Shown here one piece after another: positions 1-60,000 of a stretch of 60,000 nucleotides of DNA. How positions within the stretch are numbered: position 1 is the first letter of the stretch; each line of letters opens with the position of its first letter. This DNA is from Amphiscolops sp. MND2022 (lineage: Eukaryota), in assembly GCA_964187785.1 (NCBI GenBank), contig OZ076409.1, positions 31,932,001 to 31,992,000 of the forward strand, written 5' to 3'. The notes below the pieces were generated by a model. That model was not told the DNA's origin and made no database searches. It saw nothing but the letters and a program-made list of their open reading frames with translations. The position numbers and the translations under genes were made by a program.

Positions 1-261
1 CTACCGCGGCAGCTACCGCGACAGCTTCCACAAATACTCCAATACAAAGCTTTGCACAACTTCATGCAGGGCTCGGTGCAGGGCTTAGTGCACAAGGACT
101 TCGCGTAGCTTCGCAAGGACATCAAGGGCATCGCGTAGCTTCGCAAGGACTTAATTATGAACAACATATTAATATAAAAGATTCTTTCAAATCCATTCCT
201 AAATGCCCTGTGCGTAGCTCCGTGAAAGCTACTGCGAAAGCTACCACGAAAGCTACCGCGA

Positions 262-990
262 ATGGTATCGTGCAAGGCCCCAATCAAGACCCTGATCAAG
301 ACCCCGTTAGCTTCCGCGATAGCTTCCGCGATAGCTCCCACGCAAGACCCCGAGCATTATAGTACATTAATAGTTGGTCCATCATTTTGTGGTAAAACTC
401 ATTTGTTATTAAACAAATTACAATTAATTCAATTGAGTGATGCGGATCGTTGCGCAGAGCGTTGTGCAGAGCGTTGCAGTGAAAAACAAATACATATCTT
501 TACGAGAAGTCCTGAACAATATAAAGATGTGGGGATAAAACTGGATGTTTGGGATTCAGTAGTGGAAGAAGATTTAGGTGATAAAAGTGTTCAAGGTTTT
601 CAAAATTGTTGTGTTGTGTTTGATGACATGTTAGACTCCAATCAGAAATTAATAGATCCATTTTTTACTAGAGAAAGACACAAATCTTGTGATGTTTATT
701 ATTTAAGTCAGAGTTACTTTGAGGTACCCAAAAGAACAATCAGAAACAATTCAAATATAATAATCCTATTTCAACAAACCTTGAAAGATGTTGAACACAT
801 TTATAGAGATATTGCTGGTTTTGATATGTCTTATGATGAATTCAAAAGTTTGTGTAGAGAGGCATGGAAAGAAAAATACAACTACTTAATAATAAATAGG
901 TTAGAAGATAAAAATGGGAGTAAACACCAGGTGTGTAATGAATCTAATCCAAATTACATGATCTTCAATCCACAAACGGATCCATTTTAA
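262..990 (+). CDS. A32/FtsK-HerA-like genome packaging ATPase of Polinton type
   Basis: Walker A GPSFCGKT, Walker B CVVFDD, then R(E)RH..DVYYLSQSYF..PK..IR.NS.IIILF typical of Polinton/NCLDV packaging ATPases; the true start may be upstream (frame 3 is open from 3 to 363), implying a frameshift. Confidence 0.88.
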   Translation: MVSCKAPIKTLIKTPLASAIASAIAPTQDPEHYSTLIVGPSFCGKTHLLLNKLQLIQLSDADRCAERCAERCSEKQIHIFTRSPEQYKDVGIKLDVWDSVVEEDLGDKSVQGFQNCCVVFDDMLDSNQKLIDPFFTRERHKSCDVYYLSQSYFEVPKRTIRNNSNIIILFQQTLKDVEHIYRDIAGFDMSYDEFKSLCREAWKEKYNYLIINRLEDKNGSKHQVCNESNPNYMIFNPQTDPF

Positions 991-1036
991 ACTGAGGTGG
1001 AATCGCGCAAAGCGTGTGTGGGAGGGACTTCTGCAA

Positions 1037-2084
1037 CTACCGCGCGATAGCTACCGCAACTTCGCCTTCGGTAAAATTGCTTAGTATGTTGCTACGTATA
1101 TTTTGGTGTTGAGAAGGTGTTATGCATTCATACTCCAGGAGTTTATCTATAATTGCAATAATTTGTTCATTAATCAGAAAACTAAACTATCATTTCCTCC
1201 AACTTTTTCAAAATAAAGTAGTTTCAATTGATCCACTAATTCCTCTGGATCAGATGGGAGGAAAATGTATTGTTGTGTGGAACTTCGCGCGTAGCTTCGC
1301 GAAGTTTCACCATTCAATCCACTTTCTGTGAAACCCTGTGTATCGTGTGTCTGTAATTGATAGCGAGAGTATAATTCTTTAATAAATTGGTATCTGATTG
1401 ATTTTTTATCTCTATAATTTCGATCATATTTCATATCATTTAGGAAAGTTTAAATTGTGTCCAGGTTATTTATTTGTTTGTCAAATTGTGTATTTGTTAT
1501 AAAATATTGAAGATCTGGGTCACTAAGATCATATGAATTCCCACTCTCAAAAGTCATTGTTGAACCTTTGATTAGTACTTGTTGTGGGTTATGGGGATTA
1601 ATTGTGAATAAATTAGGATTGTCTTGTGCGAAGCTCTGCGTAATTGGTTCTAAACTAAATTGACTTTTGTTTTTGTCATTAAGTAAATTGGAAACTGTTT
1701 TTACAAAACTAGAATCAACCTGGTTGGAATTAACAAGACTTGTAAGAAGTTGGTTGTTATGATTTGTAATTTCATTATATTGTTTTATTCCTTCTTTAAG
1801 AGAATTTTGCATGGCTACGTGAAGAGTATTATTATTGTGTTCTATTGCTCTTGTCTGATTTTCAATTGCTTGTGTAACCCCTTGGGTTTGTTTGTCAATG
1901 GCTTGTAGTTGTTTTTCATTTGATTCCACCTGCTTTGTAGTAACAGGTTCAAAAACTTCTTCAAGGTCGTAGTGGAAGTCTTGCTTCCCTAATTTCTCTT
2001 TTAATCTTTCTTTGCGTAGTAAAGATTTTGTTTCTTGTAATTTTTTAATTTTTCCAAGTCATCTCGAGTGTGAATTGAATACAT
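1037..2084 (-). pseudogene. Conserved Polinton uncharacterised protein, broken by frameshifts and stops (covers track ORFs 1450..1929 and 1174..1434)
   Basis: Starts MYSIHTRDDLEKL at TAATAAATG (ATG at 2084); contains LGKQDFHYDLEEVFEPVT; C-terminal LPSDPEELVDQLKLL..GGND then, after a frameshift, LINEQIIAIIDKLLEY, resembling the Polinton DPNELV.RL.LL...AGN..NEI..I..EL motif. Confidence 0.65.
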
Positions 2085-2110
2085 TTATTAAATTTATTTA
2101 ATGAATGTAA

Positions 2111-2590
2111 CTAGTGGTTTTTCCCCAGATACAGGCCTTTACCCCCTTTACTTGCTTTGCTGCCTGTGTTGCTTGCTTTGCTGCCTGCTTTGCTGCCTTT
2201 ACTCGACAAACCTTCAGCTTTGTATAACCCCTTCCCTTGATGAACAAATTTAATAACGTCGGGGGCAGTTGCAGCAATGAGTTTTGGATTTTTACTTGCT
2301 GCTGCCGTTCCAATATTTGCTGCTATTTCCAATGCACGGCCTGGATTATTGAGTATTTTCTTTCCAACATTTTGAGCAGCTTTGCCCAAATGTTTGAAGA
2401 AGTCGACCAATCCTTCCCCATTTATTGTTCGATCTGATACAATAAGACTTTCATTTCCGCTACATATCATACAGGTGCCCCGTAACATTTTTACATTATT
2501 GTTTCTAGCATCTCCATAAATATTTGTGGTGGGGGAATAATGTTTTCCACCAAAACAAATTGAATTATTTATAAATTTATTATAACTCAT
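2111..2590 (-). CDS. Polinton basic core or membrane-lytic precursor protein with candidate adenain cleavage sites
   Basis: N-terminal Zn-ribbon-like part (MLRGTCMIC), GxG-L motifs (NGEGL, QGKGL, GGKGL), and an amphipathic cationic helix LVDFFKHLGKAAQNVGKKIL. Confidence 0.6.
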   Translation of the reverse strand: MSYNKFINNSICFGGKHYSPTTNIYGDARNNNVKMLRGTCMICSGNESLIVSDRTINGEGLVDFFKHLGKAAQNVGKKILNNPGRALEIAANIGTAAASKNPKLIAATAPDVIKFVHQGKGLYKAEGLSSKGSKAGSKASNTGSKASKGGKGLYLGKNH

Positions 2591-2608
2591 TTATTATTAT
2601 TAAAAGTA

Positions 2609-3841
2609 TTAAATCTTGATAATTTGAATTGTGAAGGTGAGTGCCTCCACGTTGAAATCAACTGAATCATGATTAGAGTCCTCAAGGAAAAATTGAATGG
2701 TATCCAGTCGTGTTTTGTTTATCAACTTGTACAAAACAGTTGTGGGTTCTTTTTTATTTTTATATCCGGGAGGTGCGCTTAAATTGAAAGAAAATAAAAT
2801 TTGTTCTCGTATACCATTAACAATTGAACCATCTACACAATCACACTTCAGGTGAACTTTGTCGGTAGTTGTTATCATAACTGGTTTTTCTGAAGTGTGA
2901 GTTCCGGGTGGGTACACTGTGTGTGTAAAGCCCAAGACTGTGTTAAGTTTGGAGTTAAATTGAATATTGTTTGAGGTTGTTAAAACTGATTTCATTGATA
3001 TTGTGTCAGGCATTATGTTGAATTTAAAATCATATTCGCTCTCATTAATTTTTTGTTTAATAGCATTATTTATATCAACTAGTTCATAAACTCCTGGTGT
3101 TAGTTGTATTCCAAAGAAATCGTTTTCAATAATTTCAAAGGTGGTTAAATTTATTTGATTTATTTGGTTTGCTTCATCTTCGTGATTTTCTTGGGTTGTT
3201 TCCTCCAAAATTATTTCCTCCCACTTTATTTCTTCCCAATTTATTTTTACCTGTTTTAGGCGATCTTTGTCTGCTTCAATTATTCTTTCTCGTTTTAGTT
3301 TTTCTTGGTTTAATTTTTCTTGGTTTATTGTTTTCAGGTTGAGGTGATTGTTGTATATTTCATTGAGTGGTTTGACTATCTTTGTTAAATAATCAAAATC
3401 TATTCTAGTAAGTTTATTCTTTTTAGAATAACTATTGGTTATAAGTTTATTGGCTTTTTCTACAAACTCATTATATTCACTAGGTGTGTAAGGTTTACTA
3501 AAATAAGTAGTGTATAAATCTTCAACAAACAATATTAATCCACTATCAAGATTAAGTTCTTTGAGTTGTCGATCGTTCAGAATAATCTGTAGTTTGTTAT
3601 TCTTTTCATTATTGTTATATACGGTGTTGTATACTTCTAGGCTTGTTACTCCCATCATCCATTTTTCATTTAAAATGAGAGGAACATCAAATGAGAAAGA
3701 TTCTTTTTGTTTTTTCATTTTAAATTCTAGAGTTTCTTGTGGTTTAGAATGAGTATTTTCAACAATTTCTTGATTAGATTTTGCAATACTTAAAAGAAGA
3801 GATTCTTTTTCATCATAAGTTACAAAGCTTGATAGATCCAT
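2609..3841 (-). CDS. Polinton minor capsid (penton-like, single jelly-roll) protein
   Basis: Intact 410-aa ORF with SLEVYN, PGVYEL.DIN, LGF, HLKCDCVDGSIVNG.REQILFSF....PPGYK, VLYK.IN and VDFN.E.LTFTIQI motifs. Confidence 0.75.
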   Translation of the reverse strand: MDLSSFVTYDEKESLLLSIAKSNQEIVENTHSKPQETLEFKMKKQKESFSFDVPLILNEKWMMGVTSLEVYNTVYNNNEKNNKLQIILNDRQLKELNLDSGLILFVEDLYTTYFSKPYTPSEYNEFVEKANKLITNSYSKKNKLTRIDFDYLTKIVKPLNEIYNNHLNLKTINQEKLNQEKLKRERIIEADKDRLKQVKINWEEIKWEEIILEETTQENHEDEANQINQINLTTFEIIENDFFGIQLTPGVYELVDINNAIKQKINESEYDFKFNIMPDTISMKSVLTTSNNIQFNSKLNTVLGFTHTVYPPGTHTSEKPVMITTTDKVHLKCDCVDGSIVNGIREQILFSFNLSAPPGYKNKKEPTTVLYKLINKTRLDTIQFFLEDSNHDSVDFNVEALTFTIQIIKI

Positions 3842-3855
3842 TTATTAGAAAAAAA

Positions 3856-4044
3856 TCATGCTTGAAATTGTTTGAATCCACTAGCGGAAATGTTATTTAT
3901 AAATTCTTGCCTATCTTTTGATAATGTTTTCTTACGCAAGTTTGTTGTATTTTTTCCATGATTTTGATTTTGATTGTGAAGCTGTTCTGTAAAAATTTGT
4001 GGGACAATTTTATATTGAGTTGAATAATTATTAATTTTCTTCTT
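3856..4044 (-). pseudogene. Small basic Polinton ORF (62 aa) with start codon apparently mutated ATG>AAG
   Basis: Open frame KKINNYSTQYKIVPQ...FINNISASGFKQFQA* preceded by TAATAAAAG, one base from the TAATAAATG motif of neighbouring genes; fills the gap between protease and penton genes. Confidence 0.55.
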
Positions 4045-4064
4045 TTATTAAGTTTGAAAGTTTG

Positions 4065-4447
4065 TTAGTATAAATTTAGTACTGCATTTTTGAACCCAAT
4101 TTTATTTGTGAGATACAATGTGTATAAACAATACGCCGCGCAATAACTGTCGTTGGTCTGAATTTGATATTCTGAATAAATACCATTTTTAATATGATTA
4201 AGTATATTAGTTGGGGGTGGGCATCCATATGAATCAAAATAATTTTGATTTGTAAGCATAACCCAATGTGTTCCTTTAGTTGGATGTAAGTTAACTATAC
4301 CACTGGTAGTGTTAAACTTATCCTCTCTCATGTATATTCCACACGGAATATTTAATTCATTAAGTATTTCTTTTATTTTACATTAGAAGTTGCTTCGTTT
4401 TTTAATCCATATTTTTCAACAAAGTCTTTGAATGAGAGATAATTCAT
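4065..4447 (-). pseudogene. Adenain-like (C5/Ulp1-fold) cysteine protease, one frameshift near 4375
   Basis: MNYLSFKDFVEKYGLKNEATSNV / frameshift / IVNLHPTKGTHWV...YFDSYGCPPP...QIQTNDSYCAAYC: catalytic His, Asp, Gln and Cys motifs. Confidence 0.85.
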
Positions 4448-4549
4448 TTATTAGTTATATTTCATTGTTGTGTATTAATGTTGTGCGAAATTTTGAAAAT
4501 TTTTTTGAAAATTTTTTTTGAATTTTTTTTTTGAAAAAAAACTTCGAAA

Positions 4550-4943
4550 ACGTCGCCGAGTGCCGAAAAATGAAAAAGGGGGACCCTTTGGGATTCATTA
4601 ACAAACTTTCTGTTGCAAAATATCAAAAAACCCGAAGGGGGGACTCTTTTGAGACATTAAAAATTTTCGAAAAAAAATTCGCAAAGTGCTGAAAAAAAAT
4701 TGAAAGGGGGGACCCATTGGAGTCTTCCGGTTTTGTAGGTTACGTAAAAAAGGTAAAAAGCGAAAGGGGGACCCTTTGCAGTAAGTTTGCATTGGTCGAA
4801 CTTGGCCTGAGTGAACTTATCAGTTTCTGTAAATAGTGGTACATACGCGATGAGCTCTGTGGTCTGACGAAAAAAAAGAAAAAAAACTAGCCACTGTAAT
4901 AGTCGGGCTTTTTTCCTTAAAAGAAAATGCGCCGACTAAAAAA
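4550..4943. repeat. Terminal module: four AAGGGGGAC(C/T)C repeats followed by an imperfect hairpin and A-run
   Basis: Repeats near 4577, 4636, 4704 and 4764; stem TAGTCGG (4900-4906) / CCGACTA (4932-4938); a related hairpin occurs in reverse orientation at 59891-59935. Confidence 0.65.
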
Positions 4944-5312
4944 CACTAATATAAACTAGATGAAATTCTAAGAAACATTTATATCTGATGTTTTTCGAAA
5001 TTCTCAACTGATTTCGAGCAAATCGAGCCTGAAATCGCTACGGGGGACGTTTTCTTAATCACAGTACTGTACACTGGGCGTTTCTGTTTTGTTTCCTTCA
5101 TTTTGAACAAATTGTGCGACCAACAATCGGGCGTTGCTTTTTCTGATTATCAGACACTGCGCAATACTATAACGGCCTTTTTTTAAAATTTAAACTAGTT
5201 TCTTCTAAATCAGTCACTGCGCGATATTACACGGGGAATCGCTATTCCATTCTAAAACTGTCACCACCCTGATTGTAGTTCACTGCAGTTCAAAAAAATC
5301 TTTCAGGCGTAC

Positions 5313-5585
5313 TGTACTGACCTACATTAATAACCAATAGTATTTAGATGTTTATAGAATGTTCTAGAATGTACATTTATTTAATATTGAATGACTGTAA
5401 AACTCTACTCCTTCAGAGAGAGAAAACTAATATTCAGTATTTAGTCGACTTCCTTTCTTCCTTCTTTCAGACCTCCAAGCTTTATTAGAGTCAGCTAGCT
5501 AGCATCAATCTAAGTAGTCTTGTCTTAATATTTAGACCTGTACCATCTAGATACAAGACCACTAACTAAAATATACAACTCTTTA
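5313..5585 (+). repeat. LTR copy in inverted orientation relative to element C, lacking the last ~10 bp
   Basis: TGTACTGACCTACATTAATAACCAATAG... is the reverse complement of the LTR ending at 17146; homology ends at ACTCTTTA; scattered substitutions and one indel block. Confidence 0.9.
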
Positions 5586-5589
5586 TATG

Positions 5590-6122
5590 ATGATAAATGA
5601 TGATAATCACTATCATCAAAAAATGAGAAGGAACTTTGTATATTATAATTGTTTAGTTCTTTACTATCGGTCGCGTTTAAATATCTTATCATATTTTTTC
5701 ATTCAACAGGGTCAAGTATTTTTGGAAGTTCTAATGTATTTTGTCCCCAGTCTAAGCGATCATATCGTCTACTAGATGTGAATGTTTGTGAACACCAAAC
5801 CTTTTTCGTTTTTATATATGCTTCACATTTGAAGGCTTTAATTCTTTTCGCTTTTGCTCTAACATATACTTTTGCTTGAGTTTTTGTGTGTTGTATAACT
5901 GAAGGTGCTAATTTACATGGTTCAACATTTAGTTAGTAGGCTAAACTGTCGTAGGTTGTTTTGTTTTGCACAATCATAATGGGTTACCATAAGGTTTAGG
6001 ATATTTGGGTCTTGTTCTGAAATACGATTTTCTGGGTTTGTCGTATCAGTTTTAGGAGTTGATGTAGAGTTATTTATGTATATCATATATGTAATATATG
6101 TATAGAAAAGTATATTTTTCAT
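5590..6122 (-). pseudogene. Truncated env-like glycoprotein (N-terminal ~175 aa)
   Basis: Hydrophobic N-terminus MKNILFYTYITYMIYI, then VTHYDCAKQNNLRQFSLL / frameshift / NVEPC...VRAKAKRIKAFKCEAYIKTKKVWCSQT; lies 3' of integrase; N-glycosylation sequons NST and NAT. Confidence 0.6.
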
Positions 6123-6139
6123 GGTTAAAATATAGATCT

Positions 6140-7590
6140 ATAATTAAGTCCTGAGTAGAGATTGAAGAAGTTTTTATGACCTTTTCTACTTTCTGGTAAT
6201 TCTGCGTCACAAAGATAAGATATTGATGTGACTAAAAATGGTCAGGGAAATGTTTTATGTGCTACTCTTGTTGAAAGAGGAAATGGATGAGGGTTTAAGG
6301 AATTGAATGTAACTTCAACTTCGAATTTTAGTATTAATTGATCTTCTCGTAATCTTTGTAGTTCTCTCTGTTTTCTTGGGTTTGAAAGGGAACTATTATT
6401 TATAAATCTGGCTGGAAGTACGGTGTATCGTGGATCTTCGTTAAGACTACGAATAATCTTAGAGTTAACACGGATAGGGTATTCGTGTTGATTTGGTGTA
6501 GGAGGTCTCGAAAAATCTTCTAGAAAATATTCGGGTAAATGTATTGATGAATCAGATCGTACTGAACTAGGTGAATAAACTCTTGAAAAGTTTGCGGCGT
6601 TATCTGATATAGTTTGAGGATCTTCTGATAAAAGAGATGCTGATTCAAATCCTGATGTGACTTGAAATGGTAACGATAGAGAAGATGGTATTTTAGGGTT
6701 AGATGAGAAAAGAGAAGAAGTTTCTGATCTGGGTTGTGCGTGTAGTCTAGATAGTCTTGAGTTTGTACTGGAACTAGTTAAAGATTGTAATTCCTGAGAA
6801 TTTTTTCGTCCCTGGGATCTGAGATTATAACTATGTCGTGGTACTCTGGTACTAGCAGTCGAATCAGAGTCTTTATCTTTGTAATATAGGTCTGTTAAAG
6901 AAGAAGTTGTGGTTGATTTGAGGCCTTCTAGTTTTGGATATAATTGAGAAATTGTGAACGTACTTAGTTCAGATGGTGACTTTGCTGTATTTTCTGGTAT
7001 AGTTTTTATTGGGGTTTGACTTGTTGATGGTAAATTAGAGTTCTTTGGTAGTGTTGGTATAGAAGTTTTTCAAGGTGTTTTTTTTGCAGTTGGTATTCTA
7101 TGTGAACAAGAGCTAATATATTGGAGAACTGAGCTAGGATCAGGGATATGAATAGTACGAGTAGTAGGAATCGGTGGAATAGGGGGTCTATTTAGGGTAC
7201 TTGAAGTATCTTGTACAGTAGTTTGGGCTGTGGGTGATTCATCGCAAGAGTCATTTGTTGGTGAATTTGTTTCTAGAAATGGTAAGTTTTGTGGAGTGTA
7301 TTGTGGTTGAGTTGTTATTACTGATGTTTGAGTTTGAAGTGTTGGTGTATTATTGGGCGTCTGAGTTTGAAGTGTGGGTGTATTATTGGGCGTCTCTGTT
7401 GCTCTATAAGGAGAATATGGAGCAGATGGGCTATGGTTTGAGGATGAGGAATCCAGTATGTCTGTATCTGAATTTAGGTATGCGGTATAATCAGGTAGTG
7501 TTTGCAATGAATGGTTTGAGCTGGAGGATGAAATATTTCCGGCTGATGAAGATGAGAGTCTATGTCTATCAATTTTGACCTGTTTCAATT
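6140..7590 (-). pseudogene. Ser/Thr/Pro-rich accessory ORF between integrase and env-like gene, frameshifted
   Basis: Track ORF 7070..7588 continues in shifted frames (HSYNLRSQ, EYPIRVNSKII, FNSLNPHPFPLS); 33-bp internal duplication encoding TPNNTPTLQTQ twice. Confidence 0.45.
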
Positions 7591-8131
7591 AAAGCTTCAA
7601 TTTTTGTTTCAATTACAATTTCGTATCCTGTCTCTTTTTCTTCATTCAAGTTACTATCTATTAGTATCTATCCCAAGCTTTCTTTCAGCAGGATTTTTGA
7701 GAAAATGAAATTATTTCTTTTTCACCGAGGAAAAGTCGATAATCCTTCCATAGTTGTGGGCGGAAATTATATCTGTCATGTGTGTGTCTACGAGGGTTAA
7801 TAAAGTTATCGTAATCATGAATATCAGAGTGGTTCTCTGGGTTAGTATTATTAGTTTTTTGTTTATTTTGTTGGTACGGAAATGAGGAGTATTGGTTAAA
7901 TGGTTCTGTTTGGAAGTCAATTGTGGATGGTTTATCAGTTTCTTTATTGGAATTTGTGGATGTGTGATTGTCGTCTTCAACTGATTGTTCTTCATCAGAC
8001 TCAATAGACTTTATTGGGTTATTTATATTAGAGTCGTGATTATCATTATCATCATTGTTTATTTGTGAAGTATATTGTTGTATAAAAGGAAAAATGATTG
8101 GTTCCTTTGGATAATAAGGGACTAAATATTT

Positions 8132-11100
8132 TCAATGAATATGAGAAGTGTAACCATCTTGGTTAACAATCTCATATGTAATATCGGAAAGTTTATTAAT
8201 GATTTTAAATGGTCCAATTCTGAGTGGTTTCAATTTATCTGAAAAATGAACATGGAGAAAATTTCTTTTTAGTACAAAGGTGCCAATGTCTAAGGGTCTT
8301 GGATTGTTATATGTTTTATTAAAATAGGCAAATGAATTAATTTTTCTTTTTGTGTTTTCATATACCGTGTGGTAGATTCGTATCATAGCAGTTTCAGTAG
8401 CCGAAATCCATTGTGGAATTGGTTTCGATAAGATTTTATGGAAGAAAGGGTTTAAATTTGATTTGTCATAATGTATATGAAGTGGTAAATCTTGACAGTA
8501 TTGAGAGGTACAATTTCTATAAGTATCTCTTTGAAGGTTGAGTTCAAAGTTGATTGGTGTTCGTTGTATAATATGAAAAACTAATTCGTATGGTGAAAGA
8601 TTTAATTCAGAAAGTGGTTGTGAATTTGATGCGTAAGCGTACAAATGGACTTGTGTAGACTGGTTTTCTGGTGTGTTATGTAAAAAAAGTCTGAGGTGGG
8701 TTCCAGGGTTTTTGTTTTGCTTTCCTATTAGGCCATTTGTCCAATGTGCGTAAGGACTTCTTGGTGAATGTCTGATTCCCATTGTGGTACAAAGGTTTGC
8801 AAGTTCAGAATTAATGTTTTCTGAACCACGATCTGTAACGAAATATATGGGAGGTCCAAATTGGGTAATCCAGTGATGTAATAAGGAATTACCAGCCTTT
8901 TGAGCATTGTTTTTAACAGATACTGTTACTACGAAATGACTAAAAGCATCTACTATCACATGAATGTATGAGTTCTAATTTGATGGTGGATTTATAGGTC
9001 CTTTTGTATCCATTGATATTCGGTAATTAAAATACGAAGCATTTTCTGAAAATGTTTGTAACGTTGCGGTTTGAAATTTTTGATTATTGTGTTTGTTTTG
9101 TTGACATTCAATACAATCGTGAATGAATACTGACATCCATTTATTCAAATATGGTATGAAATAAAATTGAATAAAAGCTTTTATGGATATTTTATATCCT
9201 GAATGTCCATGTGCATGAAATTTATTGAAAGCTGCATGAAAGAGTTTAAATGGTAAACATATTTTGTCTTTTGGAACTGGGTTTGAAATATGGATGTTAG
9301 GATAATCTATGTGAATGTCTTCTGTATCATGATTGATATACAGTTGGTTGAAGAGTTTATAATAAACTGATAAGAAGAAATTACTTGCTATTGTTGGGTC
9401 TATTTGTAAAGGTCTTTCATTTGTTTTCAGCCAATGAAAAACTTTTTGTAAGACATGGTCTTGTTTTTGTTGAGATTTTATAGTTTCAATTGTTATTTGA
9501 GGATCTTCTGGTAGGAAGAAATAATGAAAGTATCTTTTGTATTCGAAGAAAGATGGATCAAAAAAAGAAACTTGTTGATTAAAGTAATCAGATTTAGTGG
9601 GATACTGAATTGCTAAGGATTGTTCTTTCAACGTATTAGTGTTTTGGTTTTTCGAATCTTGTGATTGGTTTGGTTCATCTTCGTCACTAAAAATATCAGT
9701 GTCATTGAGAATTGTTGATTGCTGCAAAAATGATGCTGCTTGATTTTTTGTAGGTCTTTTGTATTTAGATTCAAACGGAACAATGGATTGAAAGGAAAAT
9801 GAATCTAAGGGTTTTATGTGAATGTCTTCTCCTTCGTTGTTTATACGAATGGAAAATTGATCTTCACCATAATCAACGAGGATTAGATGGCAATCATTTT
9901 TTTGATTATATTTAGTTTTTTCGTGTTTTACTAAATATTGTACTGGTCGGAGTTGATTATCTTTCCTGATAGCGAAATCGATTTGGGGTGGTAGTTGTTT
10001 GTGTCGTAGTTGAGGTATTTGAAGTTGTTCTTTTGTGAAAGTTCTTGAAAGCATGTCTGCTACAATTAGGTTCTTTCTAGGAGTATGAAGAATTTTGAGT
10101 TTAGGAAATTGTGTTAGTTGCATTTGTGCTCTATAAAATCTTGGACTAAGATTTCCTTTTTTTGCAAAACAATGTAGTAGAGGTTTGTGATCTGTAAAGA
10201 TGTATATTGGATGAGGAGATCCAATAATGAGAAATTCATGTATTTGTAATGCATAAACTATTGCGAGAAGTTCTCGATCTAATAATGAAAGTTTTTGTTC
10301 TTGTGTATTAAGGATTCGTGAATTATTTGAAAAAACTTTCATTTTATTTTCTTCATTCATTTGGAATAGGACCGCGCCTAAACCAACTAAGGGAGCATCA
10401 ACTGTTATGAAAAATGTGTGTGTTGTATTGAGTATTGTTAATTCAGTTTCTGCTGTCATTGCATTTTTAACATCTTGGAATATCTTTTCTAATTCAGGTG
10501 TCCATTGAAATTTAACATCATCATGTAGTAAAGTATATAGTGGTTTGAGATTTGTATGTAACTTTTCAACAAACTTTGAATAAAAGTTTACGCTGCCTAA
10601 AAATTGCATAACATCTTTCTTTTCTTTTGGTGAACGATTTTTTTAATGGCTTCAATTTCAGATGGAATTGGTTTAATTGTGTTGTTTCCTATTTCATGTC
10701 CAAAGAATTTTACTTCAAGTAACATGTAAATTGATTTTTCAGGTGCAAGTTTGAGATTTTATTTTGTAGCTAGTTTATGAAGTTCTTTGATGAGTTCAAA
10801 CATTTTTTGTTTTTCGTCTGCCAACAGTAGTATGTCGTCGATATACACTAACGCAGAACGTTTGTCTATGAGTGAGCAAAAGACGGTTGACATTTGTTTT
10901 GTGAAAAAGTTTGGAAGTCCTTTTATTCCATAGAATCATCGGATAAAGATATACAATTTATCTCCGGATGAAAATCCTGTGAGTTTGATTTTTTCTTCGT
11001 CTAATGGGGTATGAGCATATGCATACATTAAATCAAAAGTTGATTTGTATTTTTTGTTAGCTCTAGCTAATTGAGGTGCTAAAGGTTCAATGGGCCAAGA

Positions 11101-12100
11101 TTCGAATTCTTGATTAGTGTTTGAGTTTGAATGTCTAGCATCTAGAACAACTTTTATTGCATCTCCTTCGGGGATAATGATTAAAGGGTTTAAAAATGTT
11201 GTTCCAATAGTGTGTTTTTCATCAGGCGTGGAGCCAATTTGTTTTATTATATAATATTTTTCGAGTTCTGTTAAGAGTTTATTCAATCTATCTCTGTAAT
11301 GAATTGGTACTTTAGAAGGTCGTTGTTATTGAAGTTTACAATTTTCTTTATTTCTAAATCTGATTGGAGTAGAAACGTTTCCTACGTCGTTTCGGTGTTT
11401 GGCGTAACAATGTTGAATAATAATAAGGATATTGCAAAGGTTTACATATTCAGTATCAGTCAAATTTGAATATTCAAAGTTAAACTTTTCTATGAATTGC
11501 TGATTTTCTGCAGTCTATGGTAGTAAAGGAAAATCTTTTCTAATTTTATCTGAGGGTCTAAGGTTTCCTGTGACTGAAGGTATGAGTAACTGAAGTGTTT
11601 TGTCGTTTATTTCTTGTTTGTTGATTTCTAATAAAGATTGTGGAAATGTTGAAAAATGTGTTTTTGTAGGAAGGTTTGGATGTTGTTCTTTATATGTCAT
11701 AATAGTTTGTTGAAAATCTATGTTTTGAAAATATCTCTTGAAGAAAGGTGCTCCAAGAATATTATATTTAATGTTTGCTAAAGCAAATTCAATATTGAAA
11801 GATTGGTTTTGATGAATTACTTCCAAAACATGTCATTGAGATATAGTGCAATATTGGTACTTCAGTTTGATTGGCAACTGTAAGTGTTTTTGCTCTTCTA
11901 ATTTCAATATCTTTAGGAACACTGAGGTTTAATTATTTTGCAATTACTTGAAATGTTGATAGGTTCAAAACTGATATAGAAGCTCCAGTATCTAAAAAGA
12001 ATAGAATCTCTAGTTTTGAAGGTAACATGTTGCCTTTTTTTCGGAAGCATGTATATATAGTGGATAAAACCAACTATAAGGAGTAATTGTATTGGCAATT
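8132..12100 (-). pseudogene. pol: Gypsy pol (protease, RT, RNase H, integrase), multiple frameshifts
   Basis: FLDTGASISVL protease (~11990); VVLDAR, DLMYAYAH and LVYIDDILL RT (~10840); TVDA..GLGAVL, RELLA, TDHKPL and ADMLSR RNase H; HAHGH..CIEC zinc finger, SMDTKGP, TDRGSE integrase, GPF motif. Confidence 0.92.
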
Positions 12101-12369
12101 TCAGTTAGTTTGCATTTATGAATTTCAAATTTAGTACTATCTTTGTCATTGGTAGGTTTAACATCTACTTGATTTATTCTATTTTGTTGTCTGTTTTGTG
12201 AAGGTGTCCTAGATCGTGATCTGTAATCTCTTGGTTTGGATGGAGATCTATACGGGTAATTATGTCGTCTAAAGGAGTTTCCTTGTGATTGAGAACGAGA
12301 TCTATATCTTGATAGAGAATTGTATCTATAATTGGAGTTGTTTCTATATGGTGGTCTATAGGGAGATCT

Positions 12370-14270
12370 TTATGGAGTTCTTCTTTGATAGTGATTGTGA
12401 TAGCGAGATCTAGATTGATACGGGCTTTGAGATCTATCATAGTATCTTTGTCGAGAATTCGATCGATAAATATTTTGTGAGTAATCTCTACTGTTGCTTC
12501 GGTATCTGTCGTTATTCCTATATCTATTATTGTAATAGGAATTGTTTTGATTATGTCTGTCAGAAGAATCATTTTTATTTTCATTTCGATTTTCTTGTGC
12601 ATTATTGGGTTTACTTCGAAAGTATTGCACAAAGGATTGTTGAGGAGTTCTTGATCTGTGATTTTTTTATCTCTGGTATTCTTCATAACGTTGTTTTTGA
12701 TAACAATTTGAAACACTATGGTTGTTTTTATGGTTGTTTTATGGTTGTTGTGGAATGGTATTGATGGTTCAAGTAATGTTGGTACATGTTTAGCTTGTCT
12801 TTTGTGAGCAAAATCTTTTAACTTTTTAGGTCATACTTTTGTGAAAATTTCATTGTTTTTGAGGTTTATGGTAGCTGCATTTTCATTGCACCATCCCTTT
12901 TTAGCTAATTGTGTTACTCTAAGAGCAAAATAACGTACCGTTTCATTATCTTTTTTCATGAGTGCTATAGCTTCTACTTGTGCATTATAAGCTGTTTGTT
13001 GAGATGAGAATTGTTTTTTAAACAGTTATACAATTGAATTCCGCTGTTGTTTATATGATATATGGAGGTTTGTGTACCAATCAAGAGCTGTTGCAATTAA
13101 AGAACGTTGTATATGTGCCATGCGTCTATTAGGCCACGACCTATGTTTAACAGGATTATTTTGAGGTTCTTCACCTATAGCAAAGGTTAATCTTGCTTCA
13201 ACCTGTTGTAAATAATCATCTGGGGTGCAGGAATGGTCTAAACCGTCGAAAGGTTTCATTGGTTCTGGTATTGAAGCTGAAGTATTTATGAATGTATCTT
13301 GTTGTACTGGCATATATTGAAGTGGGGGAGCTACAGATTGTACCATGTTTACGGATGGTAAGTTTGTAGTTGGGTTATAAGTTGTATGTTGATTCATTTG
13401 ATTTAGAGGATCAGTAGATATTTGTGAAAGTGGAAGATTTTGAGATCTTCTCTGAGAATATTGTACAACGTTTGAATACGTTTTTTGATTTTGTGGAGGA
13501 AAATTATTTTTTGAAACATTTGTCTGTAGTAAATGTGCATATGGATGGTGTGTCGTTGAATTATTATTATTGTTAGATTGAGGAACATTTGGAATATTGT
13601 TCATTTGAATAGTTGTATTTGCTTGTGGAAAAAAGGAGTAATTAAATGGATCATAGTATTGACTAGAAGTTTGCTGATTACTAATACTATTATTTTCTGG
13701 CTGGATTCTTGTATTTGACTGTTGGAAAGCGGAAGGAATTGATGGAGGATCATATCTGGATCGAGTTATCTTTCGTGTATTACCAAGAATAGTTCTCGTG
13801 GGTGATAAAACATTAACAGAAGTATCACGCGTATAGGTTACATTTTGAGTTTAATTTTGTACTGTGTCATATAGCTGTGGACCATGCGTATTTTGTCTTG
13901 GATTAACAAATCTAGTTGGAACTCTAACGAATTGTGTGTTTGGTGTTTCAGTTTGTGATGTGTTTTGTGCTGAAGATGTAGAATCTGGAGTTGTATACTC
14001 ACTTGCATTATGGTCGTTCATATTGTGTACAATGTCTTCATTGCGATTTTCATTTGGTTTTTCAACTATACAATCTTCGTTATTATTATCATTTTCATTG
14101 TAGTAGTTATTATTAATGAATAGATTTTGTTGCTCTTGAAATTCTGTCCATAACAATAAGGTCTATTATCATCAAGAAGGTTGTTTTCTGTAGTTAAGCG
14201 AGGTTCAAAAGATATGAGATCTAAGTTTTGTTTTTCTATTTTATCTGGTTGGGAAAAGTAAGGATGTTCA
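12370..14270 (-). pseudogene. gag: Gypsy gag, frameshifted and internally deleted
   Basis: PMKPFDGLDHSCTPDDYLQQVEARLTF capsid-like motif, ALDWY, ETVRYFALRV, remnant HKNNHSVSNC knuckle, Arg/Ser/Asn-rich C-terminus. Confidence 0.75.
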
Positions 14271-14276
14271 TGTTCT

Positions 14277-15437
14277 TTATTTATTATTAATAGTCATAAT
14301 CATCAGTATACATAAATAGTATTCATCAGCTGTAAAATGAGTACGAAATGCTGTGAAAGGTATTGTTTGTCCGTTCAATGTTATGTCTTTGAAATAGTGG
14401 TATGAGAAATTTTGTATTCGTATTTTATCTGCTTGTAACCAATGATGAGGATTATTTTGAGTTGTAACTAGTCTTTCTATATCTTCTACTTCGAAATTGT
14501 GTACATATTGTTCAAGTTCTTCAAGTGCATTTGGGCTATATTTTGGGTTTTCAAGTGTTAAATTGTATTCTTTTACTTTATTTAGGAAACCATAGAAAAT
14601 TTCTTGAATAAGAATTTGGAGATTAGTTGGAATTTTTGTTCTTCTATATGTTTGAGTTGAGGAAGTTTCTTGTAAAGGAAAAGTTCTTTGAAAAGATGGA
14701 TATTCTGTAGAAGCAGTTGTAGATCTATGTCTAATATAAAAGAGGTATGTATCCAGATGTTCTGTAATAAAAGGAATTGTTTCAAGAGTATAGGGTTCAT
14801 TTTCAAATGGAAGTGGTTTTGTATAATTGTGAACAATGTTGTGTAAAAATGGTTTTATTTCGTCTTTTATTTCGTCTTGCATTTTTAATATGAGGTATTT
14901 CAAAAGGTGAAGGAGAGGAAATTGGGGAGTTCACATTATAGACTAGTTATTGTTGTAAGTATCTTTTCCAATAGGATGCAAAATAAGAATAAACTGGCAA
15001 ATGTATACGTGGTGATAAGTATGATTGTGGTAACCGTTTCCCACATAGTATGTTGTTGTTGGGTTCAAGAAAGTCTATTACAATAATACTAAGTGTAACA
15101 AAGATTTTATCAATTTTATATATATGTATATGAGTGGTCAGAAGTATTATTTTTATAATAAAATTCTTCGGAATACGTGAATTCTTGATGTGTTTTTATA
15201 TGCATTACGTTATGTTCTTGTTGTGAAATTTTAAGTTGGTGATCTTGGATAGTATCGGTGTTGATCTAAAAGACAGAAAAAATATCTTCCGTATTGTTGG
15301 TTTAGTCGTTCAAAATCTGCAGATGTAGGGTTGTAAATAGTATTGGAAAACTCTGGAACTAGATGTGTAGGGGTAGATTTTGAAGGAGTAGAGAAGGATG
15401 AATTGTCAGAAATTTGGTTATGTGTGTTTAAGTTCAT
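14277..15437 (-). pseudogene. Extra ORF upstream of gag, unknown function
   Basis: Track ORFs 15231..15437 and 14277..14903 lie between the leader and gag on the element strand; no recognised motif. Confidence 0.5.
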
Positions 15438-16396
15438 ATATTGTGTAATATGACATGAATATGAAATTGTCTGAAGTGTTTATATTATCAGGGATAGAGA
15501 AGAAAGAAGCGGATGCAATAGAATCTGTATCCAACATCAAAAGATTTTCAACAGAATCTGAATTATGATTTAAGTCTGGATTAAGTTAAAGTGTCTGACA
15601 TAAGGCCACTGACACATCCAGTAAGAGTTGTATTTTAGAGCTGGACTTCAATTAGGGTGTCTAACATAAGGTTACTGACACGTCCAGAAAGGTTAAGAGA
15701 ATTTTAATTTTAAGTGGGTTGTGTGTTTTAAGACTAAGGGAGCGGAACTCTGAACAATCAACGTCCACTATCCAAAGTCGGATCAATACAGATCACGATC
15801 AACATTTGATCTTCTGTGTCTTTTACTTTTACTTTTACATCCTGCGAATTCCGAAGATTCGAATGTAGTTCGGTGCCTCTAGATTCTCCTTAATGGCGTT
15901 TAAGGAGTTTAAGCCTAACTAAGGTGTTTAGTCAGCCTTAGAACCAGAATACGCAAACGAAAAGCTAGGTATGGTCTGATTGTCTAAGTCTTATGGGAGG
16001 GAATTGGAATTGTGGGTGCCTAAAAGTAGAAACTACCTTTACTGTGTCTGTTTTATTTACATGCCCTATTTCAGATTTTAGGGCAAAAGAGGTGTATTGA
16101 AAGTGTATGTTTTCGTTAAAATAATTGTTTTGTGCAATTAAGTTTAAACTATGAGCAGGTTAAAATGTTGTTAATAAGAGGATGGTATCAAAGAGATGGT
16201 AAAAGACTTGGTTACTTTTTATGGATTTCAGAATCTATTTCTGAAAGTAAGATTTATTGTTGATTTTTTCTGCCAACACGAAGTTGATATTGAAACGTAT
16301 GTGCTTATAGGTTAAATGGGTCTGACGTGCACTCAGTCAACTATTACACCAGGAGTCCACCTGACGTTCAAGATAGCAGGATTGAAGAAATTATTG

Positions 16397-16661
16397 CCGT
16401 GTCAAGGGTGTTAGAAAACCTTGATAAACCGGACAAAACTGTTTCAACAAGCTTCCGGATAGGTGTGATAAATCAGTATGGAGAACAGAACTGTGTCACT
16501 GTGGATAAATCAGTCCAAAAAAGAGCAGAACTGTGTCACAATGGATAAATCAGTCTGAAAATATACCGTGTCAACGTGTTAGAAAACGTGATAAACCGGC
16601 AGGGCAAGAAGAATAGAAGAAAAACCGTGTCAACGTTTATAGAAAAACGTGATAAACCGGC
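16397..16661. repeat. Short direct repeats in the 5' leader of element C
   Basis: CCGTGTCAA..GTGTTAGAAAA..TGATAAACCGG three times (~16397, 16566, 16625) and CAGAACTGTGTCAC..TGGATAAATCAGTC twice. Confidence 0.75.
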
Positions 16662-16878
16662 TTTGAAGAATTTTTTGTTCTATTTCAAATAGAGACAATT
16701 TTTGTCTAACAATGATGTCTTTGTTGAAGAAATTCAAAAAGTCACAGACTATATTTTCTAGGAAATCTAGAAAAATGTCAATGCAATCGAAAAGAATTTC
16801 GAAGAGAAGAAGTGGTAGGTGTTGTATTGTTGAGAGAAAAGAAAGCATTCAACAAAGAAAGAAGAAATTTCACCAAAT

Positions 16879-17146
16879 TGTGCTGCTTTAAAGAGTCTAA
16901 TATTTTTATTTGGTGGTCTTTCATCTAGATGGTATAGGTCTAAGTCTTAGGACGATGCTAGCTAGCTGACTCTAATAAAGCTTGGAGGTCTGAAAGAAAG
17001 AAAAAGGAAGTCGACTAAACACTAATTATTAGTTTTCTCTCTTAGAGGGAGTTGAGTTTTACAGTCATTCAATATCAAATAAATGTTCATTCTAGAACAT
17101 TCTATAAACATCTAAATACTATTGGTTATTAATGTAGGTCAGTACA
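16879..17146 (-). repeat. 5' LTR of element C (268 bp)
   Basis: Minus strand TGTACTG...AATAAA...CAGCACA (TG..CA, 6/7 terminal inverted match), followed by ATT-TGGTG at the PBS position. Confidence 0.88.
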
Positions 17147-20100
17147 TAAGCAAGCATTTCATTGCATTTACACGCGTTTTTCAGCAAAAACGACGTTAAA
17201 TGCCTAAAACCCGTTAACTCGCGCTAAAAACGTGTTTTAAGCTCATTGTTGGTTTTAACGCAATGAAGGCACTCGGAAAAGTGCAAACGCAGTGAACTAT
17301 GCAAAACTAGGTTACCTGACATTAAAAGACGCATTCCTTTTTCAGCAAAAAGGACAATAAATGCGCTAAAACGCCTAAATTTGCGATAGGAACGCGTTTT
17401 AAGCACACTATTTGTTTTAACGCAATGAAAGTACTGGGAAACGTTCAGTAGCGTTGAATTATGTAAAAAGAAGTTCGCTAACGTTAAAAGAAGCATTTCT
17501 TAGCTTTTAATTGCTTTTGTTCAGCAAAAACGAAAATAAATGCGCTAAAACGCGTGAATTCGCTTTTAAAACGCATTTAATGCACACTACTTATTTTAAG
17601 GCAATGAAAGCACTGGGGGAACGTGCAGAAACGTTGAACTATGCCAAATGAAGTTAAATAACGTTAAAGCAAGCATTTCTTTGCGTTTAAACGCGTTTTT
17701 CACCAAAAGTGACGTTAATTGCGCTAAGACCCGTTAGTTCGCGTTTTAAGCACATTGTTGGTTTTAACGCAATGAAAGCACTCACTGAGAAAGGTGCAAA
17801 CGCGTTGAACTATGCAAAATTAGGGTCACCAATGTAAAAACAACCCTTTCTTTGCATCTAGACGCGTTTCTCAGCAAAAACGACGTTAAATGCGCTAAAA
17901 TGCGTTGATTCGCGCTAAAAACGCGTTTTAATCACATCATCGACTTTAACGCAATGAATGCACTGGGAAACGTGCAAACGCAATGAATTATGCAAAATTA
18001 GGTTCACTAACGTTAAAACAAGCATTTTCCCGCGTTTAAACGCATTTTTCAGCAAAATTGACATGAATTGCTCTAAAGCACCTAAATTCGCAATAGAAAC
18101 GCGTTTTAAGCACAAAATTTGATTTAACGCAATGAAAGCACTGGGAAACGTTGAGTTATTTTGCGCTAAAAAAGCGTTTTTCGCACACTATCGTTTTTAA
18201 CGCAATGAAAGTACTGGGAAACGTTCAGTAGCGTTGAATTATGTAAAAAGAAGTTCGCTAACGTTAAAAGAAGCGTTTCTTAGCTTTTAATTGCTTTTGT
18301 TCAGCAAAAACGAAAATAAATGCGCTAAAACGCGTGAATTCGCTATAAAAACGCATTTAATGCACACTACTTATTTTAAGGCAATGAAAGCACTGGGAAA
18401 CGTGCAGAAACGTTAAACTATGCCAAATGAAGTTAAATAACGTTAAAGCAAGCACTTCTTTGCGTTTAAACGCGTTTTTCACCAAAAGTGACGTTAATTG
18501 CGCTAAAACCCGTTAGTTCGCGTTTTAAGCACATTGTTGGTTTTAACGCAATGAAAGCACTCACTGAGAAAGGTGCAAACGCGTTGAACTATGCAAAATT
18601 AAGGTCACCAATGTAAAAACAAGCCTTTCTTTGCATCTAGACGCGTTTCTCAGCAAAAACGACGTTAAATGCGCTAAAATGCGTTGATTCGCGCTAAAAA
18701 CGCGTTTTAATCACATCATCGACTTTAACGCAATGAATGCACCGGGAAACGTGCAAACGCAATGAATTATGCAAAATTAGGTTCACTAACGTTAAAACAA
18801 GCATTTTCCTGCGTTTAAACGCATTTTTCAGCAAAAATGACAATAATTGCTCTAAAACACCTAAATTTGCAATAGAAACGCGTTTTAAGCACACCATTTG
18901 ATTTAACGCAATGAAAGCACTGGGAAACGTTGAGTTATTTTGCGCTAAAAAAGCGTTTTTTGCACACTATCGTTTTTAACGCAATGAAAGCACTGAGAAT
19001 GGTGCAAATGCATTGAATTATGCAGTACTAGGCTAACTAACGCTAAAATAAGCATTTCTCTGCGTTTAAACGCGTTTTTCAGCAAAAAAGACGTTAGATG
19101 CGCTAAAACGCGTTATTTCGGGCTAAAAACGCGTTTTTTTGCACACTATCGGTTTTAACGCATTGAAAGCACTGGCAATGATGCAAATGCATTGAATTAT
19201 GCAAAACGAGGCTAACTAACGCTAAAAGAAGCATTTCCCTGCGTTTAAACCGTTTTTCAGCGAAAACGACGTTAGATGCTCTAAAACGCGTTATTTCGCG
19301 CTAAAAACGCGTTTTATGCACACTATCGGTTTCAACGGAATGGAAGCACTGGAAAAGGTGGAAATGCATTGAATTATGCAGAATTCGGCTAACTAACGCT
19401 AAAACAAGCGTTTCCCTGCGTTTAAACCGTTTTTCAGCGAAAACGACGTTAGATGCGCTAAAACGCGTTATTTCGCGCTAAAAACGCGTTTTATGCACAC
19501 TATCGGTTTTAACACAATGGAAGCACTGGAAATGGTGCAAATGCATTGAAATATGCAGAACTAGGCTAACTGTCGCTAAAACAAGCATTTCCCTGCGTTT
19601 AAACCGTTTTTCAGCGAAAACGACGTTAGATGCTCTAAAACGCGTTATTTCGCGCTAAAAACGCGTTTTATGCACACTATCGGTTTAACCGCAATGGAAG
19701 CTCTGGAAATGGTGCAAATGCATTGAATTATGCAGAACGAGGCTAACTAACGCTAAAACAAGCGTTTCCCTGCGTTTAAACGCGTTTTTCAGCAAAAACG
19801 ACGTTAGATGCGCTAAAACGCGTTATTTCGCGCTAAAACGCGTTTCATGCACACTATCGGTTTCAACGCAATGAAAGCACTGGGAATGGTGCAAATGCCT
19901 TGAATTATGCAAAACTAGGCTAACTAACGCTAAAACAAGAATTTCCCTGCTTTTAAACGCGTTTTTCAGCAAAAACGACGTTAGATGAGCTAAAACGCGT
20001 TATTTTGCGCTAAAAACGCGTTTTATGCACACTATCGGTTTCAACGTAATGGAAGCACTGGAAAAATTGGAAATGCATTGAATTATGCAGAATTAGGCTA

Positions 20101-23100
20101 ACTAACGCTAAAACAAGCGTTTCCCTGCGTTTAAACCGTTTTTCAGCGAAAACGAGGTTAGATGCGCTAAAACGCGTTATTTCGCGCTAAAAACGCGTTT
20201 CATGCACACTATCGGTTTTAACACAATGGAAGCACTGGAAATGGTGCAAATGCATTAAATTATGCAGAACTAGGCTAATTGACGCTAAAACAAGAAATTC
20301 TCTGCGTTTAAACCGTTTTTCAGCGAAAACGACGTTAGATGCGCTAAAACGTGTTATTTCGCGCTAAAAACGCGTTTAATGCACACTATCGGTTTTAACG
20401 CAATAGAAGCACTGGAAATGGTGCAAATGCATTGAATTATGCAGAACTAGGCTAACCAACGCTAAAACAAGCGTTTCCCTGCGTTTAAACGCGTTTTTCA
20501 GCAAAAACGATGTTAGATGCGCTAAAACGCGTTATTTCGCGCTAAAACGCGTTTCATGCACACTATCGGTTTCAACGCAATGAAAGCACTGGGATTGGTG
20601 CAAATGCATTGAATTATGCAGAACTAGGCTAACTAACGCTATAACAAGCATTTCCTTGCGTTTAAACGCGTTTTTCAGCATAAACGACATTAGATGCGCT
20701 AAAACGCGTTATTTTGCGCTAAAAATGTGGTTTGTGCACACTATCGGTTTTGACGCAATGGAAGCACTGGAAATGGTGCAAATGCATTGAATTATGCAGA
20801 ACTAGGCAATTTAACGCTAAAACAAGCGTTTTCCTGCGTTTAAACGCGTTTTTCAGCAAAAACGACGTTAGATGCGCTAAAACGCCTTATTTCGCGCTAA
20901 AAACGCGTTTAATGCACACTATCGATTTTTACGCAATGGAAGCACTGGAAATGGTGCAAATGCATTGAATTATGCAGAACTAGGCTAACTAACGCTAAAA
21001 CAAGCGTTTCCCTGCGTCTAAACGCGTTTTTCAGCAAAAACGATGTTAGATGCGCTAAAACGCGTTATTTTGCGCTAAAAACGCGTTTTATGCACACTAT
21101 CGGTTTTAACGCAATGAAAGCACTGGAAATGGTGCAAACGCCTTGAAGTATGCAAAACTAGGCTAACTAACGCTAAAACAAGCATTTACCTGCGCTTAAA
21201 TGCGTTTTTCAGCAAAAACGACGTTAGATGCGCTAAAACGCGTTATTTCGCGCTAAAAACGAATTTTATACACACTACCGGTTCTAACGCAATGAAAGCA
21301 CTGGGAATGATGCAAATGCATTGAATCATGCTAGGCCACCTAACGCTAAAACAAGCGTTTCCCTGCGTATAAACGCGTTTTTCAGCAAAAACGACGTTAG
21401 ATGCGCTAAAACGCGTTATTTCGCGCTAAAAACGCGTTTTATGCTTACTATCGGTTTCAACGCAATGAAAGCACTGGGAATGGTGCAAACGCATTGAATT
21501 ATGCAGAACTAGGCTAACTAACGCTAAACAACTGTTTCCCTGCGTTTAAACGCGTTTTTCAGCAAAAACGACGTTAGTTGCGCTAAAACGCGTTATTTCG
21601 CGCTAAAAACGATTTTTATTCACACTACCGGTTCTAACGCAATGAAAGCACTGGGAATGATGCAAATGCATTGAATCATGCAAAACTAGGCCACCTAACG
21701 CTAAAACAAGCGTTTCCCTGCGTATAAACGCGTTTTTTTTAGCAAAAACGACGTTAGATGCGCTAAAACGCGTTATTTCGCGCTAAAAACGCGTTTAATG
21801 CTTACTATCGGTTTCAACGCAATGAAAGCACTGGGAATGGTGCAAACGCATTGATTCATGCAAAACTAGGCTAACTCACGCTAGAACAAGCATTTCTTTG
21901 CGTTTAAACGCGTTTTTCAGCAAAAACGACGTTAGTTGCGCTAAAACGCGTTATTTCGCGCTAAAAACGCGTTTTATGAACACTATCGGTTTTAACGCAA
22001 TGAAAACACTGGGAATGGTGCAAACGCATTGAAATATGCAGAACTAGGCTAACTAACGCTAAAATAAGCGCTTCCTTGCGTTTAAACGCGTTTTTCAGCA
22101 AAAACAACGTTAGATGCGCTAAAACGAGTTATTTCGCGCTAAAAACGAGTTTTATACACACTACCGGTTCTAACGCAATGAAAGCACTGAGAATGATGCA
22201 AATGCATTGAAGTACGCAACACTAGGCTAACTAATGCTAAAACAAGCGTTTCCTTGCGTTTAAGCGCGTTTTTCAGCAAAAACGACGTTAGATGCGCTAA
22301 AACGCGTTATTACGCGCTAAAAACGCGTTTTTTTGCACACTATCGGTTTTAACGCAATGAAAGCACTGGGAATAGTGCAAACGCATTGAATTATGCAAAA
22401 CTAGGCTAACTAACGCTAAAACAAGCATTCACCTGCGCTTAAATGCGTTTTTCAGCAAAAACGACGTTAGATGCGCTAAAACGCGTTATTTCGCGCTAAA
22501 AACGAATTTTATACACACTACCGGTTCTAACGCAATGAAAGCACTGAGAATGATGCAAATGCATTGAATTATGCAAAACTAGGCCAACTAACGCTAACAC
22601 AAGCGACGTTTCCCTGCGTATAAACGCGTTTTTCAGCAAAAACGACGTTAGATGCGCTAAAACGCGTAATTTCGCGCTAAAAAGGCGTTTTATGCACACT
22701 ATCGGTTTCAACGCAATGAAAGCACTGGGAATGATGCAAACGCATTGATTCATGCAAAACTAAGCTAACTAACGCTAGAACAAGCATTTCCTTGCGTTTA
22801 AACGCGTTTTTTAGCAAAAACGACGTTAGATGCGCTAAAACTTGTTTATTTGCTCTAAAAACGCGTTTTATGCACACTATCGGTTTTAACGCAATGGAAG
22901 CACTGGAAATGGTGCAAATGCATTGAATTATGCAGAACTAGGCTAACTAACGCTAAACAAGCGTTTCCCTGCGTGTAAACGCGTTTCCCAGCAAAAACGA
23001 CGTTAGTTGCGCTAAAACGCGTTATTTCGCGCTGAAAACACGTTTTATGCACACTATCGGTTTTAACGCAATGAAAACACTGGGAATGGTGCAAACGCAT

Positions 23101-25369
23101 TGAATTATGCAGAACTAGGCTAACTAACGCTAAAACAAGCACTTCCCTGCGTTTAAACGCGTTTTTCAGCAAAAACGACGTTAGATGCGCTAAAACGCGT
23201 TATATCGCGCTAAAAACGCGTTTTATGCACAATATCGGTTTAAACGCAGTGAAAGCACTGGGAATGGTGCAATTGCATTGAATCATGCAGAACTAGGCTA
23301 ACTAACGCTAAAACAAGCATTTCCCTGCGTTTAAACGCGTTTTTCAGCCAAAACAACGTTAGATGCGCTAAAACGCGTTAATTCGCGCTAAAAACGCGTT
23401 TTATGCACACTATCGGTTTTAACGCAATGAAAGCAGTGGGAATTGTGCAAACGCATTTAATTATGCAGAACTAGGCTAAATAAACGCTAAAACAGGCATT
23501 TCCCTGCGTTTAAACGCGTTTTTCAGCAAAAACGACGTTAGAAGCGCTAAAACGCGTTATTTTGCGCTAAAAACGCGTTTTATGCACACTATCGGTTTTA
23601 ACGCAATGAAAGCACTGGGAATTGTGCAAACGCATTTAAATATGCAGAACTAGGCTAACTAACGCTAAAACAAGCGTTTCCCTGCGTTTAAACGCGTTTT
23701 TCAGCAAAAACGACGTTAGATGCGCTAAAACGCGTTATTTCGCGCTAAAAACCCGTTTTTTATGCACAATATCGGTTTTAACGCAATGAAAGCACTGGGA
23801 ATAGTGCAAATGCATTGAATTATGCAAAAATAGGCTAAGTAACGCTAAAACAAGCGTTTACTTGCGTTTAAACCCGTTTTTCAGCAAAAATTGACGTTAG
23901 ATGCGCAAAAACGCGTTATTTCGCTCTAAAAACGCGTTTTATGCACGCTATCGGTTTTAACGCAATGAAAGCACTGGGAATAGTGCACACGCATTGAATT
24001 ATGCCGAACTGAGTAACTAACGCTAAAACAAGCACTTTCCTGCGTTTAAACGCGTTTTTCAGCAAAAAAGACGTTAGATTCGCTAAAACGCGTTATTTCG
24101 CGCTAAAAACGCGTTTTGTGCACACTAACAGTTTTAACGCAATGAAAGCACTGGGAATAGTGCAAATGCATTGAATAAAGCAGAACTAAGCTAACTAACG
24201 CTAAAACAAGCGTCTCTCAGCGTTTAAACGCGTTTTTCAGCAAAAACGACATTAGATGCGTTAAAACGCGTTATTTCGCGCTAAAAACGCGTTTTATGCA
24301 CACTATCGGTTTTAACGCAATGAAAGCACTGGGAATGGTGCAAATGCATTGAATTATGCAGAACTAGGCTAACTAACGCTAAAACAAGCATTTCCCTGCG
24401 TTGAAACGCGTTTTTCAGCAAAAACGACGTTAGATGCGCTAAAACGCGTTATTTCGCGCTAAAAACGCGTTTTATGCACACTATCGGTTTTAACGCAATG
24501 AAAGCACTGGGAATGGTGCAAATGCATTGAATAAAGCAGAATTAGGCTAGATAACGCTAAAACAAGCGTTTCTCAGCGTTTAAACGCGTTTTTCAGCAAA
24601 AACGACGTTAGATGCGCTAAAACGCGTTATTTCGCGCTAAAATCGCGTTTTATGCACACTATCGGTTTTAACGCAATGAAAGCACTGGGAATGGTGCAAA
24701 TGCATTGAATTATGCAGAACTAGGCTAACTAACGCTAGAACAAGCATTTCCCTGCGTTGAAACGCGTTATTCAGCAAAAAGGACGTTAGATGCGCTAAAA
24801 CGCGTTATTTCGCGCTAAAAACGCGTTTTATGCAAATTATCGGTTTTAAACGCAATGAAAGCACTGGGAATGGTGCAAATGCATTGAATAAAGCAGAACT
24901 AGGCTAAATAAAGCTAAAACAAGCGTTTCCCAGCGTTTAAACGCTTTTTCAGCAAAAACGACGTTAGATGCGCTAAAACGCGTTATTTCGCGCTAAAAAG
25001 CGTTTTATCCACACTATCGGTTTCAACGCAATGAAAGCACTGGGAATAATGCAAATGCATTGAAATATGCAGAACTAGGCTAACTAACGCTAAAACAAGC
25101 ACTTCCTTGCGTTTAAACGCGTTTTTCAGCAAAAACGACGTTAGATGCGCTAAAACGCGGTATTTCGCGCTAAAAACGCGTTTTATGCACACTATCGGTT
25201 TTAACGCAATGAAAGCACTGGGAATGGTGCAAACGCATTGAATTATGCAGAAATAGGCTAACTAACGCTAAAACAAGCTCTTCCCTGCGTTTAAACGCGT
25301 TTTTCAGCAAAAACGACGTTAGATACGCTAGAACGCGTTATTTCGCGCTAAAAACGCGTTCAATGCACA
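17147..25369. repeat. Satellite DNA, ~178-bp monomer (177-bp variant), about 46 copies, running into the gap
   Basis: ATGCACACTATCGG recurs at 19316, 19493, 19670 (177 bp) and 24296, 24474 (178 bp); monomers are more diverged in 17147-19000. Confidence 0.97.
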
Positions 25370-25569
25370 NNNNNNNNNNNNNNNNNNNNNNNNNNNNNNN
25401 NNNNNNNNNNNNNNNNNNNNNNNNNNNNNNNNNNNNNNNNNNNNNNNNNNNNNNNNNNNNNNNNNNNNNNNNNNNNNNNNNNNNNNNNNNNNNNNNNNNN
25501 NNNNNNNNNNNNNNNNNNNNNNNNNNNNNNNNNNNNNNNNNNNNNNNNNNNNNNNNNNNNNNNNNNNNN
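25370..25569. other. Assembly gap (200 N)
   Basis: Run of N; adjacency across it is not sequence-supported. Confidence 1.
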
Positions 25570-25902
25570 CTAAATCTTTTGTCGATGATTTTTGTATGGA
25601 ATTCCATATATGGAAACATCGTATGGACCATGTCAACCCCGACAGATGCACTTGACATACTCTTTTCTGTGTCTGAGATGAACTATTGCACCAAGTATTC
25701 CCGGGTTTCCCAACGGATCATCATCGGACCGTAATATGCACCATACAAATCATACAAATTTCCTAACTATGATCTTGCAAGGATCAGCGTGGAATCACAT
25801 ATGGTCCAGAGTATGATCAGCCTGGAATCATGAATTTTGGTTCCAAACGACGTAAGGTGACGTGACATGCAAATGTTGAGAACAGCCAGCTTTATAGGTT
25901 GA

Positions 25903-26622
25903 TGTAACGGCAAGTGCTAAGCATTTGTGACGTGACGATATAGTGGAGGAACTGGTACCATGGATAGGGTCCAGGAGAAACCACCACGATATCAGCTCAT
26001 TTTGTTCTCCTATGGTTAGCCGGTCCCGATGAGGGGAACCGTCCTTAAGGACGCTCTCTGGCCCAATACCAGATTGTAATTGCTAAGATTCACAAGTTTT
26101 GCCCTGATCTTTGCAGCCACAGTGAAAAAACGGCCTACACACAAACGGCAAAAACAGCAAGGTGAAAAATAGCTGTATTTCTCCAATGGGAATCTCATTA
26201 AATGCAATTCGAACATCAAAATAGCCCTCGAGCATATTAAAATCTAAATACACAAAAATCACAGAAAGTACGACAACAGAGTCCATTTTGGCGAGATTTG
26301 TGGATACTGGGACGGCATGGCACCAGCGTTCGAGCTGGGCACAACCCCTGGCATGAGTACAGTCCTCAGGCTGTCATGATGTTCCTGGGTTTAACACTGC
26401 AAAAAACTGTATTGCTGCAGGCAAACACAGTGGTTATGGCTTTTTGTTCTTTTCACTGGCAAAACTCGGTTGTTTCGCGTTCTTTCGGGGGCGGATTCTG
26501 TGACCGTCTTTCAACACGTTCTGCTGACAGGTACTTTGCAAAGTCATGATTGCGTGCCACGTCAGATTTGAACGAGTTTTTCAAAATGTGTCAAAATTTG
26601 TTGATAGCAGGATGCCGTTACA
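25903..26622 (-). repeat. 3' LTR of element A (720 bp)
   Basis: TGTAACGGCA...TGCCGTTACA with 10-bp terminal inverted repeat; preceded on the minus strand by PPT-like GGGGTGTGG; direct repeat of 44946-45657. Confidence 0.85.
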
Positions 26623-27399
26623 CCACACCCCGAGCTTCTGACTTGTCGTCCATGGCAAGCACCGCAGGACCTCGTCCATGAACTGGGTTGCCTCCAGTGC
26701 TGCAGATACATCATCGGGCAACGATGGATCCTTGTTTGTCATCGGCCTTTGGAGTAGCACCAAATGCGATCTTATCCTACCTTAAGACCTCGTCTTTTTA
26801 CAAAAAAACGTGAATTTTTCAACACGAGCCAAAAGCTAGAAATTTTGAAGAGCATTTGCCACTTTTGAAGCACCTTTGAAGGTTGAAACGTTTTTTGCGG
26901 CTATTGCCAGCTGAACGATCTTTTTGCATCAGTTTTTCAACTTTAGTTTTAGAAGTTTTCTGGTTTGAAATTTGTTTTTCCGTGGAGCCCGCGAGCTTTG
27001 CAACTAAAGAGACAGTTGATAGCATGACAAAGACCCAACGATAGAAATACAGCTCAGGACAAAAGTTCTTTTTCTCACGCTCCTCCTCGGGACTAATTTC
27101 TTCAACACCATTCAAGGTGTTAGAAAGTAACAAACAAAATTTTTCTTGATAAACTTCTTTAACATATAGTTGAACTAATACTCTAACACGTAGGGGGGCA
27201 GGCGCACTCAGAGGCCATACACCCACAGCACATTACAAATAGAGACATAAGCAACCTAAATTGAACTAAAAGTTGCACCGATTTGGTCTGCACCGTAATA
27301 CAAGGCAACATTTCGGGGCGATGAGAATTTTCAGGCACCTCTGGAGTTTTTGTCGGTGAGCTCACCTACTTTATTGCAAAGTTTCGTCACTGTAAAGCT

Positions 27400-30300
27400 G
27401 ACTTATATCTGCTGCGGGGCAAGACCTCTGTAGGAGGTGAGGCAGCACTCACAGAAGCTCGTCTTGCAGGGGACGGCAAAAGGTCTCTGTATCCCTGTCG
27501 ATGGTTAGACCGTCAATGGGTTCGACCAGTGCTACATTGAGGTCAATTCCGCAGCGTGCTCCCCCGTCTGCTCTGGTGTCACCGGGGATCGGCTGGTTCA
27601 GTGGTCTCCACTTCATTCGGGGCTTCCACAGTCAATGGTTTTTTCAATAACATAGCCATGTTTGGGGCCGGTTTCTGTGTTGGTGGCTGCGCTAAGGCCC
27701 TAGCGCGCTCGGCATCAGCTCTGCTGTTGGCAGCAACTGCCACACCCTTAGATACCCATCCGGAGTGCTTCCCGAGCCCGCAGGTTCTTTTCCATGTCTC
27801 GAAACTGTTAAGCTCCAGATTCAGACATTCATCCTCCCACTCCGCGCTCAACTCAGTTTCAAGTACTGAATTGACGATGTCGTGCAGCACTAGCGGCATG
27901 TCACTACACTAGACTTGGTCATTCTCCCCTGGGAAGCCACGCAGGGTCATACTGTACGGGAGCCATCCTGTGAGACGTGAGACAAATTGCGCTGTCGCAG
28001 CTGGGCAGCTAACTCGATTCACAATTGAACGTCCGCGAAGTCCAAGTCTTGCAGCTGGTGGTACATTTATTCCTGTCCACAGCCAGTGGGACGCACACGA
28101 GAATAGCTCACGGGCTCTTTCCAATATCGGTTGGAGATTTGGATGAACACAAAGGAGTGGTTAAAGCGCGCATTAGGACTAGCCCTCAAGCTAGCGTTGA
28201 TCATTTTCTACAGAAGTTCAGTTGGCCACGGAAACCTGAAGGGTTTCCATCCAAGATCAAGAGGAGCAATGTACTAGTTCACTGCGCCGTATTCCTTGGG
28301 TAGAAAGCTCGCTTTGCGGGTGCGAGCTCTGATTACACCCATCATGTTTTCCTCAGACTGCTGTTGAGTTTTGATGGTGGTTTAGGCCTGTGGCACCTCA
28401 CTGCTGAGCTTTGAGTGAATCCGTAAATGTCCCAGCGGTCCAAAGTTCGGAATGAGAACTGGGGCAATGACAGGTAGCAGATCATCCTCTTCAGTCAGCG
28501 TAAGATCCGCTAGCTGCTGAGGCTTGGCCAATCAGCATTCTCGCTGAGAAGTTGTCTCCGGGTTGTGGAGCCCTTGTTCTTGGTCCACGCCCACAAACAA
28601 GCCAGACGCGAAGTCCAATGAGGAGTACAACTAGTCTGGCAGCAATGCCCGCAGCTTGAACAAGGGTTCCGTGTAATTTTGGTTGTTCTGCAGGAACAAC
28701 ACCTCGCCAAAATCGATTACGCCGCTCATTTCGTCATGCGCTAACACTAGGTACGTGTAGATTTCATACAGCTTCCCGGCCGCAACCATGTCAACCAAAA
28801 TGGCCAGTGGACCCGCCACGAACTTGGTGGGACTCAAAGCTAGCGCTAGAACTATCAGTTCATTGATGGTCTTTAACTCAAGCGTTTCGTGCAGTTTCTT
28901 CACTTGAGTTCTGTTCAACTTAAACTGATTCGGGATGACGTCTAAATTCCAGTTGAGGCCAAAACTTGTCATCAGGGCTGGAAATGATACAGACAGCGCG
29001 CGAGCTGCTGTTGGCAAAGTCACCGTTGCAAGCTGCGTTTGGTACCATTCTCCGTAAATGAGCTCGCAAGCTTGCACGGCTTGTTCCAGGACAACGGCTT
29101 CCTGGTCCACGATTTGCCGCAGACCCAAGGGCAACCTGGTGGCCTCAACGCTTTCAGCGAAATGGATATGGGGTTTTGTCCGCTCCACTTCTCGATTCGC
29201 AGGCCAGCGACCTATCTGGTCCCACACAGCTGCAAGGTCTGCCTTTACAGTGGTGGGGTGGCCCGGGCGCACTAGCCAGTAATACCTGTGGATGTTCTCT
29301 CGCTCTGCTTGCGTTGCTTCAGGAAGAAAACATTGCCCTCTTGATCAAATGTCAGTTGTCCAATTCGCATTCCTTGCTCGTAGTGAATGACATCATCCCA
29401 GGTCAACTGCTCGTTACCATTTCGCTCGGTAGACTGCAGCAGGCGGGATATGGCTGCCAGCTAGACGTGAGCGGACAACGCAGCAGAACGCAACTCATCT
29501 TGCCCAACGCGCAAGTTGGGTGCACCTATGTAGAAGTCGATTATGGGCTACGCACACCTCAGTTAGCATATAGACAAACTGCTGCAACGCCTTGCCACAT
29601 TACAACATGCTCGGGTGTGACACGAACAGCACTTGATTGTTCAACTGCGTACATAGAAGTTCTGTGGTCTTCTTCATTGCGGTTGCCACCGGTGCAGTAT
29701 GCGCGCCACTGCATTTCTGGCTGCCTCACGGTTGTTCTTATCACGCAAGGTTTGCGGCAGGTCATGAAGCAAGCCCTCACAAGCCAGTTGATCGATCAAG
29801 TTCGCAAAGAAGAATTTTTTTGGAGGTGGTTCCTTGAGGGAGCCCTGGCGCTCCGGAGTAAACATTGCTGCTGCCACTTCCGCCATTTCCTGATAGACGG
29901 GATAAGGGCATTGTCGCCACCATCACATCAGGCACAATGTTGTCGTTTGGCAAGTAAGAGGGAATCGTTGAGTTTACCATGACGCAATACTGGGTCCGTT
30001 GAACCAAGTTCTTCGGGATGGGCTTCACTGTTCTGCATTGGACGAAGATAATTGTCATGCTTCAGTGGCATTCAATCACGGACACGTATCTCCCAGACCT
30101 GTTCGCCAATATCCACATCAAACGCGCGCACTGGGCCACGACGGACAACTTCCGTATTTGAGTCTGGTCCGCATTGGACGGGGGAACCCGTTGTCGATCC
30201 TTAAACTGTGGTTCCGACAAGTAGGGTCTACCTGCCAGATGCGATTGGCATTCTTGGTAACTAACGAGGCGGCCACGTCCTCTGATGGTGGGAAGTAGGC

Positions 30301-30690
30301 CGATGCGCGGGACACAGCTTTAGACGTGGTTGTACTACGAGATGAGGAGGAGGCCGTGCCATCGAGCACGGAAGACGAACTTGGTGGATACTTGTCCAGT
30401 ACCTCTGGTGCTCCACCCTACCTCGTGCGCTTGTAGCCGGACAGCTCGGCAACTACTGATATTGCCGTGCTTGGCCGTGTCGGGCGCCTCCATTACTATC
30501 AGGCCGGCGATTGCGACAGGAAATATGTCTTTCCGCAGCCATTCTTCCAAATGCTGCGCCTGACTGATTCGCTGCCCTCGAGCAGCAGCATAAGAATGTG
30601 TGCAGCCAGCAGGCTCTAAATTGGAGGGCGGTGTGACCTCGAGCTTGATTGTAGGCCATTTTAGCATAGGTCTTAAAACATGTAGCCATT
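27400..30690 (-). pseudogene. Large (~1000+ aa) accessory ORF of element A, unknown function, broken; partial second copy at 32505-35345
   Basis: Collinear minus-strand fragments (30335..30667, 29674..29886, 28631..29272, 27579..27899) joined across stops and frameshifts; boundaries approximate. Confidence 0.55.
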
Positions 30691-30991
30691 AGACTTGTCA
30701 ATATAGTGGGCTCGACCAGATGCGTGTAGTTAGGTTTATACTACATGAAGTAATGGTAAGCTTCAAGGAGTCGCATACGGCACGCTAACTGTAATCTACA
30801 GATGAAACTTTAGGAAAAAGGAGAGGAGGTGCAATAGACGTCTCTACCGAAAAACTGAAAGAGGTACTAAACTACGGCTAACCAAAAGGTGTACTCAAAC
30901 GTTTTATGCAAAAGTAAGAAAACATATGTGATAGAAAGTATGGGGCACCTTCGGGGGCATTTTTTTACTCCCCTGTCTCAATACCCAGTAT

Positions 30992-31435
30992 CTACACATA
31001 CACGCGACTGTGTAAAATTACGTAGATGTTGGTCCCTGCAGACAGATCCATCATGACCTGGTACTGGTTGACCAACGAGTGAACTGGCCGTTCATGGTCC
31101 AGTATCGGAAAGTAAATGCTCGGCGCTCCCTTGTCGCCAAGCCATAGTGTCAATTTTTCTGGGTCGAGTAGAAATTCATCAGCTATCAGCGGCTCACGCT
31201 GATTAGCTCGTACTATCATCAAATTAATAGTCTGAGAAGGCTTGTTGGTTATGGAAGTCAGTGTCAAGACCTCGCCCACCCGTTGTCGTAAGGAAAAGAC
31301 TTGCTACTTGCCACACTCGCGCAACACGTAGCGTAGCGCATTAGAATTTGTTTACAAATCAGCTGGGCAGGCCAACGCGATGTCGCCTTCAGCCTGCAGG
31401 AAGTCAGGAATGTCATAAGAGATAAATTCCACCAA
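30992..31435 (-). pseudogene. Divergent TARG1/Poa1p-like macrodomain at the C-terminus of an accessory ORF (copy 1)
   Basis: One frame with two stops: VEFISYDIPDFLQAEGDIALACPADL*TNSNALRYVLRECGK*QVFSLRQRVGEVLTL...INLMIVRANQREP...IYFPILDHERP...TNIYVILH; pattern parallels TARG1 (LAHCISED, SGEVAVL, IYYLITK, LSMPRI, TDIKITVY). Confidence 0.55.
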
Positions 31436-34400
31436 ATTGGGACGTAGACTGCCAGGGTAGACGATCTTCCGTCCAGCTCGATTGTCAGGTGGTAAGCATA
31501 TACGCGGAGTGCAACCTTGCACTGCAGCCAAGTCCTGCCACACAGAAGGCGGCAGCGCTTGAATATCAGCATTTGCCGTGACCCAAGTGTCCAAAATGCT
31601 CAACGCTGCCTTGACAGGCAACGGATCCTCAAAGGCAAGTGTCCACTCGTCCAACAAGCGGACCCGCGGATAGCTGACGAAGCACGTTATGATTAGTTCT
31701 AGCCAACAGCTGAACTTCACCTTGCCTCGATACCAGACAATGAGGTGACAGCATAAGATCAAATCTTCCCTTATTGGAAGTCTTCAGACTTTCTAGGCAT
31801 GTGAGCATGTTTACCAATGTCTCCATTCGTGGTGGCGTGACTAGCAACCACCAATGCGGAGCAGGACTGTAAATACCACCCGGCTCGACCTGTAAACCAT
31901 ATTGGTCAAACAATAATGTCAGCGGTAATACATCGTGCCATATGCACTGGCTCTCGTTCAAAGTAAACCGTGGCCAAATACTGTTCACGGTAGTCAAAGT
32001 GAATTATATACCTTTGCCATCAATTCGTCCAATCCTTGAATCAAAGACATGGTGCTTACGCAACCCCAGACAATGCATTCTGCTGCAGAATCACCTCGAC
32101 CAAATAATTTTCCCTTCGTTTCACTCCCCAGAAAGTTTTCACTGCTCGTACCGTGATGCGATGGACAGAGTCCTCATTTCGTTGTCTCTCCGGGTGGACT
32201 CCCGGGGCTCCAGTGGGAACGTGGCGGTTCTCACTCACAGCGAAGACACAGTCACAATCGTGTAGTCCACATGTTCCTCATTTGTACCTAGGCTGGCGTT
32301 TTTGCTTCTACTGATACCGGTCCTGAGACCTTGTCTGAGTCTCGGTTCTTGCTGGCGGAGTCACCAGTTTGGCTTGCGTCTTCCTCTGCCGGAAAATTCG
32401 TGGTTTCTTACGGGGCCTTTTTGGAAGAAGGAGCGGTTGGGAGCTTAGGGGCAGAGCGCGAGCTACCAGCCACCGAAGGAGATGATGGACGGCCACAGAG
32501 ATGTCCCACTCCGCGCTCAACTCAGTTTCAAGTACTGAATTGACGATGTCGTGCAGCACTAGCGGCATGTCACTACACTAGACTTGGTCATTCTCCCCTG
32601 GGAAGCCACGCAGGGTCATACTGTACGGGAGCCATCCTGTGAGACGTGAGACAAATTGCGCTGTCGCAGCTGGGCAGCTAACTCGATTCACAATTGAACG
32701 TCCGCGAAGTCCAAGTCTTGCAGCTGGTGGTACATTTATTCCTGTCCACAGCCAGTGGGACGCACACGAGAATAGCTCACGGGCTCTTTCCAATATCGGT
32801 TGGAGATTTGGATGAACACAAAGGAGTAGTTAAAGCGCGCATTAGGACTAGCCCTCAAGCTAGCGTTGATCATTTTCTACAGAAGTTCAGTTGGCCACGG
32901 AAACCTGAAGGGTTTCCATCCAAGATCAAGAGGAGCAATGTACTAGTTCACTGCGCCGTATTCCTTGGGTAGAAAGCTCGCTTTGCGGGTGCGAGCTCTG
33001 ATTACACCCATCATGTTTTCCTCAGACTGCTGTTGAGTTTTGATGGTGGTTTAGGCCTGTGGCACCTCACTGCTGAGCTTTGAGTGAATCCGTAAATGTC
33101 CCAGCGGTCCAAAGTTCGGAATGAGAACTGGGGCAATGACAGGTAGCAGGTCATCCTCTTCAGTCAGCGTAAGATCCGCTAGCTGCTGAGGCTTGGCCAA
33201 TCAGCATTCTCGCTGAGAAGTTGTCTCCGGGTTGTGGAGCCCTTGTTCTTGGTCCACGCCCACAAACAAGCCAGACGCGAAGTCCAATGAGGAGTACAAC
33301 TAGTCTGGCAGCAATGCCCGCAGCTTGAACAAGGGTTCCGTGTAATTTTGGTTGTTCTGCAGGAACAACACCTCGCCAAAATCGATTTCGCCGCTCATTT
33401 CGTCATGCGCTAACACTAGGTACGTGTAGATTTCATACAGCTTCCCGGCCGCAACCATGTCTACCAAAATGGCCAGTGGACCTGCCACGAACTTGGTGGG
33501 ACTCAAAGCTAGCGCTAGAACTATCAGTTCATTGATGGTCTTTAACTCAAGCGTTTCGTGCAGTTTCTTCACTTGAGTTCTGTTCAACTTAAACTGATTC
33601 GGGATGACGTCTAAATTCCAGTTGAGGCCAAAACTTGTCATCAGGGCTGGAAATGATACAGACAGCGCGCGAGCTGCTGTTGGCAAAGTCACCGTTGCAA
33701 GCTGCGTTTGGTACCATTCTCCGTAAATGAACTCGCAAGCTTGCACGGCTTGTTCCAGGACAACGGCTTCCTGGTCCACGATTTGCCGCAGACCCAAGGG
33801 CAACCTGGTGGCCTCAACGCTTTCAGCGAAATGGATATGGGGTTTTGTCCGCTCCACTTCTCGATTCGCAGGCCAGCGACCTATCTGGTCCCACACAGCT
33901 GCAAGGTCTGCCTTTACAGTGGTGGGGTGGCCCGGGCGCACTAGCCAGTAATACCTGTGGATGTTCTCTCGCTCTGCTTGCGTTGCTTCAGGAAGAAAAC
34001 ATTGCCCTCTTGATCAAATGTCAGTTGTCCAATTCGCATTCCTTGCTCGTAGTGAATGACATCATCCCAGGTCAACTGCTCGTTACCATTTCGCTCGGTA
34101 GACTGCAGCAGGCGGGATATGGCTGCCAGCTAGACGTGAGCGGACAACGCAGCAGAACGCAACTCATCTTGCCCAACGCGCAAGTTGGGTGCACCTATGT
34201 AGAAGTCGATTATGGGCTACGCACACCTCAGTTAGCATATAGACAAACTGCTGCAACGCCTTGCCACATTACAACATGCTCGGGTGTGACACGAACAGCA
34301 CTTGATTGTTCAACTGCGTACATAGCAGTTCTGTGGTCTTCTTCATTGCGGTTGCCACCGGTGCAGTATGCGCGCCACTGCATTTCTGGCTGCCTCACGG

Positions 34401-35660
34401 TTGTTCTTATCACGCAAGGTTGGCGGCAGGTCATGAAGCAAGCCCTCACAAGCCAGTTGATCGATCAAGTTCGCAAAGAAGAATTTTTTTGGAGGTGGTT
34501 CCTTGAGGGAGCCCTGGCGCTCCGGAGTAAACATTGCTGCTGCCAATTCCGCCATTTCCTGATAGACGGGATAAGGGCATTGTCGCCACCATCACATCAG
34601 GCACAATGTTGTCGTTTGGCAAGTAAGAGGGAATCGTCGAGTTTACCATGACGCAATACTGGGTCCGTTGAACCAAGTTCTTCGGGATGGGCTTCACTGT
34701 TCTGCATTGGACGAAGATAATTGTCATGCTTCAGTGGCATTCAATCACGGACACGTATCTCCCAGACCTGTTCGCCAATATCCACATCAAACGCGCGCAC
34801 TGGGCCACGACGGACAACTTCCGTATTTGAGTCTGGTCCGCATTGGACGGGGGAACCCGTTGTCGATCCTTAAACTGTGGTTCCGACAAGTAGGGTCTAC
34901 CTGCCAGATGCGATTGGCATTCTTGGTAACTAACGAGGCGGCCACGTCCTCTGATGGTGGGAAGTAGGCCGATGCGCGGGACACAGCTTTAGACGTGGTT
35001 GTACTACGAGATGAGGAGGAGGCCGTGCCATCGAGCACGGAAGACGAACTTGGTGGATACTTGTCCAGTACCTCTGGTGCTCCACCCTACCTCGTGCGCT
35101 TGTAGCCGGACAGCTCGGCAACTACTGATATTGCCATGCTTGGCCGTGTCGGGCGCCTCCATTTCTATCAGGCCGGCGATTGCGACAGGAAATATGTCTT
35201 TCCGCAGCCATTCTTCCAAATGCTGCGCCTGACTGATTCGCTGCCCTCGAGCAGCAGCATTAGAATGTGTGCAGCCAGCAGGCTCTAAATTGGAGGGCGG
35301 TGTGACCTCGAGCTTGATTGTAGGCCATTTTAGCATAGGTCTTAAAACATGTAGCTATTAGACTTGTCAATATAGTGGGCTCGACCAGATGCGTGTAGTT
35401 AGGTTTATACTACATGAAGTAATGGTAAGCTTCAAGGAGGCGCATACGGCACGCTAACTGTAATCTACAGATGAAACTTTAGGAAAAAGGAGAGGAGGTG
35501 CAATAGACGTCTCTACCGAAAAACTGAAAGAGGTACTAAACTACGGCTAACCAAAAGGTGTACTCAAACGTTTTATGCAAAAGTAAGAAAACATATGTGA
35601 TAGAAAGTATGGGGCACCTTCGGGGGCATTTTTTTACTCCCCTGTCTCAATACCCAGTAT

Positions 35661-36104
35661 CTACACATACACGCGACTGTGTAAAATTACGTAGATGTTG
35701 GTCCCTGCAGACAGATCCATCATGACCTGGTACTGGTTGACCAACGAGTGAACTGGCCGTTCATGGTCCAGTATCGGAAAGTAATTGCTCGGCGCTCCCT
35801 TGTCGCCAAGCCATAGTGTCAATTTTTCTGGGTCGAGTAGAAATTCATCAGCTATCAGCGGCTCACGCTGATTAGCTCGTACTATCATCAAATTAATAGT
35901 CTGAGAAGGCTTGTTGGTCATGGAAGTCAGTGTCAAGACCTCGCCCACCCGTTGTCGTAAGGAAAAGACTTGCTACTTGCCACACTCGCGCAACACGTAG
36001 CGTAGCGCATTAGAATTTGTTTACAAATCAGCTGGGCAGGCCAACGCGATGTCGCCTTCAGCCTGCAGGAAGTCAGGAATGTCATAAGAGATAAATTCCA
36101 CCAA
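35661..36104 (-). pseudogene. Macrodomain-like region, copy 2
   Basis: Duplicate of 30992-31435 at +4669. Confidence 0.55.
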
Positions 36105-36976
36105 ATTGGGACGTAGACTGCCAGGGTAGACGATCTTCCGTCCAGCTCGATTGTCAGGTGGTAAGCATATACGCGGAGTGCAACCTTGCACTGCAGCCAA
36201 GTCCTGCCACACAGAAGGCGGCAGCGCTTGAATATCAGCATTTGCCGTGACCCAAGTGTCCAAAATGCTCAACGCTGCCTTGACAGGCAACGGATCCTCA
36301 AAGGCAAGTGTCCACTCGTCCAACAAGCGGACCCGCGGATAGCTGACGAAGCACGTTATGATTAGTTCTAGCCAACAGCTGAACTTCACCTTGCCTCGAT
36401 ACCAGACAATGAGGTGACAGCATAAGATCAAATCTTCCCTTATTGGAAGTCTTCAGACTTTCTAGGCATGTGAGCATGTTTACCAATGTCTCCATTCGTG
36501 ATGGCGTGACTAGCAACCACCAATGAGGAGCAGGACTGTAAATACCACCCGGCTCGACCTGTAAACCATATTGGTCAAACAATAAGGTCAGCGGTTATAC
36601 ATCGTGCCATATGCACTGGCTCTCGTTCAAAGTAAACCGTGGCCAAATACTGTTCACGGTAGTCAAAGTGAATTATATACCTTTGCCATCAATTCGTCCA
36701 ATCCTTGAATCAAAGACATGGTGCTTACGCAACCCCAGACGCTGCATTCTGCTGCAGAATCACCTCGACCAAATAATTTTCCCTTCGTTTCACTCCCCAG
36801 AAAGTTTTCACTGCTCGTACCGTGATGCGATGGACTGAGTCCTCATTTCGTTGTCTCTCCGGGTGGACTCCCGGGGCTCCAGTGGGAACGTGGCGGTTCT
36901 CACTCACAGCGAAGACACAGTCACAATCGTGTAGTCCACATGTTCCTCATTTGTACCTAGGCTGGCGTTTTTGCTT

Positions 36977-37606
36977 CTACTGATACCGGTCCTGAGACCT
37001 TGTCTGAGTCTCGGTTCTTGCTGGCGGAGTCACCAGTTTGGCTGGCGTCTTCCTCTGCCGGAAAATTCGTGGTTTCTTACGGGGCCTTTTTGGAAGAAGG
37101 AGCGGTTGGGAGCTTAGGGGCAGAGCGCGAGCTACCAGCCACCGAAGGAGATGATGGACGGCCACAGAGATGTTCGACACTATGGCCTGGTTTGGCCAGA
37201 TCGCGTAATTGCTGAGATAGTCGCTTAACGAAGGTTTCGGTAACATGGGCGATGACGTACCAACCAAAAATTGTGGTGGTGGGTAGTCGGAGGTTGACGG
37301 TTGGGAAGACGGCGAGCGCGCGGGTTCATTGTCAGAAAACAACTGCGGTAGGCAGTTCTGGAAGGAGGTGTCCGAGACCAGGTCTTCATCCTCAGGCTTA
37401 GGGTTTTGTTCAGCATGCACCTCAGGTTGGTTTAAATCTTGGGGATAAGCGCGCATTGGGAGCATGGCGTCATACAGCTCATCGTCCGTTCCAGAACTGG
37501 AATAGTCGAATTGGAGGTATTGCATTCGATAGCCATCAGCACGAAATCTAATACGGAGTCGAGTATCCATCCAATGGCGTCTGCGCGAATGCAAATTGTT
37601 CCACAC
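36977..37606 (-). pseudogene. Ser/Pro-rich upstream part of the macrodomain-bearing ORF, possibly a post-integrase pol extension of element A
   Basis: 209-aa ORF on the element strand directly after the break in element B pol; low complexity; no recognised domain. Confidence 0.4.
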
Positions 37607-37714
37607 TGCGGCGAATACCAGGCGACCTGTGTCTTTCCTGTATTAATGCCACAACCTTGCTGATATCTTGGTGTCCCGTTGCATCATGCGCGCGGAACCT
37701 AGTCTCTTGTTAGT

Positions 37715-40700
37715 ACCACTGGGGCAGCACAATCATGCAGGGTCGTTCCTGTAGCGAACGGTGAGAAGGGGGTACTTCACGCAGAGGACACCATCAGATT
37801 TGATGAACATTAAGTCCTTTTTCTGCTTGAAATAGTTACGCGCGAAGGCAAGTATGTCCTCCGGAAAGATGTCTTGATCGATGTTTTTGCGTTGGACCAG
37901 CGTTTTGGGGGCTAAAACATGAACATCACGGTTTTGAGGTAGCACCAAGTCTTTGATGCCATGGACTGTGTAGGCGTGCTCATGCAGGTCGGTGTCTAGT
38001 TCACAAATTGCCAGGATGGCTTGTCTAACATTGTTGGCGCGCAGGCGGTACGCGCGTAGGTGGTACGCGAAGCAACGTTGGTGACGTGTGTGGCAGCAAG
38101 TAGTCGTGACTGGCTTCCTAGGTTATGTCTATCTTCAGGATATTCGGGATAAAAGTTTTCATGAGCATGTAAGACAGGTGGAGAGGGCAAAGGGAGAGGA
38201 GCACGTAGTGCTTCCTTCTGCCGTTCTCGCCTTTTGGTCCGCTGAAAGCGACAAACAAGGCGGTGCACCGCCCTAGGAGGAGCAGGTTGCAAATGCCGTA
38301 AGTGCAAAGGTTGGTCTGGGTGTTTCGGGATGATCCGACCTTCTACATCGAATCACAGTTCAGTGGGTAACTGTTCATGTTCGTCTTGAGACAGGAAGTT
38401 CCATCTTTTGGCGACGGGTGGCAGATTCTCGAGCTGTTGTTCCAGCCAACGATAGTCATTGGTTCGTCATTTGGATCGACCATCAGCATTGCGATGCTGT
38501 GTTGGGGACAGTGCTCAACACAAAAGTGGTTCCTTTTGAGTATCATGATCCAACGACGAATGAGAGCTTGATCAGTGGAATAGGTCTTCAACCATGAAAA
38601 TGCATGGTTGTCCACCCTTGGAGTGAACTTTCGTGGGCACATGTAACTATGGTTTTATGGTTTTTGACAAAAAAGTGGTGGGAGGCATACATCTCCAGTT
38701 TGGGTGCACCGTACTTCGGATATGTTGCTGTTACCTTTTTGCTGCCGTAGACGATAAGTTTAAGGCGTCGGTTCCCAGTTGGACCTTGCCATTGGTGCAA
38801 GATGCCAGAGATTGTCACAGCGCTGGCCTTAGTGTCCAGTACATATTCGCCTTCTGAGTCTGGCTGTGCGAGAGCAGTCGCCTCAATCAAAGCGTTTTTG
38901 ATCTCGTTGTATTTGTGTTATTGTGCAGACCCCCATGCAAAACTGGCATTCAATACAGTGATGGCATGCCAATGTGCCATCAGTTTGGCGTGGTGCCAGG
39001 TAATAAACTCACGGTAGCAGTTAGCGGAGTTAAAAAAATTTTGCATTTCGGTTTTGTTACGAAGACTAGGGATAGGGTTTTACTCCTTCTGCGGAGACTA
39101 CTCGGCCCAAGTACTTGATCTCCGACTTCATGAAATCGCACTTGACCACCTGCTTCACGCATCTTGAAGCCCGCTTCACGCAAGCACTCAAAGACCTCGC
39201 GGAGTCAAACCATATGGTCCTCCGCAGTCTCAGTGGCAATCACGATGTCTCCAATGTATGCCATTACCATGCTGCCTTCCCGATTGACAATCTTGCGTAG
39301 CGCTCGAGCTATCGCTCACCGGAAGGTTGCGGAGGCATTGCACATACCAAAGCGCATGCGAAGAGACCCAATTCGCAGGCAAAGGCGGTTTTCTGGCGGT
39401 CAGCCTTTCTCACCGGGATTTGCCAGAATTGCCGGGGCCAGGTTAATACTTGTGTAGATTTTGGCTTTGCCTAACCTGGCCAGGCTTTAGTCAATTGTGA
39501 GAAGTGTGTACGCATCTTTGACGGTCAGCTTGTCTAGCGGACAAAAGTCGCTGCAAAACTGCATCGATTTTTCTAAATCAATACGATGCCACTGGCCCAG
39601 GTGGACAACGAAGGTTGGACAAACCCTAGAGCAGGCACTAAGTCTGACTTCTCAGGAGACCTCGCACCCTCACGATGTGGCCCGGCGCCTGGATCGACCT
39701 CTACGGGATACTTTGCAATGGTGCAGCTCTCGATGTCAGTCTTATGTTTCATGAACAAGTCATCGAAGTCGGTTAGGATGTTTTCTAAGGACGTGCTCGC
39801 CTCAGAGCCCCACAGGTCGTTTACTTCCTGGAGCTGAGATATAGGTATAGGAGCCAATAGCCCGGAATCGGTACGTTTCGTTTTTTTTTCGCGGTCCGAC
39901 AGACCTTCCTCTGTGGGATCGGTAGAAGACAAAAACTCGGATCCAGATGACGAAGTAAATAGTGAATCAGTACTGAGATTCATGGTTTCATATACTTTAC
40001 AAACAAAATCAACACGGTTTTTATCGACCTCAGTTTTGGGGTTGGTGCCAGTCAGCTGCTAGGGGACGGCACGGTAAACGAGGGATACGGGTACCACAGT
40101 GCCCCTGTGTGTCCCTCCACGGACGCGTTGTGGGTTGCTAACCAGTTTAATCACTCTGACAAAGAAGCGGCCTGTCTCACTGACAGCTGCGAGGCAGTCC
40201 TCTAAAAAGACAACATTCCACATGTGACGCGTCCGCGATAGCTGCATTTAATATCACATTTTGAAACACCAGTGGTTCTAGGTCAGAGGTTACTACTTTC
40301 GCCTTTACCACCATACGTTCAAAGGGTTGTAGCACTAAGTATTGGTCCAAAGCAACTGGGACCGCTAAAGTGGGATCACCTACCTCAGTATGTGCGTGAT
40401 GCCCGACAGGTTGTACCGACGCGCGCACCACGATCTTCATCAACGTTGAGTCCACGAGGACTTGATGCGCCCTCAGGAAGTTGCTACACAACAGGAAGTC
40501 CTCGACGCCCCTTTCGTCAACCACAACCACCGAGTTGGTCACCAGTTCCTAACCTCCTTCTTGGAAGCCCACACGTTCCGCTATTCCGAAGGATTGGATG
40601 GTTTTGCCGTAAGCGGCGTACAAATCAATCTGGTAGGGCTTCAACATCGCCCCGATTTGGACGGCGACACGGTCCAAAGCGAGGAATGTCAGAATCGACA

Positions 40701-41280
40701 CTCCTAATCCTGTGTCTACTAAGCCTCTCAGTGGAATGGTTGCCGCCTGGGGCACTACGAAGGAAACCACTATCGACGCACGCTGTTGTAGCATTCGAGC
40801 TTTTGTGGGCCCAGACAAACTCCAGGGGGAAATACGTCCACTACTACACAGGCTTCGAACTTCACGTCCACGCCGTACATGGTGGCGCAGATGGAACGGG
40901 CAAAAATGAGTGAGGGTGTCCGAATCCCCGGGAGCGTGCACTTTTTGGGCCGCGGGATCTTATTTTTCTTGTAGAGAAAAGCCAGCTCAGCCCAAAGTTT
41001 TCCCAAGGTTACCGTTGGGCGACGTTGTTGCTCAGCTGCCAGCAATAAGTGAATGGATATGATGGTGCGACATGGCGCGTCGAACGCTGAAGGCTCCGAA
41101 CACGTTGAACTTGTTTTGAACCACAACTGATGGTCAAGGGCGTGTAGAAGGCTGGTTGCTCTGCTGGGTGGAGCATCAACACTCGGTCGTTTTCCAAGGG
41201 TAACCTATGTGCAGCCACCCCCGCTACTTCCGTTTCCGCCCAGTGGCTATAGGCGAAATCATCACTCACAGGGTTTTCCA
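37715..41280 (-). pseudogene. pol: Gypsy pol of element B (protease, RT, RNase H; integrase core missing)
   Basis: LVDTGLGVSIL protease; STWASGIVLI, KDAYTL and AYIGDIV (degenerate YxDD) RT; YVLDTKAS, ISGILHQ and KLEMYA RNase H; ends at PCMIVLPQ just before the integrase zinc finger. Confidence 0.85.
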
Positions 41281-42530
41281 CTCACTGTGACGCCACATGG
41301 TCAACCATGCCACAGTTGACACAAAAGCCTACTCTGGAAAAATTCTCCGCAACACGTTCAATGATATTTCTGTCCTTGTCTTCACTGCCTCAGGTTCAGG
41401 CAGCACCGTTGGCTTGCGGGCCCGATCACTGTTAGGACAGTCACGAGCAAAGTGACCAGTTTGTCCACAGTTGAAACAAGCGCCCAGTGGAGCACGCACG
41501 GCAGTTGGTGCAGCTACAAGATTCGATGGCGCATTACTAGGTGGAGGTGGTGGCAACAAGCCTTGTGGCAGCACCATCTTATTAGGTTGCAAACGTTCAA
41601 AAATATGAGGCCTCGACCTCATAGCATACCGAGGGTCATAGGGTTGCGATTGCTTGGGACGGTTTCGTTGCAACTGTCGGGTAGTGAACCTCAAAGATTC
41701 CACAGGGGGGAATGGTGGTCACGGTAGTCTCTGACGCATAGATGATGAAGCGTTCACGCCGTAGGGTTGAATTCCGGAGCCCTCTATGAAGCGCTGCAAA
41801 ATTTCAAAGCGCTTGGTTATGATCGGTTCATCAGGGAACCCGTGACTACGCAGCCCTTCCAAGGCATCCAGATATTGCATCTAGTCCTCCTTTTCCAGCT
41901 GGTACCGGGATGCGAAGGCCTGGCGCACTTACCAAATCGACTGGCCACTAGTTCGAATACCTTCTCAGTCGTGTCCCGTCCGGACTGTGCCTTCTTGATG
42001 ATATAATTACGGGCTTCACCCTCTAGGTGACCAATAATACTGCATGCTTTATCGACGAGAGTTGTTTTGGATAGTGTTCTTTGCAAATATCAACGCATGA
42101 CGAGTATCCAACCGTCAATCGAGCCTTTCTTGGACCCACGATAGACCCTAGGCCTGGCCTGTGATGGGTCACGACCAGCCAGTAGTAGAGGAGCTAACTC
42201 CTTTGACATCGCCTTAGATATCGCAGCGGTGAATCGCAGTTGCTCGGGGAGATGGCCTCACCCTCATCACTGGCAACGGGCGAGTTGTCTCTGCTTCCTC
42301 TGGTGGTCTGGATTGATAGGGCTCCACCACATGATCCTCTTCACGCGTACTACTGGCGCAAGTGTTGCCCGCGAGCACCCCTTAACTAGCAGTCATATAT
42401 CAGGAATCGGTTTCGGTCACTCGTGCTTTAGCAGTAGCGTAAGTGTTGTCTTTCACAATGCTAGCGTGAGATCCAGCCGTGGCCTTCGTATCACTTAAGT
42501 CCAAGGTGGAAGACGTTGTCGTCATGGGGT
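41281..42530 (-). pseudogene. gag: Gypsy gag of element B
   Basis: IDGWILVMR, IIGHLEGEARNYII, CCHC knuckle CFNCGQTGHFARDC and a second degenerate knuckle CVNCGMVDHVASQ. Confidence 0.82.
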
Positions 42531-42683
42531 CCACCCCCTGTCCTCCGTTCGACTCTGCCACAGAGTTGTGGTGGTCTGCAGAAGGACCGTTTTTATTGAG
42601 AGGTGAGAACTTAAGTCAAAAACAAGTTGTGCACGTCTCAAATGGGTCGAAATTACTTCTGTGTGTTGCAGCGAGTTCAAATT

Positions 42684-42693
42684 CTCTCCGCCA
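42684..42693 (-). promoter_or_regulatory. Primer-binding site of element B (TGGCGGAGAG)
   Basis: Minus strand ...GGTAACA-AC-TGGCGGAGAG: TGG start 2 nt after an LTR-like CA end, upstream of gag. Confidence 0.65.
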
Positions 42694-42695
42694 GT

Positions 42696-43069
42696 TGTTA
42701 CCAACCCACAAACCCAGAAAATGACTTTAGTTTGGAGTTATGCTTTCAATGAGACAAGCACGAGAGGTCTACGGCAAATTTTGGATTTTCTCGGAGAGTA
42801 CAAAAAACCACAAGTGACCTGTATTGGTCACTCAAGAGTGGCATCTGGCTCAAAATGGACCAGAAGACCCTGCCCTTACGTAGGAACACCGAACTGGGCC
42901 CCGATTTGGTCGCCAAGGCTTGCACACTGTTTCACTTTGGTAGAGACGTGCGGTACACCTATGTAGCAGTAGGAGTCAAAATGCACACTTACTGTACAAT
43001 TGCCAAACACCGGTACGAATTAGCGGCTCGGTTTTCTCGCTGAGAGTGCACAAACTAGCACAAGTTACG
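42696..43069 (-). repeat. Putative 5' LTR of element B (~374 bp); no partner in the window
   Basis: TGTTAC at 42696 adjacent to the PBS; far end inferred from GTTACG at 43064-43069; unrelated to element A LTRs. Confidence 0.5.
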
Positions 43070-44945
43070 TCAGTGGGCTATAAATTTCCCCCACTTTTCT
43101 GCTAAGGTGTTCAGGCACTTCCAAAAGTTTTCGAAAAACTGGCCTTTTTTCACTTCCTTTTGGGCAGAAGTTTTTCGTCAATTTCTCAACAAATACTGCA
43201 CCGATAGGCACAAAATTTATTAGCTGCCAGTTGGCACCCACAATGATGGCTGAATGGTCTGATGGACGCCTGAGAGCTTCCCTGGGATTCCGACTGGGTA
43301 CAGACACTATTTTATCAAAAACAGGTCTTTTTTGACACTTTTTCCACAAATTGGCCAAGAGGGTCGATACTACCATTGTTACTGCAGACTAAATAGGGTC
43401 AACGTGTTGCCCCATTGGTCAGAGCGCTGCCACAAACACTCAATTAGCCGTGCCTGTTGGGCATGAGGCACTTTCGGTCCTTTAGTTTCAGCTTTTCTTG
43501 GCGATGTCAGTTCTTTCTGAAGTCAAAACGCCAGAGAGCTTTTCTCGACATTGGTTAGCGGTAGGCTCACTAAATTTTCGGCACCAACGTTTATTTTGGT
43601 GGTGGTTACGAAAATGCACCCTTTTTAGCTAGGGTTTGGGAATCAATGACCCGAACCTAACCAACGGAGAGTCCGGTTTTTGTCAAAAAAGTTTGTTTTT
43701 AGGTGGGGTTTTCACTTTTCTCAGCACTGAAAAAAGTATTTTACATGCGGTTTTCACTCCCGCAGGTTTTTTCAACTAAAAAAACAGAAAAAGAGAGCGC
43801 GCAGGCTCCCTTTTTACGAAAAATGTTTGCACAACAGAAATTTGGACGATACGCTCCACAACAAAAACTTACAAACGTTCAGCAACAAACGTTAATTCCA
43901 GTGCCATGGGGTTGTGTTTCGCCAAAGAAACCACAGCAACTGAAGTTTTCAGGCTTCTACACTTGACTGCACCTGTAATTTCATGTGACTTTTCAGCTTT
44001 TTTTCCTTTTTCGCACTTTTTTACAGCAAATTTCACATTTTCTACCTTAAAGAGCCACCACAATCGTCAATACTGGTTTTTGTTGGCTCCCTCGGGGCTC
44101 GAGGCTACTTTTGCCGCATCTTCCGCAAAGCTACGTTGGACTTACCAGAAAAACTCCAAAAAACACAAAATTTCGCTATTTTTGCGGAAAATCTGTTTTC
44201 TTCGCGCAAAAGCGTTCCATAAGGTGTAGTTACATTGCAAAAAAATGCCACTCACCTGCACTAACAATTCCTTACAAAAAAGTTGCAAATTCAATAAATT
44301 CACGAACCATGACCCATCTGAGCGACACTTCTGGTCAAAAGGGACGTACCTTCGCCACTCAATTTCTCTACATCCAGACAAGCTAGGGACATGCGGTTTG
44401 GACCAATAGCACCGTCAGCACTTGCACTCACTGTCTACCAAAAACACCAAAAACCATTCCTCTCGGACGTCTCCTCGAGAAACAAGAAACAGCGAACCGC
44501 AACACTCCATTTCACCCTTTCGTCGCTCTGGTGAAGTATGGTTTTCCACCCATCTGCTGCTGTCTTTCATGGCTCGCAATGCTGAAAATAGCTATAAAAA
44601 CCAGTTAGACACCTGCAGCGACGTGTTAAGGTCACAACCACCTGCAAAACACATACCCGTTGATGGGTTAACACACATATAACATCAAAAAATAGGCATT
44701 TACAGATTTTTTCCCGAAAATGCCTTCATCACACCTGAAAACTGGCTTTTTTGGGGGTTTTTCTGGGTCCATTCCGTTCCAACTTGAATACATACTGTCA
44801 ATAAAAAAGAAGCACAGCGCTCCGGATCTCCTTCCTTCCCCAGAGTCGAAACAGTCTTGGCGCTGGACACCAGTAGACCAGTTTTTTTAAAAACCATGCA
44901 GGAAAACATCCAAAGACGATCCCTCTGTGAAAAAATGAGATTCTA

Positions 44946-45657
44946 TGTAACTAAACCCAAACGTTTGTGACGTCACGATACAGTAGAGGAACTGGTACCA
45001 TGGATATGGTCCGGGAAGAACGACCACGATATGAGCTCATTTTGTCCTCCTAAGTATGAGCGGTCCCGAGGAAGGTGAACGCTCTTCAAGGACGCTCTCT
45101 GACCTGATACCAATCTGTAATTGCTAAGATTCACGGGTACTGCCAGAAATTCGCAGCCCCCGGGTAGATAGTCTACAAAAACGGCAAGGTCGTTAATAAC
45201 TGAAGTTCTCCAGTGGGAATCTGAGTAAATGCAATACGAACTTGAAAATATCCCTCGATCATATTATAATCTAAATACACAAAAAGCACACAAAGTACGA
45301 TAACAGAGTCCAGTTTGGCGAAAGCTGTGGATAAAGGGGCGGCATGGTACCAGCGTTCGAGCTGGGCACAACCCCTGGGCACGGGTACATTCATCAGGCT
45401 GTTATGATGTTCCTGGGTTTAACACTGCAAAAAACTGGATTTCTGCAGGCAAACACCGTGGTTATGACTTTTTTTTGGTTCTTTTCACTGGCAATACTCG
45501 CGATTGTTTCGCGTTCTTTCGAGGACGGCTTCTTTCACCGTCTTTCAACACGTTCTGCTGACAGGTATTGCGCAAAGGCATTCTTGGGTGCCACGTCAGA
45601 TTTGAACGAATTTTTCAAAAAGCGTCAAAATTTTGTTGAAAACAGGATGCCGTTACA
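44946..45657 (-). repeat. 5' LTR of element A (712 bp)
   Basis: TGTAAC...GGATGCCGTTACA; alignable along its length to 25903-26622, roughly 80% identical by eye. Confidence 0.85.
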
Positions 45658-46429
45658 TGAGGGCAATAGATCTGCGAACGATACATTGCAGGTCAGAACT
45701 TCGTTATGCTCTAAGCGGAGTTAAAGACAAACTATAGTCTCTCAATTTGTTCTCAGCCACTCGTTGGTTAATAACTAACTCTTTTGTTATACACTTTGCA
45801 GTGTGATTTTCGTTTATTTCGAGAAAAATTACCAATAGTTCAGCAAAAGCTTCCAAAAATTGATGATTGCTACCTTGTTTTCAATTTGGTGACTTTATTG
45901 GACTTTTGGTTGAGGAACATCTTGTAATTTCATCAGTGTATGCGTTAATTGACTACATTATCCCAATTTTTTTATGATGGTTCCATGCTCTGGGCCATAA
46001 TAATAATAATAATAATTTGAATTTATCTGCTATTAAAGCATAAATGTTTATGGTTTCAGGCTAATCATAGACTGAACCATATATGGCCCAGAATATGGTC
46101 AGCCTGGAACCATAAACCTTTATGGTCCAGAGTATGATCAGCTTGGAATCATACTGTGAGTATGATGGCAGAGTATGATTGACCTGTTTTTGTATTGAAG
46201 GGAAACCCGGGTTGTTTATTGAACCGTACAAATTAGGGAAAAGTTATTTAAAAAAGAAAATAGGGTTTGATACGAAACATTGTAGTTTTTAATCTCAATG
46301 TGAAAAAGACCAAACTTCAGGTCTTTGAATTGGATTTGAAGCTCATGTAAAATGTTTCAAAGGAAGCAGGCACCGAGCAGCTGTCGTGAATAATTCGAAT
46401 CAGCTTGAAGTTGGAGACGAGCAAACAGC

Positions 46430-46574
46430 ATGATTGGTCAGCTGATTGGGGCGTTTGTGAAGCTCAGGCTCAGAGAGGGCTGTGACGGGGATTGGGCTGA
46501 CAGACTGAACCACAAATATACAGCCGTACTCCTCGTCACTTTCGCATCCTTTGTAGCCGCCAAACAATACGGAG
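46430..46574 (+). CDS. Innexin/pannexin family gene, first coding exon
   Basis: MIGQLIGAFVKLRLREGCDGDWADRLNHKYTAVLLVTFASFVAAKQYG matches the innexin D..DRL...YT..(TM1)..KQY.G signature; ends in a phase-1 donor G|GTAAAA; intact and GC-richer than its flanks. Confidence 0.88.
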
Positions 46575-47679
46575 GTAAAATAACATAACAAAACATGCAA
46601 ACAAAAAATTGCCAAAAATGCATTGGAAGTTCTAAAAGTGAAGTTAACTTTTAATGAACTTTTATAAAAGTTTGTGTTTCAAAAGTAGTAATTAATAAAA
46701 TGAAGTTTAAAAAGTGCGTATATACATTTTATGAAATTACTACTTTGAAAAAAAAGAAAATAAAATTAGATGAAAATTTCATTTGAAGTTACGAACTTTG
46801 CATGCTAGTTTTGAATCAGTTTTTAGATGCTAACCTTGAAGTTTAGTGAAGAATTCCGGAATACTAATAGGCTTTAAGAAGTTCTTTACCGAAATTCAAA
46901 GTTTTCACTAAAGTCCAGTTATAGCACTTTTTACTATTGTTTGTAAGTTAGTGATAACTTTGACTGTTTTCCACTCGGAAGCGTTTGTCATTTTCTTTCA
47001 AACCTGGTACACATTTTGCCTGGAGTTCACTTTCAAAGTGAAAAACAATCAAAGTGTGTATGTTAGTGATAACTTAGACTTAATGATAATTGAGTATTTT
47101 CATCTGTTTACTAAATACGGTACTACCATCGTTCAGAGTTGTGTTAGTCCCTTGAATAGGTGGTTTTCAGTTAGAATGAATAAACGATGTAAAACCACGG
47201 CTGTTAAATTTTGTATTGCAATATAATATTCCTTCGGAAATAAAATATTGTTGGCGAAAAGCGGTCCCTCGCAATAATTGCAATAATTGCAATATTTTGC
47301 TAATGAATTGTAAAACAAAGTTGTTAAACTATAAACTTTCTAAATACGAAAAATCTATCAATTTGAACAGTTTTGGTAACCAAATCTAACCATTTGTTAA
47401 CCATCCCAAAAATTCTTATTTGCAATGAGAAAAAGCTGACACTCAAGATGCATAAGCAAATTTGAGTTCCGATATTGCGTCATCTGAAATCTGATTGGCT
47501 GGCCATGACACTTCCTGGCTAGCGCGAGTCTACAACACACTACGTTGTCAATTTCTTGCATTAACTGTCCCGCACTATAATTGACAAAACTTACTATAAA
47601 ATGTTTCGCTAGTTTTTGCTTTCCACAATAATTGGTACCAATACTATTGCAATTATTGTTGCCCACAATAACTTTTTAA

Positions 47680-49660
47680 CAGCCCTGGGTAAACCAGATA
47701 ATGTATAGGTGGCTCAATTGAACTTCGAATAAAAATTTCATCATTTTTGCATCGTTTCAAAGGTTTAGGGAGAAGGTTTCTTCGAGCAATGTGTAAACGG
47801 TGAAATATTTCATCGTTTTTACATCGCTTCATCAATCTGCACGATTATACGACTAGTAGCACTAAAGGATGAGCAAACAATGTAAAATTTCCATCGTTCT
47901 TTGATCGCTTTGCAGAATTCCACTGAATCGCGTGTGGAGATGATGTAATTGAGATGAAGTTTAGGATTCAAGCCACGACAGCTTGCTGTTAGGATCAGCT
48001 CTCTGCTGTGTTTTATGTTTCATTGTTAGATCATTGTTTTTCAATGTTTTGGTTTCAGGAAATTTTTGGTTGGTGCGTTTCTCACGGATTCAAAAGTCAT
48101 GACAGTATTCTTTAAGCGTTAATTCGAGAAAGTGTGAATGCAATAACAAGAGCTTTCGATCTGACAAATTTGACAGTTGAAGAGGTCTGGAGTGAGGTAG
48201 GTTGAGTAGCGGATGACAATTATTATGAATCAATACTAGGACGGATCGGATTCGATGTTGATGGTGAGCGGGCTACTAGCCCAGAAATTGGCGATGGACA
48301 TCGTTTTTGAACACTCGGTTAATTGAATCTGCTTTGCATTTTTTATAGTTTTTGTGTTGTTTCTACATTTATAAATTTTATATTATTGTGATGATTAGAT
48401 ATAAATGCAGAGCATTTACCCGTATGATTTGCTTTCAATCAGTGTGAACATATGCTCAGTCAAATAATCTTTCATGTTCAGGTTATATGGAGTTTAGAGG
48501 GTGTGTTGGACGTCATAGATGTGTGTTTATAACAAACGTCATCACAAGTGGTGTGTGTCAAAGTATGTTTATGTATTACATGCATTGAAGTGGCTTCACG
48601 ATTTTCGAAACATTATTTCATGTGTTAGATTCGATCGAGGGTTTTAGTTTTCCGTGACGTGGTTAGAGAACTGGTAGTATTTGAATTTAATGGGACAATT
48701 TAAAAGCGATGGAAATTTTCATCGTTTTGAAAACGTTAAATAATGAATATTTTAGACTTCAAGTTCTTCATTACCTTTTGACGATGAGGTAACGATGAGT
48801 AATGATAAATTACCCGCTTCCTGTCTTGTGTCACAATAAAACAGTGAACAGGATCAAACTTTGATCAATTTGAATTGTGATTTGAAAATTGAAATCGAGT
48901 TGAAATGTGAGAAAACGTTTTCGTTCAAACAAACAACGTTTTCAATAGACGTTTATTTTCTGTTATGCAAGAAATTTTTACTTTTATCTGGGCTAGTCTG
49001 AATTTTTAAAGCCTTCAAATAAAAGCCTTGCCTTCTGACTTTTGTAGTACTCAATTACAGTAATCAATCTGTTGAATATCTGTGCTTCATTAACTGCAAA
49101 CCTAACGAATCAGTGAGCCTCAATTGTGAACGATAATTAACCGTGTTTTGTCTTTTGCCCACTTTGTATAATTAACATTGTTTCCGACTGGTAATCTCTA
49201 GTCCTAAAGTTTATACACTATGACCCTGAACATTAACGCACCCGGAAAAAAAGACAAAGAAACAAGATAAAAAAACACAATTTCGAGAGGCGCGCAGCAC
49301 GCCTTGCCCTCTGGCCACATTTTTTTGTTGATACTACATTGATACTGCCAGCATTGAAGCATAATAGCACTAAATTGTACAACCGATGAAGAAACGATGA
49401 ACGTTGTGTAGATTGAACAATATCCAGCACAATTTTGAGAAGCACGATGTGTAACCGATGAATTTTTTTGGCTACAGCTACAAACTTTGCACATCTTAAG
49501 TCACCGATGGAAAAACGATGAATTTTTACATCATATCGATCAATCACGCACAGTCACTCTTTTTATTGATGAATTCAGGATGAATTTTCTCAATTTCTTG
49601 TGTGCGTGTGTTACAAAGATGTATAAACGATCCTCTTTAAGTAAGTTGACTGAGTCTGGG
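47680..49660. repeat. Probable non-autonomous DNA transposon relic with inverted subterminal motifs
   Basis: AAATTTCATCGTTTTT.CATCG-like motifs at ~47731, 47803, 47884 and reverse-complement CGATG.AAAACGATGAATTTT at ~49445 and 49505; exact ends not found. Confidence 0.45.
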
Positions 49661-51039
49661 ACAACTGTTCAGTTACGCAACTAGAATCATTCTGAATTAT
49701 ATAATTTTACAGTATTATACGCAAATGACCTTTTTTGGTTGGTTTAGTGAACTTAGTTGAACCGTCCCGGCTACCACAGTGTTACTAAAAGTTGGATTTC
49801 CTTACCCCGTATTAACAGCTTGAATTTGATTGAAGAAAATTTTTGGTACACACCGTGATTAAAAACAACTTCAAACGATGCATCGAGCGCTCTTAGAATG
49901 GGTAATAAAAACCTTGTCTTTTTAACAGCGGCAGCAACTCAGCCGACAGGCGCGCAGCTCTAGTGATCACTACATACATTTAACAAATGTTTGTTTTCAA
50001 TTTGACGCCTGAATTTTTATTACAAATAGAACGCTTATTATTCGGTTATATCGAGGACAACCACCCAGTCACTTAACCAGAATATTCAATTATGTGAAAG
50101 TTTTAAGTTGTTTTTTAAAACAATGTGCGAGGAAACCCCGGCCTAGAAAAGGTCTAATGATGACATACAATGAGTAAAAAACAAATGAAGATGATGTTTT
50201 GTTGCTATTTTAATGTTTGATGATTTTTGAACTTGAGTCAACAGCCCAGGCAGCATGGGGAAATTTATCGTTTAGATTAGTAGCTGAGATGACTTACCAG
50301 CAAATCTGAAGGCAAATTATGTAGGTAATATTGAAGCCACTAAATTATTGAAAACATCATTTTCTAACCAGCCAAGTGTAAACACATCTCAGAAAGTTGT
50401 TTACATTATTTTGAAAACTGTGATCACTTCAAGTCAACTGTCGAGGCAACAATTCTCAAATTAGTGATTTTTCAGTAAATCCCGAGTAAATGTCTAGGTA
50501 ATTTGATTAATGGTGAATTTAATATTTATTGGAGGACCATTATTTCTACTTCCATTAACAAAACGTCGTCTGAGTGAATTTGCTCAAAAAGATCTTGTCA
50601 ACAGACCTCGTTGTTTTTTAAAGAAACACACCATTCAACTTGAAAAATTGTTCGCACAAAAGTTCGAATAGTGAACGAAACAAAGGGAAGAAAAGTCTTC
50701 AAAGTCAGAGTTCACTGGACGGCGGGTAAGTGCCAATAGTGTAGGAGTGGGTTTGGGGGTCTGATTGGGCGGTGGATTGTACTGGCAGCACAGTGGTCAG
50801 TCATGTTGACAGGCTGGTAGCATACTAGTAGGAGTTCGTAAGATTCGACGCCAGTAGGTACAAGATCTCGTAGTATTTCATGAGTTACGATTAGATAGCG
50901 CTCTTGCTACTGGAGTTTTCACACCAGTAGCCAGGGCCGTGACGAGGAACACGCTATCTGGGCCCCAAAGACGTTTTTTTTGGATTTTGCATTTTTTTAG
51001 ATTTTTCATTTTGGATTTTTTTCGTTTTTTTTTGCAAAT

Positions 51040-51720
51040 GGGCAAGTCATCCCAGCCAACACGAGGCAAAACCTTTGAACCACTGGCTACAGACGGTTGA
51101 GATGCACTTGGACCGATTCTTCTTGTTTTTTTTTCGTTTTTTGTTTCTTTTTTGGAACGAGGGCATCACAACCATCCAAGTCAACACGAAACACGAGGCA
51201 ATGCCTACGAACTTTTGGCTACAGATGATTCAGATGAACTTAGAGCGAGTCCTATTTTTCATTTTCCCTAAGTTATAATCTAATCTAATCTAATCTAATT
51301 TATTCTAATCTAATTTTAGGCAGAATGGTTTGTATATTCTCATTATTTTTTTGTAGGTTGGAAAAGATACTTTGCATGCCATGCAGCAACCCGAAAGTTC
51401 TGCTGCTACTCAAGATTTGCAATGCATCGGCCGTTTGTCAACCCATTTAACTTTTCAACATTTTATGAAGTTTTTCTTAATTGGAGCTCTCTCAACCACA
51501 TTTTTCCTGTCTCTTTTCTTTGGTTTTTTGTGAGCCTAACAAGAGAAACACATCCATCCCAACCAACACGAAGCGAGGCCTACGAATTATTGACTAGAGA
51601 TAAGGAAGCTGCTCTTGCATCAACTCCTTTTTTTGATTTTTTTGTTGAGTGGAACAATTGTATCGCACTCATCCAAACCAACAAGAGGCGAAGCCTATGA
51701 ACTATTAGTTTTAGATGCTG
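51040..51720 (-). repeat. Four diverged ~50-bp repeats in a decayed Lys-rich ORF
   Basis: CATCC.A.CCAACA.GAGGC.AA.CCT..GAAC at ~51048, 51173, 51555, 51670; minus strand reads LPRVGWDD, RVDLDGCD, LRVGWDGC and PLVGLDECD, each followed by Lys runs. Confidence 0.55.
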
Positions 51721-51788
51721 AAAATAGTTATTCCACTCTTTTTTTGTTCTGACCTAATACTGATACTAAATACATGATACTGATTTAG

Positions 51789-52366
51789 TCAACAGTGCTC
51801 TCTGACGTGCAGTCTGTACCCTTTCATTGTTTTGAAGTTAACGTTTGAGACAAGGGTCACATGAACAAAGATATTCTTTTTGAAGTTGAGTGCACAGCTT
51901 CTATCTAGCTTGAACCTGGGGTTTAAACTAACAGCTGTGCCATCAACCACTTCATCCCATTGATCTCCCAGCACGTGATCCCACGTCGCCGTGGAAAAGG
52001 GGCCTTCTTCCTTGATGTTGAATGCTACTCGGCCTTCTTCAATACCAGAAGCATGTAAGGTTGCATACACGGGACCAAGTCTCTTTTGATGTCCTTAATC
52101 CTGCTCTTGTCATTGAATGAATGCATCAGAAAATGCTTGAGGTTAGAGTATGCCCAGTAGACTAGCGAATACTCTTCATAGAGAGGTATGCAAGAACTAT
52201 TGTTGGAGAAGACTTCAGTGTCTTTCTGCACATAATTGATTTGAACTGTAGAATTGAACAAGATGTCATCGTCTTTTTCTACTTCGATGAATACTTTTGT
52301 GTCGTGCCAATACAGTCCATTCCCTTTCCACGTCGTCCTCAACGGTGGCAACAGCCTTTCTTTCAA
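51789..52366 (-). pseudogene. Frameshifted ORF of unknown function (~190 aa)
   Basis: Overlapping track ORFs 52025..52366 and 51789..52070 read as one protein-like sequence; no recognised motif. Confidence 0.4.
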
Positions 52367-53424
52367 AAAAGGATAGTATATATATATATAATAAAATATC
52401 GAATGTGAGAAACATTTTCATTGAATGCGGTGTATTACCCCGTCCCAAATTTCGGTTGATTCAAAGTGCCAATGAAAACCGAAAAGGAACAAACACCGAC
52501 AAACTGTAAATTCTCATTTTGATATAAAAACAGTAAAGTTGGTTTAGAGAAGATATCAATGTTTGAAATAGTTTTTAACCAACAAAACAGAAACAGAACA
52601 TGGCGCAGTCAGCAACCTAATTCAGCATTTGATATCAATTGTATTGAAACCAAGAAGAAGGAACAAGAAGCAACCCAAATCGAAGTACCGAACTTCGAAG
52701 CCACTGATATTTTCAAAGACACATTTGGTTGTATTTGCACTAACACAAATATTTCGACAGAGAGCAGAACGAAAGTACAAAATGAACATAGCAGAATTAA
52801 TTCCGGGGATCGAAATGACACAAAGCGGTTGGTTTGAAAGACAAGTTTTAAAAACAGAACTTCATTAGAGGAATTGGCTCAGAAGCGCTATATCAAATGA
52901 AACGGGCAGTACACAAAGCGAACCAGAAAAATAGCAACCAAATATCGGAACTGACTATTCAATGAATACGTTTAACCGAAAAGAAATATAAATCATAATC
53001 GGGGAGAAATCTTCTGGACAAAACAAATCGAATCCGAGACACCAGACGACACTGTCAAACATTGACAGAAATCGAGAAAGATTACAACTTTCAAAGTACT
53101 AATGCCGAAGAACTATTCATTTTAAAATTTACAACAGCAAGCACAGAAAAAAATTCCGAGAAATGGAAATGATTGAACCAGATACATACGAAACGACTAA
53201 GAACAAAAGTACAAAAGTAGTAACTGGTGGGTGAATTATGTACGTTTTTGGCTCTTTTGAGTTTTCGAAAACTCTCAATACACAATTTGTGCTACCAAGC
53301 CATAAATTCCAACAAAGGTTCACTATGCACGAAGCCAAACATGACTTAAATAAAAACCGTTTCTATTAATAAACACTTTTCGCTGATCAACTCTGTTGAA
53401 CGACTGTCCTGCAACGAACACGCA

Positions 53425-54030
53425 ATGAACAATTCCGGATCAATTGAGGTGATTAATCAGTCCTATACTTAGCGGGAAAACGACTGATCTTCTCAGACGG
53501 GTTGAACGTTATAGTCATCGCCAAAAAACCTGCGTCGTTGTCAAATATGCAGGTGATTTGAGATACAACAGCTCTACGCATGTTATTTCTCACGACGGCC
53601 AATCACTTGAAGCATTTGGGACATTGACACTGGAAGTAATTTAAGGAAAAGAGTCGCAATATGACGTTGTATGTAAGTTGTGGTACCTTGCATTTCCATT
53701 CTTATTATCTGAACGATTGTTCGGAAATCATTTCAGACATTGACGAAGCACACTTGTTCGATGACATCATTGAAATGTGTGACCAATTAGCTACGGCAGG
53801 GACAAGTTTCGTCGTCGTGGCACTGATTGGTAATCAACGCAGAAAGTGCTTCAAAAAAATTCTCAAACTCCTACCCAAAGTTTAATCACTTTGATTGTTG
53901 ACCATTTTTGCGGTATGGGCTCGGAAGCGAAAAGGAGTTTCACAAGGCATCGAACATTAGTGGACTCAGAAGAATCAAATACTTGGTGGTAAAATTTCAT
54001 CATTTTGTGCTGCAAGTTCTGGAAACTCGA
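53425..54030 (+). pseudogene. TK1: Thymidine kinase (TK1 / type II) pseudogene with a 64-bp intron at 53673-53736
   Basis: GSIEVI / frameshift / PILSGKTTDLLRRVERY, CVVVKYAGDLRY, SHDG, YDVV[intron]IDEAHLFDD, VVVALIG, ILKLLP, ILGG; GTAAGT...TTTCAG intron; stops and frameshifts. Confidence 0.88.
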
Positions 54031-54595
54031 AGAACAACATTAATGAAGAAATTGAGCATTTCAACGTCGAATACAAGCAGCTTGTTTTGAATGGAAAATA
54101 TTTGAAATCGAAGAGTCATTGCTTCAAATAATGGATTTCAATTTATAATTCAAAACTGTAATTACATACATGTATCTTGGATGAATTTTTTTCCTTCCAC
54201 ATGTGCTTTTTGTTTTCCCGCATCCTGTGTTTTAATTGCTAAACTCAAATTTTCCGGAAATAATTGTTTTAAAATCATTTTTTGGCTAATGGAGTGGCCC
54301 GGTCCGCCTTCAGAAGAATAGGGCTATCGGTGAGACACATCTTAATCTGCCATAGACCCGGATATACGAACTTTGAACTTTTGAAAACAAACTATTTTTT
54401 GGAACTTTCTACCAAAAGTTTTCCTCATCCTCACAAAAGTAAAACTCGATTGTCAAGAAACTAATTACCAAGTAACTAACCTGTAAATCCTTCAACCTGC
54501 TAGTGTCAGTTTCATCCAGGATTGATCGTCCCTCTCCCGAGTAGCTCTTACTATTTTACAACTTAAAGGCATTTCGTTCCTTCGACGGTGAAAAA

Positions 54596-55310
54596 TTGTG
54601 GATCCCCCTGATTGTTTCTCCTTTTTTATTACTTCCTAAAATTTCGGATACAGATGGTCACATTTTTACGAAGTTTCTGATTGGCACTCCGCTTGCCCCT
54701 AGCAAACAGAAAACGTCACTCATGATAGATGTTATCGGTGCAGGTTCACTAAAACGAGCCTTACAAAACTTGGATTTTGATAACCAAAATACCCTTGGAA
54801 ACTATATCACAGCCATTCCTTCTTTGAGCTTGAAACCCCATGCTCAAAGTGATGCGCTCAAATGGTCTTTTCTACTGGATCATGTTATTCTTGAAAATAC
54901 GAATCAATTAGTTATTTGGCATGACATTTCGAACAACTCTTTGACTCCCCATAAATCAAATTACAATACAGCTCTTACCACAAAAGAATTAGCAACTGAA
55001 TTGTTGAAATAAACATTTCGTATATTAGCCTTAGTCTATTGAGAATATATCGCGGCGCCTCACGCATTTGATGATCTTCGTGATCAAGATTTCATTGTTA
55101 TTCGAGTAACAGAAACGTTCTCTTTCGTAGAAAACGGAATGATATCCCTCTTGTGTATGAGTACTCCCGACTTCATAAAGTAGCAGAAATTGAGTTAAAG
55201 TCTTTATTCATTGTTTAGGAGCATCGAAACAACCTTAAAGCTTTATCTCGAAATACAAGAAGCCCCAGCTAGAAATCCTGTGAAAGGAAAGGGAATTCAA
55301 GAAGCTTAAC
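54596..55310 (+). pseudogene. SGNH/GDSL-hydrolase-like ORF upstream of BEL gag, broken
   Basis: IDVIGAGSL (block I-like), AIPSLS, LVIWHDISNNSL (block III-like), continuing past the stop at 55012. Confidence 0.45.
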
Positions 55311-55471
55311 GTCAGAAAAATTAACGTCAGAAGTTTTTATCTTACCATGTGAGTTGAGTTCGGTGTGGTCACTGGACGATTAGACCATCGGTGGCCTATC
55401 CGACGTGACTTTGAGGACTATTAACTTTCGTTGTTTATTGCTGGTGCTAGTGTTGATTAGTCATTTAGAAA

Positions 55472-58400
55472 ATGTCTGTAACTGAAAGCTGTGCTTCCAC
55501 GCAACCAGCTACAGAAGATAGAAAACTTATTACCATCAGAGGCGGTCACAAGGGTGCTTTCACCAAATTGGAACAAAACGTTGATGAATTTACGTTCACT
55601 GCTAATGACACTTCAACTATATTTCAAGGTGAAGCTTTGCTAAAGACAATACAAGATAGAATTTCAGTGATTCAGTGAGTTGGCCAATGAACAGGAACAG
55701 CAAACGAAGTTTCATGTTTCTGCTAGTGTTACTATTGCTAGGTTGTCTGCCTTGATTGAAAAATTTAAAAAAAAGAACGTGATAGACCTCTTCGTGAGTT
55801 TCCAACAGACCCTTTTCCGTCAAATTCCGCTATTTCGAGTCAAATGAAGCTTCCAAAAGTTCAGCTACCAACATTCACTGGATCATACACTCACTGGATG
55901 AGTGTTTTCAAGGCTTCCGTCGAATCTAATTCCCATAACTCCAATTCCGAAAAACTGACTAATATGAAAATTCTCGATAACTGACGCAAAACACATAATG
56001 GCTTTGACGTTGTTAAAAGATCGAATTGAAAATAAAAGGAGCATCATTCAAGCTTTCTTGCAAGCTATTTGGTCGAGCCAGTTTTGAAAACTGAATCTGC
56101 TCTTGGATTGAGAAAACTTTTGGAGCTCACCAATGTGCATTTACGCGCACGTGTTGAACTTGGTCAGCCAGTAGAGCATTGGAATGCTATCTCAGTTTTT
56201 GTTCTGACCAACAAAATGGATCCAGAGTCACGCAAGCAGTGGCAGCTGGATAATCCAGGCATGGACGTTTTGTCATGAGAAAAATTGTCAAAACTCTTTG
56301 ACACAAGAAGCGGTGCACTCGAATTGGGAGGCACAAAGGTCACACGGCAATCAAGTGTGACACCTCCCTGCAACCAAGGGAACCAAACACTGACCAAAAT
56401 GGTTCAGAATAAAGCTGTTTAAGGCTCACCGTGTGAAACTTGTCAGAAGGACCATCGCCTTTACGCTTGTTCAAAATTGAAAGGAATGTGTCTCGCAGAT
56501 AGACATAAGTTCGTTAAAGACAAAAACTCTGTTTTAACGGCTTCCAATCAGGACCTCGTCTAAGGCGTGCCCATCTAAGTTCACTTGCCGTGAGTGCAAA
56601 ATAAAACATCACACCTTGCTTCATCAACCTTAGAAATAGCGCTCTGATCAACACACTTCTACAAAGAGTTATTCAAGTATGGATTCAACTTCCAACAAAA
56701 TGGAATCTATACTAAGCAATTCACCACAGGGCTCTTTAGTGGTGACAATGAAAAAAAAACTGTTCTTTTTTCTACATCTCTTGTAACAATTCAAAACTCA
56801 TCGGGAGACGTGATCAAGCTGCGGGCTCTCTTAAGTTCCAGTTCACAAGCCACTTTCGTAAAGGAAGTTGTTACAAAGGCGCCAAATCAGCGCAGCCAAA
56901 TGAGTGTTTCTACAATGGGTTCTTCCCGTTTTTAAACGACTCGAGGTATAATGACAGTGAAGTTGAATGATACTATCGAAGTTTATCTTCATCGCAAACC
57001 AAAAATCTCAAAAACTATTCCTGATAAGGAAATCGACCTTTCGATCAGCGCCATGGGAACAATCTTAACTTAGCTGATACTACTTTCAACGTTCCTAATA
57101 AGGTTGATCTCTTGCTAGGTGCAGACATTTTGCTTGATAACAAAGTAAAGGATAACGGCTTGTGCATTCGGATTCTGTATTCGGTTGGGTTGTCTCTGGT
57201 GATGTGTAATCGTCTGGCTGTAACAACGTTGTGTCCCACTTGAATACCACTCCAAAATGTGACTCTGACCAACTCCTTTTGAAATTTTGGGAAATAGAAA
57301 GTGTCCCTGAAACAAGACACGTAACTTTGGATGAGCGTCGTTGTGACGAGCACTTCGATAGCACTACAAAACGCAATGAAGACGGCTGTTTTGTAGTACA
57401 GATGCCATTTAAAGATAGACCCCACAAATTTAAGTCTTTCACAAGCGATTGCATTGAAGCGTTTCATTTGTCTTGAACACACTTTGCGCCATAATGTCGA
57501 TCCTTTTCCGAAAAAATTCACCTTTCATTCCAGAGTTCATTGACCTTGGACACTTGGAGAAAGTCCAACCCGGGGAGATTATTAAGTCTCCAAATTTCTA
57601 CTTGCCTCATCATTGCGTGCTGAAAAAAGATAGTACAACCACCAAGTTGTGTTTTATTTCACGCTAGTGCTAACACGACAAATGGTATTTCACTTACTGA
57701 TTGTTTGCTAGTTGGTCCCAAACTTCAAGATGACTTGTTCAATCTTCTCGTACGTTTCCATATCTTCAAGATTGCTTTATTAGCTGATGTTGCGATGATG
57801 TATCGGCAAGTTGAGCTAGATAAAGCTGATCGAGGCTTTCATAGGATCCTTTGGAGATGTACAGTTGATGGTCTGGTTGAAACTTTATGCATGACCCGAG
57901 TTACAACGTAGCTTCCTCATCGTATCATTCAATCCGATCTTTGCGAGAATATGCCAATTTGAGGTGCAAAGGGCTGTATTGAGAACTTTTATTGTTGATG
58001 ACATTCTCACTGGAGCCAAGTCGATCGACGAAGCTGGAATACTCCAAAAGCAATTAGTAGAAACACTTAAACGAGGAAGAGTTGATTTCCGCAAGTGGAC
58101 TTTGAACGAATCAATCATTCTTTTAGACCACCCGCTGGAGTATCGCGAAGCAAATGAGAACTTGAAGTTTTTAGACAAAGACCACACCATGAAAACGCTC
58201 GATAATGTTTGGCAACACAGCGATGATTGCTTCGTCTTTAAGGTTTCTCACATCGAAAAAAACTTTGAAGCAAAGGTTTGACCAAAAGACAAATGCTCAG
58301 TGACATTTCCAAAAACGTTCGACCCATTGGGTTGGTTATCATCAGTTACCTTTTCCTCGAAACAGTTGATGCAAAGGGCTTTGGAAGCAAAAATTTCATG

Positions 58401-59885
58401 GGAAGATTACCTACCTTCCGAACTTGCTGACCATTTTTTGAAGTGGAGATCGAAATTGATCACTTTAAGGGATGTGGAATTGCAACAATTCGTATTGCTT
58501 GATTGATTCTCGGACAAATTTGAGTTGCATCTCTTCTGTGATGCGTCAGAAAGGGCTTATATCGATTGTATTTATATTTTTGCCACAAATTCTCATGGCA
58601 GCAGGAAGTCATTCCTGCTTGTTGCCAAAACCAAGTAGCGCCCGTGAAAACACAAACTGTTCCGAGATTAGAATATTGTGCTGCTTTGCTAGGCACTAGG
58701 TTATATCAGTCTGTTATCAAGTCCATTGGTCAAACGCCGGTTGTTATTGAAGAAACTTTCGCGTGGACTGATTCAACAATAGTTTTGTGTTGGTTGTCAA
58801 AGGAAGCATCTCATTGGCCAACTTTTGTTTCAAACAGAAGTAGTGAATGTCAAAATGAAAACAAATTGAATTGGAATCATGTTTGTTCCAAAGAGAATCA
58901 TGCGGATCCTGAATCTCGAGGAATTAACCCTGACGAAAGAAAATCAACATAACATATGGTGAAATGGTCCAGAGTGGTTAATAATAGGGAAATTTCCGAA
59001 ATCTTTGTAAATTGTTGAAACATCTGAAGAGTTGAAAAAGTCGACTCTAACAACAAGAATTACCAATCTTGATACCTCTGTGTCTCACAGGGATACCAAA
59101 AAAGGTGTTATTGATTTGTCGAGGTTTAACTCCTTATATGAAGTACTCCGAATTTTTGCTTACGCTAGCCGTTTTATTGGCAATCGGAAGAAGAATATGC
59201 TTGTTTTACCAAGTTACAATACTGCCCCAGAGTTAACAGAGTCAATCAAGTTAAGTTTAATTCGCCAAGAACAAAAGAAACAACATTCGAAAGAAACCGA
59301 AACTATTGAAATTGCAGATCACGTGAAGCCTAAGAGTCAAATATGTAAATTATACCCCTTTCTCGATAATAGTATTTTTTGTTTTGAAGGAAGATTAGTA
59401 CATGCATGGTTGCCACCGAAGAAAGCAAATTTCAAAGACTAATTCCTCAAGACTGTTATCTCTTACGCCTAGTTGTATTGACGTCCCACCAGCTGACACT
59501 CCATTGTGGGACTAGTCAAACAATCTCGCATATTAGAACTCGTTTCTGGATTCCCAGTTGTTGAAATTTGATTCGAAAACTGATAATCAATTGTGTCAGT
59601 TGTAATGGCTTCAACTCGAAGCCATTTTCCCCCTTGGTGGGTGATCTTTCCAAAGCAAGAATTGACCCTCCTCTAAAAAATTTTATTGACGTAGGCCTAG
59701 ACTTTGCTAGTCCTTTCTATTGTAGGAAATGTCCAAATTCTCCTGAAGAATCCTACTTAGCGCTTTTGGTGTGATATTGGCCAGTAAAGTCGTTCATCTT
59801 AAACTAGTCTCTGATCTTAGTACAGCAGCATGTATTGCAGCCATTAGAAGACTCGTTTCTCGCAGAGGTTGTCCTGAAAGCCTTT
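55472..59885 (+). mobile_element. Decayed BEL/Pao LTR retrotransposon gag-pol, interrupted in the integrase
   Basis: MKLPKVQLPTFTG gag motif, triple Cys/His knuckles (..CRECKIKHHTLLH), YLPHHCVLKKDSTTTKL, ADVAMMYRQV, IVDDILTG RT, FCDASERAY RNase H, TVPRLEYCAA, WTDSTIVL, GLDFASP and SRRGCP integrase. Confidence 0.93.
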
Positions 59886-59890
59886 ATATT

Positions 59891-60000
59891 CTTTTTAGAC
59901 GGCGCTTTTCTTAAGAAAAGAGTCGACTATAGTCATGGCTTTTCGTCAGTGTTTTTTTAAAGACCAAAATAGACCTGAACTGACCAAAATAGTTCTACCA
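59891..60000. mobile_element. End of a hairpin-terminated element inserted into the BEL integrase
   Basis: TTTTT-AGACGGCG-CTTTTCTTAAGAAAAG-AGTCGACTA; related to the reverse complement of 4897-4943. Confidence 0.6.

Follow-up and report, generated by a model that had tools for sequence, protein, structure and literature searches.

A 3'-truncated Helentron-type element abutting a broken Polinton copy in Amphiscolops sp., an arrangement of nested and deleted transposons

Non-autonomous Helentrons of the HINE / DINE-1 kind are described by Thomas, Vadnagara and Pritham (2014, PMC4067079), in the parts of that paper used here, with a subterminal repeat of 12-15 bp. Set against that description, the repeat family at our locus is alike in many respects: it is non-coding, has a 5' subterminal repeat with a nearby inverted repeat and a 3' repeat followed by a short stem-loop, carries T-runs at both ends and short internal repeats, makes no target duplication, occurs in very high copy number, and has a candidate coding partner with Rep, helicase and endonuclease. 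It differs in that its repeat is perfect over 9-10 bp and lies nearer the 3' end, its 5' hairpin is longer (about 40 nt) and, in 9 of 29 copies, tandemly stacked, and the window copy is 3'-truncated. HELIANO (Li et al. 2024, PMC11417382) searches terminal repeats of 11-18 nt, according to the portions of the text drawn on here. With the HLE2 (Helentron/Helitron2) elements of the same portions our family shares short terminal inverted repeats, a 3' stem-loop, T-T insertion, alternative 5' ends in direct repeat and, in the coding partner, DUF6570 and an endonuclease, whereas its repeat falls below HELIANO's 11-18 nt. The virus-like genes beside the element were compared with Polintons (Mavericks) as the cited sections of Barreat and Katzourakis (2021, PMC8097293) present them. 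Alike are the rve integrase, the double-jelly-roll capsid, the adenain-like protease, the ATPase and the presumed B-type polymerase motifs, as well as long inverted repeats with (AGT)2//(ACT)2 ends, 6-bp duplications and a length of about 15-16 kb; unlike are the presence of two ATPase-like ORFs and the state of the window copy, which is decayed, with its right end lost and its left repeat not found.

The window, by which we mean the whole 60-kb stretch of DNA that was analysed, is C1:31932001-31992000 of the 1.07-Gb genome G000, and its features are collected in Table 1. We are confident that 4488-4943 represents the 5' three-quarters of a Helentron-type repeat that is non-coding and high in copy number, that a rolling-circle Rep-helicase encoded elsewhere likely mobilises it, and that a single deletion likely brought it up against the Polinton.

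Table 1. Positions of the elements, genes and junction in the window
Feature	Position	Strand	Remarks
Polinton/Maverick, right part	1-4489		about 8.6 kb more upstream of the window (L031:1380-10000); broken at 4489
ATPase-like ORF	226-990	+	Walker A-like GPSFCGKT in translation; no Pfam match under E 0.1
410-aa ORF	2609-3841	minus	putative minor capsid (penton), by position and by its label in the preliminary description; no Pfam match
Adenain-like cysteine protease ORF	4065-4382	minus	5' end shorter than in homologs (broken)
Polinton-HINE junction	4488-4489		two A bases common to both elements; unique in genome
HINE (non-autonomous Helentron-type, about 620 bp), 5' ~455 bp	4488-4943	minus	last ~170 bp with 3' subterminal repeat and stem-loop missing
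Four internal HINE repeats, GGGGGAC(C/T)C	4578-4774 (starts 4578, 4638, 4707, 4766)	+	within the stretch common to other copies
5' terminal hairpin	4900-4943	minus	T-run, subterminal repeat AGTCGGCGC (4937-4929), nearby inverted repeat
TA-flanked MITE, one end	4944-5071	minus	28-bp terminal repeat 5042-5069, TA 5070-5071
Sister HINE, 5' part	59893-60000	+	complete element about 370 bp, ends at about L033:258, within BEL/Pao integrase gene

The segment 4488-4943 is the 5' part of a non-coding repeat with Helentron/HINE anatomy. The repeats, the TAGTCGG/CCGACTA hairpin and the A-run that the preliminary description had reported beyond the protease gene are all present: the arms start at 4900 and 4932, the A-run occupies 4938-4943, and GGGGGAC(C/T)C has no further occurrence on either strand of the window. 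The inverted repeat pairs with the 5' subterminal repeat in the hairpin 4900-4938, whose DNA fold has an energy of -10.3 kcal/mol (z -3.1; equalled by 4 of 200 shuffles). An Rfam scan of 4400-5400 returned seven weak matches, all far under gathering scores, with no hammerhead or other RNA. The hairpin module had been described as the end of the virus-like gene block. It is an element separate from those genes, and its hairpin end faces away from them.

A genome search with 4840-4990 gave 1,851 candidates, of which 40 were scored and 30 loci, including the window, were fetched; both this sample and the Polinton sample described below consist of the best-scoring 29 of about 1,700-1,900 candidates and are not random draws. 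Among the best 29 other copies of 1,851, the match spanned most of 4488-4942 in 28 and entered the virus-like genes in none. Read on the minus strand, every sampled copy opened with a T-run and hairpin. The 3' end in 28 of these 29 copies was GCGCCGACT, an inverted copy of the 5' AGTCGGCGC, followed by a 5-bp stem-loop and T's; this stem-loop, AGACG-TTCC-CGTCT, was found in the same proportion (28/29) and is missing from the window copy. The subterminal repeat, likewise detected in 28/29, is perfect over just 9 bp (10 bp in the coding element) and is gone from the 3' side of the window copy. The 28 copies with this 3' end (among the best 29 of 1,851) were 482-638 bp long, and the portion that the window copy lacks had a median of 168 bp over 26 copies measured. 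Complete copies had T flanks in 28/28 cases, and the target duplication never exceeded 2 bp. The preliminary description was right that the hairpin beside the T-run is a Helentron/Helitron2-type end; the family has a T-run, a 5' hairpin, a short subterminal repeat and a 3' stem-loop, and makes no target duplication.

The family is very abundant. Exact matches of the HINE 5' 13-mer numbered 36,483 genome-wide (control, 21), and those of the 3' 28-mer numbered 5,208. With an expectation of 2.05 exact 5' 13-mer matches for every 60 kb, the presence of two such ends in the window is at chance level. The extra 5' hairpins in tandem noted above for nine of the 29 copies take the form of a module of about 55 bp arranged head-to-tail, often with mixed subfamilies (L003, L005, L008, L013, L017, L022, L023, L025 and L026). 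Stacked hairpin modules were also seen at L155 and L157, and 3' ends are stacked as well. The stacking suggests that HINE/Helentron elements insert into one another's T-runs.

The second hairpin of the window belongs to a sister family. A related hairpin at a T5 run had been placed at 59891, interrupting a BEL integrase; the relationship (82% identity over 44 columns) and the interruption hold, but the module starts at the T5 run 59893-59897, and the position is therefore 59893. It lies on the strand opposite to the window HINE, and the hairpin that it forms is weaker (z -1.5; equalled by 20 of 200 shuffles). The sister family had 4,852 candidates, and the 14 other copies fetched were 369-374 bp long, sharing the 5' repeat and carrying a 3' repeat and stem-loop that are related; the 620-bp and ~370-bp families have their ends and two internal patches in common. 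The host element was identified as BEL/Pao by PF05380 at 58542-58949. All 14 other BEL copies, which were 85-87% identical, were uninterrupted at the insertion site. The insertion is imperfectly clean, with a few bases on each side unexplained by the other BEL copies and no duplication.

Coding elements with HINE-like ends are present in the genome. A genome profile search with PF14214 gave 152 matches, and 20 kb was read around 10 long-frame loci outside the top-scoring group. HINE-type ends were found at two of the 10 Rep-helicase loci read (C1:34.7 Mb and C10:45.1 Mb); bracketing HINE-type ends were lacking at the other eight. The two elements, each about 11.4 kb, align at 98.4% identity along 11,465 columns that start with the same hairpin and extend as far as the stacked 3' ends. 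In both, the first 14 bases are those of HINE and the 3' module is related (87% over 46 bp). The coding element has a 2304-aa frame with matches to DUF6570 (5e-13), PF14214 (Helitron_like_N, 2.6e-17) and PIF1 (7e-26), together with an Exo_endo_phos endonuclease match (1.6e-4) that at 22 bits stays under the 24.5 cut-off. Rep motif 2, YSYRVEMQLRGMAHIH, reads RGMAH; relative to the published Helentron signature, the R before the motif is present, and the diagnostic S between G and P is absent. Neither of the two elements carries virion genes, and comparison of the C1:34.7 Mb element with the Polinton by blastn and tblastx yielded no match.

Identity between the window HINE and the coding element was 89% across the first 73 bp and 69% across another 206 bp, values low enough that the true parent of the window HINE may be another subfamily. 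A partnership between HINE and Rep-helicase is likely at the family level, and we infer that this particular Rep-helicase family may mobilise HINE. The Helentron partner at L155 also has a 376-aa frame without a Pfam match (L155:3692-4822), and the start of its Rep-helicase frame (L155:5322-5730) has a weak JAB/MPN protease-like match (E 2e-4, under cut-off). At least 16 of the Rep-helicase matches listed lie within 3 Mb at C1:73.4-76.5 Mb, all on the plus strand, with frames mostly of 1,900-2,390 aa; three other loci with frames of about 1,900-2,390 aa had no HINE-type ends.

The hairpin end of the window HINE is seated in the T-run of a MITE. The MITE family (1,936 candidates, 19 copies examined) has a length of 450-680 bp and 28-bp terminal repeats, with TA on both sides in 19/19 copies; with repeats that start CAGT, it resembles MITEs of the Tc1/mariner type. 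The 19 HINE-free copies examined had a plain T-run at the HINE position, except for one in which the run was deleted. At L006 a related HINE occupies the same T-run and the MITE resumes beyond it, so that the MITE is present on both sides. The remainder of the MITE was not found in the window.

The virus-like block belongs to a canonical Polinton family. Upstream of the window, the same copy holds polymerase-like pieces, a double-jelly-roll capsid match, an rve integrase and a second ATPase-like frame, several of them broken. The integrase (PF00665, L031:7438-7905, E 1.4e-10) and capsid (PF21738, L031:5934-6401) matches were above their cut-offs; the packaging ATPase (Pox_A32, E 3.4e-4) was under cut-off and is a weak call. 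FFGKT and YMDTDS, presumably family B polymerase motifs, occur in broken ORF pieces at L031:1986-4802, where the Pfam match was to Endonuclease_7 only. For the protease gene named in the preliminary description, Pfam and PDB sequence searches with the ORF gave no match, but when the modelled structure of a 95%-identical homolog was compared by fold, adenovirus proteases took the top three places (probability 0.99-1.00, E 0.007-0.015), none of them at E<=0.001, so that adenain-like is a weak call.

A search with 3700-4487 gave 1,690 Polinton candidates, and 30 loci including the window were fetched. The right terminus ACTACT was found 285-729 bp past the anchor in 27 of the 29 other copies (best 29 of 1,690), and the other two had no clear right terminus. 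Of ten copies traced 15 kb leftward, eight had both inverted repeats, at least 570 bp long and 92-98% identical, and two had no left repeat within 15 kb. Perfect 6-bp duplications flanked six of the ten (L037, L040, L042, L043, L045 and L046), and imperfect ones were seen at L041 (one mismatch) and L035 (one-base offset). The right-arm motif also recurs in one orientation at 5-8-kb spacing at C12:9.67-9.69 Mb and C11:49.50-49.51 Mb, which suggests tandem partial Polinton copies.

These counts bear on an earlier proposal that the block represents a Polinton-like family with non-canonical hairpin ends that integrates through an HUH or tyrosine recombinase. The window copy, with its right arm and right terminal repeat missing, shows neither terminal repeat, and the traced copies without a left repeat and the two without a clear right terminus would fit such a family. 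However, the other copies have normal inverted repeats, ACTACT termini and 6-bp duplications at the frequencies just given, and the window copy itself contains an rve integrase. Moreover, the hairpin 13-mer occurred zero times in 100 kb of Polinton bodies, where 3.4 would be expected, and neither an HUH nor a tyrosine recombinase was found among 14 Polinton ORF pieces scanned. We regard the probability of hairpin-ended Polintons as close to nil.

The left side of the window Polinton was also inspected. Another high-copy repeat abuts its left arm at L031:~1380. This repeat (L031:780-1380, L032, L172) had 2,017 candidates, several of them 100% identical over 581 bp, and a sharp end. The join lies at the same base in three loci, namely the window locus, C9:3.56-3.57 Mb (L104, L171) and C9:3.88 Mb (L179). 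The window locus and C9:3.56 Mb share 96-98% identity across more than 10 kb of upstream DNA, and the Polinton bodies are just ~83% alike. A motif search of the 30 kb upstream of the window (L031, L032, L172) found no left inverted repeat of the window Polinton. An occurrence of AGTCGGCGC at L031:~1190 was ruled out as a HINE end, being part of an unrelated high-copy repeat.

The preliminary description had offered, as its other reading, a rolling-circle element that either sits next to virion genes or has captured them. In the stronger version, rolling-circle read-through would have let a Helentron-type element take up virion genes of the Polinton, and the whole would have moved as one unit. 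In canonical Helitrons, capture can follow loss of the 3' hairpin. The orientation at our locus fits such an event: with an intact 5' hairpin on the distal side and no 3' stop signal, replication starting at 4943 would enter the protease gene. Against capture, the junction is present once in the genome (the junction-spanning 18-mer has one site, compared with 48 for the uninterrupted 16-mer), and no HINE 3' end bracketing the window Polinton was found on its left side. Polinton DNA lay within about 1.5 kb of 0/29 other hairpin-element loci and 0/14 sister-family loci, that is, 0/43 other HINE loci. Conversely, none of the 29 other Polinton copies (best 29 of 1,690) continued into the hairpin element; one had a 61-bp HINE patch 1.3 kb off, past its terminus. 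HINE clusters do adjoin some Polinton copies outside the duplication (L043/L113), as the HINE density predicts. Linkage between the hairpin and virion genes is therefore rare. The preliminary description had named rare linkage, or normal inverted repeats and 6-bp duplications in other copies, as results that would refute it, and both were observed. Capture would also leave unexplained why the 5' end is seated in half a MITE whose other half is gone. We consider capture exceedingly improbable, so that of the two versions only the adjacency survives. Among the publications listed, judged by titles and the opening parts of abstracts, none described a Helitron that had captured capsid genes from a Polinton.

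At a single point all three elements, Polinton, HINE and MITE, are truncated, and their ends were likely lost together in one deletion. The HINE would first have inserted into the MITE near the Polinton. One deletion of at least about 1.1 kb, taking about 170 bp of HINE, about 330-550 bp of MITE and about 570-730 bp of Polinton, would then have joined the ends at the 2-base overlap. We infer this order, insertion followed by a single deletion, as the simplest account. The pre-deletion state was not found: the C9 copy with the common left flank has retained its right end, and the 20 kb that follow it match nothing near 4943-5312.

An assembly error that fused two repeats would also produce a unique junction of high-copy repeats in a repeat-dense region, and the junction is known here from the assembly alone. 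However, both sides show divergence even from their best matches (identity of at most 95% for HINE and 96% for Polinton), truncated elements are common among the fetched loci, and an overlap of just 2 bases is too small for an overlap assembly error. Misassembly is very unlikely.

Under the single-deletion account, the present arrangement could still have consequences. An intact Helentron 5' origin whose stop signal is gone faces the protease, capsid-region and ATPase genes of the Polinton, and Rep-helicases with ends matching HINE are present in the genome. On this sequence arrangement, the locus might be a capture-ready chimera, from which read-through could move virion genes as cargo, later or in other individuals. 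We hold this idea to be highly doubtful; no second copy of the chimera exists in the assembly.

Other repeats of the window are recorded here for completeness. A Ty3/Gypsy-type pol region on the minus strand (RT RNase H, H2C2 zinc domain, rve) lies between inverted repeats of about 260 bp at 5313-5571 and 16889-17146, whose identity is 86% overall and 94% within the outer 144 bp; 5313-17146 may be a retroelement that lies inside a TIR element. A satellite array with a period of 177-178 bp and 37-46 copies occupies about 17150-25000. A direct duplication, 27835-32503 / 32504-36450, has a spacing of 4,669 bp, 100% identity reported over 300 bp, and a repeated ORF set.

If true, virion genes carried by a rolling-circle element, or hairpin ends on a Polinton, would have meant a new route of virus-transposon fusion. 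Neither is supported: the genome-wide counts, together with the best 29 copies of each family, exclude both for this assembly. Taken together, the locus is ordinary nested, deleted transposon debris, a chance arrangement of known kinds of element (HINE, Helentron partner, Polinton and MITE). It is useful for repeat annotation, since it provides a HINE family of very high abundance, for which there is a candidate coding partner, plus a canonical Polinton family.

What the first reader, a model, noticed from the sequence alone, without database searches (positions are those of the whole stretch)
30992..31435. LTR retrotransposon cargo: divergent TARG1/DarG-like macrodomain
Seen: reading through two stops gives ~145 aa whose hydrophobic pattern and landmarks (IALACPADL, VGEVLTL, INLMIVRA, IYFPIL, TNIYVILH) line up with TARG1/Poa1p-type macrodomains; the Gly-rich loops and the catalytic Lys appear substituted. 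Established: viral macrodomains counter PARP-mediated ADP-ribosylation defences. Inference: the element may carry an ADP-ribose-binding or decoy domain against host defence, as part of an uncharacterised accessory module.
Basis: inference. Interest (0 to 1): 0.72.

Follow-up and report, generated by a model that had tools for sequence, protein, structure and literature searches.

The report
Retrotransposon integrase with twin dead macrodomains
This broken jumping-gene copy belongs to a family whose integrase protein ends in two copies of an ADP-ribose-removing enzyme fold that have lost their working pocket, probably reused as a grip on chromatin or another partner rather than as an enzyme or decoy.

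Summary
The fold call is right; the context and function need revising. The stretch is a TARG1/DarG-type macrodomain. An intact database relative folds to TARG1 (Foldseek E 2.8e-7; VIA Z 14.4), and a family profile hits TARG1 by sequence (E 3e-5). It is not a separate cargo gene. In intact relatives it is the last domain of the Ty3/Gypsy Pol polyprotein: integrase, linker, AT-hook, Cys motif, M1, M2. Both pockets are rebuilt. In M2, Lys84 is Arg in 83 of 89 domains and Gly123 is Glu in 71 of 86, the substitution that abolishes ADP-ribose binding in TARG1. Both domains are nonetheless conserved above the neighbouring low-complexity linker. The window copy is dead: three stops in M2, frameshifts in M1, no integrase core, and it lies in a 4,669-bp tandem duplicate. 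Best reading: an ADP-ribose-independent tethering module at the position chromoviruses use for a chromodomain. Function untested. Macrodomains in retroelements are known; I did not find this architecture in print.

The parts
30986..31441 (-). M2: TARG1/DarG-type pseudo-macrodomain, duplicate copy (the finding); premature stops at 31352-31354, 31304-31306, 30992-30994
   Evidence: tblastn of intact relative P0014 residues 273-425, 57.5% identity, E 2.5e-51; stops; fold of P0014
31445..31633 (-). M1-M2 connector, about 65 aa, two predicted helices
   Evidence: tblastn; helices 187-201 and 211-221 in the P0081 model
31640..31962 (-). M1: shortened TARG1-type macro fold, split over three frames in this copy
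   Evidence: tblastn pieces in frames -1, -2, -3; fold of intact relative P0081
32206..32361 (-). Cys motif (CxxC...CxC, putative zinc site), broken by stops, and the stretch before it
   Evidence: tblastn; 86-100% identical between subfamilies; zinc binding is inference
27835..32504 (.). Tandem duplicate unit (4,669-bp period) holding the finding: Pol tail plus accessory region
   Evidence: 25 mismatches in 4,670 bases; same stops in both copies
35655..36631 (-). M1-M2 copy that is continuous with pol (M2 35655-36110, M1 36309-36631), equally broken
36581..37630 (-). Integrase-distal linker running in one frame into the start of M1
   Evidence: one tblastn HSP, frame -3, P0230 residues 1210-1566
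37593..41176 (-). Decayed pol: protease region, RT, RNase H, integrase zinc finger; about 350 codons of integrase core and C-terminal domain absent
   Evidence: tblastn of P0230 and P0235: P0235 residue 747 at 37593 is followed by residue 1094 at 37630; Pfam on those relatives; RT_RNaseH hit
41329..41718 (-). gag zinc knuckle
   Evidence: Pfam zf-CCHC E 1.6e-9
44946..45657 (-). 5' LTR
   Evidence: 82.8% identical to the other LTR over 708 columns; TGTAAC/GTTACA ends
25903..26622 (-). 3' LTR, preceded on the minus strand by a purine-rich tract
27652..30900 (-). Accessory region between pol and the 3' LTR with long degenerate frames of unknown identity
   Evidence: no meaningful Pfam hit in three minus frames; ORF hits at chance level

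Best explanation
The stretch is a dead copy of the last domain of a Ty3/Gypsy Pol polyprotein. An ancestor of this element family captured a TARG1/DarG-class macrodomain at the end of pol (shown: fold, position). It was duplicated into M1 and M2 (supported by profile match; capture of two separate genes is not excluded). Both lost hydrolase and canonical ADP-ribose-binding residues but stayed folded and conserved (residues shown; loss of activity inferred from TARG1 mutants). Most likely the pair, with the neighbouring AT-hook and Cys motif, stays on or works with integrase as an ADP-ribose-independent tether to chromatin, nucleic acid or a host protein, helping the integration complex reach its target, as the chromodomain does at this position in chromoviruses (inferred, untested).
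For: Position: of 19 longer relatives, 12 carry the integrase C-terminal motif plus M1 and M2 in one chain, 2 of these 12 also the integrase core motif, and 3 more run from the core into M1. Fold: TARG1 first for M2 (E 2.8e-7; Z 14.4, rmsd 2.5, 134 aligned) and M1 (E 6.3e-6; Z 11.3, rmsd 3.6, 122 aligned). M1 vs M2 profile match 80%, score 38, against at most 1.8% and 18.6 for 30 column shuffles and 0.1% reversed. Pocket: Lys84 is Arg in 83 of 89, Gly123 Glu in 71 of 86, Gly121 Asp in 77 of 85, Asp125 Pro in 68 of 83, Gly43 Ala in 75 of 85. G123E TARG1 loses ADP-ribose binding and catalysis, stays stable and still binds RNA (PMC5928194). Conservation between subfamilies: M1 87-90%, M2 80-86% (one 72-column pair 67%), integrase 85-94% (one pair 68%), low-complexity linker 62-69%. 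Chromatin-reader fusions at Gypsy C-termini have precedent (bioRxiv 10.1101/2021.11.30.470311, passages).
Against: No binding, localisation or insertion-site data. About 350 mostly low-complexity residues separate integrase from M1, so the element's protease could release the tail as a separate protein. M1 and M2 are mildly acidic (pI 5.7), which argues against plain nucleic-acid binding. The adenine-binding Asp20 is kept in M2 (75 of 84), so a rebuilt nucleotide site is possible. No single database protein spans RT to the end of M2; continuity rests on overlapping chains. The conservation figures are a protein-level proxy from non-independent pairs, not dN/dS, and M2 barely exceeds the acidic linker (76-81%). 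The 430-residue model has mean pLDDT 49 (M2 blocks mostly 60-86), so pocket geometry is not resolved.
Confidence: 0.45

Rival explanations
1. The tail is cut from Pol and acts as a separate ADP-ribose-independent adaptor for RNA structure, translation, particle assembly or anti-silencing, like the tandem non-ADP-ribose-binding macrodomains of the SARS-unique domain.
For: Same dead-pocket evidence; long flexible linker; SUD chains appear among the weaker fold matches (8ufm Z 7.8, 6yxj Z 7.0). SUD functions are recalled, apart from the Paip1 complex named in the PDB title.
Against: An AT-hook sits just upstream in most long relatives (15 of 19), pointing to DNA or chromatin. The SUD match is only the shared fold, well below TARG1.
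Confidence: 0.25
2. M2 still reads ADP-ribose or PAR through a rebuilt pocket, either steering integration to PARylated chromatin at DNA breaks or soaking up PARP signals.
For: Asp20, Pro35, Asp37, Arg84, Asp121 and Arg124 positions stay conserved in members down to 24-30% identity. Tandem macrodomains are ADP-ribose readers in PARP14 (4d86 aligns over both domains). Fish ERVs carry macro domains (PMC4977317).
Against: Natural Glu at Gly123 and loss of the Gly41/Gly43 loop; G123E abolishes binding in TARG1. M1 has lost most of that loop and helix.
Confidence: 0.2
3. M2 is an active TARG1/DarG-like hydrolase that removes ADP-ribose from element proteins or cDNA.
For: Closest folds are TARG1 and DarG, which remove ADP-ribose from DNA (PMC8501950).
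Against: Catalytic Lys84 is Arg in 83 of 89 and Lys in 1 of 25 non-redundant members; Asp125 is absent from the five commonest residues. K84A TARG1 is inactive.
Confidence: 0.04
4. The tail is a functionless hitchhiker kept only because it is in frame.
For: Many database relatives are fragments or end early.
Against: M1 is as conserved as integrase and both domains exceed the low-complexity linker. M1 folds confidently (core blocks pLDDT 77-97). Motifs persist at 24-30% identity.
Confidence: 0.06

Closest known systems
TARG1/OARD1/C6orf130 (PDB 4J5S, 2LGR), DarG (5M3I, 5M31) and Poa1p (6LFQ) macrodomain class
   Same: Fold and element order for both M1 and M2; sequence link through the family profile and P0213; Asp20 kept in M2
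   Different: Catalytic Lys84 and Asp125 and both Gly loops replaced; M1 about 30 residues shorter; tandem; fused to Pol
Chromoviruses (Ty3/Gypsy elements with a C-terminal chromodomain, e.g. MAGGY)
   Same: Extra folded domain at the C-terminus of integrase after the GPY/F region (precedent)
   Different: No chromodomain by Pfam; domain is a macro pair; targeting not shown
Epsilon-like fish endogenous retroviruses with macro-domain ORFs (Basta et al. 2009, seen only as cited in PMC4977317)
   Same: Macrodomain carried by an LTR retroelement
   Different: Retroviridae, described as additional ORFs; here Ty3/Gypsy, in Pol, duplicated, pocket lost
SARS-unique domain (coronavirus Mac2-Mac3)
   Same: Tandem macro folds in a viral polyprotein that no longer bind ADP-ribose (that property is recalled)
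   Different: Different macrodomain class and origin; weak fold score (Z 7.0-7.8); analogy only

Membership tests
TARG1/DarG/Poa1p-class macrodomain | Macro alpha/beta fold closest to TARG1/DarG | tested here: met
   Models of intact relatives: M2 Z 14.4, rmsd 2.5, 134 aligned; M1 Z 11.3, rmsd 3.6, 122 aligned; Foldseek. The window copy itself was not folded.
TARG1/DarG/Poa1p-class macrodomain | Detectable sequence homology to TARG1 | tested here: met
   M2 profile E 3.3e-5; distant member P0213 E 4.2e-9. Window protein alone: no hit; close-family profile: no hit.
Active TARG1/DarG hydrolase | Catalytic Lys (TARG1 K84, DarG K80) | tested here: not met
   Arg in 83 of 89 M2 domains and in the window copy; Ala in 64 of 76 M1 domains; K84A inactive
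Active TARG1/DarG hydrolase | Asp125 (role recalled, not read here) | tested here: not met
   Pro in 68 of 83
ADP-ribose-binding macrodomain | Gly-rich diphosphate loops (G41/G43; G121/G123) | tested here: not met
   G43 is Ala in 75 of 85, G121 Asp in 77 of 85, G123 Glu in 71 of 86; G123E loses binding
ADP-ribose-binding macrodomain | Adenine-binding Asp (TARG1 D20; role recalled) | tested here: met
   Asp in 75 of 84 M2 domains and in the window copy; not evident in M1
ADP-ribose-binding macrodomain | Measured ADP-ribose or PAR binding | not testable with these tools
   needs a bench assay
Ty3/Gypsy LTR retrotransposon | LTRs, gag, and pol order PR-RT-RH-IN | tested here: met
   the integrase core is missing from this copy but present in relatives
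Ty3/Gypsy LTR retrotransposon | Target-site duplication and primer-binding site | tested here: inconclusive
   Flanks share only three bases and no clear primer-binding site was seen by eye
Chromovirus | Chromodomain at the integrase C-terminus | tested here: not met
   No chromo family in Pfam scans of P0230, P0235, P0227; tail folds as macro domains
Chromovirus-like targeting | C-terminal domain directs insertion sites | not testable with these tools
   no genome held

The most novel reading that the evidence does not exclude
A Ty3/Gypsy lineage evolved a new kind of integration-targeting reader from a captured, duplicated TARG1-class enzyme. The rebuilt M2 pocket (kept Asp20; new invariant Arg, Asp, Arg) recognises a chromatin mark or modified nucleotide, possibly ADP-ribosylated chromatin or DNA, and tethers integrase to it.
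Probability: 0.25. Interest if true: 0.82.

Novelty: new variant of a known kind. Interest (0 to 1): 0.57.

Why it matters
Integrase tails decide where LTR elements land, and the known readers there are mainly chromo and PHD domains. A tandem pseudo-macrodomain would add a new class. It is also a natural experiment in enzyme-to-binder conversion: the family has fixed the very substitution (G123E) that biochemists use to kill TARG1 binding, yet keeps the domain. It is invisible to Pfam (0 of 70 members hit Macro), so similar tails may be overlooked elsewhere. The window copy itself is a pseudogene and matters only as a pointer to the family.

Tried and rejected
Direct Pfam and PDB sequence searches with the window protein and the close family found no macrodomain; only distant members and folds revealed it. 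The Atlas feature search gave leads only: Macro cluster at 0.78 (11% of members) for a whole relative and 0.89 (93%) for M2. No related loci in viral or metagenome contigs. No genome is held, so no copy census, dN/dS or insertion-site analysis was possible. No sequencing run was listed, so expression and the reality of the 4,669-bp duplication are untested. Cluster look-up could not be made. No longer relatives of distant member P0198 were found, so whether P0198 and P0213 are retrotransposon-borne is unknown. Stand-alone cargo ORF rejected. Stop-codon read-through or an alternative code rejected: intact relatives have ordinary residues there and the copy also has frameshifts. Literature searches: macrodomain+LTR retrotransposon+Gypsy, 0 papers; macro domain+retrotransposon+integrase+C-terminal, 1; TARG1+retrotransposon, 7; macro domain or macrodomain+retrotransposon, 21 and 42 (20 and 30 listed). 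Judged from listings, none describes this architecture; most subscription journals, Repbase and GyDB are not covered. A paper search on a guessed host lineage gave nothing useful; the host is not identified. No complex prediction was run.

Full report
Observation. It has three premature stops (31352-31354, 31304-31306, 30992-30994); similarity to intact relatives runs past the third to 30971, and the next stop is at 30965-30967. The frame continues upstream to 31783. Read with X at the stops, this 264-residue protein has no Pfam hit and no relevant PDB sequence hit, but finds 70 database proteins at 56-73% identity among 438 candidates. A profile search found 278 representatives at E<=0.001, of which 150 were listed.

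The element. The stretch lies in a decayed LTR retrotransposon on the minus strand. Its LTRs are at 44946-45657 and 25903-26622, 82.8% identical over 708 columns. It has a gag zinc knuckle and protease, RT, RNase H and the integrase zinc finger in Ty3/Gypsy order. About 350 codons of integrase are missing from this copy. Bases 27835-32504 are repeated at a 4,669-base period with 25 mismatches in 4,670. The finding is in the downstream duplicate; the copy continuous with pol is at 35655-36110. Both have the same stops, so the duplication came after inactivation or is an assembly artefact; I could not tell which. The host is not identified.

It is the end of Pol, not a cargo gene. A search for longer relatives returned 19 proteins. 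Twelve carry the integrase C-terminal motif and both macro-type domains in one chain; two of those twelve also carry the integrase core motif; three more run from the core into the first domain (motif counts; sequences of nine of them; Pfam on three). No single protein spans RT to the last residue, so the full order rests on overlaps: integrase, acidic and low-complexity linker, AT-hook, Cys motif, about 85 residues, M1, 65-residue connector, M2, stop. In the window, one frame runs from the linker into M1 (36581-37630).

Fold. I folded natural intact relatives, not the window copy. The 430-residue P0014 model (mean pLDDT 49) matches TARG1 first in Foldseek (E 2.8e-7, TM 0.78 on the target) and in an independent search of 48,161 chains (TARG1 Z 14.4, rmsd 2.5, 134 aligned; DarG 13.6; Poa1p 11.8; model range 274-420). 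Sequence agrees: a 26-sequence M2 profile that includes the window protein hits TARG1 at E 3.3e-5, and distant member P0213 at E 4.2e-9. The model showed a second alpha/beta domain upstream. Folded in P0081 (mean pLDDT 73), it also matches TARG1 first (E 6.3e-6; Z 11.3, rmsd 3.6, 122 aligned). M1 and M2 profiles match each other at 80% probability, score 38, against at most 1.8% and 18.6 for 30 column shuffles and 0.1% for the reversed alignment. M1 lacks most of the first Gly loop and the following helix.

Pocket. TARG1 numbering was fixed from the printed alignments and the G43/I44/G123 numbering in PMC5928194. I counted 89 M2 and 76 M1 domains covering at least 70% of the profile among 235 stored proteins; shorter hits were dropped, and gaps are excluded from denominators. 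In M2, Lys84 is Arg in 83 of 89, Asp125 Pro in 68 of 83, Gly121 Asp in 77 of 85, Gly123 Glu in 71 of 86, Gly43 Ala in 75 of 85; Asp20 is kept in 75 of 84. In the 25 members at most 62% alike: Arg 21 of 25, Asp121 18 of 21, Glu123 13 of 22, Asp20 17 of 22. The window copy follows the family at Lys84, Gly121, Gly123, Asp125 and Asp20, and has Asn at Gly43. In M1 the Lys84 position is Ala in 64 of 76. PMC5928194 (passages) reports that G123E TARG1 is stable, does not bind ADP-ribose, is inactive, and still binds RNA. PMC8501950 (passages) names K84 as catalytic. So hydrolase activity is very unlikely and canonical ADP-ribose binding unlikely. Against this, Asp20 and several new polar pocket residues persist in members only 24-30% identical, which leaves a rebuilt site open.

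Selection. No DNA of relatives was available, so I compared protein identity by region in seven between-subfamily pairs: integrase 85-94% (one 68%), M1 87-90%, M2 80-86% (one short pair 67%), Cys motif 86-100%, acidic linker 76-81%, low-complexity linker 62-69%. The pairs are not independent and this is not dN/dS, but it argues that M1, and less clearly M2, are maintained.

Mechanism. Shown: fold, tandem arrangement, fusion to Pol, pocket substitutions, decay of this copy. Inferred: function. I put 0.45 on an ADP-ribose-independent tether for the integration complex, because the pair sits where chromoviruses carry their chromodomain and next to an AT-hook (precedent in bioRxiv 10.1101/2021.11.30.470311, passages); 0.25 on a released adaptor like the SARS-unique domain; 0.2 on a rebuilt ADP-ribose reader or decoy; 0.04 on an active hydrolase; 0.06 on a relic. 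The mildly acidic domains (pI 5.7) and the long cleavable-looking linker are the main points against the first.

Known and new. Macro domains in LTR retroelements are known from fish epsilon-like ERVs (PMC4977317, passage citing Basta et al. 2009; the original was not read). A toad ERV Gag protein is among the viral fold matches (rank 21). An earlier unchecked note of this scan describes a bacterial-type macrodomain after gag in another Gypsy family; I did not test it. PMC8195603 (passages) was not relevant. My searches (listings only unless stated) showed no tandem, pocket-dead TARG1-type pair on a Gypsy integrase; the library lacks most subscription journals and the TE databases, and no supplements were read.

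Verdict. A real, under-annotated feature: a new variant of macrodomain capture by retroelements, seen here in a dead duplicate copy. Interest 0.57.

Noticed in passing
window 17148-25300: About 178-bp tandem satellite, up to 46 copies counted, ending at an N gap (25370-25569) about 330 bp from the element's 3' LTR. Fits heterochromatin insertion but is a single case.
   Followed up: no
window 5313-17146: A second, AT-rich Gypsy-like element (RNase H, integrase) on the minus strand, bracketed by 274-bp inverted repeats at 5313-5585 and 16889-17146 (86%); no direct LTRs found by self-BLAST of 1-17700.
   Followed up: partly
window 27652-30900 and its duplicate: About 3 kb of accessory sequence after pol with a long degenerate minus-strand frame ending near 27800; no meaningful Pfam hit.
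   Followed up: partly
window 27835-37173: 4,669-bp tandem duplication at 99.5% identity with about 1 base of microhomology at the junction; real or assembly artefact is unresolved.
   Followed up: partly
P0213, P0198: Distant single-macro relatives closer to TARG1 (Gly kept at position 123, Arg at 84) with no M1 upstream; possible intermediates, context unknown.
   Followed up: partly
P0081: A relative that lacks the roughly 80 residues between the Cys motif and M1 in frame, suggesting that segment is dispensable.
   Followed up: no
window 226-990 (+) and 2609-3841 (-): ORFs of 254 and 410 codons with only chance-level or no Pfam hits.
   Followed up: no
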